Of a DNA stretch of 59,205 bases, positions 1-59,205 are shown piece after piece. This DNA comes from a virus. Taxonomy: Duplodnaviria; Caudoviricetes. The notes under the pieces are model-generated. The model was not told the origin of the DNA and did not search any database. It was given only the letters and a program-made list of their open reading frames with translations. The number at the start of each line of letters is the position of its first letter. Positions within the stretch are counted from its first letter, which is position 1. A program made the position numbers and the translations under genes. The DNA lies in the IMG/VR virus record IMGVR_UViG_3300026026_000125, positions 1 through 59,205 of that record; one strand, written 5' to 3'.

Positions 1-359
1 GGATAACATTTCTTATTTAATTTATCAATCAAAATAAACATTTATATCAGTTTTGAGAGTCAAAAGTAGTACTTTTATTTAACATAATTCAGTTCTTTAA
101 TATTCATAATTACTTTTTTTCCTATATATCTGATTAACACACGATTTTTGCCTAACAATAAACTATATTAGTATCATATATATACTTTTTTAGTTTGATA
201 GTTTTAAATTTATAAATAATACCTCTTAATTGATTTTTTTCAATATTTCAATTTCTTCTTTCAAACTCTCAATTTTATTTAGTAATCTCAAATTTTCAGA
301 ATGCAAAACAGCTATTTCAGCGTCTCTTTTTTCAAGCTTTTCTATCAATTTTAGTAGTT

Positions 360-560
360 TCATGTTAAAATTATAAATTGATTACTAAATATTTGCCTAA
401 TATGATTACCTGAAGATTTGAAGTATTCATCACATAATCTGTCGTTTGTAAATTTTAAGAGTTTTTTTTCTAAAAACTCATAAAGTTTTGGGTTCATAAT
501 CTTAATATTACCTGCCGTCTGATTTATTAACCCTTCTATTATTGCGCTTCTTTCTATCAT
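360..560 (-). CDS. Hypothetical protein
   Basis: ORF track; ATG start, same orientation as 634-813. Confidence 0.5.
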   Translation of the reverse strand: MIERSAIIEGLINQTAGNIKIMNPKLYEFLEKKLLKFTNDRLCDEYFKSSGNHIRQIFSNQFIILT

Positions 561-633
561 GGCTTTAAGTTTATTGATTATACGGCCACTTTAGAATATT
601 GTTACTAACAATAGGCTGACATTTGTCATGTTT

Positions 634-813
634 TCATATGATCTTTAACAAATCTTTGTATTCTTCTATTGCTAAATCAATGTCGTTCAACACTCTAGCA
701 ATAAAAGGGTTGTGTTTTGTGCTTTTTCGTTGTGAAAATTCTGAACCTGTTGTTATTTTACTTAAAACACGCCATTTGACAATGTCTTTTGCTGATATTT
801 TTTGCTTTTTCAT
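634..813 (-). CDS. 59-aa probable DNA-binding regulator (not in ORF track)
   Basis: Manual translation MKKQKISAKDIVKWRVLSKITTGSEFSQRKSTKHNPF...; directly behind a TATCTTTG promoter box and beside palindromic operators. Confidence 0.55.
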   Translation of the reverse strand: MKKQKISAKDIVKWRVLSKITTGSEFSQRKSTKHNPFIARVLNDIDLAIEEYKDLLKII

Positions 814-817
814 ATCA

Positions 818-964
818 CAAAGATAAACACATTCGTGTAATTTTGCAACATTTATATATATTATTTTTAAATGCTCATCTTATTTAGAATGAAAATAAAT
901 TACGCACATTTGTGAAAATAAATGTTAAAATACTTGCACATCTGCACAAATGTGCTTATCTTTA
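818..964. promoter_or_regulatory. Divergent promoter region with three operator-like palindromes
   Basis: Minus-strand TATCTTTG at 818-825; ACACATTCGTGT 827-838, GCACATTTGTGA 904-915, GCACAAATGTGC 944-955; TATCTTTA variant box at 957-964 on plus. Confidence 0.6.
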
Positions 965-1075
965 CTTAAGATTTAAGACAGGTACTAATATTAATTAAGA
1001 AGCATCTTTGAAATACTGAGACAACGAGAATAGAGAAGTACACGGCCTTACGCCTGATAGCTCTTAGTTGTCTGA

Positions 1076-1122
1076 CGACCTGAATGGGTTCTTTCAGTTA
1101 AGTTCGAATCTTAACCAGGTCG
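1076..1122 (+). ncRNA. tRNA-like minihelix (acceptor-like stem plus T-arm)
   Basis: CGACCTG/CAGGTCG stem enclosing GTTAAG-TTCGAAT-CTTAAC. Confidence 0.5.
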
Positions 1123-1148
1123 CTATTAACCAATTAAAATTCAATATT

Positions 1149-1343
1149 ATGAACGAAGAACAACAAATCAGAAAAGCCATTGATAATGGAGAATTCAAAA
1201 AAGTATATTACGGTAGCACAGGCACAATAGCCTATTATGATGATCTAACAGGCAATTACTATAACTTATTTGGTCAACTGCTTCGTAGTCCTGAATCTTA
1301 TGATCAATATTCTGAAGGGTATACACCATTTGGTGATGAATAA
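1149..1343 (+). CDS. Hypothetical early protein
   Basis: ORF 1068..1343; ATG at 1149 after an AT-rich leader is the more likely start. Confidence 0.7.
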   Translation: MNEEQQIRKAIDNGEFKKVYYGSTGTIAYYDDLTGNYYNLFGQLLRSPESYDQYSEGYTPFGDE

Positions 1344-1355
1344 TTATTAATTTTC

Positions 1356-1401
1356 AAGCCTGTACGGGGACAGACAAAGCGTTCGATTCTCTTTCAGGCT
1401 T
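1356..1401 (+). ncRNA. tRNA-like minihelix
   Basis: AAGCCTG/CAGGCTT stem enclosing AAAGCG-TTCGATT-CTCTTT. Confidence 0.45.
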
Positions 1402-1447
1402 CAATCACGCAAAGCAGGTGAACTGCTGAAATTTAAAACTTCGCAAA

Positions 1448-2197
1448 ATGAAAAATTTAATCGAAAAAATGAATCAGGTAGTTAAGAATTTACCTGGTTC
1501 AGGTTATAAAATGGGTGATCTATTTATATTAACAGTGGGAGAAACTACTGTGAAACATGACACTCGTGAATATTATTCAGGCAGGGGCACAAAATATAAT
1601 TCTTCAATCAGGCATGGTCATATTTCAATAAATATGACCGAAAGAGAATTAAATAGGGCGTATAAGCCTATTGCAGAAAGAATTAAAAAACAAAAGGCTT
1701 ACGATAATTTTTATAAAAATTATTTAAAACATGCAAATGATGAATCTTTCATTCGTTCTGAACTTGAAAAAAGAATTGACATTATTTCTGAGAAACCAGC
1801 ACCTGAAGGCGACGAACGCTATTATATTAATGGCTATCACGGTTGCGGTGTATATAGATTAATAATTCTAAATGGTAAAATTGCAGCAACAATTTATAGG
1901 GGTATTCATAACAGTTGTCCTAATGGCACAGATCAGGTAATCTGGGGTAAATCCATAATGAATTATATAACCGAAAAATTAGGCCCTTCCATGAAAAATG
2001 AACTGAAGGCCACCGAAGAAAATTATTCACCCGAATTTCGTAATTGGGTAATAGTTAAGGCTGATGGTAGTGGGTGTCAATTTTTCCTGAGAGATGAGGA
2101 AGATAAAATATTCTTAAATGTAAAAGAATATAATGTTCCTGCTCCAAATGGTGATGGTAATTTGGGTTATGTACATCGTAATATTCAGATTGCATAA
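1448..2197 (+). CDS. Hypothetical early protein
   Basis: 249-aa ORF, no motif recognised. Confidence 0.8.
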   Translation: MKNLIEKMNQVVKNLPGSGYKMGDLFILTVGETTVKHDTREYYSGRGTKYNSSIRHGHISINMTERELNRAYKPIAERIKKQKAYDNFYKNYLKHANDESFIRSELEKRIDIISEKPAPEGDERYYINGYHGCGVYRLIILNGKIAATIYRGIHNSCPNGTDQVIWGKSIMNYITEKLGPSMKNELKATEENYSPEFRNWVIVKADGSGCQFFLRDEEDKIFLNVKEYNVPAPNGDGNLGYVHRNIQIA

Positions 2198-2238
2198 ATT
2201 CCCGTTTAGTTCCCGCGAAGTCTGAGCGGGATAGATTC

Positions 2239-2262
2239 AGCCCCGTGAAATTCGGGGCTTTT
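2239..2262 (+). terminator. Intrinsic terminator-like hairpin inside a larger folded intergenic region
   Basis: AGCCCCG/CGGGGCT + T run; upstream TCCCGC/GCGGGA hairpin; outer ATAAATTCC/GGAATTTAT stem. Confidence 0.65.
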
Positions 2263-2307
2263 AATCGAACCGTATCGGAATTTATTAACAATCTAAAAAT
2301 TAATACG

Positions 2308-2688
2308 ATGAAAAATATTATTGAGATTAAAATAGAATGTAAAGGCAATGCTGTAGGCACACTTGGTTGGTTTAATTCAATAATGCAAGGTTCTGAATTT
2401 ATAATTAAAAATTGCAAAAGCGGTGAACCAGGTTTATTTTTAAAACATAAAAATAAAGATTCTGAAACTATGAGTTATAGTTTTATTTGCAAAAAATGGA
2501 ATCAAAATCAAGACCCTGAAGCTTACAGAATACGCTCAAATGATTATCTTATTATTTATCCATTAAATTCTCAATATTTACATGGATTTTCTGATTATCC
2601 TTTAACACAAGCTTGTGAATTAAAGGTTGAAGAGATGATTCAGATTGCACTAGATAAATTTGCAGAATGGTGGGAAAATGATAAATAA
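2308..2688 (+). CDS. Hypothetical protein
   Basis: ORF 2245..2688; ATG at 2308 after the terminator. Confidence 0.75.
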   Translation: MKNIIEIKIECKGNAVGTLGWFNSIMQGSEFIIKNCKSGEPGLFLKHKNKDSETMSYSFICKKWNQNQDPEAYRIRSNDYLIIYPLNSQYLHGFSDYPLTQACELKVEEMIQIALDKFAEWWENDK

Positions 2689-2706
2689 ATTCACAACAGA
2701 ATTCTT

Positions 2707-2736
2707 GCCCCGCTTACTTTATAGTAGCGGGGTTTT
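2707..2736 (+). terminator. Intrinsic terminator-like hairpin
   Basis: GCCCCGCT/AGCGGGGT + TTT. Confidence 0.6.
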
Positions 2737-2773
2737 AGTGGTAGAAGATGTTTTTAACTTAAAACTTATAGAT

Positions 2774-2941
2774 ATGAAAAAAATAAAATTATACATCAGA
2801 ACGCCTCTGAATAAAAATCAAGAATATACAATATGTGATGAAATTTCAGATGAAGTTTATGCTTCAACAGGCGTGCAAGGACTTGCAATAGTTATTAAAA
2901 TTGCATTAGAAAATCATATGAACAACATGTCAAAGAACTAA
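2774..2941 (+). CDS. Hypothetical protein
   Basis: 3' part of ORF 2660..2941; ATG at 2774. Confidence 0.6.
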   Translation: MKKIKLYIRTPLNKNQEYTICDEISDEVYASTGVQGLAIVIKIALENHMNNMSKN

Positions 2942-2967
2942 TTTAACTCAAATTTAATAAAAAATAT
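2921..2967 (+). repeat. ~47-bp direct repeat, copy 1
   Basis: AACAACATGTCAAAGAACTAATTTAACTCAAATTTAATAAAAAATAT. Confidence 0.9.
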
Positions 2968-2968
2968 T

Positions 2969-3220
2969 ATGAAAATTTATATGTTTAAAAAAACTGATGT
3001 TTATAAATTATTACCGAATTTTAATTCATTCGATCCTTGTAATTGGAATGAATTAAAATCATTGCCTCTTGAAGTAAAAAAATTAATAAACATATCAAAA
3101 AGACATGATTTAGTCTTTACAGAATATAACTTTATGCTTAGTTTTAATTTAGAAGATAAAGAAGCAAATAATAAATATTATGTTATGTTTATTCCGAACC
3201 CAAAATTTAATATTAAATAA
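2969..3220 (+). CDS. Hypothetical protein
   Basis: 83-aa ORF; its stop is the TAA of the following TAAC box. Confidence 0.7.
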   Translation: MKIYMFKKTDVYKLLPNFNSFDPCNWNELKSLPLEVKKLINISKRHDLVFTEYNFMLSFNLEDKEANNKYYVMFIPNPKFNIK

Positions 3221-3356
3221 CGGTCGGTCATTTACGTCCGTTGGCTATTTGAAAAACAAAAGTTGAATTTAAAACAAAAAATAAATATGGAAACAAAAGT
3301 TGAAATTATAGATGAAGTAGCCAATAGCGTAAATGCCTTATTATCTACTGGCGATT
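3218..3356. repeat. attC-like hairpin site of the solitary cassette (degenerate)
   Basis: TAAC, arms CATTTACGTCCGTTGGCTA / TAGCCAATAGCGTAAATG, then ATTATCTACTGGCGATT, imperfectly complementary to AATCGCTTGCAGCTAAC at 3606-3622. Confidence 0.7.
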
Positions 3357-3607
3357 TTGCAGGAAAATACAAAGGAAATGATAACTCAGGAAATCCAAAA
3401 ATGGAATACCTAAAAAAGATTGTATTACTGACCGATGAAGAATTACGAAAAGAATGTGAAAGTAAAATTTGGCTTTCCGCTTATGCAAGTAATAATTATC
3501 GAAGCGACTATCATTGGCATTGTGACTTCTGTTATGACGAGTGCAAAAGACGTGATAAAGAGGATATTTATAGTGAAGCACATAAGTCGGTGAGTAGTGG
3601 GATGTAA
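3287..3607 (+). CDS. Cassette-borne hypothetical protein
   Basis: ATG at 3287 lies in the hairpin loop. Confidence 0.75.
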   Translation: METKVEIIDEVANSVNALLSTGDFAGKYKGNDNSGNPKMEYLKKIVLLTDEELRKECESKIWLSAYASNNYRSDYHWHCDFCYDECKRRDKEDIYSEAHKSVSSGM

Positions 3608-3619
3608 TCGCTTGCAGCT

Positions 3620-3667
3620 AACAACATGTCAAAGAATTAATTTAACTCAAATTTAATAAAAAAATAT
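3620..3667 (+). repeat. ~47-bp direct repeat, copy 2
   Basis: One substitution and one extra A versus copy 1; begins exactly at the AAC of the cassette end. Confidence 0.9.
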
Positions 3668-3929
3668 GAAAAACTTAATCTTTATCCTATTTATTTGCGC
3701 TTCGTGCGCTATCAAGCCAGTCTGTCATTTGGACAATCAAGTTGTAAAAATAATCGATTATCACAAATCTACAAAAACTGTCAATGTTGAATCCTTAACG
3801 GGGAATTGCTACACCTCTTTTACTTGTTATCAAACAGTACACAATGGGGACACAGTGTTTGTAAAAGTAATTGTCCCAGGGTCAGTATCCGGAAACAGGT
3901 TGCCTGTCTGTGAAATTAAAAGAAAGTAA
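3666..3929 (+). CDS. Putative lipoprotein
   Basis: MKNLIFILFICASC lipobox-like N-terminus. Confidence 0.6.
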   Translation: MKNLIFILFICASCAIKPVCHLDNQVVKIIDYHKSTKTVNVESLTGNCYTSFTCYQTVHNGDTVFVKVIVPGSVSGNRLPVCEIKRK

Positions 3930-3983
3930 GTTCTTGCCCGGTTTTGCTAATAAAAAATGTTACTTAATTTAAAATCTGAAAAC

Positions 3984-4184
3984 ATGGAAAAAAATCTTTT
4001 AAAAAAATGGTTCAATTTATCAGATGATAGACTTTTAGAAATCAGAAATACCCTCATCTGTATGCCAGAACCAAAACCAGAAAGTAATTTCGAAGAAATC
4101 GTTGATCACGTTTGTACCCATTGTTCGGCTTCAAAAAAAGAAGCTGAAGCGATTGAAGAAATTGTAATATTTTCGGTTTATTAA
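3984..4184 (+). CDS. Hypothetical protein
   Basis: ORF 3957..4184; internal ATG near 3984 is a plausible start. Confidence 0.55.
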   Translation: MEKNLLKKWFNLSDDRLLEIRNTLICMPEPKPESNFEEIVDHVCTHCSASKKEAEAIEEIVIFSVY

Positions 4185-4188
4185 AATT

Positions 4189-4215
4189 AAGCCTGGCTAA
4201 ATGCCGGGCTTTTTT
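4189..4215 (+). terminator. Intrinsic terminator
   Basis: AAGCCTGGC/GCCGGGCTT + T run, between convergent genes. Confidence 0.75.
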
Positions 4216-4413
4216 GTAATTAGTCGCAATCACTAATTCAATAATAGTTTTACCTAATCCTGTATCTAAAAATATTGCACAACGTCCTTTCTTTATTGCA
4301 TATTCAGCAATATATTTTTGAAAGTCAAACATAGAATTGCACATAAAATTAGTATCAATTCCATAGTTAATTGAGTTGTGTTTCTTCTTTTCTATAAAAT
4401 CATTGTAAGTCAT
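4216..4413 (-). pseudogene. N-terminal fragment of an SF2 (SNF2/DEAD-like) phage helicase
   Basis: FDFQ Q-motif and AIFLDTGLGKT Walker A; similarity stops where the frame enters the convergent terminator. Confidence 0.75.
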
Positions 4414-4499
4414 TTTTTTAGTAATTTACTCAATTTAATTCAATTTTTGCGTGTAAACTTTTTCTATTCTTTTTGTTTTTATTCGCTTTCTCTTTGATT

Positions 4500-4931
4500 T
4501 CATACAAATATTTCATTTTTACCAGTTAATTTATATTCAATGTTTTTTAAGTCTTTTCGATAATTTATGTCAACGTCACTTATATTTGAAACAGTTGTAC
4601 ATGCCCATTTTACGGTAGCGTGGTCTTTTCCCCCAATATTTTCACCAATCCGAGCTAAAGAATATTTTGTTAAACGGCGTGAAAAAAACATAGCAATTTG
4701 TCTTGATTGAACAATTTCCTTTTTTTTAGTGATTATATCCAATTTTTCGATGTCTATATTAAAGTAATAGCAAACTACATTTTTTATACAATCTATTGAA
4801 ATTTCTTCTCCTATGTTGTTTTTTAACCACCATTTTACATACTCATGAACATCCTCAAAACAAATTCCATTTTCTTCAAATTCTGGATACTCATCAAATA
4901 TCTCTTTTGCTATTTCAAAATCTGTTTTCAT
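4500..4931 (-). CDS. DnaA C-terminal (domain IV) DNA-binding domain protein
   Basis: IVQSRQIAMFFSRRLTKYSLARIGENIGGKDHATV matches the DnaA domain IV signature; no AAA+ domain. Confidence 0.85.
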   Translation of the reverse strand: MKTDFEIAKEIFDEYPEFEENGICFEDVHEYVKWWLKNNIGEEISIDCIKNVVCYYFNIDIEKLDIITKKKEIVQSRQIAMFFSRRLTKYSLARIGENIGGKDHATVKWACTTVSNISDVDINYRKDLKNIEYKLTGKNEIFV

Positions 4932-4941
4932 ACTTATTGTT

Positions 4942-5097
4942 TTAAAATGGTAATTTAATTTTCATTTTATCAATTAAAGCACTTCGAATAATGCAATTAA
5001 AACTCATACCTGTTTTAAATTTATTGTCTTTCAAATATTTCCATTCATCATCTGAAAGACGAATTCTTAAAGTCTTGTATTTATTAAGTTTATCCAT
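4942..5097 (-). CDS. 51-aa ribbon-helix-helix-like protein at the end of array 1 (not in ORF track)
   Basis: MDKLNKYKTLRIRLSDDEWKYLKDNKFKTGMSFNCIIRSALIDKMKIKLPF: alternating strand TLRIRLS, two helices, IIRSAL. Confidence 0.7.
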   Translation of the reverse strand: MDKLNKYKTLRIRLSDDEWKYLKDNKFKTGMSFNCIIRSALIDKMKIKLPF

Positions 5098-5111
5098 AAA
5101 AGTGCCGTCAA

Positions 5112-5139
5112 AAGTTGCGTATATACATCGTTAGTTGCC
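5112..5139. other. Terminal half-site (attI-like) of array 1
   Basis: AAGTTGCGTATATAC-ATC-GTTAGTTGCC; 14/15 match to the motif ending array 2; no hairpin partner. Confidence 0.7.
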
Positions 5140-5142
5140 ATT

Positions 5143-5958
5143 TTAGGACACAGCTCCGATTATAGGTTCTGCATCAAAGAAAATAACATCTACTTTATTC
5201 TCAATTTTATTAAAAATAGGATATTCTATTTCTTTAACAACCGAACGTTCAATAATCAAATTAGGGTTCTTATGTGCTTTGTGCATCTTCGGTAATGTTT
5301 TTAATTCATCGGCACTAAAAGGCTTTGAGGTTTTCACACGCTTCACATAAGTACCTCGTTTTAATTTAGCTTCTAAGTCATTCCAGTTCACACCCTTTTC
5401 TATCATCATTTTATCTTGCAACTCGTTTGTTTTTAGCTTAAAACATTTTGCATGTCCAAATAATGAATCAGCTAACATTAAAATTGAGTTTCTTGTAGCA
5501 TCATTTTCACGCCACAATAATTGAACACAAGCATCGTGTAATGAAGGTACTTGGTAAATCCTACAATCAAATACAGCAGTTTTATTGTGTGTAGGTAGTA
5601 TTTCTTTACGTTTTTCATTAAAGAAATTCACACATTTTGCAGTAAGTTTTGAAAGTATCTTTTGCTTTTTACCATCATTATAAATGGAGCTTTTACGGTC
5701 ATCGGAATATAGTACCAAAGTTATTTCATCGCTTTGTGTATATCCAACAACTGCGTTAGTTTCTTGTACCAAAAACTTAGTAGTTTCGGTCATTAGTTCA
5801 GTTAATTTCCTATCAAATGGTCTTTCTAAACCTTTTGTCCAGTTGTGAAAGTTATTTCCATCTAATCGAATAATTACGGGCAATGTAGGTATCATTATTT
5901 CAGGTGAGAAATTTTTCTCAGTCCATTTACACCAGTCTCCCATTGTTTCAAAATCCAT
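5143..5958 (-). CDS. tRNA(His) guanylyltransferase (Thg1-like 3'-5' polymerase)
   Basis: IIRLDGNNFH, GYTQSDEITL, FDCR and WRENDATRNSI motifs; likely start MDFETMGD at 5958. Confidence 0.92.
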   Translation of the reverse strand: MDFETMGDWCKWTEKNFSPEIMIPTLPVIIRLDGNNFHNWTKGLERPFDRKLTELMTETTKFLVQETNAVVGYTQSDEITLVLYSDDRKSSIYNDGKKQKILSKLTAKCVNFFNEKRKEILPTHNKTAVFDCRIYQVPSLHDACVQLLWRENDATRNSILMLADSLFGHAKCFKLKTNELQDKMMIEKGVNWNDLEAKLKRGTYVKRVKTSKPFSADELKTLPKMHKAHKNPNLIIERSVVKEIEYPIFNKIENKVDVIFFDAEPIIGAVS

Positions 5959-6000
5959 ACTTTTATATTTTAAATTGTTAATAATTAGATGATTAAAAAC

Positions 6001-6134
6001 GGCAACTAACAACAGGTATAGCAAATAAAGGTGTTCGAGGTATGCAAACGTCCGTACTTCCTATGTTGTTCCGTGTAACTTGATAATTACTTCTTCTAAG
6101 TCCTTTACTTGCCATACCTGCGACCGTTAGGGGC
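6001..6134. repeat. attC-like hairpin site
   Basis: GGCAACTAAC, arms CAGGTATAGCAAATAAAGG / CCTTTACTTGCCATACCTG, GTTAGGGGC. Confidence 0.85.
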
Positions 6135-6166
6135 AAGCATAAGAAACATCCTGCCCCGATGAACCT

Positions 6167-6391
6167 TTAATCATCTTGGTTCATTTCTTTGTTGTCATCG
6201 AGTTCAGGAACATCTTCAACAGTTCCGTATTTTTCGAGTAGAGGTTCAACTTCTGTCCAAATGTTATAACCTTTGTCGAGCAATACAGTAGCATTGTGTA
6301 ACTGTTCTTTTGCCAACATTGCGCCTAATCCACCATTGTTTTTTAGGTTGTAATCTGCGTTTTGTAACGCTTCCATAATTGATACGCTCAT
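6167..6391 (-). CDS. Cassette-borne hypothetical protein
   Basis: 74-aa ORF filling one cassette. Confidence 0.8.
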   Translation of the reverse strand: MSVSIMEALQNADYNLKNNGGLGAMLAKEQLHNATVLLDKGYNIWTEVEPLLEKYGTVEDVPELDDNKEMNQDD

Positions 6392-6414
6392 TTTTTTTCG
6401 TTTTAAAAATGCCA

Positions 6415-6551
6415 GCCCCTAACAATGTATATAGCAAATTGGGGGTTGTTTACAAGTTGCTACATTCGCACTCTTTATTTAGTTTCTGCAAGCTGATAGG
6501 TTCGTGCGTTCTATTCCCCAACTTGCCATATACTTAACATTACCGCCAATA
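6415..6551. repeat. attC-like hairpin site
   Basis: GCCCCTAAC, arms GTATATAGCAAATTGGGG / CCCCAACTTGCCATATAC, degenerate ATTACCGCC. Confidence 0.82.
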
Positions 6552-6824
6552 TTAAGGGAACAACGGCATTTCATTAACTCCCCACCATTGGTCATAATCA
6601 AACGGGTATTCTTTTGCGGGTGGATATTCTTTACATTCTTGTTCCCACGCTTTTAGTTTTTCGTTTTTATGAAATTCCATAGCCATTTCTGCACCTTTTT
6701 TAGTTTTGTGAATACTTATAGTCGCTGCTACACTTTCGTAACAATCAGAATTATAAAGAAATTCATAAACAAATACTGGTGCCAACACAGGCTCAACCGA
6801 AATAGCGGGTTCTGTGGTTTGCAA
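6552..6824 (-). CDS. Cassette-borne hypothetical protein
   Basis: 90-aa ORF whose N-terminus is encoded by the hairpin; start codon uncertain. Confidence 0.7.
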   Translation of the reverse strand: MQTTEPAISVEPVLAPVFVYEFLYNSDCYESVAATISIHKTKKGAEMAMEFHKNEKLKAWEQECKEYPPAKEYPFDYDQWWGVNEMPLFP

Positions 6825-6913
6825 AGTTTTGTTTTTTGTTTTTATATTCGTTGTATTTTGATTGTTAAGTGTTTCAAATTCCGATACATGCGGTTACACT
6901 CAACGTTATCGCC
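6774..6913. repeat. attC-like hairpin site (degenerate)
   Basis: TGGTGCCAAC ... GTTATCGCC with imperfect arms. Confidence 0.65.
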
Positions 6914-6950
6914 TCATTTCCATCGCTTTGTGTTTTTGGTTAAACAATTA

Positions 6951-6988
6951 AATATATAGGTCTGAATATGACCTCAGACCTATATATT
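6951..6988. terminator. Perfect 15-bp inverted repeat
   Basis: AATATATAGGTCTGA-8 nt-TCAGACCTATATATT. Confidence 0.7.
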
Positions 6989-6990
6989 AT

Positions 6991-7050
6991 TTACCATTTC
7001 GGTGGTGGAGGGTCTCCAATCGGCGGGACTCCAAAAGTAAAATTTTTCAT
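6991..7050 (-). CDS. 19-aa proline-rich micropeptide MKNFTFGVPPIGDPPPPKW
   Basis: ATG after an A-rich leader, promoter box upstream, hairpin right after the stop. Confidence 0.5.
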   Translation of the reverse strand: MKNFTFGVPPIGDPPPPKW

Positions 7051-7086
7051 TTAATTAAAAATTAAATTGTTAATAAAAATCTTCGA

Positions 7087-7144
7087 CAAAGATAAAAATA
7101 AATTTCAAATAAATATATAAATATTAAAAATATGTTTATATTTG
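7087..7144. promoter_or_regulatory. Back-to-back Bacteroidota -7 promoter boxes
   Basis: TATCTTTG on minus at 7087-7094 and TATATTTG on plus at 7137-7144, at the strand switch. Confidence 0.75.
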
Positions 7145-7168
7145 CAGCGTAAAATTATCAAAAACAGA

Positions 7169-7351
7169 ATGAATAAAATTAAACAAATACTTTTAGAACA
7201 AGGAAGATCACAGGTTTGGTTAGCGAAACAATTACGTGTTGAAAAAAACATTGTAAATCGGTATTGCAATAATAAAACGCAACCAAGTTTGAAAAAATTA
7301 AGTATAATAGCAATACTCTTAAATGTAAATATTAAGGACTTGATAGTATGA
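7169..7351 (+). CDS. XRE/Cro-family helix-turn-helix regulator
   Basis: NKIKQILLEQGRSQVWLAKQL...NRYCNNKTQPSLKKL...IAILLNV. Confidence 0.9.
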   Translation: MNKIKQILLEQGRSQVWLAKQLRVEKNIVNRYCNNKTQPSLKKLSIIAILLNVNIKDLIV

Positions 7352-7568
7352 AACATATTTTATTCCATATTTTTTGTTATTTTGTAAGTTATGTATTGAT
7401 GGTTATCGCTGTTAACATAGGTAGGAATCATGATGAATTGCCAACTCCGTTTGAAAATAATTGGTGGGTTATTAATTTATTTATCATTCTTGCGATTTGG
7501 ATAGCAAGTTAATAATAGTTTTTTTATAGGTTTTAGGTTTTTTGGGTTAAGTGTTTAGAGTTAGTGTG

Positions 7569-7602
7569 CCAGTCCTCTTCATAATCAGAGGGCTGGTTTT
7601 TT
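7569..7602 (+). terminator. Intrinsic terminator
   Basis: CCAGTCCTCT/AGAGGGCTGG + T6. Confidence 0.75.
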
Positions 7603-7625
7603 AAACGAAATTAAAAACTAAATAT

Positions 7626-8009
7626 ATGATTATGTTGATTAATTATTCTGATATGCTAATAAATATGTGTTATTTGTCTATTAGCATATTATCAATTATT
7701 TTTATTTTGTATTTGTATTTTATAAACAAAAAAGATAACAAAATAAAATTATACCAACTTGGTATCGCTCCGATTCAAGGTATAGAAATTCCTATAGATT
7801 CTGAAATAATCTCAATAACCTCAGAGAAAAGAAATATTATCGTCAAAATTCTTTTTAATAAAAGAAACAAATTAATTCTCAGAAATTTTCAGATGATTGA
7901 ACCCGGAGATAAAGTTTTATCAAAAGGTTTATTTTTAAAAACTATTATTCTTGAAAATCCATATACTGTTTTAGATATTTACGATTTAGGAGAAACAAAA
8001 ATAAAATAA
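7626..8009 (+). CDS. Hypothetical membrane-anchored protein
   Basis: N-terminal hydrophobic stretch. Confidence 0.65.
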   Translation: MIMLINYSDMLINMCYLSISILSIIFILYLYFINKKDNKIKLYQLGIAPIQGIEIPIDSEIISITSEKRNIIVKILFNKRNKLILRNFQMIEPGDKVLSKGLFLKTIILENPYTVLDIYDLGETKIK

Positions 8010-8023
8010 AATAATATAATATA

Positions 8024-8200
8024 ATGGGAAATTATGCTAGATCAGCTCTTAAAGGATTTATTTGTCCGGTTCGAGGATGTGATAAAAAAAATAATAGAAG
8101 ATTTACACTTATTGGATTGTGTATGCATTTAAAAAGTAATCATACTGGAGAACTTGAAAAAAGATTAAAATTAAAAAATGAATGGAGAAATAAAAAATAA
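8024..8200 (+). CDS. 58-aa C2H2 zinc-finger-like protein (not in ORF track)
   Basis: FICPVRGCDKKNNRRFTLIGLCMHLKSNH. Confidence 0.6.
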   Translation: MGNYARSALKGFICPVRGCDKKNNRRFTLIGLCMHLKSNHTGELEKRLKLKNEWRNKK

Positions 8201-8201
8201 C

Positions 8202-8267
8202 GGCAATCGAGGGTTCCTGGATAATTAAGTTTGTCCTGGAGGTCGGGTTCGATTCCTGGCATTGCCA
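8202..8267 (+). ncRNA. tRNA-like element or pseudo-tRNA
   Basis: GGCAAT/ATTGCC-A acceptor-like stem and TCGGG-TTCGATT-CCTGG T-arm; no canonical D-arm. Confidence 0.5.
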
Positions 8268-8913
8268 CTATAAGACCAAAATAAAATAATATGAATGAAA
8301 TAATATCTTTAATCATTAGGTATTTTTATTTAGGGGTATTCGTTATCATATCGATTGCTATATTTGTTAAGTTATTAAAAAATATTATAAATAGATAATA
8401 ATAGATCGATGGAAGCGAATTGCATCAGGTAATAAGATAGTAAAATGACAGATAAACCAATAGCAATAAGGATAATTTCAATGGGGATAGTCATTGATGA
8501 GAATGGTTATGAAATTCCCTCAGATGAATTAATTAATTATTATATGCAAACAGTATGGCCTTATGAAGAACAATAGCAACTGGGATGTTGAAATAGCATT
8601 AAGTAATAATTTTAAAGTTATTCGAAATAAAGCAAATGGTACTATAGAATTATTACAAGGTGAAAAATTAATTGACAAAAGATTAGGGATACAAAATCTG
8701 AGGTTGTTAATATTTACATATTTTTTGATATTGTAAAAGAATGGGAGAAAATGGCATGAAAAGATCATTAATAAAACATATAATCAAAAAGCACTTACCG
8801 GGTATTTCAAAAAAAGACCTGAATGAATTAACTGAGGATATAATTCAACTCTTTGGAGGCGAAGATTCAGTAAGATGTGTATTTGATGAATTAATAACAA
8901 TAAATAATACATT

Positions 8914-9291
8914 ATGAGGAATATTTCAAATGACCAAGCAATTAAATGGGATGAATTAATTTCATTTTTGAATAAATTTGGTATAAAAACAGAAATAATA
9001 GATATAGATAAATATGGATTTTCACGAACTATAGAATTTAAAGTTTATGAAATTACTTATCGAATTATCTGGTTTATAAATGAAAGTACACTTATGATAG
9101 GCACTGGAGATAGAGCTTCGCAAATCCTTTTTAAATATATTTATTTTGATGGTACATTCCCTTTAATAGAAGGGAACAAAAGTTTAGGATTTTCATATGT
9201 TAAATTTGAACGGGAAAATATATTTGATAGACTTTATCCTTATGAAGTTTTTAGGATACCATTAGATATTTTAACAATACCTGAAAAATAA
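8914..9291 (+). CDS. Hypothetical protein
   Basis: 125-aa ORF. Confidence 0.75.
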   Translation: MRNISNDQAIKWDELISFLNKFGIKTEIIDIDKYGFSRTIEFKVYEITYRIIWFINESTLMIGTGDRASQILFKYIYFDGTFPLIEGNKSLGFSYVKFERENIFDRLYPYEVFRIPLDILTIPEK

Positions 9292-9395
9292 ACCGATATG
9301 ACAAAGGAAGAATTAATAAATAAATTGGATAAACAAGCCGATTGGGAGAGAAAGTTTTATTTAGAAATAGATTAATAACAATTAAAATAAATAAA

Positions 9396-9767
9396 ATGGC
9401 TGAAAAATGTATTATTAAAACCTGTGTAAAAAAAGAAACTGCAAAAGGTGTATTTTACACAATCGAACTTTCCGATGGTAGAAAGGGTTCTAGTTTTGAT
9501 GATTTGACCCAAAAAATGGGAATGGAAATTGAATTGGAGGTTAAGAACTCAAAAGAATTTGAGGGTGTTATGCAATATTATTTTAATCTTCCAAAAGCAC
9601 CAGGTCAACAAGGAGGTAAATTTCCTGAAAAAGATTGGACGTATGAAAAAAGAAAACAATCTCTTATTTGTGCAATTGACGCTATTAAATTAACGGACAC
9701 AAAAGTATCGACCAATAATATCATTTCTTTATCAAATGAATTTTTCACCTATTTAAATCAGAAATAA
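9396..9767 (+). CDS. Possible ssDNA-binding (OB-fold-like) protein
   Basis: Beta-rich N-terminal half, immediately upstream of the exonuclease; start MAEKC. Confidence 0.45.
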   Translation: MAEKCIIKTCVKKETAKGVFYTIELSDGRKGSSFDDLTQKMGMEIELEVKNSKEFEGVMQYYFNLPKAPGQQGGKFPEKDWTYEKRKQSLICAIDAIKLTDTKVSTNNIISLSNEFFTYLNQK

Positions 9768-9768
9768 T

Positions 9769-10557
9769 ATGCCAATATTTTATGACAATAAAGCCAATTT
9801 AGTAGTAAGTAAGGATGATCACTTTTACGAATCACTTAGTGAACCTGGTATTTATTATCCATCTGTTACAACAAAACTTGGTTCATATCCTAAAGGTTAT
9901 GGATTTGAAGAGTATCTTAAGGCGAATGGATTTAATTCTGAAATAATACTTGAAAGAGCTGGTAATTTGGGAAAAGAAGTTCATAATGCTATTGAACAAT
10001 GGCATAAAATAAAATCTATACGTCAAATAAGTGAAGATTTGACACATGAATTTTATTCATGGGATGCTTGGAAAATGTTTAATAAATATATGAATTTTTA
10101 TACAAGATTTAAACCCGAAAATCTTGTAAGCGAATTTAAAATTGTTAGTCCAAAATGGAAAACTGGTGGGACAATGGATGAAATAGATATGATTAATAAT
10201 CAAAGATGGTTAATTGATCATAAAACAGGTAATAATATTTATACTACTCATTGGATTCAAATAAGCGTTTATGCTAAAATTTGGACAGAATTAAATCCTC
10301 AATATCCAATAGACAAGATTGGCATTTTACATTTAAATGCAGATACAAAAACAGATGGAAAGGATGGCAAAATTCAGGGTATAGGATGGCAATTGAAAGA
10401 ACCTCCTAAAGATATTGATCACTACATAAAACTTTGGGACTATACATCTGCTTTATGGGATGAGGAAAATCCAAATGCAAAGCCACGAATGCTAGAATTT
10501 CCTATTGAATTTAAAGAAGAAAAACCAGTCATTCCAACAGGGTCAACTTTATTTTAA
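9769..10557 (+). CDS. PD-(D/E)XK exonuclease (phage recombination nuclease)
   Basis: YPSVTT, GKEVHNAIE, GGTMD, LIDHKTG and QISVY motifs. Confidence 0.85.
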   Translation: MPIFYDNKANLVVSKDDHFYESLSEPGIYYPSVTTKLGSYPKGYGFEEYLKANGFNSEIILERAGNLGKEVHNAIEQWHKIKSIRQISEDLTHEFYSWDAWKMFNKYMNFYTRFKPENLVSEFKIVSPKWKTGGTMDEIDMINNQRWLIDHKTGNNIYTTHWIQISVYAKIWTELNPQYPIDKIGILHLNADTKTDGKDGKIQGIGWQLKEPPKDIDHYIKLWDYTSALWDEENPNAKPRMLEFPIEFKEEKPVIPTGSTLF

Positions 10558-10728
10558 ACTTATGGCCACCTTATCAGAAGCAAGAAAAATAATAGCAGAA
10601 TATCCAATTAAGCAGGATTTTATTGCAAATAATATTAATTATATTGGACATTGGGATAATTATGTGGAATTACGAGATTATTGGGAACAGTGTAATGAAA
10701 TAGTTAAGTTAAATAAAGACGTTAAAAT

Positions 10729-11181
10729 ATGAAAAATTATTCAAAAATGTTTATGGATATTGCTGAATTAACAGCAATTCAAGCAAATTGCGTAAAATAT
10801 AAAGTTGGTTCTGTTATTGTTAGAGATAATAGAATTATACTTCAAGGATATAATGGAACAATCCCAGGGTTCATAAATTGTAGTGAAAAATTTCATGATT
10901 ATGATGAGATTAAAATGTTTAACGATCATCATATTTGGTCATCAGCTTTTGAAGTTCATTCTGAAATGAATATAATTTGTTATGCTGCAAAAAAAGGAAT
11001 TTCACTCGAAAATACTATAATGTATTGTACTCATACACCGTGCAACAACTGTCTAAAACATTTAATTCAAGTTGGAATATCAAAAATTGTTTACAAAAAT
11101 TTATATATTGATAATATAAATTTTAAAGAAAGAGAAGAATTACTACAGTATATAATTTTAGAAAAATATAATGAAATTTAA
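10729..11181 (+). CDS. dCMP deaminase
   Basis: VGSVIV, GYNG, HSEMN and PCNNC motifs. Confidence 0.92.
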   Translation: MKNYSKMFMDIAELTAIQANCVKYKVGSVIVRDNRIILQGYNGTIPGFINCSEKFHDYDEIKMFNDHHIWSSAFEVHSEMNIICYAAKKGISLENTIMYCTHTPCNNCLKHLIQVGISKIVYKNLYIDNINFKEREELLQYIILEKYNEI

Positions 11182-11377
11182 AATATGAAAAATATTAAAA
11201 TTAAATGTGATTTCATGCCACATTGTGGAAATTACAAAACCCTAAAATGTAAGACCTGTAAGTTTAATATGAGGTTTGAGTTGAAGGATAATTTTAAAAA
11301 TAAGTGAGAAACCTAATGAGACATTAATGGTCACAGCTATGTTTAGTACCGAATTATAAACTTAAAATAACAGAGCA

Positions 11378-11563
11378 ATGGCAATAACTGAAAAGTATTT
11401 AGAAAAACAAACAGCTACTTTTGCTGAATTAAAAAAACATATATTAAATCAAAAAGCTAAAAGTGAATACAAACAAGCTGCTATAATTATGATGAGATTA
11501 GCCTTTACTGAATTGATGCTGTATGATATTAACCAGCAACGCAAATTATTAATTGACTTTTAA
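11378..11563 (+). CDS. Hypothetical protein
   Basis: 61-aa ORF in operon orientation. Confidence 0.6.
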   Translation: MAITEKYLEKQTATFAELKKHILNQKAKSEYKQAAIIMMRLAFTELMLYDINQQRKLLIDF

Positions 11564-11599
11564 ATATTACATTCAAAAACTTAAAATGTATAATCTCTT

Positions 11600-12082
11600 A
11601 TGAAATACGATTTATCTAAGCAATTTAAAATAGAATCAGCTAAGGAATATCTTGAGCAATTAATCAATAGTAAATCATTTATTGAGTTAAAGAAATTAAA
11701 ATTAAAAAGATCATTAGATGCAAACGGATTATATTGGCTTTGGCTTACGTGTATTGAAAAGGAAACCGGACTTGACAAAAATGAATGTCATTTTCTTTAT
11801 CGATCTTTATATCTTGCAAAACATGATGAATATATTACCAAAATAATTCGTCCTGATCTTTGGATAAAATTAAAAGTATTAATTCAACAATTTAGTTATT
11901 TCAAAGGACTCAATGAAATTATCGACATAATATCTGAAAGTACTACCGAGCAAGATACGGATAATTTCTCTAAATATCTAAAAAATATTCAAATTCATGC
12001 ACGGGCCAATATGGGTGTAATTTTATTGAATTTAGAAGATAAAAACTTTGCTGAGTTCTATAAAGAATACGGATTCTATTAA
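11600..12082 (+). CDS. NinB-like recombination protein
   Basis: KRSLDANGLYWLWL...H and STT...FSKYL motifs. Confidence 0.7.
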   Translation: MKYDLSKQFKIESAKEYLEQLINSKSFIELKKLKLKRSLDANGLYWLWLTCIEKETGLDKNECHFLYRSLYLAKHDEYITKIIRPDLWIKLKVLIQQFSYFKGLNEIIDIISESTTEQDTDNFSKYLKNIQIHARANMGVILLNLEDKNFAEFYKEYGFY

Positions 12083-12317
12083 TTTTTGACTAAAATATTT
12101 GTTTATTAAGTATATTGATAGAAACTAAAAGGGTATGTATAAATTGTACACTCCCTTATATAAATGAATGAAATTAGTTGATTCATATATAATTAAAGAT
12201 GGCAATTAAATATAAATACATTTGTCCAATTTGCAATAAATCACATTCGAATTATTTTGATGCTAAATTATGCTTTGATTTGTGCGCCAAGGAATCTATT
12301 AAAAAAGAGATAAAAAA

Positions 12318-12689
12318 ATGTTTAAGGTACCAGAAAAATATAGGTTAATAACCGGTGAATTGGCTTCAGATAAATCATTTGGAAATAATGGCGTTTTTAT
12401 AATTCCTATGATGCATAATTTATATGCATATTGTATAGCTTCTGATGGTGAAGGATGGGAACATGTTTCTATTCATTTATCTACAAGAACTCATGATTTA
12501 AAACGCTCTCCTATATGGGAAGAAATGTGTCGTATAAAAGAATTATTTTGGAGCGATGATGATTATGCAATTCAATTTCATCCTAAAAAATCAGAATATA
12601 TAAATAATCATAAATATTGTTTGCATTTATGGAGACCTGTAAATATGGAAATTCCAAAACCTCATTATTCATTAATTGGGATAAAATGA
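12318..12689 (+). CDS. Conserved phage protein of unknown function
   Basis: GWEHVS...PIWEEMCRIKELFW...QFHP...YCLHLWRP pattern. Confidence 0.75.
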   Translation: MFKVPEKYRLITGELASDKSFGNNGVFIIPMMHNLYAYCIASDGEGWEHVSIHLSTRTHDLKRSPIWEEMCRIKELFWSDDDYAIQFHPKKSEYINNHKYCLHLWRPVNMEIPKPHYSLIGIK

Positions 12690-13135
12690 TAATAAATGAT
12701 CAAATAACAGCAAAACAAATTCAGCATTATTCCAAATATTCAACACCAGAACTTATATATAAAGCTGAGAGACATTTCAATAAATTTATTCGATTAAGAG
12801 ATAGGAATGGCGATTATTTTTATTGCCCTACATGCAAAAGTACAAAAAAAATATTAGGTGATAATTATCAAGCTTGTCATTTCTTCCCAGCTGGTCAATT
12901 TTCTTGGCATAAATTTAATGAAGATAATGTTTTTGGTGGTTGTAAGTCATGTAATTATTATAAACATGGAGCCGGATATAGTTTTGGATATTATGTAAAA
13001 GAAAAGATAGGAGAAGAAAGATACCTCAAATTAGAGTATTTGAACGGGTATTATCGTCAAAGAGGGTTTAAGTGGGATAGGATAGCATTAATTGAGATAA
13101 TTGAAAAATATAAGGCTAAAAATAAGAAATTTTAA
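12686..13135 (+). CDS. NinG/Rap-like Zn-binding nuclease
   Basis: FNKFIRLRD, CPTC, QACHF, FNEDNV and CKSCN motifs. Confidence 0.82.
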   Translation: MIINDQITAKQIQHYSKYSTPELIYKAERHFNKFIRLRDRNGDYFYCPTCKSTKKILGDNYQACHFFPAGQFSWHKFNEDNVFGGCKSCNYYKHGAGYSFGYYVKEKIGEERYLKLEYLNGYYRQRGFKWDRIALIEIIEKYKAKNKKF

Positions 13136-13270
13136 TGAAACAAACAGACAAGGATAATTTGATAAAATCCATAAAAGAACAATGGGTTGAGGATTTTGGC
13201 GATTTAACTTCAGAACGAGAAATTGATGGATATACTTTAATTGGGTTTATTTTAAATATTTTAAACAAAG

Positions 13271-13495
13271 ATGAAATCAACAAAAACACTTGACCTTTAC
13301 ATTAAAGGCACCGAAAGTTTAACAGAGGCCAATATTTTAAAGGCAATGAAAGAACATACAATGCAATGTCTTGAATGGCTAACTAATAAGGATGCAAAAT
13401 ATGCGATACTTTATGGTGGAGAGCCGGTACGATTTGCAACAATAAAAAAAGATTTAACAATTGAGGAATTGTATGACGAATTTAATAATGAATAA
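13271..13495 (+). CDS. Hypothetical protein
   Basis: 74-aa ORF. Confidence 0.65.
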   Translation: MKSTKTLDLYIKGTESLTEANILKAMKEHTMQCLEWLTNKDAKYAILYGGEPVRFATIKKDLTIEELYDEFNNE

Positions 13496-13497
13496 TT

Positions 13498-13833
13498 ATG
13501 GGACATATTTGCACAGATGAAAGTTTTTTAGTTGACGCTCATATTATAGAAAATAGTGAATGTCTAATTTGTGGACATATTTCTAATTTGCGTTTAGGAT
13601 GGCTTGGCGAAAAATGTGATATATGTGGTGCTTGCATAGACCCCTTTGAAATATGGGTAGGTGACATTGTAAGAGAACGTAGAAAAATATTAAAATTAAC
13701 TCGTTCACAAATGGCTAACGAAACAGGATATTCAAGCAAATCAATTAAATATTATGAACTTTCAAAATGTAGCCCTTTTTATTTTAATCTGACAAAGAAA
13801 TTAATTTTTGATAAATTTAATAATAAATTATGA
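13498..13833 (+). CDS. Zn-ribbon plus XRE HTH protein
   Basis: CLIC...CDIC followed by RERRKILKLTRSQMANETGYSSKSIKYYE. Confidence 0.75.
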   Translation: MGHICTDESFLVDAHIIENSECLICGHISNLRLGWLGEKCDICGACIDPFEIWVGDIVRERRKILKLTRSQMANETGYSSKSIKYYELSKCSPFYFNLTKKLIFDKFNNKL

Positions 13834-14084
13834 GAAAATATGGTAATATGATCACAATATCAGTGGAGGTTGATATTTCTATGTCTGAATTTGATACTGA
13901 TGATTTAATTAGAGAACTTGAGAGACGCGGAAAGATGAAAACGAAATTAGACCCTGAAAATTATCCAGAATTATTGAATTCTCCCAGAAAGGTTCAAAAT
14001 TTATTAAGAAACTTATTTAAATTACATCCGTGGTCTGATAAAATTGAAGTTTTAAAAGAAGTAGAAGAAATATTTAAATATTGA
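13830..14084 (+). CDS. Hypothetical protein
   Basis: 84-aa ORF, coupled to the previous gene. Confidence 0.7.
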   Translation: MRKYGNMITISVEVDISMSEFDTDDLIRELERRGKMKTKLDPENYPELLNSPRKVQNLLRNLFKLHPWSDKIEVLKEVEEIFKY

Positions 14085-14344
14085 ACAATAAAAATAAAAA
14101 TGTTTTGTTCCCTTCAACACGAGGCCCATAACCTTGATGAAGTAAAATAGACAGAGAGAAACTGTTTCCGATAATTGACTGATAAATCCGTGTTAGAGGT
14201 CAGCCGTAAGGTGCGGAAAGGTATGTGGAAAAACATTTTTGGTTACAAATGATTGGTTACTTTTTATTACGCAACGGCAAGCGGTTAAACCTAGATGACT
14301 ACCGGAATAACTACCCGGAATTTTACAACTTAAAATATTAAGTT

Positions 14345-14542
14345 ATGAAAATATTACGACAATTATTTTACAACTTAGTTTGTCTTTTTTTAAAGGCAAT
14401 AAGTTTTCCGATAGCGACAAATTTATTTAAACTTCATAAAAATAAAAATATATCTAATTGGATTATCTGTCCTAAATGCAATGATGTTACATATAATATT
14501 ATAAATCGGTTTTGTTGGTTTTGTGGGTTTAAAAATAATTAA
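14345..14542 (+). CDS. Small Zn-ribbon protein
   Basis: WIICPKC...CWFCG. Confidence 0.6.
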   Translation: MKILRQLFYNLVCLFLKAISFPIATNLFKLHKNKNISNWIICPKCNDVTYNIINRFCWFCGFKNN

Positions 14543-14548
14543 AGATAA

Positions 14549-14845
14549 ATGAAAACACTTATAAAGAAATCAACCGGGGATTGGATACATTTTGTAGATG
14601 ATAAAGTTGTTATAAGTGATTTTCCTTACGGATTACCAGATGAATTTATTGGAACATCAATTTTAAATAATTATCCCGACGTTGAATTAATCACAATCTA
14701 CGTAATTAAAGAAAGTGAAATACCATCAGATAGTTATCTAAATTCTATTGCTATTGAATATACCAGAATGGCAAAATCTAAAAAAGAAATCTTAGGATTT
14801 AAAATTGGTACAAATTTTATACTTAAATTGTTTTTTAATAAATAA
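14549..14845 (+). CDS. Hypothetical protein
   Basis: 98-aa ORF. Confidence 0.65.
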   Translation: MKTLIKKSTGDWIHFVDDKVVISDFPYGLPDEFIGTSILNNYPDVELITIYVIKESEIPSDSYLNSIAIEYTRMAKSKKEILGFKIGTNFILKLFFNK

Positions 14846-14893
14846 ACAAATATGACTGAAAATTTAGACTTAGTATTAACCAATATTGAAGTA

Positions 14894-15304
14894 ATGAAAC
14901 AAATTATAATAGCGATTTTGCTTTGTATTACTTGCACAGTAATTTGCCAGGATAAAAAGGAAATTCGAAAAAATTTACTTATTAAGGCAATTGCCTTGAG
15001 AGAATCAAGTTATAATTCTGATACAATTGTTCAATCCGAAAATGCAGTGGGTTATTTAGGTATCAGACCAATAATGGTTAGAGAAGTAAATAGAATTCTT
15101 AGAAAACCGAAATATTCGCTTGATGATCGGTTGGATAGATACAAGAGTATTGAAATGTTTGTAATTTACCAAAATTATTACAATCCTAAATGGTATTATT
15201 GCCGCGCTTGTCGTATATGGAACGGTGGTCCAAGAGGCATGGCTAAGCAGCAAACATGGAACTATTGGAAAACTATTCTCAGTGATGGAATTATACAAAT
15301 TTAA
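14894..15304 (+). CDS. Lysozyme/lytic transglycosylase-like protein with signal peptide
   Basis: AIALRES catalytic Glu, AVGYLGI and WNGGPRG motifs; MKQIIIAILLCITCTVIC-Q leader. Confidence 0.75.
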   Translation: MKQIIIAILLCITCTVICQDKKEIRKNLLIKAIALRESSYNSDTIVQSENAVGYLGIRPIMVREVNRILRKPKYSLDDRLDRYKSIEMFVIYQNYYNPKWYYCRACRIWNGGPRGMAKQQTWNYWKTILSDGIIQI

Positions 15305-15501
15305 ATTATGAAATTTAATATTATTATAAATCTTATAATGTCAATATTATTATTGAGTTTATGGCTTTTACATCATAATATATTTACATTGATTTGTGGA
15401 ATATTCGCATTAGTATTTACGATTATACATATAGCAATAACGGTGAAATTTAATTAAAGAAAATAATTTCTTAAAATATGCCAACAATTAAAAATTATTG
15501 C

Positions 15502-15628
15502 TAAATTTGAGATCTTAACATCCGGCTAATATGAAAAAAGAAAATAACATTAATAACATACCCATCTAGGGATAAATTGCCAGGACACTTCTTAGCCGGA
15601 TGCCTGGCTTTTTGTTTTCTGGATGGGT
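15502..15628 (+). promoter_or_regulatory. Promoter plus attenuator-like leader of the replication genes
   Basis: TAAATTTG 15502-15509; CATCCGGCTAA/TTAGCCGGATG competing with GCCAGG/CCTGGC-TTTTT. Confidence 0.55.
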
Positions 15629-15774
15629 TTAATAATTTAAAATAATGGATAAATTAAATGTAGATGCATTGGGTTATTTGAAAAGTTAGACTCCAATACT
15701 TTCACTCCAGGAGATTTGATTATTCTTAAAAAATTAGGGTGTAACATGGATTAAATTATAAAAAATATATAACT

Positions 15775-16518
15775 ATGGCTCTTAGAGATCAACCATATTT
15801 GCCACTTTATGTACAAGATTTTTTGACAGATGAGAAACTTATTGAATGTACTGCAAAAAGTACTGGTGTATACATTAAGATAATGTGTGTTATGCACAAA
15901 TCTGGAACATATGGTAAAATTTTACTAAAGCAAAAAGACGAGATAGGTGCAAATGATATTGAAAATTTTGCATTTAAATTAACAAAACATTTAGGATTTT
16001 CAAAACCAGTTATTGAAGAAAGTTTAAGGGAATTAATTGATGAGGGAGTTTTATATATAAAAGACAAAACATTGTGTCAAAAGCGCATGATTTCTGATAA
16101 TGAGTTATCAATTAAGCGTGCAGAAATAGGAAAAGAGGGAGGCAAAAAAACACAATTAGCTTTAAAAATTGCTAAAGCAAAAAAAGAAGCAAACACTGAA
16201 TATGAAAATGAATATGAAAATGAATTTAATATATTTAAAAAATTGTATCCAGGTAAAAAAAGAGGAAATAAAACAGAATTTGAAAATTTAAAGAAAAAAC
16301 ATGCAGATTGGAAACAAATTATAAAATTTCTTGTACCTGCTATTCAAAATCAAATAAAAATTAGGAATCAAATTATTGAAAAAAACAAATGGGTTTCAGA
16401 GTGGAAAAATTGTCAAACTTGGATTAATCAAAGATGCTGGGAAGAAGAACTAGAGACAATCGAAGTTATAAATAATAAAATAATAACGCCTGTTGACGAT
16501 AAGGGGAATCCACGATGA
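15775..16518 (+). CDS. Phage replication initiator (DUF1376/YdaU-like N-terminus)
   Basis: PYLPLYVQDFL...GVYIKIM, C-terminal TWINQRCWEEE; overlaps the dnaB start. Confidence 0.8.
   Translation: MALRDQPYLPLYVQDFLTDEKLIECTAKSTGVYIKIMCVMHKSGTYGKILLKQKDEIGANDIENFAFKLTKHLGFSKPVIEESLRELIDEGVLYIKDKTLCQKRMISDNELSIKRAEIGKEGGKKTQLALKIAKAKKEANTEYENEYENEFNIFKKLYPGKKRGNKTEFENLKKKHADWKQIIKFLVPAIQNQIKIRNQIIEKNKWVSEWKNCQTWINQRCWEEELETIEVINNKIITPVDDKGNPR
16197..16225 (+). repeat. 12-bp tandem repeat in the initiator linker (candidate origin iterons)
   Basis: TGAATATGAAAA x2 + TGAAT. Confidence 0.4.
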
Positions 16519-17936
16519 ATGGAATTGATATAAATATTGGAATAGGGAAAATGCCACCTCAGGCAATAGAACTCGAAGAAGCTGTGTTAGGGTCAATAAT
16601 GTTAGAAAAAGATTCAATATTTATAGTCATTCAATATTTAAAACCAGAATCATTTTATAAGGATTCTCATCAAAAGATATTTAGAGCAATGTTGAAATTG
16701 TTTGAATCAAAGAAACAAATTGATATATTAACTGTTACAGAACAATTAAGAAAAGAAAAAAATATTGATGAAGTTGGAGGGCCTCATTATATTTCTAAAT
16801 TAACTCAAAGGATAGCTGGTTCTGCCCATATTGAAAATCATTCTATGATTGTAGCTGAAAAATACATGAAACGTGAAATGATTCGGATAAGTTCAGAATT
16901 ACAGACAATGGCTTTTGATGACTCCAATGATATTTCAGATGTTATTGATTATAATAGTTCTGAACTTATGAAATTAAATCAAACAGGGGAACATGGAAAT
17001 ATAATTCACATAAAAGATGCAATAAATAACAGTCTTAAAATAATAGAAGAAATATCGAAGGGAAAGATTAAATTTAATGGTATACCTTCCGGGCATACAC
17101 AATTAGATAGATTCACTTGTGGCTGGCAAAAAAGCGATTTAATAATACTTGCTGGAAGGCCATCAATGGGTAAAACAGCTTTATCATTAGATTTAAGTAA
17201 GGGGGCATCTGTTTTTAAGAAATCAATTTTAATTTTTTCATTAGAAATGAATATTACACAATTAGCCAATAGATTCATATCTTCTGAAACAAATTATACA
17301 AATATGGAGCTTAAAACTGGTAGAATAAATAATTGGGGTTCAGTGGAAAAATGTGTTAATTTTTTTGAGGATAAAAATATTTATATAGATGACTCCTCTC
17401 AACTTTCAATAAATAAATTTAGGTCAAAATCATATCTTTTTAAAAATAAATACAATATTGATATGATTATTGTTGACTATCTGCAATTAATGAAGGGATT
17501 TGGAAATAATAAAACAATTAGAGAGCAAGAAATTTCAGATATATCAAGAAATTTAAAATCTGTTGCCAAAGAATTAGATATACCAGTAATATCTCTATCT
17601 CAATTAAATCGTGCCGTTGAATCAAGATCTGGTAGTAAGCGTCCGCAATTATCAGATTTAAGAGAATCTGGAGCCATTGAGCAAGATGCAGATATTGTTA
17701 TCTTTATTAATAAGCCTGAAAAATATGGAATTTTGGAAGATGAAAACGGAAATTCAACAAAAAATATGACTGAATTAATTATTGCTAAACATAGGAATGG
17801 TAGTATAGGTGAAATAATTATGCATCATAATGATGGGATGACTAAATTTTGGGATAAATGTGATGAAAATATTTCTATATCAAATGAATTCATTCATCCA
17901 GATAATAATTTTGAATCTAATAGGGATATATTTTAA
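16515..17936 (+). CDS. dnaB: Replicative DNA helicase
   Basis: PPQAIELEEAVLG, AGRPSMGKT, VDYLQL, SQLNR and DLRESGAIEQDAD motifs. Confidence 0.97.
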   Translation: MNGIDINIGIGKMPPQAIELEEAVLGSIMLEKDSIFIVIQYLKPESFYKDSHQKIFRAMLKLFESKKQIDILTVTEQLRKEKNIDEVGGPHYISKLTQRIAGSAHIENHSMIVAEKYMKREMIRISSELQTMAFDDSNDISDVIDYNSSELMKLNQTGEHGNIIHIKDAINNSLKIIEEISKGKIKFNGIPSGHTQLDRFTCGWQKSDLIILAGRPSMGKTALSLDLSKGASVFKKSILIFSLEMNITQLANRFISSETNYTNMELKTGRINNWGSVEKCVNFFEDKNIYIDDSSQLSINKFRSKSYLFKNKYNIDMIIVDYLQLMKGFGNNKTIREQEISDISRNLKSVAKELDIPVISLSQLNRAVESRSGSKRPQLSDLRESGAIEQDADIVIFINKPEKYGILEDENGNSTKNMTELIIAKHRNGSIGEIIMHHNDGMTKFWDKCDENISISNEFIHPDNNFESNRDIF

Positions 17937-18093
17937 TGAAGAAATTCCATTTTAAGAACTTTTAATCAAACACTTTAAAATAGGCTATGTTATTAAACTA
18001 ATGATAATTAAACACATAAACTTTAAAATACATGAAAAAATATCAAAAAGGCGCTAACGAATAATAATATGAATAGTAAAAATTACGATTAAA

Positions 18094-18330
18094 ATGGAAG
18101 AAAAAAAACTTATATGCGTACTGTGTGGGCAGGAATGGGGAGTACAAAACCCATTTACAAACCGATGTGAAAACGAAAAATGTACAGGGTTTTGTACGTG
18201 GGGTTATAAACAGATGAAGCCTGAAAGTTTTTTTATTGATGATAAATGTATTCATGGGTGGGAAAAATCAGATTATTGCGCAGAAAACAATATGTGTGAA
18301 AAATGCAAAACGGCGGGCAATGACCGATAA
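18094..18330 (+). CDS. Cys-rich hypothetical protein
   Basis: 78-aa ORF; its stop is the TAA of the first array-2 TAAC box. Confidence 0.6.
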   Translation: MEEKKLICVLCGQEWGVQNPFTNRCENEKCTGFCTWGYKQMKPESFFIDDKCIHGWEKSDYCAENNMCEKCKTAGNDR

Positions 18331-18461
18331 CGGTGGCCGTATGGTGGCGTACCGGATTTTGAAAAACTAAAAAATCAAGTTACAATGAACGAGAATAAAA
18401 GCACGGAACAATCGCAACTTACCGAACCCGGTATGCACTATACGGCTTGTTATGACCCGTG
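18328..18461. repeat. attC-like hairpin site
   Basis: Arms GCCGTATGGTGGCGTACCGG / CCGGTATGCACTATACGGC with one extrahelical base. Confidence 0.85.
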
Positions 18462-19302
18462 TTTTAATCATGGTTCTCTTTTTTCTGGTATTGGTGGATT
18501 TGATTTAGCAGCAAAATGGATGAATTGGAACAATGTTTTTCAAGTTGAAATAGACAATTATTGTCAAAAATTACTTACTAAAAATTTCCCAGATGTTACA
18601 AGATATAGCGACATACGAGAGTTTGACGGCAAACAATACACCGGAGCAATTGACATTATTTCCGGCGGATTCCCTTGCCAACCATTTAGCAACGCCGGGC
18701 AAAAACAAGGCACAAAAGATGACCGCTATTTATGGCCGGAAATGTTACGAGTTATACGGGAAATACAGCCAATTGCCGTACTTTGTGAAAACGTGCCTGG
18801 AATCGTTGGAATGGAACTCGACAATATGCAGGCTGATTTGGAAAGTAAAGGGTACAAAACACAAGCGTTTATTATTCCAGCTTGCGGTAAAAATGCAAAG
18901 CATAAAAGAGACAGGGTTTGGGTTGTTGCTTACACCGACTGCCAGCGATGGAAAGATGAGCAAAAAGAAAGAACAAAACCTATATATAACAGAAAATGGA
19001 ACGATACGACTAAGGAACAAAGCAGGAACGATCAGCAATGCGGGATTATCAAATCAAGTTTTATTCTTACCAACACCGACAACGCAGGATTCAAAGAACA
19101 ACGGCAGTCAATCGCAAATGGAACGGAATACTTTGCCCCTAAATGCAGTAGCTGGTGGGAAACTGAACCCGGAATGGGTAGAGTGGCTGATGGGATACCC
19201 AATAGGGTGGACAGACTTAAATCATTAGGCAATGCAATTGTACCTCAGATTGCATTCGAGTTGTTTCGTTCAATCGAAGAACTTGTCTTACATGGGGCAT
19301 AA
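18385..19302 (+). CDS. C5 cytosine DNA methyltransferase, main chain
   Basis: LFSGIGG (I), GFPCQPFS (IV), ENV (VI), HKRDRVW (VIII), LGNAIVP (X); motif IX not seen in this frame. Confidence 0.93.
   Translation: MNENKSTEQSQLTEPGMHYTACYDPCFNHGSLFSGIGGFDLAAKWMNWNNVFQVEIDNYCQKLLTKNFPDVTRYSDIREFDGKQYTGAIDIISGGFPCQPFSNAGQKQGTKDDRYLWPEMLRVIREIQPIAVLCENVPGIVGMELDNMQADLESKGYKTQAFIIPACGKNAKHKRDRVWVVAYTDCQRWKDEQKERTKPIYNRKWNDTTKEQSRNDQQCGIIKSSFILTNTDNAGFKEQRQSIANGTEYFAPKCSSWWETEPGMGRVADGIPNRVDRLKSLGNAIVPQIAFELFRSIEELVLHGA
18593..19228 (+). CDS. Nested +1-frame second chain of the C5 methyltransferase
   Basis: 211 open codons ending LNPEWVEWLMGYPIGWT (motif IX-like). Confidence 0.75.
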   Translation: MLQDIATYESLTANNTPEQLTLFPADSLANHLATPGKNKAQKMTAIYGRKCYELYGKYSQLPYFVKTCLESLEWNSTICRLIWKVKGTKHKRLLFQLAVKMQSIKETGFGLLLTPTASDGKMSKKKEQNLYITENGTIRLRNKAGTISNAGLSNQVLFLPTPTTQDSKNNGSQSQMERNTLPLNAVAGGKLNPEWVEWLMGYPIGWTDLNH

Positions 19303-19524
19303 CGTTGACGGTTGTCGAAGTTGCCGACTAAGTAGCACAAAATTATCAATTTACTAAAAACTTAATAAAATGGCAGAAACTTTGAATACCCACGAAAACG
19401 GCATATGAAACGTGCGGGATTAGTAGCACTGCACTATCAAACTATAAAAATGTAAATTAAATGAGCGAACTTACAATAACAGATAAATCCCAAATTGCAT
19501 ATAGCGAGTGTTATACACAGGCAT
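19291..19524. repeat. Double-length fused attC-like site
   Basis: Two loop-like segments in tandem; outer arms do not pair with each other. Confidence 0.7.
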
Positions 19525-19554
19525 TTTTAGTAAATAATTGAAAACTAATATACT

Positions 19555-20556
19555 ATGATAACGAAAAACATTCAAGTACCAACAGGAAATATTTGCGTAA
19601 TGAAAGGCGAAAAGGGTTTTATTGAGTTCCTTTCGATTGGCGATTACGGCAAAGATTCAAATATTAAAGCCGACTTTCTCGGAATAACAAGAGAATTAAA
19701 TGGTGTGCCAAATGGTGAAATAATGTCTTTGAGCGAAAAATGGGTAATAACCATAAGTACACAGTATGGCTGTTCGATGGGTTGTAAATTTTGCGATGTA
19801 CCGAAAGTTGGCAAAGGTTTAAATGCAACATTAAACGACCTTACAAACCAACTTATTGAAGGTTTAAAATTGCACCCTGAAATTGGAGCAACAAAAAGGC
19901 TGAACTTACACTATGCAAGAATGGGTGAACCTACATTTAATTTTGATGTAATTGAACACTCTAAACAACTGCATAAGATTGTAAAACCTTATATTGGTAA
20001 TAGTATGATACACCCAGTAATTAGCACTATGCTACCAAAAGTAAATAAAAGACTTATGGAGTTTTTGAACGAGTGGTGCGACATTAAAAACTACACTTAT
20101 AGAGGTGATGCAGGATTGCAATTTTCGATTAATAGTACTGATGACGAGCAAAGAAATGAAATGTTTAGCGGAAATACGTTACCTATAAATGACATTGCCG
20201 AAATTGGAAGACTGCTACCCGACCCAAAAGGCAGAAAATACGCTTTAAATTTTGCATTAGCTGACAACTATATTGTAGATGCTGAAAAACTTGCAATACT
20301 TTTTAACCCTAATAAATTTATGGTAAAAATTACTCCACTTCATAAAACGCAAAGTTGCGATGATAACGGAATAATAACAACCGATGGTTACGAAGCATTT
20401 ACCCCATATCAAAAAGCAGAAACCGACTTAAAAAACGCTGGATTTGATGTAATTGTATTTGTTCCAAGCTATGATGAAGATTTAGGTTTAATCACTTGCG
20501 GAAATGCTATCTTATCGGGCAGTATTCCAAAAGTTAAATTTACGCAGGTACTTTAA
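19555..20556 (+). CDS. RlmN/Cfr-like radical SAM enzyme
   Basis: ISTQYGCSMGCKFC, MGEP and C-terminal TCG motifs. Confidence 0.85.
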   Translation: MITKNIQVPTGNICVMKGEKGFIEFLSIGDYGKDSNIKADFLGITRELNGVPNGEIMSLSEKWVITISTQYGCSMGCKFCDVPKVGKGLNATLNDLTNQLIEGLKLHPEIGATKRLNLHYARMGEPTFNFDVIEHSKQLHKIVKPYIGNSMIHPVISTMLPKVNKRLMEFLNEWCDIKNYTYRGDAGLQFSINSTDDEQRNEMFSGNTLPINDIAEIGRLLPDPKGRKYALNFALADNYIVDAEKLAILFNPNKFMVKITPLHKTQSCDDNGIITTDGYEAFTPYQKAETDLKNAGFDVIVFVPSYDEDLGLITCGNAILSGSIPKVKFTQVL

Positions 20557-20570
20557 TCGGAGACGGTTTT

Positions 20571-20716
20571 ATGCTTGTGTATAACGAATGGTGGTATGGT
20601 TAGTTGGGGATTAGATACCGACAACCTATCCACCGAGTAGAAACTTAATAAATATAAAGAATGATGAATAACGAACAAAAACCCCAATTAACTATACCAC
20701 GTGTTAGTGGCAGTAC
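20571..20716. repeat. attC-like hairpin site
   Basis: Arms GTGGTATGGTTAGTTGGGG / CCCCAATTAACTATACCAC. Confidence 0.88.
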
Positions 20717-21320
20717 GGATTGGTCAGGGGACAAAAACAGTATTTACAAAACGCTTGGAGCTTCAAATCATACGGATAAAGAACGCCAAAGCGAAGATTA
20801 TTACGCAACCGAACCAAAGGCAGTTGAATTGCTTTTAGATTTAGAAGATTTTACAAACTTGTATGTTTGGGAATGTGCTTGTGGACAAGGGCATTTATCG
20901 GAAGCAATGGAGCAAAAAGGAATAAAAGTAAATTCAAGCGATTTGATTTTAAGAGGCTACGATAAGGCTTATTTATACGACTTTTTAAGCGAAGAAAACA
21001 AAGAGTGGAAAGGACATATTATTACAAACCCGCCTTATAAATTTGCAAAGGAATTTGTTTATAAAGCATTATCAATTGTTCCTGATGGTTGCAAAGTAGC
21101 AATGTTTTTAAAAGTACAATTTTTAGAAGGCAAAGCAAGGAAACAATTGTTTGAGATATACCCACCTAAAATAGTTTACGTTTCAAGTAGCCGATTATTA
21201 TGTGCTAAAAACGGAGAATTTGAACAAATGATTGCTGGCGGAGGTAGTGCAGTTGCTTACGCTTGGTATGTTTGGGAGAAAGGATATAAAGGTAAAACAG
21301 AACTACAATGGTTCAATTAA
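20661..21320 (+). CDS. N6-adenine (amino) DNA methyltransferase
   Basis: DYYATEP, WECACGQG, IITNPPY and YAWYVWEKG motifs. Confidence 0.88.
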   Translation: MMNNEQKPQLTIPRVSGSTDWSGDKNSIYKTLGASNHTDKERQSEDYYATEPKAVELLLDLEDFTNLYVWECACGQGHLSEAMEQKGIKVNSSDLILRGYDKAYLYDFLSEENKEWKGHIITNPPYKFAKEFVYKALSIVPDGCKVAMFLKVQFLEGKARKQLFEIYPPKIVYVSSSRLLCAKNGEFEQMIAGGGSAVAYAWYVWEKGYKGKTELQWFN

Positions 21321-21331
21321 GCACTTTTGTA

Positions 21332-21476
21332 GTATTGCCGCTAACGCTAAGTATATGGCAAGTTGGGGAATAGAAACCACTGCACTATAAAAATAATACT
21401 AACTTAATAAACAGAGATACAAATGAATACACTACAAAAACCCCAATTGCATAAACATAGTGTTAGGCAACGTAAG
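21332..21476. repeat. attC-like hairpin site (probably chimeric)
   Basis: GCCGCTAAC...TTGGGG / CCCCAA...GTTAGGC; outer parts of the arms pair poorly. Confidence 0.8.
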
Positions 21477-21764
21477 TTTTCTATTCTGAAAATACTCATA
21501 AGCCTTTATATCGAAAAAATACATCGCAAAGTTTATGATAACCAATATCGGCAGGATTACAAAATAACATGGAAAGATAAACCAATATTGAAATGGTACT
21601 CATTCCTATTTTGGTTGCTTCCTGATTTTAGAACTTATTTGAAACATTGGAAGCCAATTATAAAAAAGGCTTATAATATCAAAAAACTATCAATTATTAG
21701 ACAGGTAACATTTTGGAATATCCGAAAAGTAAATGTAGAACGCTATTCTTCTTATGTTGCCTAA
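21423..21764 (+). CDS. Cassette-borne hypothetical protein
   Basis: Starts in the hairpin loop and stops at the TAA of TAAC. Confidence 0.7.
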   Translation: MNTLQKPQLHKHSVRQRKFSILKILISLYIEKIHRKVYDNQYRQDYKITWKDKPILKWYSFLFWLLPDFRTYLKHWKPIIKKAYNIKKLSIIRQVTFWNIRKVNVERYSSYVA

Positions 21765-21862
21765 CGGCTGGCGGTATGAAGCGTACCGCATTGTAGAACG
21801 CTTCAAATTATTAACAAGCCTTTCTGCGGTATGCTTTATGACCGCTTGTTAGGCACAGTACT
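21751..21862. repeat. attC-like hairpin site
   Basis: Arms GCGGTATGAAGCGTACCGCA / TGCGGTATGCTTTATGACCGC. Confidence 0.88.
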
Positions 21863-21868
21863 TTTATT

Positions 21869-22093
21869 ATGGCTGAATTGAAAATAGAAAAACATAAATG
21901 GCAACCAAATTTCAAAGATGAAACATGGGTTATTGATAAGCGTAGGCAAGAAGAGTTTCAAATTACCTTAAAACAAGGTGAAGATATTGAAATTGAATTT
22001 ACATGGGATTATGGATATGGTGGGCGTGGGACTGAGCGAATGTATATCAATCCAAAAGTACTAAGGGAGCTACTCGATGAGTTGGGTCTTTAG
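21869..22093 (+). CDS. Cassette-borne hypothetical protein
   Basis: 74-aa ORF filling one cassette. Confidence 0.75.
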   Translation: MAELKIEKHKWQPNFKDETWVIDKRRQEEFQITLKQGEDIEIEFTWDYGYGGRGTERMYINPKVLRELLDELGL

Positions 22094-22125
22094 TATTGTG
22101 CCTAACAAGTGTATATATGCAACTT
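22092..22125. other. Terminal half-site (attI-like) of array 2
   Basis: GTGCCTAAC-AAGT-GTATATATGCAACTT; no hairpin partner. Confidence 0.7.
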
Positions 22126-22147
22126 CTGTATTACAAAAATTAATTAA

Positions 22148-22315
22148 ATGACTATAGTACAATCAATAAGAGTTAATGTAAATATCATTGAAAAACAACA
22201 ATGGTTAAAAGATCATAACATTAACTCCGATGCATTTATGAGAGTGGCATTTGAAGATAAATTTGAAAAAGAATATGGCAAAGTATTTAAATCTAAGCTT
22301 GAGGTTCCTTTTTGA
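22148..22315 (+). CDS. 55-aa ribbon-helix-helix-like protein at the end of array 2 (not in ORF track)
   Basis: MTIVQSIRVNVNIIEKQQWLKDHNINSDAFMRVAFEDKFEKEYGKVFKSKLEVPF. Confidence 0.65.
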   Translation: MTIVQSIRVNVNIIEKQQWLKDHNINSDAFMRVAFEDKFEKEYGKVFKSKLEVPF

Positions 22316-22423
22316 TAAATTTCTTTCTTATTTTAGAGCATGGACAAATAGATACGTCATATCTATTCTATCTCCCACATCTAAGACAATACCAATCACA
22401 TAATTTATTATCGTATCTGTAAT

Positions 22424-22870
22424 CTATAAATCTTTCCTGACCAATAATATTAATTTGTCTTGATTGCATATTAAATTTTTATTATTTATGACAGCAAAAG
22501 GAATAGCTAATAAAGGAGTTATAGATTTCAATGAAGTATCTTTTGAAATTATTTTAGCGTGAATATGAAGTTTCCTTATTTCATCTAAAAGTTTCCATTG
22601 TTGATCGCTTTTTTCATTTAAGGCATCTAATTTTACTGATATTATATCGATTGATGAATTATCTGCTTTATTTGTAAACTGTTGTTTCATTTGTTCTTTA
22701 TACTCATTAAATTCTGGCCTTTTAATAGTTTGAATGAGTTGAGAATTAACATTATTAATGAACTCTTTATTATCAGAACGTCTGTTTTGGAAAACAGTTA
22801 TTCCCAATGTCATCAATATAGTTAATATTGCTGTTATCAGAACTCCTAATCTACTCATTTTCGCATTCAT
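22424..22870 (-). CDS. Membrane-anchored coiled-coil protein (lysis module)
   Basis: One N-terminal TM segment followed by a helical region. Confidence 0.6.
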   Translation of the reverse strand: MNAKMSRLGVLITAILTILMTLGITVFQNRRSDNKEFINNVNSQLIQTIKRPEFNEYKEQMKQQFTNKADNSSIDIISVKLDALNEKSDQQWKLLDEIRKLHIHAKIISKDTSLKSITPLLAIPFAVINNKNLICNQDKLILLVRKDL

Positions 22871-22871
22871 T

Positions 22872-23330
22872 TTATAATATGATTAATGTAACAACTATCA
22901 TTAAAGTAATCCCAAAAAGTGTCATTATTATAAAATTTTTACCATAAAAATTCAACCAAACAATATTGATATAATTACACAACAAAATTAAAATAGAAAC
23001 GCCTAGAAAAATATATCCAATAATAGGGGAATTACATAATAATGTATGCTGTTCCTTGCTGACGAATAATAGAACTATATCAAAAATACAATTTAATCCT
23101 ACAATTATTAATCCTGCAATAATTAATCTTTTTTCTATAAAAAATGATCGGCTGATATTTTTTTCTATATATCTTAATAATATAAATGCAGCCAGTAAAG
23201 AAATAAAAAAACCTCCATGTGTATTTAGAAAATAGAATTCCTTTAATTGCCTTGAAACATCAGCTAATTGAAAATAGTAAATACTAAAAACAATAAATAA
23301 AGGAATTCCTATTCTAATTAAAATATTCAT
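22872..23330 (-). CDS. Multi-pass membrane protein
   Basis: About five hydrophobic segments. Confidence 0.7.
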   Translation of the reverse strand: MNILIRIGIPLFIVFSIYYFQLADVSRQLKEFYFLNTHGGFFISLLAAFILLRYIEKNISRSFFIEKRLIIAGLIIVGLNCIFDIVLLFVSKEQHTLLCNSPIIGYIFLGVSILILLCNYINIVWLNFYGKNFIIMTLFGITLMIVVTLIIL

Positions 23331-23569
23331 TCTGGCGGATCGTCAGGTCTTGGTTTTGGACCACCATCTTGTTTTACTGTGCCCCCTGTAACGTTTGAAT
23401 CTTTTGCAAGAATTAATCCTATACCTCCAAAAATAGTTGTTAAGGTAGTCATGACTGATTCTTCAGTAAATTCACCTGATTTAAGTGCAAAAATAAATCT
23501 TACTATTCCTCCTAAAATAGCTAAAATTCCAAGAGAAGTCGTTTTCCAATTTGTTAAAATCGATTTCAT
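23327..23569 (-). CDS. Putative holin
   Basis: NWKTTSLG...two TM segments...GLILAKD, charged tail. Confidence 0.6.
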   Translation of the reverse strand: MKSILTNWKTTSLGILAILGGIVRFIFALKSGEFTEESVMTTLTTIFGGIGLILAKDSNVTGGTVKQDGGPKPRPDDPPE

Positions 23570-23579
23570 AATTTTGCTT

Positions 23580-24173
23580 TTAAAATGATTTATAAACAAT
23601 TTTTAATTTGCCTTTTTTTACATACTCATAAATATTCTGCGGAGAAACCTCCCAGGGATTAGGGAAAAATCCTGGTATACCTGCGTTGGCAGAAATTGCA
23701 AAAACTTCTCCGCAAGTATTCATTCTTTCAGATGCTCCCCCGGTAGACCCTATCCATAAATTATTAAATAACTTTAAAGCCTTAAATAAAATCTTAACCG
23801 GGAATGAAAATACTAAGCTGGGAATGTCGTAAGCGTTATCTATCAACGAATAAGCCTTGTCGGCTATCTTTTTTGTCTGTTTGTCGGTTAATTCTTCAGT
23901 GAATTCACAGAGAATGAATTTAGCTTTCGCCTCACCTATAGTAGTTTTAAAGTAATCCGTATCTTCCCATTTCTCTTTTCCAACTCCGTCTGCCTTTGCA
24001 TCAATCATCAAATATTCAAAAGGATTTGGTTGAGGATTAGGTGACTTTACAAAAGTATGAGACCAGTATAAATCCATTCCTGGACATTCTAATTGTTCAA
24101 ATGATGTGATTGCTTGGCCAAGTTTTCCACTTGAAAGACAAAGACCTACTTGTATTTTATTTTCTACGTTCAT
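23580..24173 (-). CDS. Permuted papain-like (YiiX/NlpC-P60-like) amidase/peptidase
   Basis: WSH...YD...CGE...SPQNI, with His before Cys. Confidence 0.7.
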   Translation of the reverse strand: MNVENKIQVGLCLSSGKLGQAITSFEQLECPGMDLYWSHTFVKSPNPQPNPFEYLMIDAKADGVGKEKWEDTDYFKTTIGEAKAKFILCEFTEELTDKQTKKIADKAYSLIDNAYDIPSLVFSFPVKILFKALKLFNNLWIGSTGGASERMNTCGEVFAISANAGIPGFFPNPWEVSPQNIYEYVKKGKLKIVYKSF

Positions 24174-24184
24174 AATTTATATTT

Positions 24185-26356
24185 TTAAGGCAGAACATAT
24201 TGCCGCTCATTGCCTCGCGCATAAGCACAAAATTTAGTTATATAACTATTTGTATCAAAGAATATTACGCCAACGCCTTTTGCTGATTGTAGCTGATTGA
24301 TTATTGAATAAGTTCCCTCTAGTCCACCCTTACTAATGTTAATATTATCTTGAAAATGACAATATTTATTACTATCACAAACAATTCCTATTGTGTGAGT
24401 AGGTGAAATGCTAGGGTCAGCCCAATACGACCCAGATGTAACAACTGAATCTATTGAATTAATTCTTTTAATAAGTTTACATAATGTACCTGTATAATAT
24501 GCATAAACATAATTAGCTGTATCTTGATACCTAACAATTATTCCTGCTCCTGTTGTCCCTTTAACATAAGAGATATTATTTAAAACAACATTTGAAGTAT
24601 TCAAATTTACAATTGCAATAGCTCTTCCATTAATTAATGCACTTGCATATATTTGTTGACCATTCGTATTGACTGTACCAGATTTATTTAACCAAGTTAT
24701 ATTATTCCCTCCTGCTCCAAGTCCAATAGATTCATTATGTCCTAATCCATTTGACGTTCTTGTGTCTATTATTGTTGGTGCTTTGCTTATTTTAAAATTT
24801 GTGAAGGTATTTGAAGCCAATGTGGAGAACTTACCTTGTAGTGTATTTGATATAATACCAACATCGGATACTGTTCCAGATAATTTTAAAACCTTATTAT
24901 AATATAATGAAATAGTAGTTCCTAATTTAGCAAGTTTCAATTCTCCACCATTCACATATGTAATAGATGTAGAAGCGGCAATATCAGAATAAACACCATT
25001 AACACATTTAATTAGTTCAACATTTTTTGTTGATGCGTTTTTATATGTTATAAATCCTAAAATATAATATTTCGGATTTACCTCATTATCTAAGTTCAAC
25101 ACAAAGCCACAGTTTGAACCAATAGCTAAAGTGATATTTGCATAAATTGCTAAATTGTCTGATAGATACATATTCGAAGTAGCCATTAGGCTAGGAATAT
25201 TCAATGTTTGTAAACTACCATCATCAAATATTACATCATCTGTACCCCCAAGGCAACGCACTTCCATCTGATCAGTTGTTGTAGTTCTTGTTGAAACAAC
25301 ATACTTAACATAAGTTGCACTATTAATAGGTGTTGAATAAGAATTCAAACTATTTACAAATGCAAATGTTGTCGTATTGCCGGCTAATTTTTTAGCCCAC
25401 ATACTTGCACGATACCATAAATTAAGTGTTGGTGTTACTTTATTCCAAAGTAAACGCGGTGAACCGGAAACAGGAGTAAAATCCTGTGCATAAGTTCCTG
25501 TATGACTATCTGAACTTTGAATCGTTGTCCCTACACCTACCTTTGTTAAAGAACTACACAAACCACCTGTATAGCTAGCTTCTAAACTTGTATCTGCTAA
25601 TAATTCGATCCCTGATGTTGTCGGATTTACATTACCAACTGATGAATTATATAAATCTTCAAAATTATCTGATATTAAAGGGATAGGATAGAATGTTTTC
25701 TTTGGTATTCGCACCCAATCAAAAATTGGAGTGCTCACAGAATAATTAGCTAAATATAGTTTTAAATTACTTGCTGTTACTGCATTCCAATTAGTAAAAT
25801 GCAATAATTTCCAATTATTATTTAAATAGGAAAAAATACATATTCCCGTGTCTCGTAATACAAATGCATCAATTCTAGGAGAATTATATTCTAAAGAATC
25901 AATCCAAGACCATGTATTTGAATTAACAAAAGTATAATTACCAAAATGTTCAGGTAAACTCTGAATCCCAGTCGGAGGCGTTTTTAAGGATGTATCCAAA
26001 ACTATTCTAATCTCACCAGGGCCCAATGTATAATTAAATTTAATTACCCTTCCTCTTGTTCTCTGTAAATTTATGTCATACCAATACATTGGGTCTGCAT
26101 AACTCACTTGTGTTTCATTAAATCTTAAAAATCCACCACTTATAGAAAGCCTATTATGTGTATCAATTGCTTTTCTTGTCAACAATGACGGATATGGAGA
26201 TATAGCAGAATTACCTATTGAACCAGCACTGATCGGAATATTAAATTCATCATCGAGAATATAATTTCCCGTTGTCACTGCTTGCCACCATTCAGTTTGA
26301 CCATTTAAAATAATAGGAATAAAAATAAGAATAATTAAATATAATATCTTTCTCAT
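24185..26356 (-). CDS. Beta-rich lectin/carbohydrate-binding-like protein with signal peptide (tail or receptor-binding-like)
   Basis: 723 aa, S/T/N/G-rich; MRKILYLIILIFIPIILNG-Q. Confidence 0.6.
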   Translation of the reverse strand: MRKILYLIILIFIPIILNGQTEWWQAVTTGNYILDDEFNIPISAGSIGNSAISPYPSLLTRKAIDTHNRLSISGGFLRFNETQVSYADPMYWYDINLQRTRGRVIKFNYTLGPGEIRIVLDTSLKTPPTGIQSLPEHFGNYTFVNSNTWSWIDSLEYNSPRIDAFVLRDTGICIFSYLNNNWKLLHFTNWNAVTASNLKLYLANYSVSTPIFDWVRIPKKTFYPIPLISDNFEDLYNSSVGNVNPTTSGIELLADTSLEASYTGGLCSSLTKVGVGTTIQSSDSHTGTYAQDFTPVSGSPRLLWNKVTPTLNLWYRASMWAKKLAGNTTTFAFVNSLNSYSTPINSATYVKYVVSTRTTTTDQMEVRCLGGTDDVIFDDGSLQTLNIPSLMATSNMYLSDNLAIYANITLAIGSNCGFVLNLDNEVNPKYYILGFITYKNASTKNVELIKCVNGVYSDIAASTSITYVNGGELKLAKLGTTISLYYNKVLKLSGTVSDVGIISNTLQGKFSTLASNTFTNFKISKAPTIIDTRTSNGLGHNESIGLGAGGNNITWLNKSGTVNTNGQQIYASALINGRAIAIVNLNTSNVVLNNISYVKGTTGAGIIVRYQDTANYVYAYYTGTLCKLIKRINSIDSVVTSGSYWADPSISPTHTIGIVCDSNKYCHFQDNINISKGGLEGTYSIINQLQSAKGVGVIFFDTNSYITKFCAYARGNERQYVLP

Positions 26357-27051
26357 TGTAAGTAATATATTGTTCTTTCTATTAACCCCCCCGTAAGCAA
26401 TCGAAACATAACTATATTAACTGCCCCCGCCGTATCATCATATTCAGAACTACCGGAAGCTTTTTTACAAGGGCCATAATTAATTGTATATGAATTTCCG
26501 GTACCTATTAATATATAGGTTATTGTTGATCCTGGCTTTGCCCCTGTATCAAATGAAATTGATACAATAGTACTTCCTGAAATTGTATCTTGTCTATGAA
26601 TACTTTTTGTTTTTGAAAATGTTAAAACTATTAAGTTTGTTATATTATTAGTTGTTGTATCAGCTATTTCATAATCATACAATACTTTCAAAGCATTTGT
26701 CAAATCATTTGTTGAAAGGTTTTTACCGGTAACCTTATCAACTTTCTGATCTAATTTCCAAAGTGGTGTAAGACCTGTAGATTTATTGGTAGTATCAATA
26801 TTACTACTTGCATTACCACCTACTTTAACCCATTTATTTTGAATAGAACTCCAATAAATTAAAGTATCGTTATAATTGATAATACTGGTTTTATTTCCAG
26901 TAATTATATTCGTTAACGATGTAGTTTCTGTTTTTACAAAAGTAGTATCATAAATTCTATCCAATTTATAAATATAAAGAGGATAGTGTGCCTGACAAAA
27001 TCCCAAGATTGGAATTATTAACAAAAATAGGATTATGAATATTTTTTTCAT
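26353..27051 (-). CDS. Tail-fibre-like protein with signal peptide
   Basis: KVDKVTGKNLSTND fibre motif; MKKIFIILFLLIIPILGFC-Q. Confidence 0.6.
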   Translation of the reverse strand: MKKIFIILFLLIIPILGFCQAHYPLYIYKLDRIYDTTFVKTETTSLTNIITGNKTSIINYNDTLIYWSSIQNKWVKVGGNASSNIDTTNKSTGLTPLWKLDQKVDKVTGKNLSTNDLTNALKVLYDYEIADTTTNNITNLIVLTFSKTKSIHRQDTISGSTIVSISFDTGAKPGSTITYILIGTGNSYTINYGPCKKASGSSEYDDTAGAVNIVMFRLLTGGLIERTIYYLQ

Positions 27052-27062
27052 GAGTTTAATTT

Positions 27063-28553
27063 TTATAATCGTAATCGTTTGTAATAAATATAATACATCA
27101 ATTTGGGGTGAGAACCTGAACTAGCTGTTATATATGCTGTATTTATATTAATATCTTTACTTATCAAATTTGATTTTAATTCAGTTGATCTGTCTGAATT
27201 GTGAATTAAAAGATCATCTATTTCTTCCGTACTCATAAAATATACAAAATCCTCTCCGTATGTAGCTCCTATTGCTTGTGAATTTGCAGAAATTGTTATA
27301 AATCCTGAAATTCCTCCTGTAGCATCATAATTTGTCATTCCTGTAATCCATTTTTTCTTAATTATGATTTTATCAATTATTATACAATAATTTGGAACAC
27401 CGGTGATTATTTTTGTTATAGTACCATTAACTATTTTTGCTGAATCTAATTCTACACTATCTATGTATTCACTAACTATTAAATTTAACCCATAATCTGC
27501 TTCAAGATTTAATAATAATACATTTACATAATTTGTTGCTGTTTGACCACTATTTGTAGCAACAACAGTATATAATCCAGCATCCGTTGCATTAGTAACA
27601 GAATCATAAGAAAAAATACTACTTTCATAAAACCATTGGAAAGTTGTTCCACTTTTATTACTCGTTGCACTTAAAGTAACAAAAGAATTAGTAGCACTTA
27701 AATTTCCGGTTAAATTTGTTGCTGAAATCGTTAAAGTACTCAATCCTGCACTTGCTAATTGACTTAATGATTTTTTTATTCCTAAATTATTATAAAAATA
27801 TAATTCGGTTGATTTTGCATAAATACCTGAATTTAATGTAGACTGATCTTTTGAAAAAGATACTCGAGAAGAATCATAATGAGAATCTATAAATAAATTA
27901 CTTGAATCAATGGTTATTCCGTTACCGTACCCATTACTTTTTAATCCAAATAATTCTAGTTTTTTTGTGCTAAATTTTATATCTTCCCATAATTTATAGT
28001 TCCCAAGAAAAAAATAACTACTCGATGAAACTAAAGGATCAATAAATATATTATCTTGAATTGAATTGGTAGAATCACCTAAACTTATTTTGTTCCCATT
28101 AATATTTATACCTGAATTTGAACCAGTCCAATAATTCTTTCCTGATTTTTTCCCCCAATATGTAGTATCTGTTGCATCAATAGTTTTTGCAAGACTATTG
28201 ACCCATGATTGAAGTTGATTATGAATTAAAAGCGTATCCCACTTTGTTAATATTTTATTAGTATCGATTCCTAATTTTTGTATTCCGATTTTTATTAGCC
28301 CAGACCCATCTATTATCAATGAATCATGATGGTCATATGCCAATAGATGAGCATACATTGTATCATGTGCTAATTTTTTTAAAATATACCCGGAGACATA
28401 TCCAAAACCACGTAAATATACAGAGTCGGCCTCCATAGTTTTTTTGGATTTTATGAAATAATTAGCAGTAATATGGTCTTTTGTCAAGTCATTATTTTGA
28501 CCTGATAAATTAAAACACATTACTGCTAATATTATAAATAAAATATTTTTCAT
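27063..28553 (-). CDS. Fibre/Ig-like domain protein with signal peptide
   Basis: TFQWFY...AGLYTVVATN Ig-like segment; MKNILFIILAVMCFNLSG-Q. Confidence 0.6.
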   Translation of the reverse strand: MKNILFIILAVMCFNLSGQNNDLTKDHITANYFIKSKKTMEADSVYLRGFGYVSGYILKKLAHDTMYAHLLAYDHHDSLIIDGSGLIKIGIQKLGIDTNKILTKWDTLLIHNQLQSWVNSLAKTIDATDTTYWGKKSGKNYWTGSNSGININGNKISLGDSTNSIQDNIFIDPLVSSSSYFFLGNYKLWEDIKFSTKKLELFGLKSNGYGNGITIDSSNLFIDSHYDSSRVSFSKDQSTLNSGIYAKSTELYFYNNLGIKKSLSQLASAGLSTLTISATNLTGNLSATNSFVTLSATSNKSGTTFQWFYESSIFSYDSVTNATDAGLYTVVATNSGQTATNYVNVLLLNLEADYGLNLIVSEYIDSVELDSAKIVNGTITKIITGVPNYCIIIDKIIIKKKWITGMTNYDATGGISGFITISANSQAIGATYGEDFVYFMSTEEIDDLLIHNSDRSTELKSNLISKDININTAYITASSGSHPKLMYYIYYKRLRL

Positions 28554-28554
28554 A

Positions 28555-29589
28555 TTAATAGGATGCAGGAGTTATAGTAGAAACTGCGGCACCCGCATAA
28601 TCTGTTGCTGTTAAAATCCATTGTGTTGCTGAAACACATGTAGCTTTAAACATTACATTGGCCCCTATAGTAGCCTGTTTATTTGTCACAGTATTATTAA
28701 GATAAACTGTTCCGGATTGAGCAGCGGCAACACGCAACCTACATCCATTTGCCCCCACAAAACCGGTTATCACTAACCCTACAGTTGAAGAACTTGCCGC
28801 AGGGAGCATAAGTTTATATGTAGCGCCCCCAGAAGTAACAGTTACAAATTGAGTAACTGCTGAAAGCAAAGCCCCTGCTGAAGTGGTATCTGCTGCTGCT
28901 GTAGCAGTTGTAACCAATTGTGGAATAGCATTGGCAATGGTTAGCCCATTAAATGTCCCATCGGATGTTATGTTTCCTATTCCTGTCATAATTCCTGTGG
29001 TGCTAATGTCCCAATCGCTGGAATTTACGCCTACAGTTTGACCATTATCTCCAATTGTTAATGCGGTAGTTCCAACTAAAGCCTGACTTGTTCCAAGATT
29101 GACCCCTGCTCCTGAAGTAATTAATCCAGTCGATGTGACTTTTCCCGTAGAATCAACATTAAATTTACTCGCCGAATTTACCTGTACATCTATGCAATGT
29201 AAATCGGTTGTTGCATCCAAAATAATATTATCACCATCTTTTGTATTGGTAATAGCCCCTACAGTCGTTAATGTACCTGTAAAATTTGCAGATGAACTAA
29301 TAGTTTGACTATTTATAGTTCCTGCCGTAACAACTTTTCCAGTTGAGTCTACGCTAAACTTACTAGCCGAATTCACAGAAAGGTTTAATGGTTTTAGCAC
29401 TGCGCCCATATCTACTGTGAATGTGTCTCCATCATTAGTAATATCTCCGATAGTTACCACTGAATCAGAAAATATTTTAAAAGCGCTATACACATCGTAT
29501 TGTGTAGCGAATTTATTTGGACTTTTTTTAAGTTGTCCAAAACTTATTAAGTTGATTAATAGCAATATTGAAATAAATAATGTTTTCAT
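28555..29589 (-). CDS. Fibre-like structural protein with signal peptide
   Basis: Repeat VNSASKFxVDSTGKV x2; MKTLFISILLLINLISFG-Q. Confidence 0.6.
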   Translation of the reverse strand: MKTLFISILLLINLISFGQLKKSPNKFATQYDVYSAFKIFSDSVVTIGDITNDGDTFTVDMGAVLKPLNLSVNSASKFSVDSTGKVVTAGTINSQTISSSANFTGTLTTVGAITNTKDGDNIILDATTDLHCIDVQVNSASKFNVDSTGKVTSTGLITSGAGVNLGTSQALVGTTALTIGDNGQTVGVNSSDWDISTTGIMTGIGNITSDGTFNGLTIANAIPQLVTTATAAADTTSAGALLSAVTQFVTVTSGGATYKLMLPAASSSTVGLVITGFVGANGCRLRVAAAQSGTVYLNNTVTNKQATIGANVMFKATCVSATQWILTATDYAGAAVSTITPASY

Positions 29590-29608
29590 TGTTTTATATT
29601 TTAAATTG

Positions 29609-30478
29609 TTAAATTATACTACCTGTTCTGTACATAGGTTGAATCCTTCTGAAACTTAATGCCCTGAGATCAGCATATAATTGATTTACCTCAACTTCCG
29701 TTAATTCCCATTCAGTTTTATTTTTGTTTAGTTTATACCATTCTTTTAATGTGTATTTTTGATAAATTTGGAATATTTTATTATCAATAACTTCCAGTGC
29801 TCTTGAATCAAAATTCTTAAGGTTTTCAATAGTGATCGTGATTTTTCCTTTTGTATCTACATAAACTGGTTCGGCTTGCCAATATGTAGTACTGGATGCA
29901 GGGGCATGACCAGTATTTGCAGCTTGCAAAGATTTATAAATAATCCCAACATCTACTACAAAATCATTTGCAGCATATGCTTGCGCGGCCACATAAGGGG
30001 GTATTGTGGTATCAATTTCTTGTTTTTCCCAATATGTAGGACTTGATGATGGAGTATGGCCTATATTTCCGGCCTGAAGTGATTTATATGTATATCCATC
30101 GTAATACACATAAACTGCTATTGGGTATGTTGTCCCAGCAACATAAACAGGTGATACCGGACCATCGTCAAAAAGAAATGAGTTAACAAGTTCTTTACTT
30201 AAATATCCCAATTGTCTGAATACATTATCGGCTGCTTCTTTTAGGAATTTTCTGAAAACATTCTTTTCATCATTTGATAAAGCATATCTATCAAATGCAG
30301 AATTTCCTTTATCATCCATGGCGTATTTTGAGCCAATGGACGTGTATTCTTTTACGACTTCAAATATGTCATCGATTTTATGTTGTAAAATTGCATAGCT
30401 TGGAGCGTCAACGTCTACATCGCCCTGTCCTGTGGTAACAAGACTTTCTATGTTTTCAATAAAGGTTATGTATGCCAT
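29609..30478 (-). CDS. Structural protein with two CBM5/12-like modules
   Basis: YKSLQAGNIGHTPSSSPTYW and YKSLQAANTGHAPASSTTYW. Confidence 0.65.
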   Translation of the reverse strand: MAYITFIENIESLVTTGQGDVDVDAPSYAILQHKIDDIFEVVKEYTSIGSKYAMDDKGNSAFDRYALSNDEKNVFRKFLKEAADNVFRQLGYLSKELVNSFLFDDGPVSPVYVAGTTYPIAVYVYYDGYTYKSLQAGNIGHTPSSSPTYWEKQEIDTTIPPYVAAQAYAANDFVVDVGIIYKSLQAANTGHAPASSTTYWQAEPVYVDTKGKITITIENLKNFDSRALEVIDNKIFQIYQKYTLKEWYKLNKNKTEWELTEVEVNQLYADLRALSFRRIQPMYRTGSII

Positions 30479-30482
30479 AATT

Positions 30483-31121
30483 TTATGTATTAAGTAATAA
30501 TTGAATCATTTGAATATATTCACCTTTAATAATATTTGCTAAATCAGTCCTTCCGGTTATTATCATAACTTTTTGAGCACACAGAGAAGATAATACCGGG
30601 ACCAAATTATCAGGAACCTGATCGGGGATCATTATTTTAATATAGGCCAAATCAGGGCTTAGATTCACAGTGTCATCCTGTACTGTATAACATTCCAAAA
30701 GTTTTTTATTTGTTGTAAGATCTTTTTTAATAACCACTACTGGTTTAGCAAAACCTCCCCTGGTATATTCATTTTTCTGGACTGCATATAAAGGATGTGA
30801 TTCTGATATTACTTGATTTATTGGCCTCTCCCAACACGGAAATTTAAGATATGCCAATTTCAAATATTCAGTTGGCAGTTTTATTGTAGCAATATTGTCA
30901 GAAATAGAAACCAAACCTGTAATATTCAATTTTGATAATGGCAACAAATGGATTGGCACGGTTAATTCAAGTTCTTCAGTACATTCATCCAAGAGTATAT
31001 CTATATATTCTTCTATAGGCTTCGCATTTACATTTAGTGCAGAGACAATAAGGCCTTGTCCGAATGATGCGTATTCATCCAGTTTTACAGTAACTTTTTG
31101 TATGATAGTTTTTCTGTCCAT
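30483..31121 (-). CDS. Head-tail adaptor-like structural protein
   Basis: IKLPTEYLKL motif, size and position. Confidence 0.55.
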   Translation of the reverse strand: MDRKTIIQKVTVKLDEYASFGQGLIVSALNVNAKPIEEYIDILLDECTEELELTVPIHLLPLSKLNITGLVSISDNIATIKLPTEYLKLAYLKFPCWERPINQVISESHPLYAVQKNEYTRGGFAKPVVVIKKDLTTNKKLLECYTVQDDTVNLSPDLAYIKIMIPDQVPDNLVPVLSSLCAQKVMIITGRTDLANIIKGEYIQMIQLLLNT

Positions 31122-31595
31122 TTATGCCGGATAATCTTCGATATATAATATGTAAATATTTACTGTCCCAGTTATTGTAAAATATAATGTGCCTCCACCA
31201 GGGAAAGTTGTATCAATACTACTTCCTGAAAATCCTCCGGCCACTACATTTAAGGTATCTATTAATTCGGTTCCATTATCTGTTGTTCCCGCATTTACTG
31301 CGGCTCCTGCAGAACTTGATACTCCTATATGAAGAATATGGGTGTTTTCAGCAATAGATACATCATAACTCCCGGTTTTATTATTATGTGTAGATACTTT
31401 AACTCCTTTTATTCCAACTAAAGCCGCGATAGAAATATCTAATAAATCTAATTTTTGCGCCAGACTTAATGTTTCATTATAAACTACATCCTGAACTGTT
31501 ATTTCGCCATCATTGTAAAACTTCAAAACCGGATTTGATATAATTTCAATATTATATTTTGGTTGTTGATCTACTATTTCGACAGTCCAACTCAT
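31122..31595 (-). CDS. Structural protein
   Basis: 157-aa beta-rich ORF in the virion operon. Confidence 0.6.
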   Translation of the reverse strand: MSWTVEIVDQQPKYNIEIISNPVLKFYNDGEITVQDVVYNETLSLAQKLDLLDISIAALVGIKGVKVSTHNNKTGSYDVSIAENTHILHIGVSSSAGAAVNAGTTDNGTELIDTLNVVAGGFSGSSIDTTFPGGGTLYFTITGTVNIYILYIEDYPA

Positions 31596-32581
31596 GATAT
31601 TGTTATTATATTTCCACTATCCGTATCATCACCAACATAATTTATTGTCGCGGAGCCAGTAATCCCATTCCCGGTTATACTAAATGCTTGTCCATTTACA
31701 GTTGTAGAGCCGGAAGCCATTAAATTTGTTTTTGCAACATCTTTATATAATTGAAGTGTATAATTTCCTCCAATATAAATTATATTCCAATACAGTTTAT
31801 AATTATCAGAATTATTAAACGTTACACCATTTAAAGTCAGGTTTGATATTTGTGGTGTATCATAAAAATCAACTGTGTTACCACTATCCGTATCTGATGT
31901 TATTAAATTTATAGTTATATTTCCACTGATTCCGCTTTGATAAGGACTCCCATTGAGAGATGCTGTATGTATTCCTCCTACTCCCGACCCTTCATCAATA
32001 TCAGCTTTAGCAACAATAGAATTCGCTGATTTAGATGAATTTTTATAAAAAGTAAAGACCGACGTATCTGTATAAATATTCAAATTCCAGTATAATCTCA
32101 GATTATCTGTATTTTCTAGCGTGACTCCTAAAATACTTAAGTCTAATATTTGCCCCCCTGCATCACCACTTATCACCATAGGATGATCGCCTTGTACGGT
32201 TACTTTTTTTAATCCATCATCATCTTTCATCTCAGATGGCCTTATTTCTGCTATCTCTGTGATACGTATTAAATCTTCTTTTCCATCTATCAGATCAGCC
32301 TGTGTTTTTACAATTTTAATCTCCATTGTCAATAGACCTAAGGCTAAATCTTTGGTTATACTAGAATCAATCCAGCAATCATAATAAGTTGATGATACTT
32401 TATTTATTGAATAGTATCCGTATTTTGTCTCTCTGCTGTATTTTAGTTTTGCTTCCTTGTCAGTATAAAAATAAAATAAGATATTAATTAAGTTGTCAAG
32501 ATTAATAAGAGAACCTGTTTCATTATCTCTAATCATGAATCCTTTATAAATATCTTCGCCTTGGTGTATTACTGGAAGCAT
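31592..32581 (-). CDS. Structural protein with duplicated C-terminal domain
   Basis: GVTxxNxDNxxLYWN and DTDSGN each occur twice. Confidence 0.6.
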   Translation of the reverse strand: MLPVIHQGEDIYKGFMIRDNETGSLINLDNLINILFYFYTDKEAKLKYSRETKYGYYSINKVSSTYYDCWIDSSITKDLALGLLTMEIKIVKTQADLIDGKEDLIRITEIAEIRPSEMKDDDGLKKVTVQGDHPMVISGDAGGQILDLSILGVTLENTDNLRLYWNLNIYTDTSVFTFYKNSSKSANSIVAKADIDEGSGVGGIHTASLNGSPYQSGISGNITINLITSDTDSGNTVDFYDTPQISNLTLNGVTFNNSDNYKLYWNIIYIGGNYTLQLYKDVAKTNLMASGSTTVNGQAFSITGNGITGSATINYVGDDTDSGNIITIS

Positions 32582-32594
32582 TTTAGTTTTTATT

Positions 32595-32619
32595 AAAAAG
32601 GCGGACTTTAAAATCCGCC
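32595..32619 (-). terminator. Intrinsic terminator after the capsid genes
   Basis: GGCGGA/TCCGCC + TTTTT on minus. Confidence 0.7.
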
Positions 32620-32626
32620 CTGGTGT

Positions 32627-33031
32627 TTAATTTAATTTCGGAAATGAAATATTAAGATTTTTTGCAGCCTCCAAAACTTTTTCTTTATTGGTAAGTTGGG
32701 ATATTTTTACCTTATTAGGGTATTTTTCAACCAGAAATCTTTTGGCCTTTTGGATTGAATCACTATCATTCTCTATTGGGTCGAAAACTTCTCCTGTATC
32801 TACAGGTTTTGCAGGAGAGTTCCCTACAGGTGTAATTAAAACAAATTGCCTTCCATAGCTTACATCTTCCTCGATAGCCTTTTGAAGTTTTACATCGTCA
32901 GTGGTAAACTTTCCATTTCTTACAAATGGCCTTGTTATTCCATTTCTGAACTCAATAGAATGTGGCACTCCGTCAACCATAATTGTAGTCGACAATGAGA
33001 AATATTTAAGTGACTGATATGTTTTAAACAT
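32627..33031 (-). CDS. Conserved protein downstream of the major capsid gene
   Basis: 134-aa ORF. Confidence 0.75.
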   Translation of the reverse strand: MFKTYQSLKYFSLSTTIMVDGVPHSIEFRNGITRPFVRNGKFTTDDVKLQKAIEEDVSYGRQFVLITPVGNSPAKPVDTGEVFDPIENDSDSIQKAKRFLVEKYPNKVKISQLTNKEKVLEAAKNLNISFPKLN

Positions 33032-33049
33032 AGTTTTTAATTTATTTTG

Positions 33050-33121
33050 TTGCGAGGGCGGGATTCGAACCCGCGACCTCCAGATTATGAGTCTGGCGAG
33101 CTACCACTGCTCTACCTCACT
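33050..33121 (-). tRNA. tRNA-Met(CAT), initiator-like
   Basis: Cloverleaf AGTGAGG-TA-GAGCAGTGGTAGCTC-G-CCAGA-CTCATAA-TCTGG-AGGTC-GCGGG-TTCGAAT-CCCGC-CCTCGCA-A; no encoded CCA. Confidence 0.92.
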
Positions 33122-33127
33122 ATAGTT

Positions 33128-34561
33128 TTATGCTTTCTTACTAAAGAAACAATGAGCCTCTGGATATTGCAAATAATTAGTTGAACATTCTTTCATAATC
33201 ACTCCGATAGAATTGCTTTCACCAGTTGCCTCAAAATCAAGTTCTTTCCTTTGCATAGTAAGTCTTGATGATTTATTAACATATTCCAAATCTAATGCCG
33301 CGCCTTTATTAGCCCAGCCCATTTCTGAGAATAAAGGATGATGGATTACGTCAAATATTCCAAATTCAGTAATCCATTGGGTAAATTGAATTCCCCATTC
33401 TTCTTTGGTCTGGGTCTTCATATAGGTTTTATTATTAAGTTGAAATTCCATTAAGGATTGAACCAAATCAGACCCTGCAAATAGAGTCTTTCTTGACGAT
33501 CCTGAGTTTCCAACAAATAATTTTTTAAAATAATCGGTCATATTCCTTACAGATATAATCCTATCACTTCCCCCGGTTCCATATTCAACATTATTTATAA
33601 TATTCCAAGAAAATCCATCCATTGTATATCTCTTGGTGCTATCTTCCACATTGGTGACAATACTCTTTTTGCTCCACCAGTAAGCACATTCAATTTCAGC
33701 ACGTATCTGCAATGCCATCATTCTTTCATAATCTGCCAATTCCCACTGAACTTCTTTTGCCTGATCTTTATTGAAATTACTCATCTGGACCATACGTAGA
33801 AAATACTGACAATAATTTTCATCAGGTTCAGGTAAAATCTGAAATGGAGATGTTTTAGCGGCAAGTTCATCTTTAGCTGGCGCTAAGCGATACAAAACTA
33901 CAGCAGATGTAAAATTAGGCATACAATAAACAGCGGCTTTTGTATTAAGTCCCTTAATTCCATTTAATGGAGAAACTTCAATAGCGCTGTTGTCTACTTT
34001 ATGTACATAAAAAACAATATCACTGGTTGAAGTAAGGCTACTTGCGGCAACAACTAACAAGGGTGATATTGCAATGTCCCTCATTATAAATGTATCATCT
34101 TTCTGCCATAGAGTTTGATCGGTTACTTTGATCCAAAACTTACTTAACCCATCACCTGATGCATATGTATATTCTTTTGCCGGTACACTCGATGTACTTC
34201 CGTTACCACTAACTGTATCGTCTATCGCATCAAACAAAGCGGGACTTGCGACTCTGTAATATTTCTTTATAAAACTATTACATGGTGTCGATTTTTTTAT
34301 TTCCCTTATAATTGTATCTAATGGAAACCGTGATGGATTATGAATACAAACCTCTTTATCAATATCCTTCAGGTTTAATCCCGGAACTAATTCATCAGTT
34401 GCCAATACTTCTACGGGATCTCCCGAAATAGCTACCCCTTGGGCAGCAAACAAGACAACTCCCGTGGCAAATAAAGCCGGAAGGAAACTAAACAAAACAA
34501 ACATGCATATGGAAGCTAAAAGTAATTTAGCTATTAAATTGGTTGTAAGATACTTTTTCAT
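33128..34561 (-). CDS. Major capsid protein (HK97-like) with hydrophobic N-terminal leader
   Basis: Downstream of scaffold; NYCQYF, EIECAYWWS, TMDG and FGIFDVIHHPLF pattern of podoviral major capsid proteins. Confidence 0.8.
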   Translation of the reverse strand: MKKYLTTNLIAKLLLASICMFVLFSFLPALFATGVVLFAAQGVAISGDPVEVLATDELVPGLNLKDIDKEVCIHNPSRFPLDTIIREIKKSTPCNSFIKKYYRVASPALFDAIDDTVSGNGSTSSVPAKEYTYASGDGLSKFWIKVTDQTLWQKDDTFIMRDIAISPLLVVAASSLTSTSDIVFYVHKVDNSAIEVSPLNGIKGLNTKAAVYCMPNFTSAVVLYRLAPAKDELAAKTSPFQILPEPDENYCQYFLRMVQMSNFNKDQAKEVQWELADYERMMALQIRAEIECAYWWSKKSIVTNVEDSTKRYTMDGFSWNIINNVEYGTGGSDRIISVRNMTDYFKKLFVGNSGSSRKTLFAGSDLVQSLMEFQLNNKTYMKTQTKEEWGIQFTQWITEFGIFDVIHHPLFSEMGWANKGAALDLEYVNKSSRLTMQRKELDFEATGESNSIGVIMKECSTNYLQYPEAHCFFSKKA

Positions 34562-34581
34562 TTTAATGAATATTTAAGTTA

Positions 34582-35736
34582 TTAATTATCAATTGTTGCT
34601 ATAATTAACCCTGTTTGGGTTTTAAACCACGGAGACATAATTACACGTTCCCCTTTATTGTATTCAATTGCAGAACCTACAACATGTACCCATACAGTAT
34701 CTCCTTCTGAGTAAAGATTATGAGTCCCCCCGCTTAACGCGCCTGTTGTAATCTGTGTATTTGAATCCACTGTTACAATAGTGGCATGACTACCATCGGT
34801 AACATTATAAACTACATCGCCGACTTTTGCCCCCGCCGTAAAACCTGTTCCAATTAAAGTTGTGCTGTCACCGCCTGTACCTGCTGTTATTTTTAATGTG
34901 TCAAGCGTTATTTTTTTATCAATTGCTTTTTTATAGCGATATCGGGTATATGTTGAATCTTTCTTTAAAAACAAATAACTGCTTTGTGGAGTATCAATAG
35001 GTATATCTTCCAGGGTATTTATTTCATCAGTATAGGCATTTGTAATATCAAGTGCCCTACCTTTATATATTATATCTTCGGAAGGGGTATAAATTGAATA
35101 TGTATTGTCAATAGTTGCGACAAGGACTCCTATTTTAACTGAATCGGAAGTAGCAAAAGTATCATCACTCCCTCCTGATAATGCCGTAGTTGTTAACTGT
35201 GTTGCACTATCAATGCTTACTATGGTAGCATAACTATCATCAGTGGTATTTCTTATAAGCATTCCTGGCTTGACGGTACCGTCAAGAAAGGTGCCGGTAG
35301 AAATTTTAAGTACAGTACCGGAGCCACCGACTGCTGCCGTCACAGTTTTTGTTTGCAGCGTAAATGTATCATCTGTAAAACTGGAATACCAATATGATTT
35401 CGTCACCCCTGATTTAACAATTCGTATAATACCGGTAGGAGGAGTATCTGTAGCAATATTTGCAGTACATTGAACAGTGGTGCTGTCTTTCACATTCGCG
35501 GTATTGTGAGAAGTTAAAATATCCTTATAATCCCCCACCTGGTAAAATTCATTTGATGTATTACTGAATTCCTCTAAAAGAGCAATTACGTCCTGTAATG
35601 TTTGCAAATCTGCTTCAGCCTGGACATAAGCATCCTGTGTTACCCTTAATTGTGGATAAAGCCTGGATAATTCAGATATATTTTTGATATATGTTACCTT
35701 TTTAGAGGTTGTTTCGATTACTACAAACCTTTTCAT
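34582..35736 (-). CDS. Structural/decoration protein with repeated beta domain
   Basis: NxTDxSxATIVxxDSxTQxTTxALSGG occurs twice. Confidence 0.6.
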   Translation of the reverse strand: MKRFVVIETTSKKVTYIKNISELSRLYPQLRVTQDAYVQAEADLQTLQDVIALLEEFSNTSNEFYQVGDYKDILTSHNTANVKDSTTVQCTANIATDTPPTGIIRIVKSGVTKSYWYSSFTDDTFTLQTKTVTAAVGGSGTVLKISTGTFLDGTVKPGMLIRNTTDDSYATIVSIDSATQLTTTALSGGSDDTFATSDSVKIGVLVATIDNTYSIYTPSEDIIYKGRALDITNAYTDEINTLEDIPIDTPQSSYLFLKKDSTYTRYRYKKAIDKKITLDTLKITAGTGGDSTTLIGTGFTAGAKVGDVVYNVTDGSHATIVTVDSNTQITTGALSGGTHNLYSEGDTVWVHVVGSAIEYNKGERVIMSPWFKTQTGLIIATIDN

Positions 35737-35737
35737 A

Positions 35738-36502
35738 TTACCTATTTTTTTTGAAATAATTAGAATATTGTACTCTAGTATTTACGGGTTTCTGTTCTTC
35801 AATTTGAGCATTTGAAGTTGTGATATCAGGAAGTCCGTCTGTTTTTCTGGCCTCTTCTTTTTTAGCAACAATTGCCTCATTTTTACCGGCTATTTTTGCC
35901 GCTTCAGTTGCCGAAACTTGGTCTTTATCGTAATTGATCATTTTATAAAATTGTGACAAAGTATTTTTGTCAACTTTAAAATCAAGAATATCATTGACCA
36001 GTTGATCAATTTTGGTTACCAAATCCTGCGCTTCTTCGTCGCTTAAATTATTCTCTTTTGCAAATTCTTCGATTGCCTGTGACGCAGTTTCCTTATTCGT
36101 AGAAAGTGTTTTCTGGTATTCACTGGCAGAATTCATTTTGGAAATACGTTCTTCAGAATTCTTTTTCCATCCTTCAAGATCGGGTTCCCCTTCCATTGGG
36201 GTTAAATCTGCCGGGTCAATATGCCGTGCAATAGCCTCCCTAAAACTTGCTCCTTTAATCATATCTTCTATGATTGCAAATAATTCGGGTTCGCTTTTTA
36301 TAAGATCGATAAGTTTTTGATTTGCTTCAAGGGATTTGGATTTGTAATCTTCAAGTCCTGATACATGTTCATTGGCTTTGTCAAACATTTCATTTTCATC
36401 AAAGTCTGTTTCTTCAGGATTTTCTTTTCCCATTACTGTTAACATCTTAACCTTGAATGGATGGCGTTTAGGCTTTTCTTGTCCGGTTGCAGTTTCTGCC
36501 AT
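35738..36502 (-). CDS. Capsid scaffolding protein
   Basis: Acidic, helical, first gene of the capsid operon. Confidence 0.65.
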   Translation of the reverse strand: MAETATGQEKPKRHPFKVKMLTVMGKENPEETDFDENEMFDKANEHVSGLEDYKSKSLEANQKLIDLIKSEPELFAIIEDMIKGASFREAIARHIDPADLTPMEGEPDLEGWKKNSEERISKMNSASEYQKTLSTNKETASQAIEEFAKENNLSDEEAQDLVTKIDQLVNDILDFKVDKNTLSQFYKMINYDKDQVSATEAAKIAGKNEAIVAKKEEARKTDGLPDITTSNAQIEEQKPVNTRVQYSNYFKKNR

Positions 36503-36628
36503 AATTGGTTTTATTTTGTTTAAACATTAGTTGACAAAATAAAACAAATTGTTAACAAATTAATTTGCATTATAAGTGTAATATATTACATTATGCAATA
36601 TATTTGTTTAACCTTTTTATTAAAAAAT

Positions 36629-36859
36629 ATGACAGAATTTTTTGAAAAAGTTTCAACCAGGACAGAGAACTATGAAAAAAAGAAAGAAAGAATATATCTT
36701 GCTTATAAGGATTTATTAAAAGAATTAGGGAAAAGAGCAAGATATTGTTCTAAACAAAGCCTATATGCCGAGGTAGGAGAAATATTTAACCTTTCAGGTT
36801 ATAGGACTGGAGAAATAATTAAAAAGAAAATAAAGAGTGAGCGAACAATTATTAGTTGA
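36629..36859 (+). CDS. Small HTH-like protein upstream of the terminase
   Basis: YAEVGEIFNLSGYRTGEII. Confidence 0.5.
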   Translation: MTEFFEKVSTRTENYEKKKERIYLAYKDLLKELGKRARYCSKQSLYAEVGEIFNLSGYRTGEIIKKKIKSERTIIS

Positions 36860-38831
36860 TGAAATAATCAACGAAAATAAACGCAGGAATGATTCACTTT
36901 ATGAACCTTATGATCCGATTCTTGGGATTGGGTCTCCCATTAAAAGAATAAGGCTAAATTATTTAAATGGTAATAATAAAGTCGGCTTATTGGTGCCTGA
37001 ATCTTTTTATAATACGAAAGTAATTTCTGAATTATCTAAAATTGGCAGCATTGATGGGTTTTTAAAAAAATATTACGGTTCTGTCAATGATGCTTTGAGA
37101 AATAAATTTAACAAGGAGCTTATAAAAGAAAGAATGAGGCATGACTTTGAATTTTATTCAAATACATGTCTTACTATAACTGATAAAGAAACATCTCAAT
37201 CGATAAAATTAAGATTAAGAAAAGTTCAGAGAAAATTTCTGAAAGAACTAGAAGATATGAGGTTGAAGAATATTCCCATACGGGCAAATCTTTTAAAATC
37301 CCGCCAATGGGGAGGGTCTACTTTAACGGAAGCATATATGTTTTGGATTCAAACATTAATAAAAACAGGTTGGAGCAGTGCTATTATTGCGGATGTTGAA
37401 GATCAAGCAAGAAATATAAGAGGCATGTACGAAACATTTGTAGAATATCATCCTTTGGATTTAGGTAAATTAAGCCTTTCGCCTTACAGGGGATCATCAA
37501 AAAATAAAATTATTAATGAACGAAACTGTATTGTTGGTATTGGTTCGTTTCAAAAACCAGAAAATCTCAGATCGTTTTCATTTAAAATGCTTCATGAAAC
37601 AGAGCTTGCTTCTTGGATTGATACTCGGCGAAGAAAGGGTAAAAATATGGATTTGGCACTGACAAATACAATCCCTGATCAACCTTATACATTTATAGTA
37701 AAAGAAAGTACCGCCAAAGGCATAGGAAATCACTGGCATAATACCTGGCTTGCGTCGGAAACCGGAAAAGGAGGGTATAAAAATATATTTATTCCATTCT
37801 TTGAAGTAGAAATATACCAAAAACCTATAAATAATATACCGGAATTTATAAGCACAATGACGGCCCATGATAAATATTTATGGGAACTTGGGGCTACCTT
37901 AGAAAGTATCAATTGGCATAACTGGAAAAAGAATTTTGAAAATTTTGACGATTGGAATATGTGTGAAGAATTCCCGGCTACGGCTGAGGAGGCATTTCAA
38001 AGCACAGGACAACGTGCATTCGCTCCCATTTATGTGTCTAAAAATAAGGTAAACGTATGTGATCCTGAATTTATTGGGGACATATTTGCTTCAGAATCAA
38101 AAGGTAAAAAAGCATTTGAGAAAATAGAATTTCATGAAACACCTGACGGTAATTTTCAGATATGGGCCATGCCGGACTTATCTGTTAAAATGAAAGACAG
38201 ATATGTTGTAATAGTTGATATTGGAGGAAGAACAAGTGGCGCTGACTATTCTGTAATAAAAGTTTTGGATAGATATTGGATGGCCGAAGGAGGGAAACCA
38301 GAAGTTGTTGCTGTGTGGAGGGGACATTTAGATCAAGATTTGCTTGCATGGAAGGCCGCTCAAATTGCTAAATTTTATAATAACGGACATTTAGTTGTTG
38401 AGGTAAATTCATTAAGGACGGAAGAAGATACGGAAGCAGACCATTCATTAACTGTTTTAGATGAAATAGTAGAATTCTACCCCAATATGTATATCCGTAA
38501 TGACCCGGAGAAAGTTAAGCAAGGGGAAGCTGTGAGATATGGGTTTCATACCAATAAGAAAACAAAACCTATGGTTATTGACCATTACAATGGTATACTT
38601 AGAGATGAGGCATATATTGAAAGGTCAAAGAATGCTCTTAATGAAGCAGATCAATATGAAAAGAAACCAAACGGTTCTTATGGAGCTAAAGAAGGGTGTC
38701 ATGATGATGAACTTATGACAACAGCTATTGGATGTTATGTAGCTATGGAAAAGCTTGATCCTCCGAAAATAATAAAGGATGTTCCTAAAAATAATACAAG
38801 AAGGTTTGCGACAAGTGAAGCGGTAATATAA
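36837..38831 (+). CDS. terL: Terminase large subunit
   Basis: LKSRQWGGST Walker A, ESTAKGIGN, VDIGG...DYS and HDDELM nuclease motifs. Confidence 0.93.
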   Translation: MSEQLLVDEIINENKRRNDSLYEPYDPILGIGSPIKRIRLNYLNGNNKVGLLVPESFYNTKVISELSKIGSIDGFLKKYYGSVNDALRNKFNKELIKERMRHDFEFYSNTCLTITDKETSQSIKLRLRKVQRKFLKELEDMRLKNIPIRANLLKSRQWGGSTLTEAYMFWIQTLIKTGWSSAIIADVEDQARNIRGMYETFVEYHPLDLGKLSLSPYRGSSKNKIINERNCIVGIGSFQKPENLRSFSFKMLHETELASWIDTRRRKGKNMDLALTNTIPDQPYTFIVKESTAKGIGNHWHNTWLASETGKGGYKNIFIPFFEVEIYQKPINNIPEFISTMTAHDKYLWELGATLESINWHNWKKNFENFDDWNMCEEFPATAEEAFQSTGQRAFAPIYVSKNKVNVCDPEFIGDIFASESKGKKAFEKIEFHETPDGNFQIWAMPDLSVKMKDRYVVIVDIGGRTSGADYSVIKVLDRYWMAEGGKPEVVAVWRGHLDQDLLAWKAAQIAKFYNNGHLVVEVNSLRTEEDTEADHSLTVLDEIVEFYPNMYIRNDPEKVKQGEAVRYGFHTNKKTKPMVIDHYNGILRDEAYIERSKNALNEADQYEKKPNGSYGAKEGCHDDELMTTAIGCYVAMEKLDPPKIIKDVPKNNTRRFATSEAVI

Positions 38832-38842
38832 ACTATATAATT

Positions 38843-39136
38843 ATGTACCACATTTTTTATTTTAAAATTGAAGGCCCAAATTATTTTAATTGGTATTGCA
38901 CAAAAGAATGGTATTTAAGTATTCTTCATATTTTTTCAATACGATATAATGGATTTAAAAGACAAATAACTAAACATCCTCACGCTAATTGTGCATATTT
39001 TATAATCAGATTTTTATTTATAAAATTGACATTTAGGGTAGGATTACAACATATAACATGGTTTTGGATTAGAAATGAAGAAATATATAATATTCGTTGT
39101 AAAATATATAATTGGTATAACTGGCCACCTTTCTAA
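38843..39136 (+). CDS. Hypothetical protein
   Basis: 97-aa ORF. Confidence 0.5.
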   Translation: MYHIFYFKIEGPNYFNWYCTKEWYLSILHIFSIRYNGFKRQITKHPHANCAYFIIRFLFIKLTFRVGLQHITWFWIRNEEIYNIRCKIYNWYNWPPF

Positions 39137-39500
39137 TATGAAAAATAAGCAACCTAAAATTAATACCAATACAAATACTCCTTTATCTATAGATGAAGTT
39201 ATTAAATTAAATTCTACGCTTCTTGTAGAAAACGATTTGTATTATATGAATGGAAGAATGAATGCAATAAAGCCATGTGGAATACTTTATATTCCAGAAT
39301 TAGACAAACCATTGATTAATGTTGTCATCGAAAAATTAATAATAAAAATGAAAATCCATGAAAACATATTTTTTAAAAAAAGATTTTAGAAATAAATTCA
39401 TCTTTTTACCTAAAGATACTCTTGTAAATGAATATGATTTTACTAAAGAATTTATTAATGCAAATCCAGATTTATTTCAAGAAATAAAAAACAAAAAATA

Positions 39501-39974
39501 ATGGAAAAAGAAAAACTTTTTGATTTCTCATATTATACCCGAATCTTTAAATCTATTAAAGAATGGTGGAACTGGAATAAAATTTTTTTTAAAATGAAAC
39601 GCGGAGAATGGAAATTAGAAGATTCCATGAAACTTGCCGATATTTATACTAAACGTTGGAATAAAAAGTATTATGTTATTCCTGACCCTAAAGGAAATCC
39701 GATAGTATTAAATTCTTTGGAGTTTGAATATTATAAACGAAAAGGGATTTTTAATAAAGAACTTCACGCTTTTGATCTTCAAAAAGACTGTTATTATCAG
39801 ACTTATCCAAAGCATGATATAAATAAAACAGTGAAAAAGCCAGTAGGAAAAATAAAACCGATACTTGCAGTTGGAATTAATAAATTACCAAAAAATTATA
39901 AATTAAGAAATGGAGATGGGGGGTATGATAATTCGGGACAAGTATTTGTATTCTTTAATGGAGAGTGGAAATAA
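39501..39974 (+). CDS. Hypothetical protein
   Basis: 157-aa ORF. Confidence 0.7.
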   Translation: MEKEKLFDFSYYTRIFKSIKEWWNWNKIFFKMKRGEWKLEDSMKLADIYTKRWNKKYYVIPDPKGNPIVLNSLEFEYYKRKGIFNKELHAFDLQKDCYYQTYPKHDINKTVKKPVGKIKPILAVGINKLPKNYKLRNGDGGYDNSGQVFVFFNGEWK

Positions 39975-40588
39975 TGGCAACAATTTTACGTGGCAAAAGA
40001 AAAGGTCAGCAAATAACGCTCCATTAATGGTGTAATGATTGGTGTACGGATTGCGACAACAATGTATATCCAATTTCTTCACTACAGTTTACATCTGAAG
40101 AATTTACTAAAATACTAAATGATGATAAGTCGGGATTATTGCCTGTTCTTTATATTGCTGATATGAAAAATAGAAGATTCTTAAAACGAAAATAAACATT
40201 AACCAATACTTAATAGAATGAAAAAACGTGTGAGAAAATATTGGAATATGATATTTAAGGAAAGTTTTACATTTGGAAAATCAATCGTATTTCCCTTAGA
40301 TATTATTTGTAAAAAGATAGCTTCAAAAAATGTATCTTCAATAAAACCAGTAAAGAATAATATGGTAAAAATAATTAAAACAGCATGTGAGTTTCAAAAA
40401 TTAATTAACAAACCCTCACAATCCCAAAATCCTTAAATCTCCAATATTCAAAACTTAATGTTTTGGAAGGTGTAAAAGTAGATTTATTGATACTTGCTTT
40501 TACGCTTTTTCTTAATACATCAAGTTCTACCTGTTGCCTCTGCCTAAAATCCATTTTGTTTAACTAATTTTATAAAATATTAAACAAA

Positions 40589-42565
40589 TTATTGATTTTG
40601 TTGATTCAGCATTTTCATTGCCTGTGGGTTGGCTCCTTGCTGAATTGATTGAACCTGTTCCGGTGTTGGTGGTTGGCCTTGTCCCTGTAAAGATTCTTTT
40701 TGTTTGTTTAACGCATCTAAAAGTTTATCTGAAAATGGCATTGCGCTATTTTCCAGGTACATTTCAAGACTTATTAATCCTGCCTGTAACAATCCTGAAA
40801 GTTTATCGTCAATAAGTTGTCTGTAAACAGGTGTATTAACAGCTTTACTTCTAACCAAATCATATTCCATTTTACGAATATCTTCAGGAACATATTTCTT
40901 AATATTACTTTTATAGGCATTCCCGGCTACTGAAATATATCTCTCAGTATCATAAAACTGCATGATCATTTTTAAAGTCTTATAATCTCTTTTTTCAAGA
41001 AACTTTTCAAAGATAGTCATATGTTTCAAGGTGTTCAGGGTCGAATTTTGTGCTTCTTGAGCGTATAAAGATGCAGGCGCTCCGGCCCCAATATTTTTTC
41101 CTTGTATGGCCGAATGAACACCTGAAATATCTTGTGTAAATTGTAATTGGCTTGCAAGGATTTCATAAAGGCCAATATTGGTACTTTTTTCTGAAATTTG
41201 TCGGGGAGGTTCCACTCCGGCTTTAGGTGTATAAACTATTACAGCATCAAATTTTGTCCATTGGTCGGCAAAAGTTTCAGGCGTCATGTCTTCTGGAATA
41301 GCAGAAGCAGGTACAAGTAATGCTCCCTTTGCAGAAGCAGCAATAATAAAATCCTGAAGCATCATGTTCCTATTGATGGATTTTTGAGGACTTATCAAAT
41401 CTTCAACAAATCCTTTTACCTTTCCATCAATTAAAGGTGCATATGTAATTATAAATGGGTGTTCCTGGTGTTCGAAAGGAGATTCACCTTCCCATAGAAT
41501 ATCTCCCGTGGGAGTCATATATTTCCCATACCAGAATTGTTCTTTTATTTGTTGTGCATTTACGAGTGCCCATAATTCTTCCGGTACATTATTTTTTTTA
41601 TAAACTTCTATCCTTTGTTTATTTAATTTATCAACATCAGAAAGGCTTATGTTTACAATATTTTCCTCACCGGTCAGTTCATCATGGACATAAGTACGCC
41701 ATTCACTTTTAAGTTCCCAGGCTTCAATAACCCTGCATTTATCAGTAGGTGGAATCAAAAAACTAAGATTATCAATTTCCGTAGTATCCAAACCTTTTGT
41801 TAAAATAAGAGGTTCTTTTATAATGTATTTATACCAATTTTTTATTTTTTCTTCATCAGCTTTGGTAAGTGAAAATGAAGAAATAATATCGTCCAATTGG
41901 CAATCTATGATCTGACCAATACATCTTAAATCGGTTCCTCTTATGTCCGAAATATCAGAATTAAAGAATATCCTGTGGGGATTGCAATTTTCAATAAAGA
42001 TATTTTTTTCATTGCGTTCCTTAATGTATTTATATCTCATTTTCTGAATAGCAACACCTGTTAATGTAAACATTTCATACATCTGGGAATCTATCAAAGG
42101 CAATGAGTTTAATTGTCCCACAGCCTGGATAGCATTGCTTAATATTTCGGCCTCATCCGCACATTCTTTAGTTCTTGAGGTAACTACAATTTGGGTTTCG
42201 TTATTGAGAAATTGTCCTACCAGGTTATTTATGATAGGTTGTATAATGTTTTGAGTTAAAGGTTGGCGACCCTTTCTTCTGATATGGTATTCTTCGGTGC
42301 AATATTTTTTAATTTCCGGATCATAAATAACATCATTCCATTGATTGCCCTGCGCAAAATTCCTGTTTCTTCTTGCTCTTGTCCTGAAATCAGATAAAGC
42401 TTCCCAATAGTTTTTATACCTGTTTAAATCTTTAAGATTTTCAGTTTTGTTGGCAGACTCAGAAATAGCATTAATATTTTTAGAGACTGCCTTTTTTGAC
42501 ATGTATTTCTTGGGATTAAATCTTAAATCCCTGGCTGTTATTTTATTTTTCATTATATTTTTCAA
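40589..42565 (-). CDS. Portal protein (P22-like)
   Basis: FAQGNQW, PLTQNIIQPIINNLVG, DLISPQKSINR and ISGVHSAIQG motifs; Q-rich tail. Confidence 0.88.
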   Translation of the reverse strand: MKNIMKNKITARDLRFNPKKYMSKKAVSKNINAISESANKTENLKDLNRYKNYWEALSDFRTRARRNRNFAQGNQWNDVIYDPEIKKYCTEEYHIRRKGRQPLTQNIIQPIINNLVGQFLNNETQIVVTSRTKECADEAEILSNAIQAVGQLNSLPLIDSQMYEMFTLTGVAIQKMRYKYIKERNEKNIFIENCNPHRIFFNSDISDIRGTDLRCIGQIIDCQLDDIISSFSLTKADEEKIKNWYKYIIKEPLILTKGLDTTEIDNLSFLIPPTDKCRVIEAWELKSEWRTYVHDELTGEENIVNISLSDVDKLNKQRIEVYKKNNVPEELWALVNAQQIKEQFWYGKYMTPTGDILWEGESPFEHQEHPFIITYAPLIDGKVKGFVEDLISPQKSINRNMMLQDFIIAASAKGALLVPASAIPEDMTPETFADQWTKFDAVIVYTPKAGVEPPRQISEKSTNIGLYEILASQLQFTQDISGVHSAIQGKNIGAGAPASLYAQEAQNSTLNTLKHMTIFEKFLEKRDYKTLKMIMQFYDTERYISVAGNAYKSNIKKYVPEDIRKMEYDLVRSKAVNTPVYRQLIDDKLSGLLQAGLISLEMYLENSAMPFSDKLLDALNKQKESLQGQGQPPTPEQVQSIQQGANPQAMKMLNQQNQ

Positions 42566-45500
42566 TTATATCATTCATTAACATGTCACGTTCTTTATTT
42601 AGTAAATCAATATATTTTTGATCTTCAACTTTTTTCTTTGGCGCCATTACATCCTGATCAAAATTCTTAAGCATTTCATCAATGGCTTTCCACTTTTTGT
42701 AATTAGGGGTATTCATTTCGTCAAGCATCTTAACAGGATCATTGGTTTTTTCTAATGCTCTATATCTACTTTGAAAATTATCATGCCATTGGTTTACTTT
42801 TTTAAATTCTTCATATAAAGCACCTTTTGATTTATTTCTATAAAAGGCATTTATAAAAGGTATACTACCAATATCAAAACCTTCTACCTGGTCAGGTGTA
42901 TTTTTTTCATATTCTTTAGTCTTTGCCCATGTAGCTTTAGAAATTGATGTTACTGCATCGGACAATATTGTACCAAGTCCGCCTCCATATTGTCTTATCA
43001 TAAAATCCCATGCAGCCGGATTAAGGTCCCATGGATCGGAAATTTTTTCGCCTTCTTTGTTGACATTGGTTCCCTGTAATCCACTTCCATGTTCAGTCCA
43101 TAAACTTTGAGTAAGTCCTATCAAAACAGGATTTGTGTTATTGAGATATTTTTCAACATCAGGAGTATAGGACTTCTGTGTTTCAGTAAATGGCTCTTTA
43201 TAAATTCTTCTTCCGGCATAGTCTTTATTTTCCCAAAGTTGTACAAGTGGTTCAACTATTGATATTTGCCTTAAAACGTATTTGCCGAACTGAAGTTCTT
43301 TCTCGTCTTTATTCCACATTGTACCCATTTCTACGGGGGACATGGCATTTTGTATATTCTCCAATGCATCCATGATGGCCGTTTCTTCGTCTATTTTCCC
43401 ATGTATCAGATCATGAGAAATAACACCAAAAGCATTCCACATCCTATAACCTTGTGCTATCGGAATAGATAGGTTATGATTTCCAAAACCTATCACCATA
43501 TTATTATAACGGGTATATTTGTTGGGTTTTTTATAATCTTTCTCTTTATCCCTGTCTTTATTATAAAGATCGTATAAATATGTTGTTGCATATCCAAAAG
43601 CAGCCAATTGTAACCCTGTTGCAAGGAAATATTTATAAGGATGATTCTTAGCCATTACCGCCTGTTTGGTTGCACCCTGAATCGAAGCATTAAAAAAATT
43701 CACAAATGAACCTATCGTAGAGGACCAGTTGCCCTTGCGATCAAAGTTTACCGTAACTTCTTTAGCCGCATTGATAGATTCAGGAATAGATGCTCCGTTT
43801 TCCCTTGCAGAAATATAAGCAGCATAACGAGAAGTAGTCTCTAAATGTCCGGTCAGATAATCAACAGCTTTCCATACCTTCATTGCATTTACTACAGCGT
43901 GTCTTGTGGGATGTTGTAGCGAATTAGTAAGTTTGTCAATATTTGTGGCGATATCTTCAATGCTCTGAAGAGAAGTGCTTCCTGTTTTGCCGCCACCGGA
44001 CGTAAACTCATCCCAATACTTCATATATTTACCAGACTCCTTACCTAATTCACCCCTGGTTGTTTGAGCTAAAGCAATAGGCCAGTTTTTTGCAAACAAA
44101 GCAGCCTCTTTAGCGTCTCTTTGAATAAATGTCGAAGCAATACCGTCCTCGAAGTCTCTAACCGGGTTCCTAACTCCAAATGTAACACTATAAGCGGTTC
44201 TTAATTTGGCAAGTGAACGGGTAAGATAGTTAATAACCGGAACTGGGTTTGTTTTGTATTGAGAATTTATCTCATTGGCTATATTTGCGTCAGGGAAAAT
44301 AACTTTGTATTTCTGGCCTCCAAGATATGCATCAACTTCATGTTGGTTGCTTAAAGATGTAGGTTTTCTCAATTGATAATCTTTATTGATATCATTGGTC
44401 AACTTATAGTCGGCATCTTGTAATTCTTTAATATTGCCAAGATTGTTCATTTCCGGGTTGCCTGCATTATCTATATTTCCGGTGATTTCAAATACATCTC
44501 CTTTTGGGTCTATGGTAACCTCAATCTGATTTTTATCAGGCGAAGTCAAATAACTTATATTTTTAAGATGAAATAAATCTTTACGGTCTTTATTTAACAT
44601 AGCAAGTTTAACAGCAGCTTGCTTAACCCTGTTTTTTTCACCCCAAAGAATTGCAGTTTGAGCCATATTGTACATATTAGCTAAAGGATTATCGGCTAAA
44701 GAAGTACGTCCTTTGGCTTCTTTGGGCATCGCTAAACCTGATACGCCTTTACCCGCATAATCTTGTTCTAATTCTTGATATTCTTTTTCCCAACCTCTCA
44801 ATGGAACATAATATTTCCAATCCCTTTCTTTAATGACATTTGATATTCCCGAGTATCTGCCATAAGAAACCCATTTATTCATTATGTCATTAGTGGCCTT
44901 ATTGATATTTGACCAGAGATTATCTATTGCTTCTTTTGGTATTCCCTGTTCAAAATTCTGCACAAGTTCGTTGGCCTCCTTATCAGTCATCCCTGAAAAA
45001 TTAGTATCTTCGGGTATTGCATCTCCTATTTTATCTGGATTTTTTTCATAATACAAAGAGGCATTACGTTCCGGTGCATGTTTGGCAATTAAATATCTCA
45101 AGATACTTTTTTTATCGAGTTCTTTAACTTGTGAATCAAATTCCTCCTGGGTAATTTCACCTTTTGATAATTGACCTTCAAGATCAACATATTTGTCATC
45201 ATTAAATTCTTTTCCATATCTTCTCAATACTGAAACATCTTTAATAATAGGTCTGAATTCCTTACGATCAAACTTTTTAATTGCTTCGTTTGCACGGGAA
45301 TTTTTTTGATTATGCGCCCAATCAATATTTGATGCATCGGTAACAATAAGATTATTTTTTTCCTGAAGTTTCCTGACATTTATAGTTTCATCCTGTAGGT
45401 TCTCACGTATTTTCCGAAGTAGTTTTTTAGTATCGGTTATTTCTTCTTTATCTGGAACGGTTTTACTAAATGCAGGAATATCGTTGTCTTTTATGGTTTT

Positions 45501-46082
45501 ATTTATTCTTTGTATCACTTCGTCAGCAAGAATCTCTCCATCTAAATTATCCTCAAATTTAGGAACATATATAAATAATCTATGAAATCTATAATCCATA
45601 GCGTCCACGTCATCCCTATCTTCAAAATCTCCCCTGTTTTTTTTATCAAGAACAACATCAATCATGTAATCTGTTTTGGGAATAGACGCCTGATTTGGAT
45701 AATCTATGTAAATAGATGGATCATATCCTATATGATCCGATACTCGTATCGTTAATTTTTTGCCTTCATTTAAATCTATGATCCTATAGCTACTATTTCC
45801 TTTAGATTTAGTTCCCAAAATAGAATCTATTATATCTCTGGCTGCGTTTATTTCTCCTTGAGTACCGTATTCTTCGTTTATATTTGATATTATTTTGTAT
45901 ATATTTTCTTTATCCGAAATACTTAGATTTTTATTAAATAAATCTTCATTCATAGTGTTTTCTTCACCGGAATTAACTGATTTCAAAACCTCATCAAAAT
46001 CTGGTTTCATTTCACCGGAAAGCCTTTGTCTTACTTCTTCGCGTGTAAGCCATTCATTGCCTATTTTATAAACACATGCCAT
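42543..46082 (-). CDS. Large internal virion protein with LPD38-like C-terminal region
   Basis: YYVPLRG, FGVRNPVRD, VTVNFDRKG, FFNASIQG and ENKDYAGRRI motifs. Confidence 0.75.
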   Translation of the reverse strand: MACVYKIGNEWLTREEVRQRLSGEMKPDFDEVLKSVNSGEENTMNEDLFNKNLSISDKENIYKIISNINEEYGTQGEINAARDIIDSILGTKSKGNSSYRIIDLNEGKKLTIRVSDHIGYDPSIYIDYPNQASIPKTDYMIDVVLDKKNRGDFEDRDDVDAMDYRFHRLFIYVPKFEDNLDGEILADEVIQRINKTIKDNDIPAFSKTVPDKEEITDTKKLLRKIRENLQDETINVRKLQEKNNLIVTDASNIDWAHNQKNSRANEAIKKFDRKEFRPIIKDVSVLRRYGKEFNDDKYVDLEGQLSKGEITQEEFDSQVKELDKKSILRYLIAKHAPERNASLYYEKNPDKIGDAIPEDTNFSGMTDKEANELVQNFEQGIPKEAIDNLWSNINKATNDIMNKWVSYGRYSGISNVIKERDWKYYVPLRGWEKEYQELEQDYAGKGVSGLAMPKEAKGRTSLADNPLANMYNMAQTAILWGEKNRVKQAAVKLAMLNKDRKDLFHLKNISYLTSPDKNQIEVTIDPKGDVFEITGNIDNAGNPEMNNLGNIKELQDADYKLTNDINKDYQLRKPTSLSNQHEVDAYLGGQKYKVIFPDANIANEINSQYKTNPVPVINYLTRSLAKLRTAYSVTFGVRNPVRDFEDGIASTFIQRDAKEAALFAKNWPIALAQTTRGELGKESGKYMKYWDEFTSGGGKTGSTSLQSIEDIATNIDKLTNSLQHPTRHAVVNAMKVWKAVDYLTGHLETTSRYAAYISARENGASIPESINAAKEVTVNFDRKGNWSSTIGSFVNFFNASIQGATKQAVMAKNHPYKYFLATGLQLAAFGYATTYLYDLYNKDRDKEKDYKKPNKYTRYNNMVIGFGNHNLSIPIAQGYRMWNAFGVISHDLIHGKIDEETAIMDALENIQNAMSPVEMGTMWNKDEKELQFGKYVLRQISIVEPLVQLWENKDYAGRRIYKEPFTETQKSYTPDVEKYLNNTNPVLIGLTQSLWTEHGSGLQGTNVNKEGEKISDPWDLNPAAWDFMIRQYGGGLGTILSDAVTSISKATWAKTKEYEKNTPDQVEGFDIGSIPFINAFYRNKSKGALYEEFKKVNQWHDNFQSRYRALEKTNDPVKMLDEMNTPNYKKWKAIDEMLKNFDQDVMAPKKKVEDQKYIDLLNKERDMLMNDIIEKYNEK

Positions 46083-46083
46083 T

Positions 46084-46629
46084 TTATTTCTTTAAATCAT
46101 TGAAATATTTTTCCATAACATCGATCCCATGTTTCTTTTTTATTTCTTCAGGAAATTTTCTGGCTTCTGAAAATGTGAAAGGTTTATTTTTAAAGTTACC
46201 GCCTATACCGGTATAATCTCCGATAACAATATTTTCAGGATCATTGCTTTGTTTCAACACAGTTGGCCACGCAGGAACAGTGGCAAGTTTTTCATAATTT
46301 GGTGTAAATTCCTGTGGTAAATATGTCCGGCTTAATACCGGCCTTTCTTCTTCATCGCGGGAAATAGTCGTAAAATCGCTTTCATAAATTCCACCTGTTG
46401 GGGCTTTATCCGGTGATTTAGGCAGTTTGCTTACTAGATCATCGATACACTTATGGCATCCGTTCTTAATCATATCCTGCACTTCTAATTTGTATTTTGC
46501 AGGAATAATTGAAACATCGCCGTTAGAATTTCTTAACACGAGTTCGCCATTTTCGGCCTCAACTTCTATTGTATGTTCTGATTTTGGTTTTTCTTTAAAA
46601 AGATCGCCAACAAATTGATGTTTTTCCAT
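46084..46629 (-). CDS. Hypothetical virion-associated protein
   Basis: IEVEAENGELV motif. Confidence 0.65.
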   Translation of the reverse strand: MEKHQFVGDLFKEKPKSEHTIEVEAENGELVLRNSNGDVSIIPAKYKLEVQDMIKNGCHKCIDDLVSKLPKSPDKAPTGGIYESDFTTISRDEEERPVLSRTYLPQEFTPNYEKLATVPAWPTVLKQSNDPENIVIGDYTGIGGNFKNKPFTFSEARKFPEEIKKKHGIDVMEKYFNDLKK

Positions 46630-46631
46630 GA

Positions 46632-49600
46632 TTATGCTTTTAAATTATCTTCAACTTTTACTGTTCCTTTATCAATAGATAAATCAATGCCTCCCTGTTC
46701 GTGGGTTTTTCCATGTAATGACTCGATAATATTCCATTCACCGCCAGGCGTAAACCCAATTGTCATACCCTGTTCTGCTACAGGACATTTTTTTTCGAGT
46801 CTTTTCAAATAATCATCGAGTCTTTCGTCAGATATTTTTGGTAGCACATCGTTTAATTTCGATTGCTCATCTTTAGAAAGTCCTGATTTGTCAATAAACT
46901 CATCAATAGTCTTGGATTCGTTATATATGTTTTCTAATGATTTCAGTTTTTCAGAAAAACTCATATTTTCTTTAGCTATACCAGTAACTTCATTTTTGCC
47001 AGCTCTCACTATTTCTGCAAGTTCTTTATCGGTAAATGGAATATCCCGGCGTAACCTGGTATTGATAATTCCCCTTAATATGTCTACAAATTGCTGCCAT
47101 ATATTACGTTCTACCGGTGTCAAGTCTTTTTCTGAAAGAATCTTTTGAGAGAGAAACGCCATATATTCACGGCCTTTAGTGAAAGTATCTTCTTTTTCAT
47201 AAGCCTTGTAGGTTGAGCCAATGGTATTACCTTCAATCTGGTCTATTTCATCGGCAAGTTTTTTAAAACCTTCTTCTTTTACTGAATCATGAACCTTCAT
47301 GAAGAATTTAATATCATCAATTCCATTGTTTTTAAGGAACTGTTCTATACCTACATGCCCTATGGTTTCATGAATGAATATCTTTTCGGCTTCGAGTTCT
47401 GATTTTATCGTACCTGCGTTTAGATAAACACCTTCTTTGGTTTTAAACCCTTTGATATTTTCTTTTGTTTGCTCAATTATATTGACATTATGGACACTTT
47501 CGCCATTTTCTTTCATTATTTGGATAAGGTCAGTTTTGCTTGAGCCAACAAAAGAAACAGGTCCTAAAGGAGTTTTTTCATCTAGTTTTTGAACAAGATT
47601 CTTGGCATTGTTAATAAGTTGTTCTTTCTCAAATGGTATTGGCTCTGTAGACCGGTTAAACATCGGTTGGGATTCTAAGGCCATGCCTTTTATCTCAGGT
47701 GTTAACTCAACTGAATGAACGGTTAAATATTTACCTTCGGTAGATACTTTTGGTTCTCCTGTTTGCAAATCAATGCCTGAATCTGTTATTTCTGGTTTAA
47801 TATCAATTTCAGAAGTACCGGTTTTGGCTCCAAACTTTTTGAGATATTTATTTGTCCATGTGGGGAGAATCTGATCATAGAAGCCTTTCATTCCTTCGCC
47901 ACCAACTTTTAGGTCAAGGCCAGATAAAGCCTTAAATCCATTATTGTTTATTAATCCAAATTCTCCTTCATTTTTAACTATTTTTGACGCTATCTCTTTA
48001 CCCACAAAATCAGATAATTCGTTTTCATTTTGTGGTTGTTTTACGATAGGTAAATCTCCATTTTTAGGATATACAAAAACTTTAATTGGAAACTTACCTT
48101 TTTTTGTATTTTTATCTACCTCATAGGAAATTCTATCAACCTGTTTACTCAAATCATACCTACTAGCCTGAGTTTCCCCACTTGTCCATGTTACCACATC
48201 AAATCCATTTTCCGAAGCATAGCGTAAAGCCCATTTCATACCAAGCCCTACCCATTGATCGGTTTTCTTGAATGGCATAATGGGAACTTGTTTTTCAAAC
48301 TCTTTTAATTGATTGTTATATTTTATCTGATTATTTGAATTTATTAATTTAGCTAAATATTTTTTTGCTTCTTCGGAGCTGGAAACAACTCCTTTTCCAA
48401 CATAGTTTTTATTTTCGCTACCTTTTACTTTCCATTGATATTTATCTTCAACCAACTCAATATCTTCTGGTTTAGTTTCGGTATATATGGGTTTTTTGAT
48501 ATTGTTTTTAAATCCCTCTTTCTTCCCTTTCTGCGCCCAATCACTCTGAACTTCTTCCAAATTCAAAGCTTTCTTTCCGTCCTTGGTAGTAAATTCATTC
48601 ATACGAACATGAACGGCAATGTTTGGTTCGTCAAAGTGGGAGGATTTAAATTGACTTTTATCTTGACGGCTTAATTGTTTTTTATAATTTTCGATAGCGT
48701 TTTCTTCAGATGTGCCTTGATAATTACCGTCAAACTCATCATTAATATAAATGCCGTATATGTTTGATTTATTATTAATAACGCCAGATCTACGAGCTTT
48801 TATTTCTCCATCAATCTTTACTGGCAACGTCAATAATACCTCTTTGTAATTCTTTCCTCCTGGTGTGGTGTATTGGGAATATTTAGTGTTATCTGACGAT
48901 GTATTATTTACAAGATTGTCTAATTTATCCCATTCATACATTTCATCGCCAGTCAATTTATCGTAATTCGTGTTTAATTCATAGTATCTCTTACTTTGTT
49001 CCGGTGTAAGTTTACTGCCTTTCACCACCTCTTTCACCTCTACCTTATTTCCATCAATCCAATTTTTAATATCTTCTTTGGTTAAAGACTTTTTGTCTTT
49101 TGAAAATGAATCCCAATCCATCCAGTCAAGTTCGGATTCTTTGGAACCATTCTTTAATAACATGGCCTTCCATTGTTCGGGTGTTCCTTTTTCTTGCTTA
49201 ATGGAATTTAAAGCAAATTCGGTGTTGGAATAGAATGGATCGTATTTAGAGAAATTAATATCAGGATTATTAGTGTCGAATGTTCCTTTATTGTCTATTG
49301 ATTTAATTTGAGTAGGATCAAAAGGCATATATGAAATTCCTCTATCTACTACAGGTTGTCCATATCCACCTATGCCGCCTTCGTCTAATATAAATCCATC
49401 AAAATCATTAATATATCCCTTTTCTTGCATGAATGATTTTAAATTGTCAGCCTCTAACCAACCAGGAAGACCTTTGTCGGTCAGTCCCATTGCATAAGAA
49501 TAATATTCTGTTCCGTTATCGGAAGCAAATTCGTCAAATATTTCTTTTGCCCTTTCGTCTACCCTGGTATCAAATGGCTTTTCAATTTTCAAATAAACTT

Positions 49601-52600
49601 CATATGTTTTTGGATTAGTTAAGGGTCTTCTTGGGTTTCTGCTTGATGTTGCTGTGCTTTGATATACATCTGCATATTTTTTATTCGAAGTAAAAATCAT
49701 ATCAGGCTTAAATACCGAAAAGTCTCCAGTAGGTGTTCCGTGGTACATAACCAACGGCATCCCTTTTTCATCCACAACTTTACTATCTCCAAACCACTTC
49801 TTAAACTCAGGTGTTTCCGTTACATCTTTCTTGCTTTTACTAAACACAACTTCCGGTTTCGGAACTCTACCTTTTACAAAATAATCCTTTATATCCCCTA
49901 ATATTTTAGATGTTTCAGTTAATTTAGGATAGTTAACATAAGCATCTTCTTTACCTAAAAGTTCTAATTCTAACCTACCTTTGGTTTTGTCGAGATAATT
50001 TTTAATAGTATTAATCTGTTCAGGTGTAGGTGCTATAGATATTGCTAATCCTGCGGATTCAGGACGGACTAATATTGCACCACTATTGATAAACTCTTTT
50101 TTTGCATTTTCCGGCTTATTTTCAAATATTCTACCAATATCAGAATGGTTTAATATCCTCATAATCCTGCCATTGCTGAAATCTAGTATCGTTCCATCAG
50201 GAAGAACATAACCACCTTTGATTATTTCTTTGGTTGTCCCAAATTCTTTTTTGGCTTTTTCATGTAAAGGATTAACTTCGGGTATTTCCTGTTGTCCTGA
50301 AACTTTTTGTTCCTGGGAGGCAATCTCCTGGTTCTTTAATTCATCTCGATACCCCTGTCCTGAAATTTCTGTTTTTGTTTCTGTTGGAGGAAGTGGAGCA
50401 TTCTCAGTGATACCTCCTTCGGGGACAGTCCGGTCGCTGACACTATGTGGTTGATCAGCTTGTTGATATTCTGTTTCGTTTGTTCTCTCATAACCTATTA
50501 TTTCTTTTTGTTGCTCAGGCATGAACTCCAAATTTACAAATTCATCTTCTCCTTTTGCAAGTTTATTCCAATAATCTTGACTATTTATATCAAAGAGGTG
50601 ATTAATATCTTCAATATCTACTATCTCATTGGTGACTTTTTCATCAGGAAAAACTTCTTTTAATGGAATGAAAGTACGGTTAATTTCCTTTCCTTTTCCT
50701 TCAATATGTTCTACGCCTGATTTGTTAAACATATCAGTCATTGCATCTAACATGTCATTTGCCCGGGCTGATTTTTTGTTATTGGCAATATCATTTAAAG
50801 CGCCGGTTTTTTCTTTCCCGGTAACACCCCAATTTATGCCAGGAAGATTAACTATATCTGGATTAGAAATAGCTTTTTTGACGAATGATTGAAAACCTAC
50901 GTTATCGTAATCTGATAAAGATTTATGTGATTGAATTTCTTCAGATGAACGTTTAATTGGGATTGTCCGAATAGGTTTCTCTCCATTAGTGGCTATAAGA
51001 TTTCCACGCTTATCAGTTTGAATTAAATAATTTAATTCAGAAGCGGACCTGTTTATTTGTTGATATAATTTTGTCCTTTGACCTGACCTATTTTTTGGAA
51101 GTTCATTATATTCCCGTAATAACCCTATGAGTTTGTTGTGCTGCCCGGTTGAGTCTGTTGTTTTGACTTCCACTGGAGTGCTTTCCTGTACAGGTATTCC
51201 AGTTTGGCCGGTGTTGGTATTTTCACTGTTGTTTGCATTTATGTATTCTTTTACAAGGTTTACTTTCTGTTCTAGAGGTACATCGGTTTTAACATTTTCC
51301 GACATAATATTGTTAAAATCTTCAATATCAACAGGAGTATTTTTTACCAAATCCTTAATGGCTGGATTATATGTTTCCTGATCATATTTGAATATTTGAT
51401 CTTTAACAATATCAAGCATAGAATTAATTCTATCCTCTGGTGTTCCTTTTTCTCTTTGCTCATTAACGAAGTCATCTATCTCAGATTTGGACTCATTGAG
51501 TTTTTGAATGATATTTGGGTCAGTTGCTTTTTTATCATCTGAATACCAATCTCCATTCTTAAAAGAAAATTCACCCTCTCTGACATTAATAATATCACCA
51601 TGATTTACTTTTTGTTCAGGTGTTTGAAATACTCCACTTGTGCCAGTCTGCTTCTGGCTTGATGTAATGTTAGATTCGGTTTGCTCAGGTTCTTGCCCGA
51701 TTCGCTCACCACCTTGTACCCCTGTGATGTTTCTTTTATCATTTTTCTTCTCTCCTATTATTTTATAATCTAAACTTAAATCATCTTGTGGGTTCGCATC
51801 TACGACTTCCCATGTTAAACCTTTTCGTTCGTACAATTTATTGAGATTGTTTGCAATCTCTTCTGCCTGGCTGTTATCAAAAACACCATCTACGGAATAC
51901 TGATCGCCTTCTGATAAAATACTTATATTGCCTTCTTCTTTCCCTATTTTCATAGGAATAGTCTTAACAATTCTAGGTTTATCTATTTGCCGTGATTCGG
52001 GTGCGGTTTCATTTGGCTGATCTTGTGCGGAAGTTTCCTGAATTGGTATATTTTGTTCGGGCGTATTCTCTTTAGTTAATTCATCAACATTTGTCTCTTT
52101 GAAATCCTGAGTCTCATTATTGATTAAAGAAACATACCCATCGCCTGGGCGATATTCATCAACTTGATACTGGGCGCCTTTATAATTTACCTGTTGGCCT
52201 GGTTGAAATGGCAATGGATTTAAGATGTCATTAAGAGCTTTTGTTTTTAAATCATTATAATCGATAATTTGAGGCTTTTCAATAATATTTTCGGCTATAG
52301 GTTTATTGGTATCATTTATCGGATCATAGGCAATATATCCGCCGTCTGTCTTATCAATTAAATAAAGTTCATTTCCCTCATTGTCAGATGTACGATAAAT
52401 GTTCCCGTCTTTATTCCTGAGTTTACTATAAGTGTCGTCCAGGTCTTTGCCGGCAGCAACAAGTTTTATTTTATCAACCTGGACCTGTTTTTGTTCTTCC
52501 GGTATATCTTTTTCCTGAACAGATTTTATAGCTTCCTCCTGGTTATTGCTTAAATCATTGGAAACAACCCTTAAGTCAATAATAGCATCTATCATATTGG

Positions 52601-53981
52601 CTGAAGCGATATAACTTGCTTTTTTCTCCGGATCCTTTTCCGAATTTGATTTATTTAATAAGTCTTGTTGTTGTTGTCTTAAATCAGAAACAGATGTATT
52701 TAATTCGTTTGCCTTAACAATTAATTCTGCAGGAGAATTTTCAAACCTACTGATAGCCTTTTTCATAAGAAGTGATGAGGCAACCCCCGGAGCAGATAAT
52801 ACAGCGCCTAAAGCAGCCGAACTTGCTATTTCTTTTGAATCACCACCTTCTGCGGCTGTTAAACCTGCAAATAATCCGCCGTTTGTTAATGTATTGGCAA
52901 TCTGACCTGTTGTTTGGATTTTTGTTAATTTGCTTACAGCTTCTCCGGTTTTTCCAGCCGTAAACCCAAATAACTCCATGGTCAAACCTTCGTTTATACC
53001 TTGAGCTGTTGCTGAGGCAACATCTATTGGTGTGCCTCCCTCCGATGTAGCCTGTAATGCATTTTTTATACCAAATAACATTGGCATTTTCGGAAGCAAT
53101 GTGACAGCACCTCCCATTATTTTTATTTCCGGGGTTGCAAATAAAGGAAGAAAAAACCCGGTAGGCATCTGTGTTAATTGACTTACTACACTTCCTGTTA
53201 CCGTATTTGGTAAATCAGGCATTGGTTTCACATACCTTTCATGAATCCAATCAGCGGTTTTTTCAATTACCCCCTTTTCAGGTTCCATGCCCATAGCCTT
53301 ATATAAGGCACCATTTACTATTTTTTCAGCATTGGCCGATATACGTACTGTTTGCTCAGTACCAATATTTATATTTTTCAGAACACCAAGTCCCCAACTT
53401 GGAGGGTTTAGTACTTCATTAATTTTTGATTGTGATTCTCTTTTTATATTTAATTTACCCAACCAATCCTGTTGTTCTTTCTCAGATAGGATCCTGTTCG
53501 GATTATAATTTATGATCTCACTTTCCCTTGGTTTAATCTGATTTTTACTAATAAAATCAGCAACAGAAATTATATTTTCAACTTTTTCAGGCTCCGCAAG
53601 TTTTGTGATTTGTTCATCGGTTGGTTGTTTTAAATTTTCGGTAAATTTAGGGAATTGTGCCGTTGTAGGTTTAGAAATCCCGCCTGTACGTTTAGCGAAA
53701 TCCAATTCCCGTTCATGATCATCGACAGTTTTTTCAGGATTCAACAAGCTTTTTTTGTATTCATCAACTGAAAGTATGGGATCCGGTACTAAAGTTTGAA
53801 TTGCTTTGGGATAATTGATTTTAAACTTATCAATGTCTTTTAACTTTACACTTATGGGCTCGTTATCAACAATGAAATTAGTGGCCTGTTCAGCATTGGG
53901 ATAGTTCTTCTGAAAATCATTCAGATATTGTTCATCAACATCAACCGGTTCGTTATCTATAAAAAATGTTTTTTTAGGCAT
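46632..53981 (-). CDS. Large polyvalent (ejection) protein with ADP-ribosyltransferase-like and zincin metallopeptidase-like domains
   Basis: 2449 aa; FKKWFGDSKVVD...YHGT...IFTS...YEVYL (ART-like), HETIGH...E (zincin-like) and an EEVQSDW domain. Confidence 0.78.
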   Translation of the reverse strand: MPKKTFFIDNEPVDVDEQYLNDFQKNYPNAEQATNFIVDNEPISVKLKDIDKFKINYPKAIQTLVPDPILSVDEYKKSLLNPEKTVDDHERELDFAKRTGGISKPTTAQFPKFTENLKQPTDEQITKLAEPEKVENIISVADFISKNQIKPRESEIINYNPNRILSEKEQQDWLGKLNIKRESQSKINEVLNPPSWGLGVLKNINIGTEQTVRISANAEKIVNGALYKAMGMEPEKGVIEKTADWIHERYVKPMPDLPNTVTGSVVSQLTQMPTGFFLPLFATPEIKIMGGAVTLLPKMPMLFGIKNALQATSEGGTPIDVASATAQGINEGLTMELFGFTAGKTGEAVSKLTKIQTTGQIANTLTNGGLFAGLTAAEGGDSKEIASSAALGAVLSAPGVASSLLMKKAISRFENSPAELIVKANELNTSVSDLRQQQQDLLNKSNSEKDPEKKASYIASANMIDAIIDLRVVSNDLSNNQEEAIKSVQEKDIPEEQKQVQVDKIKLVAAGKDLDDTYSKLRNKDGNIYRTSDNEGNELYLIDKTDGGYIAYDPINDTNKPIAENIIEKPQIIDYNDLKTKALNDILNPLPFQPGQQVNYKGAQYQVDEYRPGDGYVSLINNETQDFKETNVDELTKENTPEQNIPIQETSAQDQPNETAPESRQIDKPRIVKTIPMKIGKEEGNISILSEGDQYSVDGVFDNSQAEEIANNLNKLYERKGLTWEVVDANPQDDLSLDYKIIGEKKNDKRNITGVQGGERIGQEPEQTESNITSSQKQTGTSGVFQTPEQKVNHGDIINVREGEFSFKNGDWYSDDKKATDPNIIQKLNESKSEIDDFVNEQREKGTPEDRINSMLDIVKDQIFKYDQETYNPAIKDLVKNTPVDIEDFNNIMSENVKTDVPLEQKVNLVKEYINANNSENTNTGQTGIPVQESTPVEVKTTDSTGQHNKLIGLLREYNELPKNRSGQRTKLYQQINRSASELNYLIQTDKRGNLIATNGEKPIRTIPIKRSSEEIQSHKSLSDYDNVGFQSFVKKAISNPDIVNLPGINWGVTGKEKTGALNDIANNKKSARANDMLDAMTDMFNKSGVEHIEGKGKEINRTFIPLKEVFPDEKVTNEIVDIEDINHLFDINSQDYWNKLAKGEDEFVNLEFMPEQQKEIIGYERTNETEYQQADQPHSVSDRTVPEGGITENAPLPPTETKTEISGQGYRDELKNQEIASQEQKVSGQQEIPEVNPLHEKAKKEFGTTKEIIKGGYVLPDGTILDFSNGRIMRILNHSDIGRIFENKPENAKKEFINSGAILVRPESAGLAISIAPTPEQINTIKNYLDKTKGRLELELLGKEDAYVNYPKLTETSKILGDIKDYFVKGRVPKPEVVFSKSKKDVTETPEFKKWFGDSKVVDEKGMPLVMYHGTPTGDFSVFKPDMIFTSNKKYADVYQSTATSSRNPRRPLTNPKTYEVYLKIEKPFDTRVDERAKEIFDEFASDNGTEYYSYAMGLTDKGLPGWLEADNLKSFMQEKGYINDFDGFILDEGGIGGYGQPVVDRGISYMPFDPTQIKSIDNKGTFDTNNPDINFSKYDPFYSNTEFALNSIKQEKGTPEQWKAMLLKNGSKESELDWMDWDSFSKDKKSLTKEDIKNWIDGNKVEVKEVVKGSKLTPEQSKRYYELNTNYDKLTGDEMYEWDKLDNLVNNTSSDNTKYSQYTTPGGKNYKEVLLTLPVKIDGEIKARRSGVINNKSNIYGIYINDEFDGNYQGTSEENAIENYKKQLSRQDKSQFKSSHFDEPNIAVHVRMNEFTTKDGKKALNLEEVQSDWAQKGKKEGFKNNIKKPIYTETKPEDIELVEDKYQWKVKGSENKNYVGKGVVSSSEEAKKYLAKLINSNNQIKYNNQLKEFEKQVPIMPFKKTDQWVGLGMKWALRYASENGFDVVTWTSGETQASRYDLSKQVDRISYEVDKNTKKGKFPIKVFVYPKNGDLPIVKQPQNENELSDFVGKEIASKIVKNEGEFGLINNNGFKALSGLDLKVGGEGMKGFYDQILPTWTNKYLKKFGAKTGTSEIDIKPEITDSGIDLQTGEPKVSTEGKYLTVHSVELTPEIKGMALESQPMFNRSTEPIPFEKEQLINNAKNLVQKLDEKTPLGPVSFVGSSKTDLIQIMKENGESVHNVNIIEQTKENIKGFKTKEGVYLNAGTIKSELEAEKIFIHETIGHVGIEQFLKNNGIDDIKFFMKVHDSVKEEGFKKLADEIDQIEGNTIGSTYKAYEKEDTFTKGREYMAFLSQKILSEKDLTPVERNIWQQFVDILRGIINTRLRRDIPFTDKELAEIVRAGKNEVTGIAKENMSFSEKLKSLENIYNESKTIDEFIDKSGLSKDEQSKLNDVLPKISDERLDDYLKRLEKKCPVAEQGMTIGFTPGGEWNIIESLHGKTHEQGGIDLSIDKGTVKVEDNLKA

Positions 53982-53982
53982 G

Positions 53983-54870
53983 TTATTCTATTTTTCCAGT
54001 CGCAGGATTAAACACTTTTCTTTTCTTTGTTTTAACGGGTGTTTCGATATTCGAATTCTCATCAGGTATTCCAAAGCCAGCCGAATCATTATGGGATATT
54101 TCGGTAGCCCTTATAGTCCTTTTATATCCTTTACTTAAAGCTTTGGCGATAATTACAGATTTTCTTCCTTCAACATCTTTCGGGTCAATTTGAGACAATT
54201 CGATATCCAGTTCTTTTTGAACTGAAGGGTCTGATTTTAAATCAGACAAAGCCGTGTTATACACATTGTCATAATTCGTTGGTGTATATTCATGTAGGCC
54301 CGTAGTCGTTTTGATGTATTTCATGCTTGGCGATGGGTGCCACTGTGCTTCTTTGTCCGGTTTATTAAGTTTTTGTTTTTTCAGGTCCATTTCCTGTTCC
54401 CACTGGGTTTGTTTTTGTTTTAATGATTCTTGTTCAGCCTTTCGTCTTCTCCATTCATTATATCCACCGGTCATTAAATTAAACATATCCCGGGCATATT
54501 GCTGTTGTTCCTGACCTGCCAGTTTTCTGTTTTTATCCATCTCGTCCCAATAAGCAAAATTATATTTTGAGGGGTCAGTATTTCTCATTTGATTACCGGC
54601 CAAGCCTCCGATTATTCCGGTAAGTGTTAAAAGTCCTGATCCTATGTTCTGCATCTTTGCATATTTGCCCAATTTCTCTTCCTTACTGGTGTCTACCGGT
54701 TGAGGTTTTAAATACTTATTGTACCATGTCAATGGAAGATACTCATTTGGATTATATTCGTCAGGAGTAGAGATAGATGTAGTATCTACAGGCTTTTTAA
54801 CTTCTTTGGTTGTCTCTGTTTTTGTTTTATAAACAGGATTACCGGCGTATATATCTTCAAGATCTGACAT
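53983..54870 (-). CDS. Internal virion/ejection protein
   Basis: Gly-rich hydrophobic segment plus Q/E coiled coil; position. Confidence 0.6.
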   Translation of the reverse strand: MSDLEDIYAGNPVYKTKTETTKEVKKPVDTTSISTPDEYNPNEYLPLTWYNKYLKPQPVDTSKEEKLGKYAKMQNIGSGLLTLTGIIGGLAGNQMRNTDPSKYNFAYWDEMDKNRKLAGQEQQQYARDMFNLMTGGYNEWRRRKAEQESLKQKQTQWEQEMDLKKQKLNKPDKEAQWHPSPSMKYIKTTTGLHEYTPTNYDNVYNTALSDLKSDPSVQKELDIELSQIDPKDVEGRKSVIIAKALSKGYKRTIRATEISHNDSAGFGIPDENSNIETPVKTKKRKVFNPATGKIE

Positions 54871-55535
54871 TATGCTAAATTTTGAGAATTTGAACCTACT
54901 ACATCAGGAGAAACCTCCCCGGTATCTCCTTTTTTCTTTTTAAGTAACCCGGATAAACCTGACCCCTGGGAGAATAAACTTGATCCTGTTCCTAATGCGT
55001 TTTGTGAAAACTGGTCCCAACCGGCAGCAGCTTCCCCATGTGTTCCTATATCTCCCATCATCAATCCCATTTGTCTGTTTTCAAGATTTTGTCCCATGGC
55101 GTCTAATTCTGATTGCTGTTGGTTTTTTTCTTGCCTCAACCTTGTTTTATATGCAGTGCCTTTTCCGGCAAGATCACTAGTCGTTTCAGCCACAGTCTCA
55201 TTAAGATTTGCATTGTTGGCTAATTGTGATTCTTCGCTTGCTCCTGTCACGGCTGCAATATCAGCCATTCTTTTCTGTGATTCCTGTTGGTTCTTTCGAA
55301 GTGCAGATAACGCACTTCTGGCCTCAGATGTGTCAAGATAATCTTTATTGCTCTCCCCTGTATAAAAGGCATTTAATTCATCCCCTCTTTCTTTTAGTTT
55401 ATTACCTTGTTCGTCAAGTTTTGCATAAGCCTGTCGGAGGATTTTTCGTTGGGCCTTACGCTCTTTAGCGCCTTTAATCTGGCCAAAAATTGCGCCTCCT
55501 ATACCTACGGCTGTTCCTGCTAATGATATTGGCAT
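54870..55535 (-). CDS. Internal virion/ejection protein
   Basis: G/A-rich N-terminus and coiled coil typical of pilot proteins. Confidence 0.65.
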   Translation of the reverse strand: MPISLAGTAVGIGGAIFGQIKGAKERKAQRKILRQAYAKLDEQGNKLKERGDELNAFYTGESNKDYLDTSEARSALSALRKNQQESQKRMADIAAVTGASEESQLANNANLNETVAETTSDLAGKGTAYKTRLRQEKNQQQSELDAMGQNLENRQMGLMMGDIGTHGEAAAGWDQFSQNALGTGSSLFSQGSGLSGLLKKKKGDTGEVSPDVVGSNSQNLA

Positions 55536-55536
55536 G

Positions 55537-55995
55537 TTATTTAAATTTAAATTTTAAAACAATCTTATCGTTATAAACTATACTATCGACTATAAGGCCG
55601 CCATTTCTATTGAAATACCCTATAGTCTTATAATTTGTATTATAAATAAATGATGAAAACTCTCCGTAAATTGATTTTAATTGATTGATAAATTCCTTGG
55701 AATATTCTCTTCTAAATTGTTTTCGGATGTAAAATGTCCTCAACACAATCCCGGTATCAACTATATTCCCTTTGTTTATTGCAAAAAAGCCTATAATATC
55801 ATTTTCAAGAAATATCTTGTAGAAATTGGCTATATTTCCTGTACAATCAGTTTCTTTAAGTTTTTCAACGGTATCTTTTACACAAGCTTCTGGGGTTTTA
55901 ACATCAATGACATAAACATCCTGTACATGCTCAGGGTCTTCCTTATAACACTGTAAAATGAAATACTTATCTATCTTACCTATAATGAATTCCAT
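55537..55995 (-). CDS. GNAT acetyltransferase-like protein
   Basis: IIGFF...FYIRKQFRR...NYKTIGYFNRNG; adjacent to the ejection genes. Confidence 0.65.
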   Translation of the reverse strand: MEFIIGKIDKYFILQCYKEDPEHVQDVYVIDVKTPEACVKDTVEKLKETDCTGNIANFYKIFLENDIIGFFAINKGNIVDTGIVLRTFYIRKQFRREYSKEFINQLKSIYGEFSSFIYNTNYKTIGYFNRNGGLIVDSIVYNDKIVLKFKFK

Positions 55996-56100
55996 AGTTG
56001 ATTAAAATATTTGAAAAATACTATCAAATTTGAAATATAAATTATTCATTATGCAAGATAATAATATGATTATGTAACTTTTATCTAGCGTTTTTATTGA

Positions 56101-56108
56101 TAGATTTG
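56101..56108 (+). promoter_or_regulatory. Bacteroidota -7 promoter box
   Basis: TAGATTTG 4 nt before the ATG at 56113. Confidence 0.5.
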
Positions 56109-56112
56109 CGAT

Positions 56113-56589
56113 ATGTCAAGAAAAACATATTCATATGAGGAAAAGGTGAGGGCTTTAAAGATGCTTGAATCCCTTGATTTTAATACCACGAAAGCATCGA
56201 AAGTACTACACATCTCAAGGATAGCCCTTGAAAGTTGGGAGGAGAAGTTAGGCGATAAGGTTTTTAAGAAAGATAGAGAAGAAAAGATAATCAAGGAAAT
56301 CGTTGATGAGTTCGATGCTGAAAAAAAGAAGTTTGTCGAAAAAGCCTGGGAACTTAAGGGCGAAATCCTATATAGAATTAAAAAATTAATACCTGGTGAA
56401 AAGAGTTTATTCACACTTGCGACAGTTCTTAAGGTTATTCATGAAGTGACCGAATCAAAGTCGTTCTTACCTCTTGATGAGAGTTCTCCTGAAATCTCAG
56501 TCTTTCAGCAAATAAATCAACAAATCACAAATAACTTAGAAAATGTTCACAAGATTAAATCTAAAGGGAAGAAGCAGGTCGATCCGTGA
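56113..56589 (+). CDS. N-terminal HTH protein, candidate terminase small subunit
   Basis: YSYEEKVRAL...ASKVLHISRIALESW HTH followed by a helical region. Confidence 0.55.
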   Translation: MSRKTYSYEEKVRALKMLESLDFNTTKASKVLHISRIALESWEEKLGDKVFKKDREEKIIKEIVDEFDAEKKKFVEKAWELKGEILYRIKKLIPGEKSLFTLATVLKVIHEVTESKSFLPLDESSPEISVFQQINQQITNNLENVHKIKSKGKKQVDP

Positions 56590-59074
56590 ATCAACCGCTC
56601 CTGATATTACCAGTTCAGAAAACATTAACTTAATGCATGACCATACCGGCGCCTTAATGCCTGTTATCGATTCTGATGCTCAATTTACAGGGATCGATAT
56701 GTCATCATACGCAATATACGTTCATGATGTTGATACGATTAAGAACACTATTATTATAAGTTATACAGAAACAAAATTCAACAACACCGGAACAACATTT
56801 AGTAATTTCTCGCCTAACCATGTCTTCCCAAATCCTGTGAAAATTTCCCATATCGGTAATATCCTGATCGTTTCTGATTACACCGTGGGAGAAACTTATT
56901 ATTCGCTATTTACTGTCTCAACAATGACATATTCTGAATTCTTACGGATTCCTAATAGAATGGAACCTTATTCTATTATTAATTGTGATTTCAAGGGGGT
57001 GTGGGGAACTTTTAATTTACCCTTTTTTTTATCAGACGGTATGTCCGCGCAGACAAGGGCTGAAACAGCATTGGCATTATATGAAAAAACGAACTATGAT
57101 GCTTTAGCACTTGGAAAATTTAATGGTTTCATGTGTTTAAGAATGGCACTTAGATTATATGATGGAACTTTATTTAATGCATCTATACCTCAGATATTAT
57201 ATACTGGAGGCAGTGAAACAAGTAATATGGAGACTACACCAGAATGGATAGATGTTGGAGAAGTTAATCCAATAACTGAATTAGATCATTATGGACATGG
57301 GACTGTACAATATAAATTAACAGGTAGTATTTCTCACATTAATCCTGCTTTCATAAAATCAATAGTTATTTTTGTTACTAAACCAATTCAGAGATGGGAG
57401 GTTACATTTGATAATGTATATACCTTGTCAGTATTACAAAAAGGTATTTCAGAATCAATCCTCAACCAAATATTTTACAAAGTAAAAGAAATACCACTTG
57501 CCGATTTTGATAATTTATCTGAGGTTTGGACAAACTTTGATTTAGGTAATCTTCAGAATCTTGAAACAAATGAATCTTATATCAATGATTCAAATATGAA
57601 TCACGGGATTGCTGCAAGTACTGTATTGAATTACAATTCTCGTCTATTTCTTGGAAATATTAAACAAAAACTATTCAACAAACACACTGTAAGTTATAAT
57701 TTAGAAGCTTATCCAACAGGCCGGGACCATATTTGGGAAATCGAATTACAAACTAATATAGGGATTAAACGAGTCTGGTCAGATACTTATCACGCTGGAT
57801 CAAGTTACGATGTTATACATACCAAAGCAGTGATAGGTTATCCCGACAGGCGAGCGTTTAATTTAAACATAGTAAGGATTGTAAGTGAAATTAATACAAT
57901 CGCTCTTTCACATCTTCTTACGCCTCATCCTACTGAAGATTATTCGTATAAATTTTTCCTACCTTCCCCGGTTTCTTTATTGATTAATCCTTACATTAAT
58001 GATATAGGTTATTCGGCTCAAGGAACATTAGTTATTGACGATAGAAACGATGTTACAATATCGGATGTTAATCAGGTTAAGGCTTCATTAACCAACAATC
58101 CTTTTGTATTTCTTTACAAGAACTCTTACCAGGTGGGGGATTCAAAGATAGTCGCATCAGCGACTCAGGCTATATCTAAATCTTCCGGCCAGTTCGGCCA
58201 ATACCCTCTACTTGTATTCTGTCAAAATGGTGTTTACGCTTTAAATATTAGCTTACAACAAGATGTTTTAATCGATTCTATAGTGCCGATTTCTGACGAA
58301 TCCATTGTCTCCGATCATTCAATAATAAATGTATCAGGGATTATCTATTTTATATCAAAAAAAGGCCTGATTCAATTGAATGGGAAGGATATACAATGTG
58401 TAAGCGACATCACTTCGAATAAATTCATATCGAATAACATCAAGATATTTAATGATGCCAACTTTCAGGTATTTATTAATAACACAAAAACTGTTTTGCT
58501 TCAAGCCTATTTACCTGAAGCTGATGATTTTTTTACTCAAATAAACTCAGCTTATCTATCTTACAGTGAAATGACCAGGGATTTGTTTGTCGGTCCGTTT
58601 AAATTCAACCTCAAAACGCTTCAATGGTCTCGTGCAACAGATTATATCAATTACGCTTTCAACGCAAATGGCTGTAATTACATTATAAAACACGATGACT
58701 GGTCAGAAATATTAAACCTGAATACCGTAAAAACAACACAGTCATACAAAGAAATTTGTTATATCAGCAACCCAGTTAAGATAGTCTCTGATGATATATT
58801 TAAAAAGATTGAAAGGATTTACCTACGCTGCTACGTTAAGACAGGCGTAGATAAATACTTTGGATTTTACGTATATGGCTCTATAGATGGGATAAATTAT
58901 CAGTTCATTACTGGAACTCAAAATACAGGAGAATTTAAAGATTTGGCATTACCCCGTCTGAGCCCTTCGCTAAAATATTTAATTATTATGTTTGCCGGTA
59001 ATGTGTCTCATGAGAGCTACATTAGTTCTGTTGATGTAGATTTTCAGGAAGTTTTGAATCAAAAGCTACACTAA
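56543..59074 (+). CDS. Tail stabilisation/nozzle protein (tail tubular B or P22 gp10-like)
   Basis: 843 aa; ENIN start motif, YNSRLFLGN, NPFVF, GQFGQYPLLVF and FKKIER motifs. Confidence 0.72.
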   Translation: MFTRLNLKGRSRSIRESTAPDITSSENINLMHDHTGALMPVIDSDAQFTGIDMSSYAIYVHDVDTIKNTIIISYTETKFNNTGTTFSNFSPNHVFPNPVKISHIGNILIVSDYTVGETYYSLFTVSTMTYSEFLRIPNRMEPYSIINCDFKGVWGTFNLPFFLSDGMSAQTRAETALALYEKTNYDALALGKFNGFMCLRMALRLYDGTLFNASIPQILYTGGSETSNMETTPEWIDVGEVNPITELDHYGHGTVQYKLTGSISHINPAFIKSIVIFVTKPIQRWEVTFDNVYTLSVLQKGISESILNQIFYKVKEIPLADFDNLSEVWTNFDLGNLQNLETNESYINDSNMNHGIAASTVLNYNSRLFLGNIKQKLFNKHTVSYNLEAYPTGRDHIWEIELQTNIGIKRVWSDTYHAGSSYDVIHTKAVIGYPDRRAFNLNIVRIVSEINTIALSHLLTPHPTEDYSYKFFLPSPVSLLINPYINDIGYSAQGTLVIDDRNDVTISDVNQVKASLTNNPFVFLYKNSYQVGDSKIVASATQAISKSSGQFGQYPLLVFCQNGVYALNISLQQDVLIDSIVPISDESIVSDHSIINVSGIIYFISKKGLIQLNGKDIQCVSDITSNKFISNNIKIFNDANFQVFINNTKTVLLQAYLPEADDFFTQINSAYLSYSEMTRDLFVGPFKFNLKTLQWSRATDYINYAFNANGCNYIIKHDDWSEILNLNTVKTTQSYKEICYISNPVKIVSDDIFKKIERIYLRCYVKTGVDKYFGFYVYGSIDGINYQFITGTQNTGEFKDLALPRLSPSLKYLIIMFAGNVSHESYISSVDVDFQEVLNQKLH

Positions 59075-59205
59075 TTAAGTTCAATCTCTTTTACAAACTT
59101 CAAGACATCATTAATAACAACTGTGTAACAAACTCCATATTTGTAATTTAAAAAAGAATATGCTATTACGCTATCATTTTCATTTAAAAAACTACACATC
59201 AATTT

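What the first reader, a model, noticed from the sequence alone, without database searches (positions are those of the whole stretch)
4942..5139. Both arrays end at one shared half-site next to a tiny RHH-like gene
Seen: on the gene-sense strand, array 1 ends TAAC-GAT-GTATATACGCAACTT and array 2 ends TAAC-AAGT-GTATATATGCAACTT (22103-22125), a 14/15 match, with no hairpin. Each is followed 14-22 nt later by an unannotated ORF of 51 or 55 aa (4942-5097, 22148-22315) with a strand-helix-helix pattern and C-terminal PF. Inference: this is the array platform, an attI-like site with a small DNA-binding protein where intI normally sits. The protein could recruit or direct a host integrase, or bind the GTATATAC palindrome as an autoregulator.
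Basis: partly seen in the sequence, partly recalled or inferred. Interest (0 to 1): 0.88.

Follow-up and report, generated by a model that had tools for sequence, protein, structure and literature searches.

The report
Cassette docking site in a phage
Both rows of swappable genes in this phage end at the same short DNA docking site, which in related bacteria lies beside a recombinase gene, while the tiny genes next to it here are real but not a regular companion of the site.

Summary
TAAC-N3/4-GTATATAYGCAACTT occurs exactly twice in the 59-kb phage record. Each copy lies right after the last cassette of one of two oppositely oriented hairpin-cassette arrays, has no hairpin partner, and is followed 14 or 22 nt later by a 51- or 55-codon ORF.

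The attI-like reading is well supported. The same site closes arrays in other phage contigs, where the flank beyond it is constant and the cassette before it varies. Two near-identical contigs differ by one 370-nt cassette inserted exactly at TAAC. In a Runella MAG the exact motif lies 90 nt from the 3' end of a 538-aa Xer/IntI-like tyrosine recombinase gene. 7 of 12 orthologous recombinase loci carry a co-varying version of the site. The window has no recombinase.

The link to an RHH gene is only partly supported. P0001 is a real, probably RHH, family. P0002 is real but unrelated to it. Neither follows the site in any other locus examined. An unexplained regularity is that the first ORF behind the site ends in -PF in four lineages.

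Phage CALINs are published (Qi et al. 2023). This scan had already noted the same system, and the same idea, on other DNA.

The parts
5112..5126 (-). Docking half-site 1, conserved arm GTATATACGCAACTT
   Evidence: The same 15-mer after TAAC closes arrays in other phages and sits beside a recombinase gene in the Runella MAG.
5127..5133 (-). TAAC crossover tetranucleotide (5133-5130) plus 3-nt spacer GAT (5129-5127)
   Evidence: Similarity to G001 and to other Thg1 cassettes stops at TAAC.
5130..6010 (-). Last cassette of array 1: Thg1-like gene (about 5143-5958) between the GTTAGTTGCCGTT box (6010-5998) and the AATGGCAACTAAC box (5142-5130)
   Evidence: Window 5122-6031 is the only DNA shared with phage G001, at 91% identity.
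6007..6129 (-). attC-like hairpin of array 1 (TAAC...GTTA)
6420..6545 (-). attC-like hairpin of array 1; its arm GTATATGGCAAGTTGGGG resembles the half-site
4942..5097 (-). P0001, 51 aa, probable ribbon-helix-helix protein ending KLPF; first gene behind half-site 1
   Evidence: Five homologues of 49-54 aa, all ending PF. Sub-threshold hits to RHH-type families.
4500..4931 (-). Neighbouring gene with a DnaA C-terminal HTH domain, co-oriented with P0001
   Evidence: Bac_DnaA_C, 6.8e-21.
18328..18452 (+). attC-like hairpin of array 2
20582..20706 (+). attC-like hairpin of array 2
21342..21468 (+). attC-like hairpin of array 2
21762..21854 (+). attC-like hairpin of array 2 (GCCTAAC...GTTAGGC, 93 nt)
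21848..22106 (+). Last cassette of array 2: 74-aa ORF (21869-22093) between GTTAGGCACAGTA and TATTGTGCCTAAC
22103..22125 (+). Docking half-site 2: TAAC, spacer AAGT, arm GTATATATGCAACTT
22148..22315 (+). P0002, 55 aa, small conserved protein of unknown fold ending VPF; first gene behind half-site 2
   Evidence: Homologues P0003 (98%) and P0004 (75%), PF kept. No Pfam hit at E <= 1.

Best explanation
The shared sequence is the fixed docking site (an attI analogue) of an integron-like cassette system of Bacteroidota and their phages. Cassettes have the form [hairpin - GTTA box - gene - box TAAC]. They are inserted or lost by site-specific recombination within the TAAC that abuts the arm GTATATAYGCAAC, so the cassette next to the site is the variable one. 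The enzyme is inferred to be a Xer/IntI-like tyrosine recombinase. Relatives encode it right beside the site. This 59-kb record (CheckV 76% complete) does not, so the phage presumably depends on a host copy or on a copy in the unsequenced part. As double-stranded DNA, the site (ATTG-N4-TAAC, short spacer, GTATATAYGCAAC) resembles the foot of the folded hairpin (TAAC, spacer, GTATATGGCAAG paired with its partner). That resemblance is how one enzyme could read both; this step is inference. The two small ORFs are real genes that occupy the place where relatives carry the recombinase gene. P0001 is probably a ribbon-helix-helix DNA binder. Their link to the site is positional in this phage and is not a conserved partnership. 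Shown: the motif and its position, the constant flank with a variable cassette, the insertion polymorphism, the adjacency to recombinase genes, and the conservation of the ORFs. Inferred: which enzyme acts, that single-stranded folding matters, and any role of the ORFs.
For: The motif occurs twice, each time at an array end. The pattern TAAC-N2-5-motif matched 7 IMG/VR loci, 60 metagenome loci and 15 genome loci. Of 82 matches that could be evaluated (window copies included), 17 have the 13-nt box partner upstream, against 2 for a reversed-box control. 12 of those partners begin with GTTA, 2 in the window and 10 elsewhere. In family A (8 loci), every pair with enough sequence is 100% identical over 49-90 nt beyond the site and 25-48% identical over the 60 nt before it. 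L172 and L089 match at 100% and 99.75% on the two sides, apart from 370 nt (hairpin, 78-aa ORF and box-TAAC) inserted at TAAC. Thg1 cassettes in L003, L004, L005, L007 and L024 share TAAAATGGCAGGTAAC and diverge immediately after it. G001 shares only window 5122-6031. In the Runella MAG locus L216 a cassette is followed by TAAC-ATCT-GTATATACGCAACTT and, 90 nt on, by the stop of the convergent 538-aa recombinase P0016 (Phage_integrase 4.9e-43; best NCBIfam model is integron integrase TIGR02249 at 226 bits). 7 of 12 full-length orthologue loci in that family carry [T/C]AAC-N3-5-arm-gap-arm' beyond the recombinase 3' end, with co-varying arms, against 5 of 240 shuffles. G001 has a 266-aa recombinase gene about 110 nt behind its last TAAC. 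No ORF of the window resembles P0016. All 7 hairpins fold better on the gene-sense strand. The half-sites have no partner arm.
Against: No recombination was observed; the evidence is comparative only. The recombinase is absent from the window, and the record is incomplete. In the bacterial loci the arm has an inverted partner a few bases on, which the phage sites lack, so the two kinds of site may not be equivalent. The spacer varies from 2 to 4 nt, which is unusual for a double-stranded tyrosine-recombinase core. 5 of the 12 orthologue loci showed no site by my test, and 3 of 12 upstream-flank controls also scored. Many exact motif matches elsewhere are chance hits in coding DNA or belong to other repeat contexts, my families D, E and F. 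G001 and Polaribacter phage P12002L end their arrays with different sequences after TAAC. The strand bias of folding would equally fit an RNA structure.
Confidence: 0.72

Rival explanations
1. The motif is the promoter or operator of the small genes. P0001 and P0002 bind the GTATATAC palindrome and autoregulate, and the position at the array ends is secondary.
For: An ATG lies 14 and 22 nt after the motif. P0001 gives weak hits to RHH-type families. GTATATAC is a perfect 8-bp palindrome at site 1.
Against: The same motif is conserved where no ORF follows: an intrinsic terminator comes directly after it in family A and in L118. No other half-site locus encodes a relative of either protein. The motif lies beside recombinase genes in bacteria. 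The sigma-70-type scan found nothing notable there, although Bacteroidota promoters are not covered by that scan. A dual use in this phage is not excluded.
Confidence: 0.12
2. The half-sites are dead remnants: the left arm of a last hairpin whose right arm was deleted. They would have no function, and their likeness would only reflect the common hairpin family.
For: The motif resembles hairpin arms (GTATATGGCAAGTTGGGG and, read as reverse complement, GTATATAGCAAATTGGGG). Two hairpins in opposite arrays share long identical arms.
Against: The 15-mer is kept exactly in several phage lineages with unrelated flanks and in a bacterial MAG. It marks the point of a clean cassette insertion polymorphism. 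Decay would not keep 14/15 identity between two sites whose neighbouring sequences are unalignable.
Confidence: 0.06
3. Cassettes move by homologous or microhomology-driven exchange between co-infecting phages through the conserved hairpin and box sequences, as proposed for the promoter-stem-loop modules of T4-type phages (recalled, not read here). No dedicated recombinase or docking site would be involved.
For: The window encodes a NinG/Rap-type junction nuclease (12617-13135) and an exonuclease (9769-10557) but no recombinase. Hairpin segments are the parts shared most with other metagenomes.
Against: At the L172/L089 junction only TAAC is shared, which is too short for homologous exchange. 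The same tetranucleotide bounds cassettes in unrelated phages. The site is linked to a tyrosine recombinase gene in G001 and in 7 of 12 bacterial loci.
Confidence: 0.1

Closest known systems
Clusters of attC sites lacking an integron-integrase (CALINs) in virulent phages, in particular Polaribacter phage P12002L (Qi et al. 2023, PMC9892861; abstract, section 3.4 and found passages read)
   Same: Both are arrays of one-gene cassettes separated by attC-type hairpins in a phage without an integrase, and the cargo is rich in DNA methyltransferases. P12002L uses the same box grammar (GTTAGGCACTTTT ... AATTGTGCCTAAC around its gp35 methyltransferase). The paper reports that IntI1 recombined five of six phage attC sites tested, including one of the two from P12002L.
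   Different: In the passages I read, the paper does not describe a shared terminal docking site for these arrays or a Xer-like recombinase ('Xer' occurs 0 times). P12002L has a different sequence after its last TAAC.
Classical integron platform: intI, attI and attC-bounded cassettes
   Same: Both have a fixed site at one end of the array next to the recombinase gene, with the cassette nearest to it variable. Both have a crossover inside a GTT/AAC core and folded imperfect hairpins with a strand bias. The recombinase of relatives scores best against the integron-integrase model.
   Different: Here the genes point towards the site and each hairpin travels on the 5' side of its gene, a mirrored layout. 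The outer boxes pair over 13-15 nt rather than 7. The relatives' recombinase falls below the curated IntI cut-off (226 against 265 bits) and carries an extra N-terminal region of about 265 aa, or is a short 266-aa form. No recombinase gene is present in this phage record.
Xer recombination sites flanking mobile modules (dif and pdif modules of Acinetobacter plasmids; recalled, and seen only as the listing of PMC9771954)
   Same: Both involve Xer-type recombinases acting on short sites that bound small mobile gene modules.
   Different: pdif sites are 28-bp double-stranded sites with fixed 6-bp spacers and no long hairpins. Here the sites are hairpins of about 90-130 nt plus one hairpin-less terminal site with a variable spacer.
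Ribbon-helix-helix proteins (CopG/Arc/MetJ type; NikA-like relaxosome proteins, DUF6290)
   Same: P0001 matches in size (about 50 aa), in the pattern LRIRLS - DEWxYLK - G-x-S-Y-N-x-x-IR, and in its weak profile hits.
   Different: No hit reaches a curated cut-off. The fold was not confirmed (pLDDT 60, all-helical monomer model). The invariant C-terminal PF is not a feature I know from RHH families.

Membership tests
Integron (intI + attI + attC cassettes) | An integron-integrase gene (tyrosine recombinase with the IntI-specific extra segment) beside the array | tested here: not met
   No ORF of the window resembles a tyrosine recombinase (phmmer with P0016 over all six frames; Pfam on 30 window ORFs). 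The relatives' enzyme P0016 scores 226 bits on TIGR02249, below the cut-off of 265, and matches it in two stretches.
Integron (intI + attI + attC cassettes) | attC sites: imperfect hairpins with outer RYYYAAC ... GTTRRRY boxes and strand-biased folding | tested here: inconclusive
   Seven TAAC...GTTA hairpins of 93-127 nt were found, and all fold better on one strand. Only 1 of the 7 (21759-21854) fits the full RYYYAAC...GTTRRRY pattern. The attC models of IntegronFinder and HattCI were not available.
Integron (intI + attI + attC cassettes) | A fixed attI at the integrase end where new cassettes enter, with the crossover in the GTT/AAC core | tested here: met
   Constant flank and variable cassette in family A, and a 370-nt insertion polymorphism bounded by TAAC. 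The site lies next to the recombinase gene in L216 and in 7 of 12 orthologue loci. The evidence is comparative, not biochemical.
Integron (intI + attI + attC cassettes) | Cassette made of a promoterless ORF followed by its own attC, reading away from attI | tested here: not met
   Genes read towards the half-site. The inserted unit in L089 carries its hairpin 5' of the ORF. Start codons lie in or just after the hairpin loops.
CALIN (two or more attC sites, no integron-integrase nearby) | A cluster of attC-type sites without an integrase in the same replicon | tested here: met
   Two arrays (at least 2 and 4 hairpins) and no recombinase in the 59,205 bases. The caveat is that the record is 76% complete and attC identity rests on structure, not on the published models.
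Ribbon-helix-helix superfamily (for P0001) | A significant profile match to an RHH family | tested here: inconclusive
   NikA-like 17.4 bits and DUF6290 16.0 bits, both against a cut-off of 27. 2 of 6 family members hit each of these, and single members hit VAPB_antitox and CopG_antitoxin at E 0.045-0.059. The best PDB profile hits are AvtR (E 0.34) and 2kke (E 0.49). In the Atlas, feature-neighbour clusters include clusters named CopG-family, DUF6290 and NikA-like at 0.91-0.92.
Ribbon-helix-helix superfamily (for P0001) | Strand-helix-helix fold forming an intertwined dimer | tested here: inconclusive
   The single-sequence AlphaFold2 model has pLDDT 60 and three helices, with no strand. The dimer job gave no verdict and is listed under Tried and rejected only.
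Ribbon-helix-helix superfamily (for P0002) | Any profile or fold evidence for RHH | tested here: not met
   No Pfam hit at E <= 1 and no PDB profile hit at E <= 10. hhalign against the P0001 family gives probability 0.7%. The model has pLDDT 61 and two helices. Atlas clusters carrying RHH families appear only at 0.89, which the tool rates as a lead.

The most novel reading that the evidence does not exclude
The small proteins encoded directly behind the docking site belong to three unrelated families: P0001-type RHH, P0002-type, and P0017/P0018-type. All end in an invariant C-terminal Pro-Phe. They could be adaptors that let an integrase-less phage use a host Xer/IntI-like recombinase. In this reading they would bind at or near the site and present the PF tail to the enzyme or to another host factor, so controlling when cassettes are captured or lost.
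Probability: 0.1. Interest if true: 0.85.

Novelty: new variant of a known kind. Interest (0 to 1): 0.62.

Why it matters
Integron-type cassette arrays in phages have been in print since 2023. How integrase-less arrays gain cassettes is still open. Here the entry point of one widespread Bacteroidota and phage cassette system is pinned to a 23-nt site. A natural before-and-after pair supports it, and a candidate enzyme family is encoded next to the same site in bacterial genomes. That makes the system directly testable, by pairing a hairpin, the half-site and the recombinase in an attC x attI-type assay. It also gives a sequence handle for finding array ends and for guessing hosts. The cargo (methyltransferases, a Thg1-like enzyme, a radical-SAM enzyme) suggests that phages trade anti-defence genes through this site. 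The RHH part of the claim is weaker. It does raise a concrete question about the small PF-tailed proteins at this position.

Tried and rejected
**Searches that found nothing or little**
- Megablast of window 1-25000 against isolated phages: no match.
- tblastn of P0001 and of P0002 against isolated phages at E <= 1: no match.
- The search for related loci with P0001, P0002 and alignment A3 in IMG/VR: no relatives.
- Word-indexed protein search: P0001 found only itself.
- The 15-mer alone in IMG/VR gave mostly chance hits in coding DNA. I then used the stricter pattern with TAAC.
- Motif search in G001-G004: none.

**Models and structure**
- AlphaFold2 models of P0001 and P0002 were of low confidence (pLDDT 60 and 61). 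I did not send them to fold search.
- Complex prediction with two copies of the P0001 family: no verdict (score 0.32, mark 0.42). I count it neither for nor against dimerisation.

**Sequencing runs**
- Read laying: run X1, which may be the source sample, covers the stretch. Runs X2, X4 and X8 mainly hold the hairpin segments.
- There is no cover over 22158-22600 in X2, X4 or X8. This is not evidence of absence.
- The joints listed come from matches below 95% likeness, so I did not use them.

**Ideas considered and dropped**
- The two half-sites as ends of an invertible or inserted 17-kb segment. They are inverted repeats of each other, but other phages show single sites at array ends.
- A Xer dif-like 11-6-11 core. 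The arms and the spacing do not fit.
- IS200/IS605-type HUH transposition. No such gene was seen.
- An integron with the usual orientation. The conservation boundaries contradict it.

**Motif families left unexplained**
- Family D: about 20 metagenome loci with a preceding related direct repeat.
- Family F: GC-rich tandem repeats.

**Literature**
- Three full-text searches (listings only) showed no paper on a Xer-like recombinase or a docking site for these Bacteroidota and phage arrays. This is no proof that none exists.
- Supplements of PMC9892861 (CALIN boundaries) were closed.

Full report
**What the window is.** The window is a whole IMG/VR virus record of 59,205 bases, linear, with a CheckV completeness of 76%. 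It is a tailed phage. It encodes a portal protein, a terminase, a major-head-like protein, a 2449-aa protein, a DnaB-type helicase, an exonuclease, NinG/Rap, a dCMP deaminase, two DNA methyltransferases, a radical-SAM enzyme and a Thg1-like enzyme, plus one tRNA-Met. Its portal is 33% identical to those of Bacteroides phages, which points to a Bacteroidota host.

**The observation.**
- On the minus strand, array 1 ends ...AATGGCAACTAAC-GAT-GTATATACGCAACTT. TAAC is at 5133-5130 and the motif at 5126-5112.
- On the plus strand, array 2 ends ...TATTGTGCCTAAC-AAGT-GTATATATGCAACTT. TAAC is at 22103-22106 and the motif at 22111-22125.
- The 15-mers match 14/15 and occur nowhere else in the window, even with two mismatches allowed.
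- ORFs of 51 and 55 codons start 14 and 22 nt later, and both end in PF.
- Neither site has a partner arm within 450 nt. The best score is 16-17, against 22-29 for the seven true hairpins.

**The arrays.** Seven convincing TAAC...GTTA hairpins of 93-127 nt lie at 3218-3343, 6007-6129, 6420-6545, 18328-18452, 20582-20706, 21342-21468 and 21762-21854.
- Each gene unit begins with a GTTA box that is the reverse complement of the TAAC box at its own end.
- All seven hairpins fold more stably on the gene-sense strand, by 1.1-3.9 kcal/mol with DNA parameters. The arm mismatches are G opposite T on that strand.

**The cassettes are mobile.** The Thg1-like cassette recurs in 27 viral loci.
- In L003, L004, L005, L007 and L024 its 3' end is TAAAATGGCAGGTAAC, and the sequences diverge immediately afterwards.
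- The 5' box GTTACCTGCCGTTTT is kept in L003, L007 and L024 (with one change in L007), while the inner arms differ between L003/L024 and L007. L004 and L005 have no upstream hairpin.
- Phage G001 shares with the window only positions 5122-6031, which is this one cassette, at 91% identity.

**What the half-site is.** I searched for TAAC-N2-5-GTATATAYGCAACTT in three collections.
- It matched 7 IMG/VR loci, 60 metagenome loci and 15 genome loci.
- Many matches are chance hits in coding DNA or belong to other repeat contexts.
- Of 82 matches that could be evaluated, window copies included, 17 have a 13-nt box partner upstream (two or fewer mismatches). A reversed-box control gave 2. Twelve of the partners begin with GTTA, two in the window and ten elsewhere.
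- The boxes themselves follow a pattern, ATTG-N4-TAAC and GTTA-N4-CAGT. This places a conserved G·T pair on the gene-sense strand.

**Family A behaves as an attI should.** Family A comprises L089, L155, L161, L164, L172, L187, L196 and L214.
- Every pair with enough sequence is 100% identical over 49-90 nt beyond the site and 25-48% identical, which is random level, over the 60 nt before it.
- The cassettes before the site differ, and most encode methyltransferases.
- L172 and L089 are 100% and 99.75% identical on the two sides. They differ only in 370 nt present in L089: a hairpin, a 78-aa ORF and a box ending TAAC, inserted exactly between TAAC and the spacer of the half-site.
- Families B (L111, L169, L208) and C (L190, L213, L118, L180) show the same layout.

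**Link to a recombinase.** In a Runella MAG (L216) one cassette is followed by TAAC-ATCT-GTATATACGCAACTT. Ninety nucleotides further lies the stop codon of a convergent 538-aa tyrosine recombinase, P0016.
- Its catalytic half matches Phage_integrase at 4.9e-43.
- Its best NCBIfam model is the integron integrase TIGR02249 at 226 bits, below the cut-off of 265. The XerA/integron-integrase model is passed at 221.9 bits against 220.
- In 151 genomes of that family, 46 have a match at E <= 1e-60.
- Of the 12 loci with a full-length orthologue, 7 carry [T/C]AAC-N3-5-arm-gap-arm' just beyond the 3' end of the gene. The same test scored in 5 of 240 shuffles and in 3 of 12 upstream-flank controls.
- The arm co-varies between genomes: GTATATACGCAA, TAATAAACGAAA, AAATAAACGCAA, GTATAACCGCCA, CGATAGACGCCA and GGTTTACGCTAC.
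- Phage G001 carries a 266-aa recombinase gene about 110 nt behind the TAAC of its last cassette, in the position where the window has P0001.
- No frame of the window resembles P0016.

**The small ORFs.**
- *P0001 is a real gene.* A full HMMER scan of 1.84 billion representatives found five homologues of 49-54 aa, 49-65% identical. They share LRIR, EW, G-x-S-x-N-x-x-IR and an invariant C-terminal PF.
- *Evidence for an RHH fold is consistent but below threshold.* The hits are NikA-like and DUF6290, AvtR and 2kke as best PDB profile hits at E 0.3-0.5, and Atlas feature-neighbour clusters whose automatic names include CopG family, DUF6290 and NikA-like, at 0.91-0.92.
- *P0002 has close homologues that keep the frame and the PF*. 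It has no family assignment.
- *The two families are not detectably related*.
- *Neither recurs at other half-sites.* None of the 214 loci held, which include the other phage half-site loci, encodes a relative of either. In family A and in L118 an intrinsic terminator follows the site.

**An unexplained regularity.** Where an ORF does follow the site closely, it ends in PF.
- This holds for P0001, P0002, P0017 (family B) and P0018 (L213).
- P0017 and P0018 are 37% identical (E 1e-9) and have no Pfam hit.
- Only 4 of 456 frames of 40 aa or more in the window end in PF.
- The proline codon varies (CCA, CCT, CCG), so the constraint looks to be on the protein.
- L190 is a counter-example: its first ORF, of 256 aa, ends differently.

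**Comparison with what is known.** Qi et al. 2023 (PMC9892861; abstract, section 3.4 and found passages read) report 17 CALINs in phages, including Polaribacter phage P12002L. They show that IntI1 recombines five of six phage attC sites tested.
- P12002L uses the same box grammar as the window, so the arrays here belong to a published kind.
- My searches and reading did not turn up three things: the conserved hairpin-less docking site, the mirrored gene orientation, and the Xer/IntI-like enzyme beside the site.
- This scan had already noted the same system in many other genomes. It had also noted the same idea, an RHH gene where intI should be (e1-5731572). I treated those notes as leads only.

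**Verdict.** The attI-like reading is well supported by comparative evidence. The partnership with an RHH protein is positional and specific to this phage as far as I could test. It is a new variant of a known kind.

Noticed in passing
window 4942-5097 (-), 22148-22315 (+); L111 66-290; L213 1710-1934 (-): The first ORF behind the docking site ends in Pro-Phe in four lineages, representing three unrelated small-protein families. All five remote homologues of P0001 also end in PF. Only 4 of 456 frames of 40 aa or more in the window do.
   Followed up: partly
L231, L233-L235, L240, L242, L243 (bacterial genomes of the Runella family): Just beyond the 3' end of the 538-aa recombinase gene lies [T/C]AAC-N3-5-arm-short gap-inverted arm. 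The arm sequence co-varies between genomes, and the phage sites lack the inverted arm.
   Followed up: partly
metagenome loci such as L157, L165, L192 (family D) and L156, L162, L182, L189, L205, L223 (family F): The same 15-mer occurs in two other repeat contexts. In one it follows a related direct repeat (CATATACGCGACTG...). The other is a GC-rich tandem of TACGYAACTTGCGTATA units. Their nature is unknown.
   Followed up: no
window 11358-11367, 11577-11586, 19358-19367, 20641-20650 (+); 5082-5091, 26629-26638, 54363-54372 (-): AAACTTAAWA occurs 7 times against 2.5 expected (4 of 100 shuffles reach 7). It often lies 10-25 nt before a start codon and inside hairpin loops. It may be a phage promoter or leader signal.
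   Followed up: no
window 5112-5133 and 22103-22125: The two half-sites are inverted repeats of each other and bracket a 17-kb segment that holds both arrays and the divergent early region between them. Joined together they would form a palindrome.
   Followed up: partly
L208 658-700 and L214 (last cassette): The same methyltransferase cassette end (GAGTATTGCCACTAAC) abuts the half-site in one phage family and a hairpin in another, so one cassette is seen in two array positions.
   Followed up: no
window 5143-6024 (-) and 27 viral loci (L003-L029): The Thg1-like cassette is spread over very different viral contigs, from about 7 kb to 501 kb, at 61-94% protein identity.
   Followed up: partly

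What the first reader, a model, noticed from the sequence alone, without database searches (positions are those of the whole stretch)
5130..6913. Second cassette array on the opposite strand with the same grammar
Seen: three cassettes (Thg1-like plus two hypotheticals) with matching ends, GTTAGTTGCC/GGCAACTAAC and GTTAGGGGC/GCCCCTAAC being perfect. The third pair and the outermost site, farthest from the half-site, are the most degenerate. Inference: this fits an age gradient in which new cassettes are added at the half-site end, as at integron attI.
Basis: partly seen in the sequence, partly recalled or inferred. Interest (0 to 1): 0.8.

Follow-up and report, generated by a model that had tools for sequence, protein, structure and literature searches.

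The report
Integron-like gene cassette array in a phage
This phage carries two rows of swappable gene cassettes separated by hairpin sites built like integron recombination sites, a layout shared by many Bacteroidota phages and bacteria in which a Xer-type recombinase gene sits at the half-site end.

Summary
On the minus strand, 5109-6916 holds three cassettes: a Thg1-like gene and two small unknown ORFs. They are separated by ~130-nt imperfect hairpin sites, and the row ends in a half-site. Each cassette is flanked by its own inverted repeat, GTTAG+N...N+CTAAC, up to 15 bp long.

The plus-strand array at 18050-22128 follows the same grammar. A covariance model of the site finds such arrays in unrelated phage records, in Polaribacter phage P12002L (weakly) and in Bacteroidota contigs. 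The hairpin covaries strongly, with near-invariant G.T wobbles on one strand.

The window has no tyrosine recombinase. In relatives, a 275-aa XerA/IntI-like recombinase sits directly behind the terminal half-site. In metagenome loci, 29 of 29 same-strand sites lie upstream of that gene. It lacks the IntI-specific insertion, and the sites lack extrahelical bases.

Best reading: an integrase-less, integron-like cassette array (CALIN-like) that stockpiles DNA-modification and probable counter-defence genes. The half-site is the attI-like end.

The proposed age gradient is only a trend (p about 0.1). Polarity of cassette turnover could not be tested.

Phage CALINs are already published (Qi et al. 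2023). The Xer-type recombinase, the cassette orientation and the start codons inside the sites seem unreported.

The parts
6775..6916 (-). Outermost full hairpin site T0. Its R'' is GGCGATAAC at 6913-6905 and its degenerate R' is GTTGGCACC from 6786 downward.
   Evidence: Covariance model R1 57.3 bits and R2 88 bits. Sequence read.
6539..6786 (-). Cassette 3, farthest from the half-site. It holds ORF 6552-6824 (90 aa, TTG start inside T0, no family match).
   Evidence: R stem has 10 of 15 Watson-Crick pairs, 13 with wobbles.
6412..6550 (-). Hairpin site T1, from R'' GGCGGTAAT to R' GTTAGGGGC.
   Evidence: Model R1 129 bits. Fold. It is 93-96% identical in its body to sites in G002 and G008.
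6126..6423 (-). Cassette 2, from GTTAGGGGCTGGCAT to ATGCTTGCCCCTAAC. It holds ORF 6167-6391 (74 aa, unknown).
   Evidence: No Pfam or PHROG match.
5999..6137 (-). Hairpin site T2, from R'' GCCCCTAAC to R' GTTAGTTGCC.
   Evidence: Model R1 119 bits. Fold.
5130..6010 (-). Cassette 1, next to the half-site, from GTTAGTTGCCGTTTT to AAAATGGCAACTAAC. It holds ORF 5143-5958 (271 aa, Thg1-like 3'-5' nucleotidyltransferase).
   Evidence: PF04446 1.2e-25. phrog_4717 3.3e-67. Stem 15 of 15 paired.
5109..5133 (-). Terminal simple site (half-site), TAAC|GATGTATATACGCAACTTTTG. It has R'' and an L''-like arm only, with no returning arm.
   Evidence: The same core is found at array ends in L096-L098 and beside recombinase genes in L089 and L090.
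4942..5097 (-). Small ORF (51 aa) right after the half-site, with a weak ribbon-helix-helix-like match.
   Evidence: PF21983 NikA-like E = 0.005, below the cut-off. A similar small ORF follows the plus-strand array.
18050..22128 (+). Sister array with the same grammar. It starts at box GGCGCTAAC (18050). Sites are S1 18320-18460, S2 19297-19516 (chimeric, does not fold as one hairpin), S3 20574-20714, S4 21334-21473 and S5 21754-21859. The half-site is TAAC|AAGTGTATATATGCAACTTCTG at 22103-22128. Cassettes are a 78-aa ORF, a C5 DNA methyltransferase (18385-19302), a radical SAM protein (19555-20556), a DNA methyltransferase (20661-21320), and 113-aa and 74-aa ORFs.
22148..22315 (+). Small ORF (55 aa) after the plus-strand half-site.
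   Evidence: no family match.

Best explanation
The region is an integron-like gene cassette array without its own integrase, comparable to a CALIN.

Anatomy. Each unit is one ORF framed by a cassette-specific inverted repeat, R' = GTTAG+N and R'' = N+CTAAC. Units are separated by a ~116-nt hairpin body (L'' - loop - L').

Inferred mechanism. In a circular cassette, R'' and R' would close the foot of one long imperfect hairpin, as in an integron attC site. A Xer/IntI-type tyrosine recombinase would recombine that folded single strand (the strand carrying the G.T wobbles) with a simple double-stranded site, ..TAAC|..GTATATACGCAAC. The array now sits inside that site. Its left half is GGCGATAAC at 6913 and its right half is the half-site at 5109-5129. 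The likely crossover is at the TAA|C of the R'' box. New cassettes would therefore enter at the half-site end.

The window encodes no such enzyme in its 59 kb. It would have to come in trans, from a Bacteroidota host element or a co-infecting phage.

Second role of the sites. In phage arrays the ORFs lie on the folding strand. The hairpin loop carries a conserved A-rich motif and often the start codon of the next ORF, so the sites also act as expression modules.

Cargo. The cassettes encode DNA methyltransferases, a radical SAM enzyme, a Thg1-like enzyme and small unknown proteins. This suggests an exchangeable store of DNA-modification and counter-defence genes.

Shown: the anatomy, the covariation, the family distribution and the linkage to the recombinase gene. 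Inferred: the catalysis, the strand used, the crossover point, the direction of cassette entry and the trans-acting source.
For: Site structure. The sites are 129-131 nt from R'' to R' (one of 96, one of 220) and fold as long imperfect hairpins. The coding strand is always the more stable, for example -15.6 against -12.2 kcal/mol for T1.

Covariation. On 52 sites, 92.5% of cells are paired against 66% in shuffles (0 of 500 shuffles reach it). In the L stem, 16 of 18 pairs change on both sides. Two G.U positions are kept in 48 of 51 and 50 of 51 sites.

Cassette pairing. Cross-gene R'/R'' pairing is specific to each cassette (16 of 34 against 0 of 48 and 93 of 2222). A separate search found 99 credible cassettes in 37 records, with 75 distinct variable 7-mers.

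Recombinase linkage.
- PF00589 is absent from the window.
- It is present in 2 of 10 related records, each time at the array end.
- All 8 viral loci with this recombinase show ..AAC| followed by a simple site upstream of its ATG; 7 of the 8 share the ..ATATGTAT.. core, ~45-60 nt upstream.
- Among the 17 metagenome loci with at least 50% recombinase identity and at least 700 nt upstream, 12 have model hits. All 29 same-strand hits across the 35 metagenome loci are upstream of the gene and none is downstream.
- In G003 the last R'' (..GCCAAC) is fused to codon 62 of the recombinase gene, at a sequence resembling the simple site.

Recombinase identity. It matches NF040815 (XerA/integron integrase) at 197 bits and TIGR02249 (integron integrase) at 176 bits, both below their cut-offs. 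Among solved structures it matches XerA (110 bits) and IntI4 (103 bits).

DNA-level rather than mRNA-level feature. Bacterial contigs L089-L091 carry the same sites with ORFs on the opposite strand (4 of 4 cassettes). The wobble strand therefore does not follow the mRNA.

Shared cargo. C5 methyltransferase relatives of the window's cassette lie in recombinase-linked arrays L079 and L082.

Published precedent. Qi et al. 2023 (PMC9892861; I read section 13 and matching passages) report CALINs in phages, including Polaribacter phage P12002L. One predicted P12002L attC recombined with attI1 under IntI1. P12002L shows the same grammar by eye, though only one weak model hit (25 bits).
Against: - No recombinase is present in the window (76% complete). 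None is present in the complete relatives G001, G004, G007 and G010 either.
- The linked recombinase lacks the IntI-specific insertion: IntI4 residues 182-247 face query residues 178-200. It scores below the integron-integrase cut-offs.
- The sites have no extrahelical bases.
- No recombination was observed directly. The public runs I laid were contigs only. They show shared sites and cassettes in other contexts, but no excision joint I could interpret.
- Hairpin bodies, R frames and ORFs each reassort. The same frame surrounds non-homologous ORFs, and a 92%-identical body has different R words on both sides. One crossover point does not explain this.
- 5 of the 17 recombinase loci with enough upstream sequence have no detected site.
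- The recombinase could instead be a phage integrase whose attP happens to lie there.
- IntegronFinder and HattCI were not available, so a formal attC call was not made.
Confidence: 0.7

Rival explanations
1. The hairpins are regulatory intergenic modules, acting as an mRNA processing or stability stem plus a translation-start loop. Genes are shuffled by ordinary homologous recombination between these repeated modules, as proposed for the PeSL cassettes of T4-type phages (recalled, not read here). No dedicated site-specific recombinase is involved.
For: - The loops carry a conserved AACTTAATAAA-like motif.
- In 3 of 8 window cassettes (4 if the uncertain TTG start at 6824 counts), the ORF's start codon lies inside the site: 18385, 20661 and 21423.
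- 3 ORFs use the TAA of R'' as their stop codon.
- The G.U wobbles lie on the coding strand in phage arrays, where 49 of 55 cassettes have the ORF on that strand.
- S2 looks like a loop-to-loop chimera of two sites.
- Bodies, frames and ORFs reassort at several boundaries.
Against: - Homologous recombination gives no reason for each gene's two flanks to be complementary to each other in a cassette-specific way.
- In bacterial arrays L089-L091 the ORFs are on the other strand, yet the wobble strand is unchanged.
- There is tight positional linkage to one tyrosine recombinase family and to a simple site.
- Array ends fall exactly at TAAC|.
- The two roles are not exclusive: the best explanation already includes the expression role.
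Confidence: 0.15
2. The Xer-like recombinase seen in relatives is simply a phage or prophage integrase, and the simple site upstream of it is attP. The arrays are accessory-gene islands that happen to lie next to it, and the window's arrays have nothing to do with it.
For: - Simple Xer-like recombinases do serve as integrases of some phages (passages of Smyshlyaev et al. 2021, PMC8138268).
- The recombinase family is very abundant, with uniform length: 3532 proteins at E <= 1e-30 among 8000 scored candidates. The few that carry a source name are called XerD.
- 5 of the 17 loci with enough upstream sequence show no detected site.
Against: - The simple site resembles the R''-L'' half of the hairpin sites and always begins directly after a cassette-type ..TAAC.
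- Recombinase-less arrays in several unrelated phages end in the same kind of simple site.
- The G003 array is fused inside the recombinase gene at a look-alike site.
- All 29 same-strand hits are on one side of the gene.
Confidence: 0.08
3. The matching ends are chance inverted repeats in an AT-rich genome.
For: At a loose threshold (13 of 15 with wobbles), shuffled copies of the window give about 51 pairs.
Against: - At 14 of 15 Watson-Crick, the real window has 5 pairs against 0.145 expected.
- The covariance model finds the same ~140-nt site family at E values down to 1e-26.
- Covariation over 52 sites exceeds every shuffle (0 of 500 reach it).
Confidence: 0.01

Closest known systems
Clusters of attC sites lacking an integrase (CALINs) in phage genomes, notably Polaribacter phage P12002L (Qi et al. 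2023, PMC9892861; I read section 13 and matching passages)
   Same: - Co-oriented cassettes in a phage, separated by imperfect hairpin sites with RYYYAAC/GTTRRRY-like ends.
- No integrase in the phage.
- DNA methyltransferase cargo.
- P12002L shows the same cross-gene pairing and has two arrays that end in one identical terminal sequence.
   Different: - That paper reports 2 predicted attC sites in P12002L, with divergent predicted directions, and uses IntI1 as the test enzyme.
- The sections I read do not describe a family-wide site model, a linked Xer-type recombinase, start codons inside the sites, or the terminal simple site.
- My model hits P12002L only weakly (25 bits), because its hairpin bodies are short.
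Sedentary chromosomal integrons, such as the Vibrio superintegron with its uniform VCR attC sites (recalled)
   Same: - Long arrays and attC-like sites of uniform length (about 130 nt).
- High mutual similarity of sites within an array.
- Each cassette's first bases are complementary to the R'' of its own site.
- A simple attI-like site lies at one end, next to the recombinase gene.
   Different: - The recombinase lacks the IntI-specific insertion and falls below the integron-integrase cut-offs.
- The sites have conserved G.T wobbles instead of extrahelical bases.
- The R stems reach 13-15 bp rather than 7.
- In phages the ORFs lie on the folding strand and read towards the attI-like end.
Xer/dif-dependent elements and pdif modules (recalled)
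   Same: A Xer-family simple tyrosine recombinase is involved, and modules are flanked by inversely oriented short sites.
   Different: The sites here are ~130-nt covarying hairpins plus a simple site, not 28-bp dif-like sites in alternating orientation. No dif-like 11-6-11 architecture was seen.
PeSL mobile regulatory cassettes of T4-type phages (recalled; not read here)
   Same: Repeated intergenic modules with a stem-loop and expression signals flank small accessory ORFs in hyperplastic regions of phage genomes.
   Different: PeSLs are direct repeats thought to act through homologous recombination. They have no cassette-specific inverted repeat across the gene and no linked tyrosine recombinase.

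Membership tests
Integron (complete) | An integron integrase gene (a tyrosine recombinase with the IntI-specific additional domain) next to the array | tested here: not met
   The window has no PF00589 match. The recombinase linked to such arrays in relatives scores 176 bits against the 265-bit cut-off of TIGR02249 and 92 bits against 435 for NF011946. It has only 23 residues (178-200) where IntI4 has 66 (182-247).
Integron (complete) | An attI-type simple site between the integrase gene and the first cassette | tested here: inconclusive
   The window has simple half-sites at 5109-5133 and 22103-22128 but no integrase gene. In relatives, a ..AAC|..simple site lies beside the recombinase gene in all 14 loci inspected, 8 viral and 6 bacterial. 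Function was not tested.
attC recombination site | An imperfect palindrome R''-L''...L'-R' with RYYYAAC and GTTRRRY ends, 55-141 nt long, conserved in structure more than in sequence | tested here: met
   Sites measure 96-131 nt (one chimeric site of 220). The ends are ..YTAAC and GTTAK... The L stem covaries in 16 of 18 pairs.
attC recombination site | Extrahelical bases and an unpaired central spacer that mark the recombining strand | tested here: not met
   An asymmetric internal loop (5-9 nt against 2 nt) separates the R and L boxes. No conserved bulged bases are present. Instead there are 2-3 near-invariant G.T pairs on one strand.
attC recombination site | Detection by the IntegronFinder or HattCI attC models | not testable with these tools
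   Neither model is available here. Rfam holds no attC family, and the only Rfam hit in the window is a tRNA.
CALIN (cluster of attC sites lacking an integrase) | At least two attC sites close together with no integrase nearby | tested here: met
   The minus-strand array has three full sites plus a half-site. The plus-strand array has five sites plus a half-site. The 59-kb record has no tyrosine recombinase. This holds only if these sites are accepted as attC.
Integron cassette | The first bases of the cassette are complementary to the R'' of the same cassette, the signature of a circular intermediate cut at G|TT | tested here: met
   Pairing across the gene is seen in 16 of 34 adjacent site pairs, against 0 of 48 within a site. 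The window's cassettes pair at 13-15 of 15 positions.
PeSL-type regulatory cassettes | Direct repeats made of an early promoter plus a stem-loop, with no site-specific recombinase | tested here: not met
   A cassette-specific inverted repeat flanks each gene, and the arrays are linked to a recombinase gene. Promoter content was not tested.

The most novel reading that the evidence does not exclude
Bacteroidota and their phages share an abundant second lineage of integron-like platforms with these features:
- It is run by a compact XerA-like recombinase of 275 aa that lacks the IntI domain which reads extrahelical bases.
- Its ~130-nt attC-like hairpins mark the recombining strand by conserved G.T wobbles instead.
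- In phages the cassettes are turned round, so the ORFs lie on the folding strand, and the hairpin loop supplies the start codon.
- The site is therefore at once a recombination site and a translation-start module.
- Integrase-less phages such as this one borrow the host's enzyme to swap DNA-modification and counter-defence genes at the half-site.
Probability: 0.45. Interest if true: 0.85.

Novelty: new variant of a known kind. Interest (0 to 1): 0.72.

Why it matters
Integrons are regarded mainly as a proteobacterial device. IntegronFinder 2.0 reports them as rare in Bacteroidetes (passages of PMC9024848), and phage CALINs are reported as infrequent (21 phages with integrons or their parts among 10,705 genomes screened; Qi et al. 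2023).

Here one site family links arrays in unrelated phages, a cultured Polaribacter phage and Bacteroidota chromosomes. It is tied to a very abundant recombinase family that sources name only XerD.

If the enzyme works as inferred, three things follow:
- Cassette exchange is a major route by which phages of an ecologically dominant phylum trade methyltransferases and other counter-defence genes.
- A tyrosine recombinase without the IntI-specific domain can run an integron-like system.
- The open questions of how attC sites arise and how strand choice is made become testable in a second, independent system.

Tried and rejected
- Rfam scan of the window: only a tRNA.
- blastn of the minus-strand array against 50,697 phage records: no match.
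- First collection scan with a site pattern: 43 loci, about the number expected by chance. Only a few proved real with the model.
- Search for an unoccupied primordial site, GGCGMTAAC..GTATATAYGCAAC, in viral contigs: 0 matches.
- Half-site pattern scan: 8 loci, of which 3 are real (L096-L098) and 5 are chance hits in coding sequence.
- All-against-all blastp of 9 phage records: the only protein family shared by the window and at least 4 other records is DnaB (one further 5-record family lacks the window). I recognised no recombinase shared by all array-bearing phages, though most shared families were left unannotated.
- The family of ORF 4500-4931, which lies near arrays in 4 records, is a DnaA domain IV-like protein, not a recombinase.
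- Terminal small ORFs: no family above cut-off.
- Deciding whether the hairpin body travels with the upstream or the downstream gene. One triple (window T1, G002, G008) links body with downstream R'. Another pair with a 92%-identical body differs on both sides. This is unresolved.
- An automatic chain builder for arrays ran on into noise beyond the array ends. I therefore curated the rank table by hand before the test, and dropped chain members with fewer than about 9 Watson-Crick pairs that lay outside model-defined arrays.
- Laying contigs of four public runs. They cover the hairpin sites and parts of several cassettes in wastewater, sediment, peat and groundwater metagenomes, and break off at the R boxes (loose ends at 20583, 20705/6 and 21461). 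No joint could be read as an excision, and contigs cannot show rare forms.
- Earlier findings of this scan: none on this genome.
- Four literature searches found only Qi et al. 2023 as directly relevant. Nothing surfaced on a Xer-type recombinase linked to attC-like arrays in Bacteroidota or their phages, but subscription journals are not covered.
Full report
**What is there**

The window is a linear IMG/VR virus record of 59,205 bp, estimated 76% complete, with about 32% G+C.

Read on the minus strand, 6916 to 5109 contains, in order:
- a full hairpin site T0 (6916-6775)
- a 90-aa ORF
- site T1 (6550-6412)
- a 74-aa ORF
- site T2 (6137-5999)
- a 271-aa Thg1-like gene (5958-5143)
- the sequence ..GGCAACTAAC|GATGTATATACGCAACTTTTG
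- a 51-aa ORF

They extend to 14-15 of 15 paired positions. The third cassette's real partners are GTTGGCACC and GGCGGTAAT (10 of 15 Watson-Crick). GGCGATAAC at 6913 is the R'' box of the outermost site, not an inverted partner.

The plus-strand array at 18050-22128 has the same grammar. Its cassettes encode a 78-aa ORF, a C5 DNA methyltransferase, a radical SAM protein, a second DNA methyltransferase, and 113-aa and 74-aa ORFs. It ends in ..GTGCCTAAC|AAGTGTATATATGCAACTTCTG followed by a 55-aa ORF.

**More than chance**

The window holds 5 GTTR...YAAC pairs with at least 14 of 15 Watson-Crick matches, four of them in the arrays. The mean in 200 shuffles is 0.145, maximum 2.

**Anatomy of a site**

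Each site reads, on the coding strand:
- R'' (..YTAAC, then G)
- 5-9 nt of spacer
- L'' (..GTATGG..)
- a ~70-nt loop
- L' (..CTATAC..)
- 2 nt of spacer
- T, then R' (GTTAK..)

Five window sites measure 129-131 nt, one 96 nt. One of 220 nt (S2) does not fold as a single hairpin and looks like the left half of one site joined to the right half of another.

The coding strand always folds more stably than its complement. Three positions are G.T on that strand in all five aligned sites, which means A.C mismatches on the other strand.

The loop carries an AACTTAATAAA-like motif. In three window cassettes the ORF's ATG lies in the loop (18385, 20661, 21423). Three ORFs stop at the TAA of the R'' box (18330, 19302, 21764).

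**A family, not a local oddity**

A covariance model built from the five window sites found full-length matches in 9 further viral loci or records, up to 122 bits. By all-against-all blastp, the window shares with at least 4 of these phages only a DnaB helicase.

A 52-site alignment gives 92.5% paired cells against 66% in shuffles (0 of 500 shuffles reach it). Changes on both sides occur in 16 of the 18 L-stem pairs. G.U is kept in 48 of 51 and 50 of 51 sites at two positions.

The cross-gene rule holds throughout. R' of site i pairs with R'' of site i+1 by a run of at least 5 bp beyond GTTA in 16 of 34 adjacent pairs. Most failures are far apart and probably have an undetected site between them. 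The rate is 0 of 48 within a site and 93 of 2222 elsewhere.

A model-free search gave 99 credible cassettes in 37 records, with 75 distinct variable 7-mers. The R' consensus is GTTA-K-N-N-G-C-N-G-T. The stem reaches 15 bp and carries a conserved G.T (R' ..CGT against R'' ATG..), again on the coding strand.

**The recombinase**

The window has no PF00589 match. Neither do the complete relatives G001, G004, G007 and G010. Two of ten related records do have one, and in both it sits at the downstream end of the array.

In G009 the order is: one hairpin site; a cassette (GTTATGTGCCGTTAA...TTAATGGCACATAAC); the simple site ATAAAATATGTATTACATC; and 45 nt later the ATG of a 275-aa recombinase.

In G003 the last R'' (..GCTGCCAAC) is fused to codon 62 of the homologous gene, at a sequence resembling the simple site. 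The first 61 codons are found nowhere in that record.

Evidence of linkage:
- All 8 viral loci encoding this protein show ..AAC| followed by a simple site upstream of the ATG; 7 of the 8 share the ..ATATGTAT.. core, ~45-60 nt upstream, and L084 differs.
- Cassettes or model hits lie upstream in G009, L078, L079, L080 and L082. In L081, L083 and L084 little upstream sequence is held.
- Among 35 metagenome loci, 31 model hits at E <= 0.01 fall in 15 loci. All 29 same-strand hits lie upstream of the gene and none lies downstream. The 2 opposite-strand hits lie downstream in loci with more distant recombinases.
- Of the 17 loci with at least 50% identity and at least 700 nt upstream, 12 have hits and 5 have none.
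- Seven bacterial contigs encode relatives: Saprospiraceae, Chitinophaga, Ignavibacteriae, two Bacteroidota MAGs, Polaribacter ponticola and Spirosoma. Five of them carry model hits. L086 shows a cassette by eye, and Spirosoma (31% identity) shows none.

**What kind of enzyme**

It matches NF040815 (XerA/integron integrase) at 197 bits against a 220-bit cut-off, and TIGR02249 (integron integrase) at 176 bits against 265.

Among solved structures it aligns end to end with archaeal XerA (110 bits). With Vibrio IntI4 (103 bits) it aligns in two blocks. Query residues 178-200 stand where IntI4 has residues 182-247, so about 43 residues are missing. From recall, that region is the IntI-specific domain that contacts the extrahelical bases of attC. 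Its absence fits the absence of bulged bases in these sites.

The family is abundant: 3532 proteins at E <= 1e-30 among 8000 scored candidates, and all but 3 of the best 120 are 275-278 aa long. The few that carry a source name are called XerD.

**Orientation and the strand question**

In viral records, 49 of 55 cassettes carry their ORF on the G.T-wobble strand.

In bacterial contigs L089-L091, 4 of 4 cassettes carry it on the other strand, and the recombinase gene is convergent with the site orientation.

In both layouts the simple site and the recombinase lie beyond the R'' end of the last cassette. Read from that end, every cassette is GTTAG..gene..CTAAC-hairpin, which is the classical integron cassette. 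The bacterial layout then has classical ORF orientation, with the integrase co-directional. From recall, that is the 'inverted integrase' arrangement. The phage layout has the ORFs reversed and reading towards the attI-like end.

Because the wobble strand does not follow the mRNA strand, the asymmetry is a DNA-level feature. The wobble strand corresponds to the integron bottom (recombining) strand. This correspondence is an inference.

**The half-site**

Recombinase-less arrays end in TAAC| plus 2-4 nt plus GTATAT-like words: both arrays in the window, G001, two arrays in G004, and L010.

The window's core GTATATACGCAAC is found at array ends in three more viral contigs (L096-L098; 3 real among 8 pattern hits). 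As GTGTATACGCAAC it lies next to the recombinase gene in L089 and L090.

Both window arrays begin with GGCG[A/C]TAAC. I read this box and the half-site as the two halves of one primordial simple site, split by the array. No unoccupied copy was found.

**Polarity**

I hand-curated a table of 35 cassettes in 6 arrays. The Watson-Crick score falls from 13.5 (innermost) to 11.8 (outermost). The within-array permutation gives p = 0.097. Spearman correlation on relative position gives rho = -0.25, p = 0.15. G001 (13 cassettes) and G008 (7 cassettes) show no decline.

No relative shares neighbouring cassettes with the window, so turnover polarity is untested.

**Complications**

The same R frame, with conserved untranslated ends and a small 3' hairpin that re-uses the R' word, encloses non-homologous ORFs in different phages.

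A body that is 92% identical has different R words on both sides. The T1 body keeps its downstream R' in three phages while R'' differs.

Contigs from other metagenomes break off at the R boxes on either side of S3 and at the R' of cassette 5. One of them joins an S3-like body to the C5 methyltransferase gene through a different R' word.

Homologous exchange between the similar bodies therefore probably acts alongside any site-specific step.

**Comparison with what is known**

Qi et al. 2023 screened 10,705 phage genomes. They report 17 CALINs, among them Polaribacter phage P12002L with two methyltransferase cassettes, and they show IntI1-dependent recombination of one of its predicted attC sites.

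P12002L has the same grammar with short hairpin bodies, in two arrays on one strand. The two places I read as their ends (near 29240 and near 37296) are followed by an identical ~70-nt sequence.

Phage CALINs are therefore known, and this window is a further, much clearer case. I did not find four things in print (searches; IntegronFinder 2.0 passages):
- the linked Xer-type recombinase
- the wobble-marked hairpins
- the reversed cassettes with start codons inside the sites
- the breadth of the family

**Verdict**

- Observation: confirmed.
- Integron-like reading and the attI-like half-site end: supported by comparative evidence.
- Age gradient: not shown.
- Catalysis, strand, crossover point and trans supply of the enzyme: inferred.

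Noticed in passing
window 3210-3351 (+): A lone, degenerate copy of the hairpin site lies between two small plus-strand ORFs, outside both arrays. It scores 32.5 bits with R1. Its R'' is AAATAAC and its R' has decayed to ATTA. It may be a relic of a third array.
   Followed up: partly
window 2921-2964 and 3620-3663 (+), also 13799-13837: A 44-nt direct repeat (98% identical) ends just before the ATG of small ORFs. This is a different family of intergenic module, possibly a promoter or translation-start region.
   Followed up: no
window 19297-19516 (+): Site S2 is 220 nt long and does not fold as one hairpin. Its L'' and L' arms are not complementary, and it holds two loop-type ATG modules. It looks like a loop-to-loop fusion of two sites after loss of a cassette.
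   Followed up: partly
window 4500-4931 (-): A 143-aa protein consisting of a DnaA domain IV-like DNA-binding domain (TIGR00362, 1.4e-24, C-terminal part only). Homologues lie near the arrays in G001, G004 and G007.
   Followed up: partly
L072/L073 (record G003) 36149-35478 and about 36120: The Xer-like recombinase gene lacks its first 61 codons. The R'' of the last cassette is fused in frame to codon 62, at a sequence resembling the simple site. This looks like a secondary-site event that probably inactivated the enzyme.
   Followed up: partly
L058 7970-8206, L060 3963-4202, L010 8953-9174: A homologous ~75-aa ORF family (25-44% identity) follows the terminal half-site in three recombinase-less arrays. 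It has no Pfam match. The window has ribbon-helix-helix-like ORFs in the same position.
   Followed up: partly
window 6150-6135 (-), and G001/G002 'TAAGCC' cassettes: Several cassettes end in a small local hairpin whose 5' arm repeats the cassette's own R' word (GGGGCAGG..GCTTGCCCCTAAC; AAGCCGT..TGGCTTATAAC). R'' can therefore pair either locally or with R'.
   Followed up: no
window 33049-33121 (-): A tRNA-Met gene (anticodon CAT) sits within the late-gene region.
   Followed up: no
L091 (Polaribacter ponticola contig) 8001-16258: A chromosomal array of at least four hairpin sites lies next to a recombinase relative (46% identity). Its cassette ORFs are large (185 and 489 aa) and lie on the strand opposite to the wobble strand. 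This is a candidate sedentary integron-like element in a cultured flavobacterium.
   Followed up: partly

What the first reader, a model, noticed from the sequence alone, without database searches (positions are those of the whole stretch)
6001..6134. Cassette genes are antisense to canonical attC polarity
Seen: every array has a full hairpin upstream of its first gene and only a half-site after its last gene, so each hairpin belongs to the gene downstream of it. Arm mismatches at 6013-6120 and 20591-20700 are G:T wobbles on the coding strand and A:C on the other strand. Established: integron integrases recombine the folded bottom strand, and cassette genes normally lie on the top strand. Inference: here the recombinogenic strand is the mRNA-sense strand, and the array is transcribed toward the attI-like site from phage promoters rather than from a Pc.
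Basis: partly seen in the sequence, partly recalled or inferred. Interest (0 to 1): 0.78.

Follow-up and report, generated by a model that had tools for sequence, protein, structure and literature searches.

The report
Phage gene cassettes with reversed polarity
This phage stores accessory genes as integron-style cassettes whose folding DNA sites match those in its likely bacterial hosts, but the phage genes sit on the opposite strand, so each hairpin lies in front of its gene rather than behind it.

Summary
6001-6134 is a full attC-type site: boxes GGCAACTAAC and GTTAGGGGC, with 19-nt arms at 6013-6031 and 6102-6120. Its two arm mismatches are G:T on the gene-sense strand, as at 20590-20700. 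The window has at least seven such sites in two clear arrays (5109-6552 minus; 18320-22125 plus) and a small atypical third.

Homology with related phage contigs breaks right after TAAC on the coding strand: 35 alignment ends lie near TAAC and none near GTTA. One cassette (hairpin, 74-aa gene and its TAAC box) recurs as a unit in another contig.

The decisive new result is that the same site family fills Bacteroidota chromosomes, including a Lutibacter array beside an IntI1-like recombinase. There the genes lie on the other strand. On large bacterial contigs, flanking ORFs are opposite to the site polarity at 21 of 25 sites. On viral contigs they are the same at 38 of 45.

No tyrosine recombinase is encoded here, and only 1 of 19 related viral records has one. 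The enzyme and the strand actually used remain inferred.

Phage attC clusters are published (Qi 2023), but I found no paper describing the reversed polarity. This scan has noted the same thing on other DNA.

The parts
5109..5141 (-). Terminal half-site of array 1 (attI-like). On the coding strand it reads ATGGCAACTAAC followed by GATGTATATACGCAAC, with no partner arm.
   Evidence: Its box matches the reverse complement of the box that follows site F in 6 of 7 variable positions.
5143..5958 (-). Cassette gene: Thg1-like tRNA-His guanylyltransferase, 271 aa.
   Evidence: PF04446 E 1.2e-25; phrog_4717 E 3.3e-67.
6001..6134 (-). Full attC-type site F, the finding itself. Boxes at 6001-6010 and 6126-6134, arms at 6013-6031 and 6102-6120, two G:T pairs on the - strand.
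6167..6391 (-). Cassette gene of 74 aa, no family match.
   Evidence: It recurs together with hairpin E in L054 at 94% identity.
6412..6552 (-). Full site E, the first of array 1. Its 5' box is degenerate (TAAT at 6542-6539). The 5' arm at 6535-6516 is identical to that of site B.
   Evidence: The 20-mer of this arm occurs in 13 viral contigs.
6552..6824 (-). ORF upstream of site E, 90 aa with an uncertain start. It may be a further, degenerate cassette.
18320..18459 (+). Full site H ahead of the C5 methyltransferase. TAAC lies at 18328-18331 and GTTA at 18449-18452. The ATG of the gene (18385) lies in the loop.
18385..19302 (+). Cassette gene: C5 cytosine DNA methyltransferase. I named it from the FSGIGG motif read in the sequence; I did not scan it against any family library.
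   Evidence: Its stop TAA is part of the TAAC box at 19300-19303.
19296..19520 (+). Degenerate or composite site between the C5 methyltransferase and the radical-SAM gene.
   Evidence: read by eye. My scanner did not detect it.
19555..20556 (+). Radical-SAM gene of 333 aa.
   Evidence: phrog_24834 E 5.5e-156. 50 related viral loci were found.
20576..20713 (+). Full site A. TAAC at 20582-20585, arms at 20590-20609 and 20682-20700, GTTAGTGGCAG at 20703-20713.
   Evidence: Homology with L001 and L002 ends at 20585 and 20586.
20661..21320 (+). Cassette gene: DNA methyltransferase. The annotated ATG lies in the loop of site A.
   Evidence: phrog_799 E 9.3e-61. Phage homologues align only from residue 11-42 onward.
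21335..21472 (+). Full site B. TAAC at 21342-21345, GTTAGGCAACG at 21462-21472.
21423..21764 (+). Cassette gene of 113 aa with no family match. Its ATG lies in the loop of site B and its stop lies in the TAAC box of site C.
21755..21858 (+). Full site C, of the short-loop class. It has one bulged G in the 3' arm of the coding strand.
21869..22093 (+). Cassette gene of 74 aa with no credible family match.
22096..22125 (+). Terminal half-site of array 2 (attI-like): TTGTGCCTAAC followed by AAGTGTATATATGCAAC.
   Evidence: 1 mismatch in 7 against the reverse complement of the box that follows site C.
2921..3665 (+). Small third array. A half-site with its leader is duplicated (2921-2964 and 3620-3663, 98% identical) around two genes and one full site (about 3217-3345) whose 3' box is degenerate.
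   Evidence: (family D7).

Best explanation
The hairpin at 6001-6134 is one of at least seven attC-type recombination sites in this tailed phage, whose host is probably a Bacteroidota bacterium. The sites bound single-gene cassettes in integrase-less arrays.

Anatomy, on the coding strand. Each unit reads: C of a TAAC box, a 3-6-nt spacer, the 5' arm, a loop of about 25 or about 62 nt, the 3' arm, a 0-3-nt spacer, a GTTA-N4-C(A/T)G box, the gene, then (A/C)TTG-N4-TAA. The hairpin therefore travels with the gene downstream of it. Each array ends in a box plus one arm, an attI-like half-site.

Polarity. The sites belong to a family that also builds chromosomal cassette arrays in Bacteroidota, and there the genes lie on the other strand. 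The phage genes are thus written on the strand that corresponds to the better-folding, bottom-type strand of the bacterial arrays.

Most likely mechanism. A tyrosine recombinase supplied in trans recombines the folded sense strand and exchanges strands in the TAAC box. The best candidate is a host Xer/IntI-like enzyme such as the one beside the Lutibacter array. Cassettes would be added or lost at the half-site, which sits at the promoter-distal end of the phage operon.

Shown: site anatomy, family membership, reversed gene polarity, position of the homology breaks, and cassette-wise complementarity of the boxes.
Inferred: the enzyme, the single-stranded substrate, and present-day activity.
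For: Anatomy and strand asymmetry.
- Searches give the anatomy.
- Typical sites carry exactly two G:T pairs with the G in the 5' arm, at fixed stem positions.
- The site-oriented strand is more stable by 2.61 kcal/mol in viral sites (44 of 45) and by 2.27 kcal/mol in bacterial sites (46 of 55). Loot et al. 2017 report the bottom strand 2.1-3.1 kcal/mol more stable than the top (PMC5371416, passages read).

Cassette signature.
- The box after a hairpin matches the reverse complement of a TAAC box downstream of the gene with at most 1 mismatch in 7 in 20 of 48 sites. The control, using boxes of other sites, gave 4%.
- A hairpin's own 5' box never reaches 2 or fewer mismatches (0 of 49).

Break points; 35 alignment ends at TAAC, 0 at GTTA.

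The family in hosts.
- More than 120 pattern matches in bacterial genomes, nearly all Bacteroidota.
- Lutibacter litoralis has a 393-aa recombinase, 32% identical to IntI1, followed by at least 10 same-strand cassette ORFs. They are separated by 11 sites whose polarity is opposite to the genes.

Polarity contrast (Fisher p 3.9e-14).
- Viral sites: 38 same, 1 opposite, 6 ambiguous, of 45.
- Large bacterial contigs: 1 same, 21 opposite, 3 ambiguous, of 25.

Cultured phage. Polaribacter phage P12002L has 6 sites, all on the gene strand. Qi et al. 2023 showed that one of its attC sites is recombined by IntI1 from the strand they call bottom and not from the top (PMC9892861, section 3.4 read).
Against: - No tyrosine recombinase in the window (the record is estimated 76% complete). 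Only 1 of 19 site-related viral records has one. No Y1 transposase in the window.
- No direct evidence for recombination, for the strand used, or for transcription.
- MFE z-scores of single hairpins are weak.
- Extrahelical bases, the classical strand marker, do not discriminate: 28 bulged bases in 5' arms against 27 in 3' arms.
- The Lutibacter enzyme scores below the curated cut-offs (NF040815 206 against 220 bits; TIGR02249 196 against 265). It lacks about 45 residues where IntI1 has its specific insertion. 'Canonical' here therefore rests on a family-specific comparison.
- Orienting sites by spacer asymmetry is my own criterion.
- Small bacterial contigs are mixed: 14 same, 9 opposite, 7 ambiguous, of 30.
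- L052 carries the same hairpin and leader as site E but a different gene, with the break at the ATG.
- Array 3 starts with a half-site.
- Many viral loci are related to each other, so the counts are not independent events.
Confidence: 0.62

Rival explanations
1. The hairpins work mainly as RNA. They would be sense-strand stem-loops that set translation starts, processing or stability for each cistron. Genes would be shuffled by ordinary homologous recombination between similar hairpins, as proposed for the promoter stem-loops of T4-type phages (recalled, not read here).
For: - G:U-compatible pairs lie on the mRNA strand.
- Start codons of three window ORFs (18385, 20661, 21423) lie in the loops, and TAA of the TAAC box serves as a stop codon.
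- Hairpin plus leader is conserved ahead of a different gene in L052.
- RNA-parameter energies are -28 to -47 kcal/mol.
Against: - In bacterial chromosomes the same family lies antisense to the genes at 21 of 25 sites. A sense-RNA role therefore cannot be what defines the family.
- The breaks fall at one box only.
- Boxes are complementary across each gene rather than within each hairpin. Homologous exchange does not predict this.
- An RNA role could still be a secondary use, and possibly the reason for the reversal.
Confidence: 0.13
2. A phage-encoded enzyme of another kind moves the cassettes by cutting single-stranded DNA at TAAC beside the hairpin. It could be an unrecognised nuclease, an HUH protein or a small DNA-binding partner. 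The host recombinase would be irrelevant.
For: - The arrays are integrase-less even in complete phage genomes: G001, G002, G021 and P12002L.
- Many window ORFs have no family match.
- Strand-specific hairpins beside a fixed tetranucleotide recall IS200/IS605 ends (recalled).
Against: - No Y1 transposase in the window; 1 of 5 records has one.
- Each cassette has one hairpin, not a left and a right end.
- The ORFs next to the half-sites differ between phages.
- The site family is shared with bacterial arrays that sit beside a tyrosine recombinase.
- IntI1 recombines a P12002L site (Qi 2023).
Confidence: 0.1
3. The arrays are fossils. Pieces of host arrays were captured in the past and no longer recombine, and the polarity reflects which captured pieces happened to be expressible.
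For: - The outer sites are degenerate: TAAT in site E, the composite at 19296-19520, and the ATTA box in array 3.
- No enzyme is encoded in the record.
Against: - Phages about 90% identical over the radical-SAM gene carry different cassettes after the same TATAAC.
- The same cassette sits in different contexts at 94% identity.
- Hairpins are better conserved than their genes, and the G:T positions are kept across 100 sites.
- Host cassettes carry genes on the other strand, so simple capture would give antisense genes.
Confidence: 0.1

Closest known systems
[quoted passage not shown] 2023, PMC9892861; outline, passages and section 3.4 read)
   Same: Integrase-less rows of attC-bounded single genes in a lytic-type phage of Bacteroidota, with DNA methyltransferases as cargo. 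P12002L also carries NinG-like and DnaA-like genes, as this window does. My scanner finds 6 sites of the same build in it.
   Different: The paper reports presence and IntI1 activity. For P12002L it says only that attC sites have 'divergent directions'. The text I read does not say that genes lie on the bottom-type strand, that hairpins precede their genes, or that arrays end in a shared half-site. The coordinates and strands of its tested sites are in supplements that I could not open.
Chromosomal cassette arrays of Bacteroidota built from the same site family, for example Lutibacter litoralis JCM 13034 (L196)
   Same: The same box, spacer and arm consensus and the two fixed G:T positions. 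Loops are about 125 nt. Boxes are complementary cassette by cassette.
   Different: Genes lie on the other strand: 21 of 25 sites on large contigs, and 10 of 11 cassette intervals in Lutibacter. A tyrosine recombinase gene heads the Lutibacter array. The putative attI lies at the promoter-proximal end.
Classical integrons (IntI, attI, Pc, attC), for example In2 of plasmid R100
   Same: RYYYAAC and GTTRRRY cores, an imperfect hairpin, a more stable bottom strand, and a cassette junction inside the conserved core.
   Different: There is no IntI and no Pc. Genes lie on the bottom-type strand. Strand asymmetry comes from two G:T/A:C positions and unequal spacers rather than clear extrahelical bases. 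The nearest host enzyme lacks the IntI-specific insertion.
Promoter stem-loop 'mobile regulatory cassettes' of T4-type phages
   Same: Hairpins ahead of small accessory genes in variable regions of phage genomes.
   Different: Those are thought to recombine by homology. Here the breaks fall in one tetranucleotide box, and the sites belong to an attC family shared with bacterial arrays.

Membership tests
Integron (complete) | An integron integrase (a tyrosine recombinase with the IntI-specific extra domain) next to the array. | tested here: not met
   No PF00589 match in six frames of the window. 1 of 19 site-related viral records has any tyrosine recombinase.
Integron (complete) | attC sites: imperfect inverted repeats R''-L''...L'-R' with RYYYAAC and GTTRRRY cores, 57-141 nt long. 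| tested here: met
   the length range is taken. Tested by reading and with my own scanner. The IntegronFinder and HattCI models were not available.
Integron (complete) | Cassette junction inside the conserved core, so that the boxes flanking one gene are complementary. | tested here: met
Integron (complete) | Cassette genes on the top strand, read from Pc at the attI end. | tested here: not met
   Genes lie on the G:T (bottom-type) strand and point towards the half-site. Promoters were not tested.
Integron (complete) | An attI site at one end of the array. | tested here: inconclusive
   Both arrays have half-sites made of a box plus one arm, similar to each other and to those of other phages. 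They show a TGTWTATAYG-like motif. That motif also occurs beside the first junction of the Lutibacter array (read by eye). Function was not tested.
CALIN | Two or more attC sites close together without an integrase. | tested here: met
   Array 1 has 2 full sites and a half-site. Array 2 has 4 full sites, a composite and a half-site. No integrase is present.
IS200/IS605-type single-strand transposons | A Y1 HUH transposase and distinct left and right subterminal hairpins. | tested here: not met
   No PF01797 match in the window; 1 of 5 records has one. Each unit has one hairpin.
T4-type promoter stem-loop cassettes | A stem-loop followed by an early promoter, with exchange by homology between stem-loops. 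| tested here: inconclusive
   A hairpin ahead of each gene is present. The promoter was not tested, because the tool covers sigma-70 types only. Breaks confined to the TAAC box argue against plain homology.

The most novel reading that the evidence does not exclude
Bacteroidota phages keep a mirror-image integron. It would be a pool of cassettes written on the recombining strand and serviced by the host's Xer/IntI-like recombinase. Three consequences would follow. (i) The hairpin is exposed whenever the operon is transcribed or replicated, so it is highly recombinogenic. (ii) The same hairpin serves in the mRNA as a start module for each gene. (iii) Phage and host cassette pools use one enzyme but cannot express each other's cargo. 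This would give a built-in barrier between two gene pools that share a recombination system.
Probability: 0.33. Interest if true: 0.85.

Novelty: new variant of a known kind. Interest (0 to 1): 0.66.

Why it matters
Integrons are seen as bacterial devices in which bottom-strand recombination fixes gene orientation relative to one promoter. Here the same kind of site, from a family shared with the likely hosts, is used the other way round in viruses. The hairpin precedes its gene, and new genes would be added at the far end of a phage operon.

If the arrays are active, lytic phages trade anti-restriction and nucleic-acid-modifying genes (methyltransferases, a Thg1-like enzyme, a radical-SAM enzyme) through a host enzyme. 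Site orientation would then be a simple marker to tell phage cassettes from host cassettes in metagenomes.

The finding also points to a large integron-like system in Bacteroidota, a phylum where IntegronFinder 2.0 reported few complete integrons. That system appears to be run by a recombinase that standard integron criteria would miss.

Tried and rejected
Searches of cultured phages.
- megablast and blastn of the region against the phage collection gave nothing.
- A relaxed blastn of site E gave only a 25-nt match in Cellulophaga phage phi18:1, where I read a relic pair of boxes and a short hairpin around gp30.

Search for an enzyme.
- PF00589 and PF01797 scans are described above.
- Pfam on 30 window ORFs gave NinG, DnaB, a deaminase, a portal protein and others, but no recombinase.
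- NCBIfam on the two small ORFs beside the half-sites gave nothing. ORFs after the half-sites of 9 other viral loci are not one family.
- The Lutibacter recombinase has no close relative in the viral contigs (single-sequence search only).

Extrahelical bases as a strand marker are uninformative.

Own-arm against foreign-arm pairing is 14.1 against 7.2 of 16 in 83 distinct sites. This is descriptive only, because the sites were selected for having stems.

Sequencing runs.
- No RNA holder is listed. Only the probable source run holds the stretch; the other runs hold small shares.
- Contigs of four runs laid at 88% likeness gave many short pieces from other organisms that pile up on the hairpins. 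They gave no clean joint at a TAAC box. There is no support either way.

The second bacterial locus beside a recombinase-like gene (L197) is not a tidy array.

Literature.
- Searches found Qi 2023 but no paper describing reversed gene polarity of phage attC arrays. This covers the held library only.
- Supplements were closed. They hold the coordinates and strands of the sites tested in Qi 2023, which bear directly on which strand of P12002L recombined.

Full report
What is there.

The window is a whole IMG/VR virus record of 59,205 nt, linear and estimated 76% complete. It has about 30% G+C and carries tailed-phage genes: a P22-type portal, DnaB, NinG and a 2,449-aa ORF.

The stretch 6001-6134 is an imperfect hairpin with 19-nt arms (6013-6031 and 6102-6120). 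It is flanked by GGCAACTAAC and GTTAGGGGC. Its two arm mismatches are A:C on the + strand and G:T on the - strand. The - strand carries the neighbouring genes.

By reading and alignment I place five full sites in two arrays. There is a further full site at 18320-18459 and a degenerate composite at 19296-19520. A small third array lies at 2921-3665. Arrays 1 and 2 each end, in the direction of transcription, in a TAAC box plus one arm without a partner. The two half-sites resemble each other.

Is it more than chance?

My scanner requires TAAC...GTTA plus a stem and scores G:T and A:C alike. It finds 5 sites in the window, against a mean of 0.3 in 20 block shuffles.

In the window plus 63 viral loci it finds 57 candidates. 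Of these, 49 have the typical geometry:
- an (A/C)TTG-N4-TAAC box;
- a 3-6-nt spacer;
- arms that often contain GTATRGCAAGT and ATTTGCTATAC;
- a loop of about 25 or about 62 nt;
- a 0-3-nt spacer;
- a GTTA-N4-C(A/T)G box.

Single hairpins are only modestly better than shuffles: z -1.68 and -1.40 on the coding strand, -0.89 and -0.64 on the other. The case therefore rests on the family, not on one fold.

Cassette signature.

The box after a hairpin is complementary not to the box before the same hairpin but to a TAAC box beyond the next gene.
- Own box: 0 of 49 sites reach 2 or fewer mismatches in the 7 variable positions.
- Downstream box: 20 of 48 have at most 1 mismatch and 36 of 48 at most 2. 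Controls using boxes of other sites gave 4% and 17%.
- The usual single mismatch is CAG facing TTG, again a G:T pair on the coding strand.

Where are the junctions?

L001 and L002 are about 90% identical to the window across the radical-SAM gene. Both stay alignable to the C of TATAAC (20585/20586) and then diverge. L001 continues with a bare half-site, L002 with a different hairpin and other cassettes.

L054 shares 94% identity with 6126-6542. That stretch is hairpin E, the 74-aa gene and its GCCCCTAAC, and nothing more. Upstream lies a different gene, and downstream a half-site instead of hairpin F. So hairpin E moves with the gene downstream of it.

Over all pairs of viral loci there are 400 alignments of at least 150 nt. 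Of their ends, 35 fall within 12 nt of the C of a TAAC box and none within 12 nt of the G of a GTTA box.

One exception: L052 has hairpin E and its leader, but a different gene begins at the ATG.

Which strand folds?

I oriented sites by spacer asymmetry alone. With DNA parameters the oriented strand is then more stable by 2.61 kcal/mol in 44 of 45 viral sites, and by 2.27 kcal/mol in 46 of 55 bacterial sites. In Loot et al. 2017 the bottom strand of attC sites is reported 2.1-3.1 kcal/mol more stable than the top, and about 1,000 times more recombinogenic (passages read).

The G:T pairs sit at fixed stem positions with the G in the 5' arm. Bulged bases do not discriminate: 28 against 27.

The decisive comparison.

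Nearly all are Bacteroidota.

In Lutibacter litoralis JCM 13034 a 393-aa tyrosine recombinase is followed on the same strand by at least 10 cassette ORFs. These are separated by 11 sites of this family.

There the gene strand reads box, 2-3-nt spacer, arms, 5-6-nt spacer, box, and it carries the A:C mismatches. This is the reverse of the phage.

I scored each site by the longest open frame within 800 nt on either strand (Fisher p 3.9e-14):
- Viral sites: 38 same strand, 1 opposite, 6 ambiguous, of 45.
- Sites on large bacterial contigs: 1 same, 21 opposite, 3 ambiguous, of 25.
- Small bacterial contigs, which may include binned phage fragments: 14 same, 9 opposite, 7 ambiguous, of 30.

The interval test agrees. 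In viral loci 24 of 26 intervals have the longest ORF on the site strand, 0 on the opposite strand and 2 have none. In L073, L086, L088 and L163, 12 of 12 intervals are opposite.

The cultured Polaribacter phage P12002L has 6 sites, all on its gene strand.

As a control, the aadA1 attC of plasmid R100 has its two extra bases in the 5' arm of the gene strand. That places them in the 3' arm of the bottom strand, as is known for classical sites.

Who recombines?

Nothing in the window does, as far as I can see. Among 19 site-related viral records only one has a tyrosine recombinase, and it is not beside sites detected by my strict scan. The complete genomes G001, G002, G021 and P12002L have none.

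The Lutibacter enzyme is 32% identical to IntI1 but lacks about 45 residues where IntI1 has its specific insertion. It scores under the curated cut-offs. A host enzyme acting in trans is therefore my best inference, not a result.

Qi et al. 2023 showed that IntI1 recombines one P12002L site from the strand they call bottom and not from the top. Which genomic strand that is stands in supplements that I could not open.

Comparison with the known, and novelty.

Phage CALINs, including one in P12002L with methyltransferase cargo, are published (Qi 2023).

I did not find the following in the texts I read or in searches:
- the systematic reversal of gene polarity relative to the same site family in host chromosomes;
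- the hairpin-first cassette unit;
- the shared terminal half-site.

This scan has reached the same reading on other DNA: 38 notes in at least 34 genomes. Within the scan the finding is therefore a repeat, though I tested it independently here.

I class it as a new variant of a known kind. The polarity claim I hold at about 0.9. The mechanism (sense-strand single-stranded recombination by a host enzyme) I hold at about 0.55-0.6.

Noticed in passing
window 18385, 20661, 21423 (ATG) and 18328-18330, 19300-19302, 21762-21764 (TAA): Three cassette ORFs start at an ATG inside the hairpin loop and read through the 3' arm. Phage homologues of the 20661 methyltransferase align only from residue 11-42 onward. 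Three ORFs use the TAA of the TAAC box as their stop codon.
   Followed up: partly
window 2921-3665: A third, atypical array. A 44-nt half-site with its leader is duplicated at 98% identity (2921-2964 and 3620-3663) around two small genes. Between them lies one full site whose 3' box reads ATTA instead of GTTA.
   Followed up: partly
L196:2945-4126 and L196:4277-18258 (Lutibacter litoralis JCM 13034): A chromosomal array of at least 10 cassettes sits beside a tyrosine recombinase. The enzyme is IntI1-like (32% identity) but lacks the IntI-specific insertion and falls under the NCBIfam cut-offs. Standard integron criteria would probably miss it.
   Followed up: partly
L052 (its - strand, about 2418-2580) against window 6388-6542: The same hairpin and 5' leader (94% identical) is followed by an unrelated gene, with the break at the ATG. 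No matching TAAC box lies downstream. This is a second mode of exchange, or a damaged cassette.
   Followed up: no
window 4942-5097(-) and 22148-22315(+): Small ORFs of 51 and 55 aa follow the two half-sites. Both end in PF, and the first gives a weak NikA-like ribbon-helix-helix hit (E 0.005). ORFs in the same position in 9 other viral loci are different proteins; two of them (L002, L053) are alike.
   Followed up: partly
L198 3954-4260 (Cellulophaga phage phi18:1, gp30): A cultured Cellulophaga phage has a relic of the same system. An arm-plus-box word lies inside gp30. After the gene comes a complementary AACCCTAAC box and a short perfect hairpin.
   Followed up: partly
window 6951-6988: A perfect 15-nt inverted repeat with an 8-nt loop lies upstream of array 1. 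It looks like a terminator between the divergent early units.
   Followed up: no
G001 (record of L057): 34883-35245, 62197-62376, 64753-65115: One complete 93-kb site-bearing phage carries three IS200-type Y1 transposase genes. The other four records searched have none.
   Followed up: no

Follow-up and report, generated by a model that had tools for sequence, protein, structure and literature searches.

The window analysed here is the whole stretch of 59,205 nucleotides of the IMG/VR record IMGVR_UViG_3300026026_000125, which derives from an uncultured short-tailed phage of Bacteroidota. A block of four consecutive genes on its minus strand (24185-29589), which we refer to as g1 to g4, is located between the head genes and a cluster encoding membrane proteins (Table 1). 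The list of open reading frames (ORFs) confirmed the positions and the N-termini given for these genes in the original prediction, which had also placed them inside the virion operon. Indeed, they lie on the same strand as the capsid and portal genes and downstream of both, in a late operon in which they follow the gene of a 212-aa protein belonging to phrog_22135. Going from g4 to g1, the gene starts are separated from the preceding gene by 19 nt, 1 nt and 11 nt, and the last start overlaps the preceding gene (ATGA). The 212-aa protein and gp13 of Bacteroides phage BS-TP4 share the same PHROG (pairwise E 4e-6). In the closest cultured relatives, the slot after the phrog_22135 protein encodes a leaderless 2645-aa protein (BS-TP4 gp14) that, unlike g1-g4, does not start with a hydrophobic N-terminus. 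A long hydrophobic N-terminal stretch is also present in the capsid protein of this phage and in that of BS-TP4. The proteins of the downstream cluster gave no family matches in PHROG and Pfam searches even at E<=10, and their position and hydrophobic segments hint at a possible role in lysis. PHROGs and Pfam did not name any further fibre or spike within the window; as the record is estimated to be 76% complete, additional fibres may lie off the contig.

Table 1. Features of the g1-g4 block and its surroundings (window positions, or residues where stated).
Feature	Position	Strand	Description or basis
Downstream cluster	22424-24173	-	197-aa protein and three small membrane proteins; ORF list
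g1	24185-26356	-	723 aa; putative leader 1-19 (...ILNG) and Gln, then predicted lectin/CBM domains
g1 leader-coding segment	26300-26356	-	19 codons; ORF list and hydropathy filter
g1 domain	residues 28-236		predicted ConA/legume-lectin-like jelly-roll
g1 domain	residues 247-386		predicted CBM
g1 domain	residues ~390-525		predicted CBM66/GH32-C-like sandwich
g1 repeat	residues 530-723		poorly modelled
g2	26353-27051	-	232 aa; putative leader 1-19 (...LGFC) and Gln; orphan body rich in D-S/T-aliphatic motif
g3	27063-28553	-	496 aa; putative leader 1-18 and Gln19; conserved N-terminal 135 residues; 84-residue middle domain 272-355; variable rest
g3 leader-coding segment	28500-28553	-	18 codons, ...NLSG then Q; codon comparison with L027
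g4	28555-29589	-	344 aa; putative leader 1-18 and Gln19; "SSDWDI"-type repeat fibre; conserved C-terminal beta domain ~215-344
g4 leader-coding segment	29536-29589	-	18 codons, ...ISFG then Q; ORF list and hydropathy filter
Upstream structural-module genes	29609-31121	-	289 aa and 212 aa; 212-aa protein in phrog_22135
SU10-type major capsid protein (operon anchor)	33128-34561	-	Pfam PF17236 E 3.4e-25; phrog_26635, phrog_1328
P22-type portal gene	40589-42565	-	PHROGs/Pfam

All four proteins had been claimed to start with a signal peptide followed by Gln, and a rule-based reading of the N-termini agrees with this. The putative leaders are 18-19 residues long, contain one or two Lys/Arg within the first three residues (K/R at residues 2-3) and a hydrophobic core of 11-15 residues devoid of acidic residues, and are immediately followed by Gln in every case. 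For g1, g2, g3 and g4, the residues at position -1 are G, C, G and G, and those at -3 are L, G, L and S; Leu at -3 of a signal peptidase site is tolerated, not typical. Read by rule, the basic n-region, the uncharged h-region of 7-15 residues and the length of ~18-25 residues of Sec/signal peptidase I (SPI) substrates are present in all four, and small uncharged residues at -1/-3 are likewise found. Gln at +1, the Q-rule, is described as a property of Bacteroidetes SPI substrates (PMC5837995; PMC10653852), and judged by these features the leaders appear to be of the Sec/SPI type and to obey the Bacteroidota Q-rule. With 11-15 residues, the cores do not have the length needed to anchor a protein stably in the membrane.

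We used a crude hydropathy filter to screen all non-overlapping ORFs of at least 50 aa in the window (n=77). Six ORFs were flagged: g1-g4, a small ORF at 3666-3929 and one multi-pass membrane protein. In simulations, a run of at least four among six flagged ORFs out of 77 occurred with a frequency of 0.0008. Moreover, with a Gln content of 3.6% in the window's proteins, the probability of finding Gln by chance at all of four fixed positions is ~2e-6. The numbers of Cys residues in the mature parts of the four proteins (9, 1, 1 and 3) are unpaired, and disulfide folding therefore offers no rationale here.

Comparison with related sequences shows that the leaders are selected for their features rather than for their sequence. 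The related contig L027 contains a g3 homologue whose leader differs from that of g3 by five codons, one synonymous and four replacing one hydrophobic residue by another, while the codon of Gln19 has changed synonymously (CAA/CAG) and the residue is retained; the changed codons in the mature part are 29 synonymous and eight non-synonymous. In the g4 slot, L027 has a different leader, also ending in FGQ, which precedes an identical 14-residue mature N-terminus and a 179-aa body unrelated to that of g4. A strongly hydrophobic N-terminus is present in 34 of the 44 g4 relatives; by eye, ~36 of them have a leader-like N-terminus, and several of the others are partial. Among viral loci, a g4-type match was seen in 24, and in every one of them the matching ORF begins with a leader-like N-terminus; the leaders of g4-type relatives have AXA- or SFG-type ends.

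The original prediction ascribed fibre-, Ig- or lectin-like bodies to the four proteins and called for structure prediction, which upheld the fibre for g4 and the lectin/carbohydrate-binding folds for g1; an established fold was obtained for neither g2 nor g3. The AF2 model of g4 (mean pLDDT 71.8) is predicted to be an intertwined trimeric phage-fibre fold. Its best Foldseek PDB match is chain 9ny6_C, the capsid spike of Pseudomonas phage Pa223 (E 6e-6, with a TM of just 0.22); tailspikes and baseplate proteins rank next, and 209 matches at E<=0.001 were found in BFVD. The predicted homotrimer score of g4 is 0.87, versus 0.00 for the best of three controls, with a contact agreement of at least 95% and a partner pLDDT of at least 87; in the calibration of this score, for which two copies and not three were used, 20 of 30 solved pairs and one of 23 single chains attained this level. 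A pattern search of 185,579 species genomes, limited to the patterns used, did not reveal relatives of the g4 C-terminal domain, which makes it unlike a cellular adhesin family.

According to its AF2 model (mean pLDDT 70.2), g1 is a chain of lectin/carbohydrate-binding jelly-rolls resembling a mycobacteriophage central fibre. The VIA Z score was 17.8 against the porphyran-binding CBM 8xmz_B and 15-16 against lectins and GH16-like folds, and the best Foldseek match was the central fibre gp20 of Mycobacteriophage Douge (8zdp; E 6e-8). We found 1174 g1 relatives at E<=0.001, and a leader was flagged in at most 13 of 149; as the family is overwhelmingly leaderless, whatever it does works without export. 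Apart from 9ny6 and 8zdp, the solved appendages resembling these two proteins include the N-terminal part of CBA120 TSP4 (7rej) and T4 gp10 (2fl8), the three g4 matches having E values of 6e-6 to 0.1. TM values of 0.13-0.25 and identities of 9-16% indicate shared building blocks and not membership, and to our knowledge none of these four appendages carries a leader.

Judged by its sequence relationships, g3 is a mosaic protein in which a conserved head is combined with swapped bodies: it is 93% identical to P0048, its homologue in a sibling phage, over residues 1-135 and 75% over residues 272-355, and the remainder is unrelated. An Ig-like domain in g3 is only weakly indicated; a structure search of the Atlas led to clusters of Bacteroidota SprB/PKD/T9SS adhesins at TM 0.20-0.28, which are leads only. 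Protein g2 had no relatives, family or assignable fold in PHROG, Pfam, NCBIfam and structure/relative searches. Conserved N-terminal pieces carry swapped bodies (g3 versus P0048 and the g4 slot versus L027), a pattern that, as far as sequences tell, is typical of receptor-binding proteins. The leaderless fibres and tailspikes of short-tailed phages, of which P22 gp9 is an example, similarly have trimeric or beta-rich bodies, a conserved N-terminal piece and swapped distal parts, and are also encoded late in the structural operon; unlike g1-g4, they have no leader and fold in the cytoplasm.

A comparable arrangement exists in a cultured Bacteroidota podovirus, Cellulophaga phage phi18:3 (NC_021794, Pachyviridae), in which the three consecutive late proteins gp085, gp086 and gp087 have leaders ending in ...S, ...A and ...A, each followed by Gln. 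Small membrane proteins and the endolysin are encoded directly downstream of them. In the phi18:3 record, gp085-087 carry virion, structural and tail protein annotations "based on experimental MS/MS proteomics analysis", and they are three of the 12 proteins annotated in this way within the part of the record examined. This annotation supports, by analogy, the presence of leader-Gln proteins in virions; MS/MS of purified particles can also catch co-purifying envelope proteins. The N-terminal modules of gp085-087 belong to PHROGs named tail fiber protein and pectate lyase. No sequence similarity to g1-g4 was detected, and our search of the published literature found no discussion of the phi18:3 leaders.

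Together, g1-g4 are probably late phage proteins of the host-recognition type, and at least g4 and g1 are, according to their models, virion-appendage-type proteins. The capsid gene is directly followed by members of the g4 and of the g1 family in other phages; hence they could be head fibres or decorations, and the word tail is uncertain. The reading that we favour, to which we give an even chance, is that g1-g4 undergo export and periplasmic maturation and are added to the particles at lysis. They would be made with the Bacteroidota host's own Sec/SPI leader, cross Sec unfolded and be cut by signal peptidase before Gln, which the host cyclase would convert into pyroglutamate. Folding and trimerisation would take place in the periplasm, possibly with the gain of host O-glycans, and the short conserved segment after the cleavage site might serve as a docking piece on the particle, no docking domain of known type having been identified in g1-g4. 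Particle assembly and DNA filling would be cytoplasmic, and contact with these appendages would have to await the breach of the inner membrane at lysis. Export, cleavage, pyroglutamate formation and, above all, virion attachment are what we infer here. The original prediction had named periplasmic or post-lysis virion maturation as one possible outcome; the leader features and their selection, the virion-type bodies of g4 and g1, the mosaic pattern, the place of the genes in the late operon and the phi18:3 analogue speak for it. The literature search retrieved no paper on such a fibre export route.

A more general form of this reading, which falls a little short of an even chance, is assembly in two compartments, with the capsid and tail core built and filled in the cytoplasm and the recognition gear travelling via Sec. 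This gear, made up of the trimeric fibre, the lectin array and their two partners, would be pyroglutamate-capped and perhaps periplasmically glycosylated. Its docking, by way of a short N-terminal peptide, would have to wait until the holin opens the inner membrane. On this view, g1-family proteins that occur both with and without a leader would record that evolution has switched repeatedly from one route to the other.

In textbook tailed-phage assembly, all virion parts are made in the cytoplasm. If fibres and lectins were routinely exported and added at lysis, the expression and engineering of receptor-binding proteins would change: leader removal, periplasmic folding, a pyroglutamate N-terminus and possibly host glycans would have to be provided. 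The phage would depend on host Sec, SPI and glutaminyl cyclase, virion proteomes and "structural" annotations would need another reading, and host-range prediction would be affected for phages that infect Bacteroidota in the gut, the ocean and lakes.

Phage proteins exported late in infection with host export signals that are not virion parts exist: spanins, SAR endolysins and exclusion lipoproteins such as T5 Llp. The main rival explanation, less likely than the favoured reading though not negligible, is that g1-g4 are exported but never become virion parts, acting instead within the infected cell's envelope or as free proteins after lysis, for example by masking receptors or glycans (superinfection exclusion, or keeping progeny off debris) or by binding and loosening surface polysaccharide. 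The leader evidence applies equally to this explanation, g1 seems to be a purely carbohydrate-binding array without an obvious docking domain, and leaderless g1 relatives would be expected of proteins that, with or without a leader, get to where they act once the cell lyses. Furthermore, Q-rule genes of Porphyromonas gingivalis prophages, in which predicted SPI cleavage exposes Gln, have been read as an adaptation to the Bacteroidota secretion pathway and taken to alter the envelope of the host (Matrishin et al. 2023, PMC10367356). Those genes, however, belong to temperate phages, have unknown functions and are proposed outer-membrane modifiers, and no fibre or lectin fold or virion role is claimed for them. 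Likewise, the known exported factors are small lysis or exclusion proteins, whereas g1-g4 have 232-723 aa, with predicted fibre and lectin folds among them, and three of the four lack the lipobox of Llp-type lipoproteins. The 14-residue mature N-terminus before swapped bodies resembles a docking module on a common partner, the conserved head and diverged body of g3 follow the pattern of virion receptor-binding proteins, and the long trimeric fibre predicted for g4 is of the virion type. In addition, the genes are part of the late structural operon, in which no second fibre was identified, and the phi18:3 analogues are annotated as particle components.

Since export is impossible for capsid proteins, hydrophobic N-termini are not necessarily a sign of export in this lineage. 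Those of g1-g4 might act as a cytoplasmic-face tether or in assembly before a phage protease removes them; alternatively, the genes might truly start further downstream, as in the public gene call for g3 (P0047, 485 aa), which begins at Met12 and loses most of the leader. "Signal peptides" on major capsid proteins have also been noted in the P. gingivalis phage paper, which suggests their removal by the prohead protease (PMC10367356). We consider this explanation improbable. The capsid stretch comprises ~32 hydrophobic residues without an n-h-c shape, whereas the four leaders are short with a basic start and end in a small -1 residue before Gln. Moreover, P0048 was called with the entire leader, gene packing agrees with the long forms, and the leader features are maintained over dozens of divergent relatives.

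The other outcome named in the original prediction, phage-encoded cell-surface appendages displayed via the type IX secretion system (T9SS) or as surface lipoproteins, is weakened to the point of being highly improbable: the g3 leads to T9SS adhesins and the end of the g2 leader, LGFC-Q, readable as a poor lipobox, point towards it, but no T9SS C-terminal sorting domain (type A or B) was found on g1-g4 in NCBIfam at E<=1 (a search in which HMMER filters discard most matches above ~0.1), Gln replaces Cys at +1 of g1, g3 and g4, and the patterns used for the g4 C-terminal domain revealed no relative in the species genomes. A lipobox has G/A/S before the Cys; g2 has Phe at this position and is the only ambiguous case.

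The general O-glycosylation motif of Bacteroidota, D-(S/T)-(A/I/L/V/M/T), is described for extracytoplasmic proteins (PMC8550257). Judged by sequence counts, its enrichment appears strong only in g2 (6 versus 1.18 expected, z 4.95) and g3 (9 versus 2.68, z 4.2), and weak overall; g4 has 4 versus 2.47 expected and g1 has 3 versus 2.5. phi18:3 gp085-087 are not enriched in the motif. Summed over g1-g4, 22 motifs were counted versus ~8.8 expected, and in the 29 other proteins of the window 29 versus ~35. Pooled over loci, 65 motifs were found versus 49.9 expected (1.3-fold), with control motifs at ~1.0.

Four consecutive ORFs, g1 to g4, were found on the minus strand at exactly the positions and with the N-termini of the original prediction, which had described them as tail-like genes whose products carry a signal peptide followed by Gln. 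The start codon of each of these genes abuts or overlaps the stop codon of the preceding gene. The leaders span 18-19 residues. They open with one or two basic residues and contain an unbroken hydrophobic core of 11-15 residues, and all four proteins have a small residue at position -1 and Gln at position +1. These signal peptides were called by sequence rules (length, charge, hydropathy and the -1/+1 residues) rather than by a trained predictor. Among the 77 ORFs of at least 50 aa, a crude hydropathy filter flagged six; besides g1-g4, these are the ORF at 3666-3929 and one multi-pass membrane protein. A run of at least four among six flagged in 77 ORFs occurred in 0.08% of simulations; Gln makes up 3.6% of residues, and its presence by chance at four fixed positions has a probability of ~2e-6. 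The leader cluster is real and not due to chance. The public gene call for g3 (database protein P0047, 485 aa) begins at Met12, so most of the leader is omitted; the counterpart of g3 on a sibling contig of 59,024 nt (P0048) was called with its full leader. Leaders of this type can be hidden by automated annotation.

Comparison with relatives indicates that the leaders are functional. On L027, a syntenic metagenome contig of 4.9 kb, the g3 homologue has changes in five leader codons out of 18: one change is synonymous and four exchange one hydrophobic residue for another, and Gln19 is retained through a CAA/CAG change. In residues 20-135, the changed codons comprise 29 synonymous and eight non-synonymous ones. 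The protein in the g4 slot of this contig (179 aa) has a different leader, again ending in FGQ, followed by the same 14 mature residues as in g4 and then by a body without similarity to g4. A strongly hydrophobic N-terminal window is present in 34 of the 44 database relatives of g4, and about 36 of the 44 appear leader-like by eye; the remaining eight include two labelled partial, two from contigs of at most ~1.1 kb and one (P0043) that resembles a membrane anchor. The g4-type ORF also starts with a leader-like N-terminus in all 24 matching viral-contig loci; in some of them the leader begins a few residues inside the first start codon, and it is followed by Gln in some and by Ala-Asp/Asn in some.

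The g1 family is different in this respect. A hydrophobic N-terminus is present in at most 13 of the best 149 representatives (some of the 13 being doubtful), and none of the g1-family copies in six listed viral contigs was flagged as leader-like. The closest two relatives are P0049 (40% identity), which has a leader, and P0050 (38%), which has none. Because its relatives mostly lack a leader, that of g1 is a lineage-specific addition to a family normally working from the cytoplasm. The mixed state fits proteins whose site of action becomes accessible at lysis by either route.

The window spans an entire IMG/VR virus record, linear and 59,205 nt long, with a G+C content of ~30% and an estimated completeness of 76% (CheckV). 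Besides the features listed in the table, it encodes a large terminase (PHROGs/Pfam). The giant proteins encoded upstream of the portal gene probably are ejected or internal virion proteins, as they are in Bcep22-like phages. The nearest cultured relatives are three Bacteroides phages (27-30% identity for the capsid protein and ~33% for the portal), and more distant ones are Ralstonia GP4-like and Burkholderia Bcep22-like short-tailed phages. On the basis of these relatives, the low G+C content and the Gln rule, the host is very probably a member of the Bacteroidota. Cultured-phage DNA and proteins gave no match to the locus, to g4 or to a typical family member, and viral-contig scans gave no close relatives of g1, g2, g3, the 289-aa protein or the capsid protein; one metagenome scan yielded L027 as the single syntenic contig. 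Nothing meaningful was obtained in PDB sequence searches with g1, g2, g3, the g4 profile and the 843-aa, 212-aa and 384-aa proteins.

Features of the window (nucleotide positions; residues for the domains of g1)
Feature	Position	Strand	Description
87-aa ORF	3666-3929	+	early region
333-aa and 219-aa proteins	within 19555-21320	+	adjacent genes
g1	24185-26356	-	723 aa
g1 domain 1	residues 28-236		resembles legume-lectin, ERGIC-53 and GH16-type folds, Z 15-16
g1 domain 2	residues 247-386		resembles a carbohydrate-binding module (CBM); match to porphyran-binding CBM with Z 17.8 and rmsd 1.8 over 130 residues
g1 domain 3	residues ~390-525		resembles CBM66 and GH32 C-terminal sandwiches (structure comparison)
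g2	26353-27051	-	232 aa
g3	27063-28553	-	496 aa
g4	28555-29589	-	344 aa
289-aa protein	29609-30478	-	directly upstream of g4
212-aa protein	30483-31121		same PHROG as gp13 of Bacteroides phage BS-TP4
tRNA-Met (CAT)	33049-33121	-	between capsid gene and adjacent structural gene
Major capsid protein	33128-34561	-	SU10-type (PHROGs/Pfam)
Portal	40589-42565	-	P22-type (PHROGs/Pfam)
Two giant "polyvalent" proteins	42543-53981	-	2449 aa with ART-PolyVal ADP-ribosyltransferase domain; 1179 aa with LPD38 domain

The AlphaFold model of g4 (pLDDT 71.8) resembles phage appendages. Its top match in the PDB is the Pa223 capsid spike (E 6e-6, with a TM of only 0.22), followed by a tailspike, baseplate proteins, CBA120 TSP4 and T4 gp10. 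In BFVD, 209 viral models matched at E<=0.001, several of them carrying the names tail fibre, baseplate gp9/gp10 or Mtd N-terminal domain. A prediction with three copies of residues 19-344 has the chains wound around each other over nearly their full length, with a score of 0.87 in all three runs, contact agreement of at least 95% and partner pLDDT of at least 87; the best of three controls scored 0.00. Of 30 solved pairs, 20 reached the mark used, as did one of 23 single chains; this calibration was on two copies, not three. The prediction supports a homotrimer. P0001, from the sibling, is this fibre lengthened by one repeat of ~100 residues. No significant match to g4 was found in PHROGs, Pfam or NCBIfam (sub-threshold Big_8 at E 0.0028).

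Relatives of g1 were almost absent from a word-indexed search and numbered 1174 at E<=0.001 in an exhaustive one. Its model (pLDDT 70.2) is a chain of jelly-rolls in which residues 528-723 are poorly modelled, and Foldseek ranks the Mycobacteriophage Douge central fibre first among its matches. In PHROGs, Pfam and NCBIfam, g1 had no significant match (sub-threshold Melibiase_C at E 0.0083). A GH16-type enzyme was considered for domain 1; the E-x-D-x-x-E motif was not seen by eye, so we take this domain to be a lectin. On the viral contig L039, a leaderless g1-family gene is followed, two genes downstream, by a glycosyltransferase gene (8406-9587; phrog_2170, E 5e-39), a possible hint that this lectin-like family is connected with phage-made glycans.

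Compared with P0048 (689 aa), g3 is 93% identical in residues 1-135 and 75% in residues 272-355, the rest being unrelated; the protein is a mosaic. Neither g3 (PHROGs, Pfam and NCBIfam) nor g2 (the same databases, PDB sequences and viral contigs) could be assigned to a family, and g2 has no relatives there. The Ig-like bodies of the original prediction were recovered only as leads in g3, in Atlas rows weakly matching Ig/PKD domains of Bacteroidota adhesins; other leads link its C-terminal third to small viral proteins (TM by row 0.67-0.68). The O-glycosylation motif of Bacteroidota, given in PMC8550257 as D-(S/T)-(A/I/L/V/M/T), occurs six times in g2 (1.18 expected) and nine times in g3 (2.68 expected), and at chance level in g1 and g4. 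Summed over g1-g4 there are 22 motifs versus ~8.8 expected, against 29 versus ~35 in 29 other proteins of the window; pooled over the fetched loci, the leader class has 65 versus 49.9, with control motifs at ~1.0. Host glycosylation is a weak lead to an extra reason for export. A disulfide rationale was rejected, as the mature cysteine counts in g1-g4 are unpaired.

Ahead of the four genes lie the capsid gene and five small genes of the structural module. In BS-TP4, the gene following gp13 encodes a leaderless 2645-aa protein. The 289-aa protein contains two copies of a ~20-residue motif, Y-K-S-L-Q-A-x-N-x-G-H-x-P-x-S-S-x-x-Y-W, which matches phrog_6278 and phrog_14646 and is similar to short carbohydrate-binding repeats. 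The genes downstream of g1, for one protein of 197 aa and three small membrane proteins, are labelled a lysis cluster by position only because no family match was found even at E<=10. An endolysin identity of the 197-aa protein found no family support at any threshold, and a spanin or lysis role for g1-g4 was ruled out on size and fold.

In unrelated viral contigs the g4 family is located directly after the capsid gene, as confirmed by PHROGs for L004, L007, L014 and L023; the gene upstream of the g4-type gene in L003 has no PHROGs match. The g4-type gene is downstream of the tape-measure protein gene in L017 and between portal-like and capsid genes in L010, and in L028, L029 and L039 the g1 family is found between the genes for the capsid and the head-tail adaptor. 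The fibre fold of g4 and the lectin/CBM jelly-rolls of g1 bear out the fibre- and lectin-like bodies of the original prediction. These gene neighbourhoods make a tail location insecure, and the proteins could be head fibres or decorations instead.

In the reading with the best support, g1-g4 would pass through Sec, be cut before Gln, acquire pyroglutamate and fold in the periplasm. Addition of the exported parts to particles would come late, on breaching of the inner membrane, with the conserved residues that directly follow the cleavage site acting as the docking piece. P22 and T4 are the classical cases in which completed particles can gain spikes and fibres outside the cell. The Q-rule, Gln directly after the signal-peptidase-I cleavage site, and its periplasm-facing cyclase are published (PMC5837995), and PMC10653852 reports a stabilising effect of the rule on extracytoplasmic proteins.

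Export of g1-g4 is highly likely; for attachment to the virion, the balance is about even. A cultured analogue is Cellulophaga phage phi18:3 (NC_021794), in which the consecutive genes gp085-087 encode basic-hydrophobic leaders ending in ...YS|Q, ...SA|Q and ...NA|Q and are followed by small membrane proteins and an annotated endolysin. The products are recorded as virion structural protein, structural protein and tail protein, respectively, with the note "annotation based on experimental MS/MS proteomics analysis", and they are three of the 12 proteins carrying this note in the 30,000-71,443 stretch of the record. Both phages thus have neighbouring leader-plus-Gln proteins next to small membrane proteins, with virion presence in phi18:3 taken from the record annotation. 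Sequence similarity between gp085-087 and g1-g4 was not detectable, so the likeness is analogy, not homology; the glycosylation motif is not enriched in gp085-087.

The main rival is that g1-g4 are exported and never join the particle; they would instead mask the receptor, act in exclusion or bind glycans as free proteins. The nearest published case, the Q-rule genes of P. gingivalis prophages, is read along these lines, as modification of the host envelope, in the phage paper concerned (PMC10367356). Searches of a set of open-access full texts gave no paper on an export route for tail fibres or virion proteins. The window adds a contrast between families (leaders predominate among g4 relatives and are mostly absent among those of g1), a locus where leader and body were swapped and the anchor kept (L027), and a Q-rule cluster of four out of four.

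The capsid protein warns that N-terminal hydrophobicity in this lineage can have another role than export. It begins with MKK and ~32 mostly hydrophobic residues, its capsid-profile match starting at ~residue 49, and the BS-TP4 capsid protein (L026:19809-21251) also opens with a basic-hydrophobic stretch; the Met12 start called for g3 points the same way. However, the capsid stretch, at ~32 residues, is not n-h-c shaped. Capsid proteins cannot be exported, so its first ~40 codons may encode a membrane tether or an internal scaffold-like segment. Display of g1-g4 on the cell surface, also put forward originally, is unlikely, as NCBIfam (E<=1) gave no T9SS sorting domain, three of the four lack a lipobox Cys, and a genome scan gave no cellular homologue of the g4 C-terminal domain.

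Two further loci lie outside the structural module. The 87-aa ORF has a leader ending in ...FICASC and no family match in NCBIfam; it may be a lipoprotein and is a candidate for an exclusion factor. The 333-aa protein shows by eye a C-x3-C-x2-C motif of the radical-SAM type and the 219-aa protein next to it an NPPY motif of the N6-adenine methyltransferase type; they may form a DNA-modification pair.
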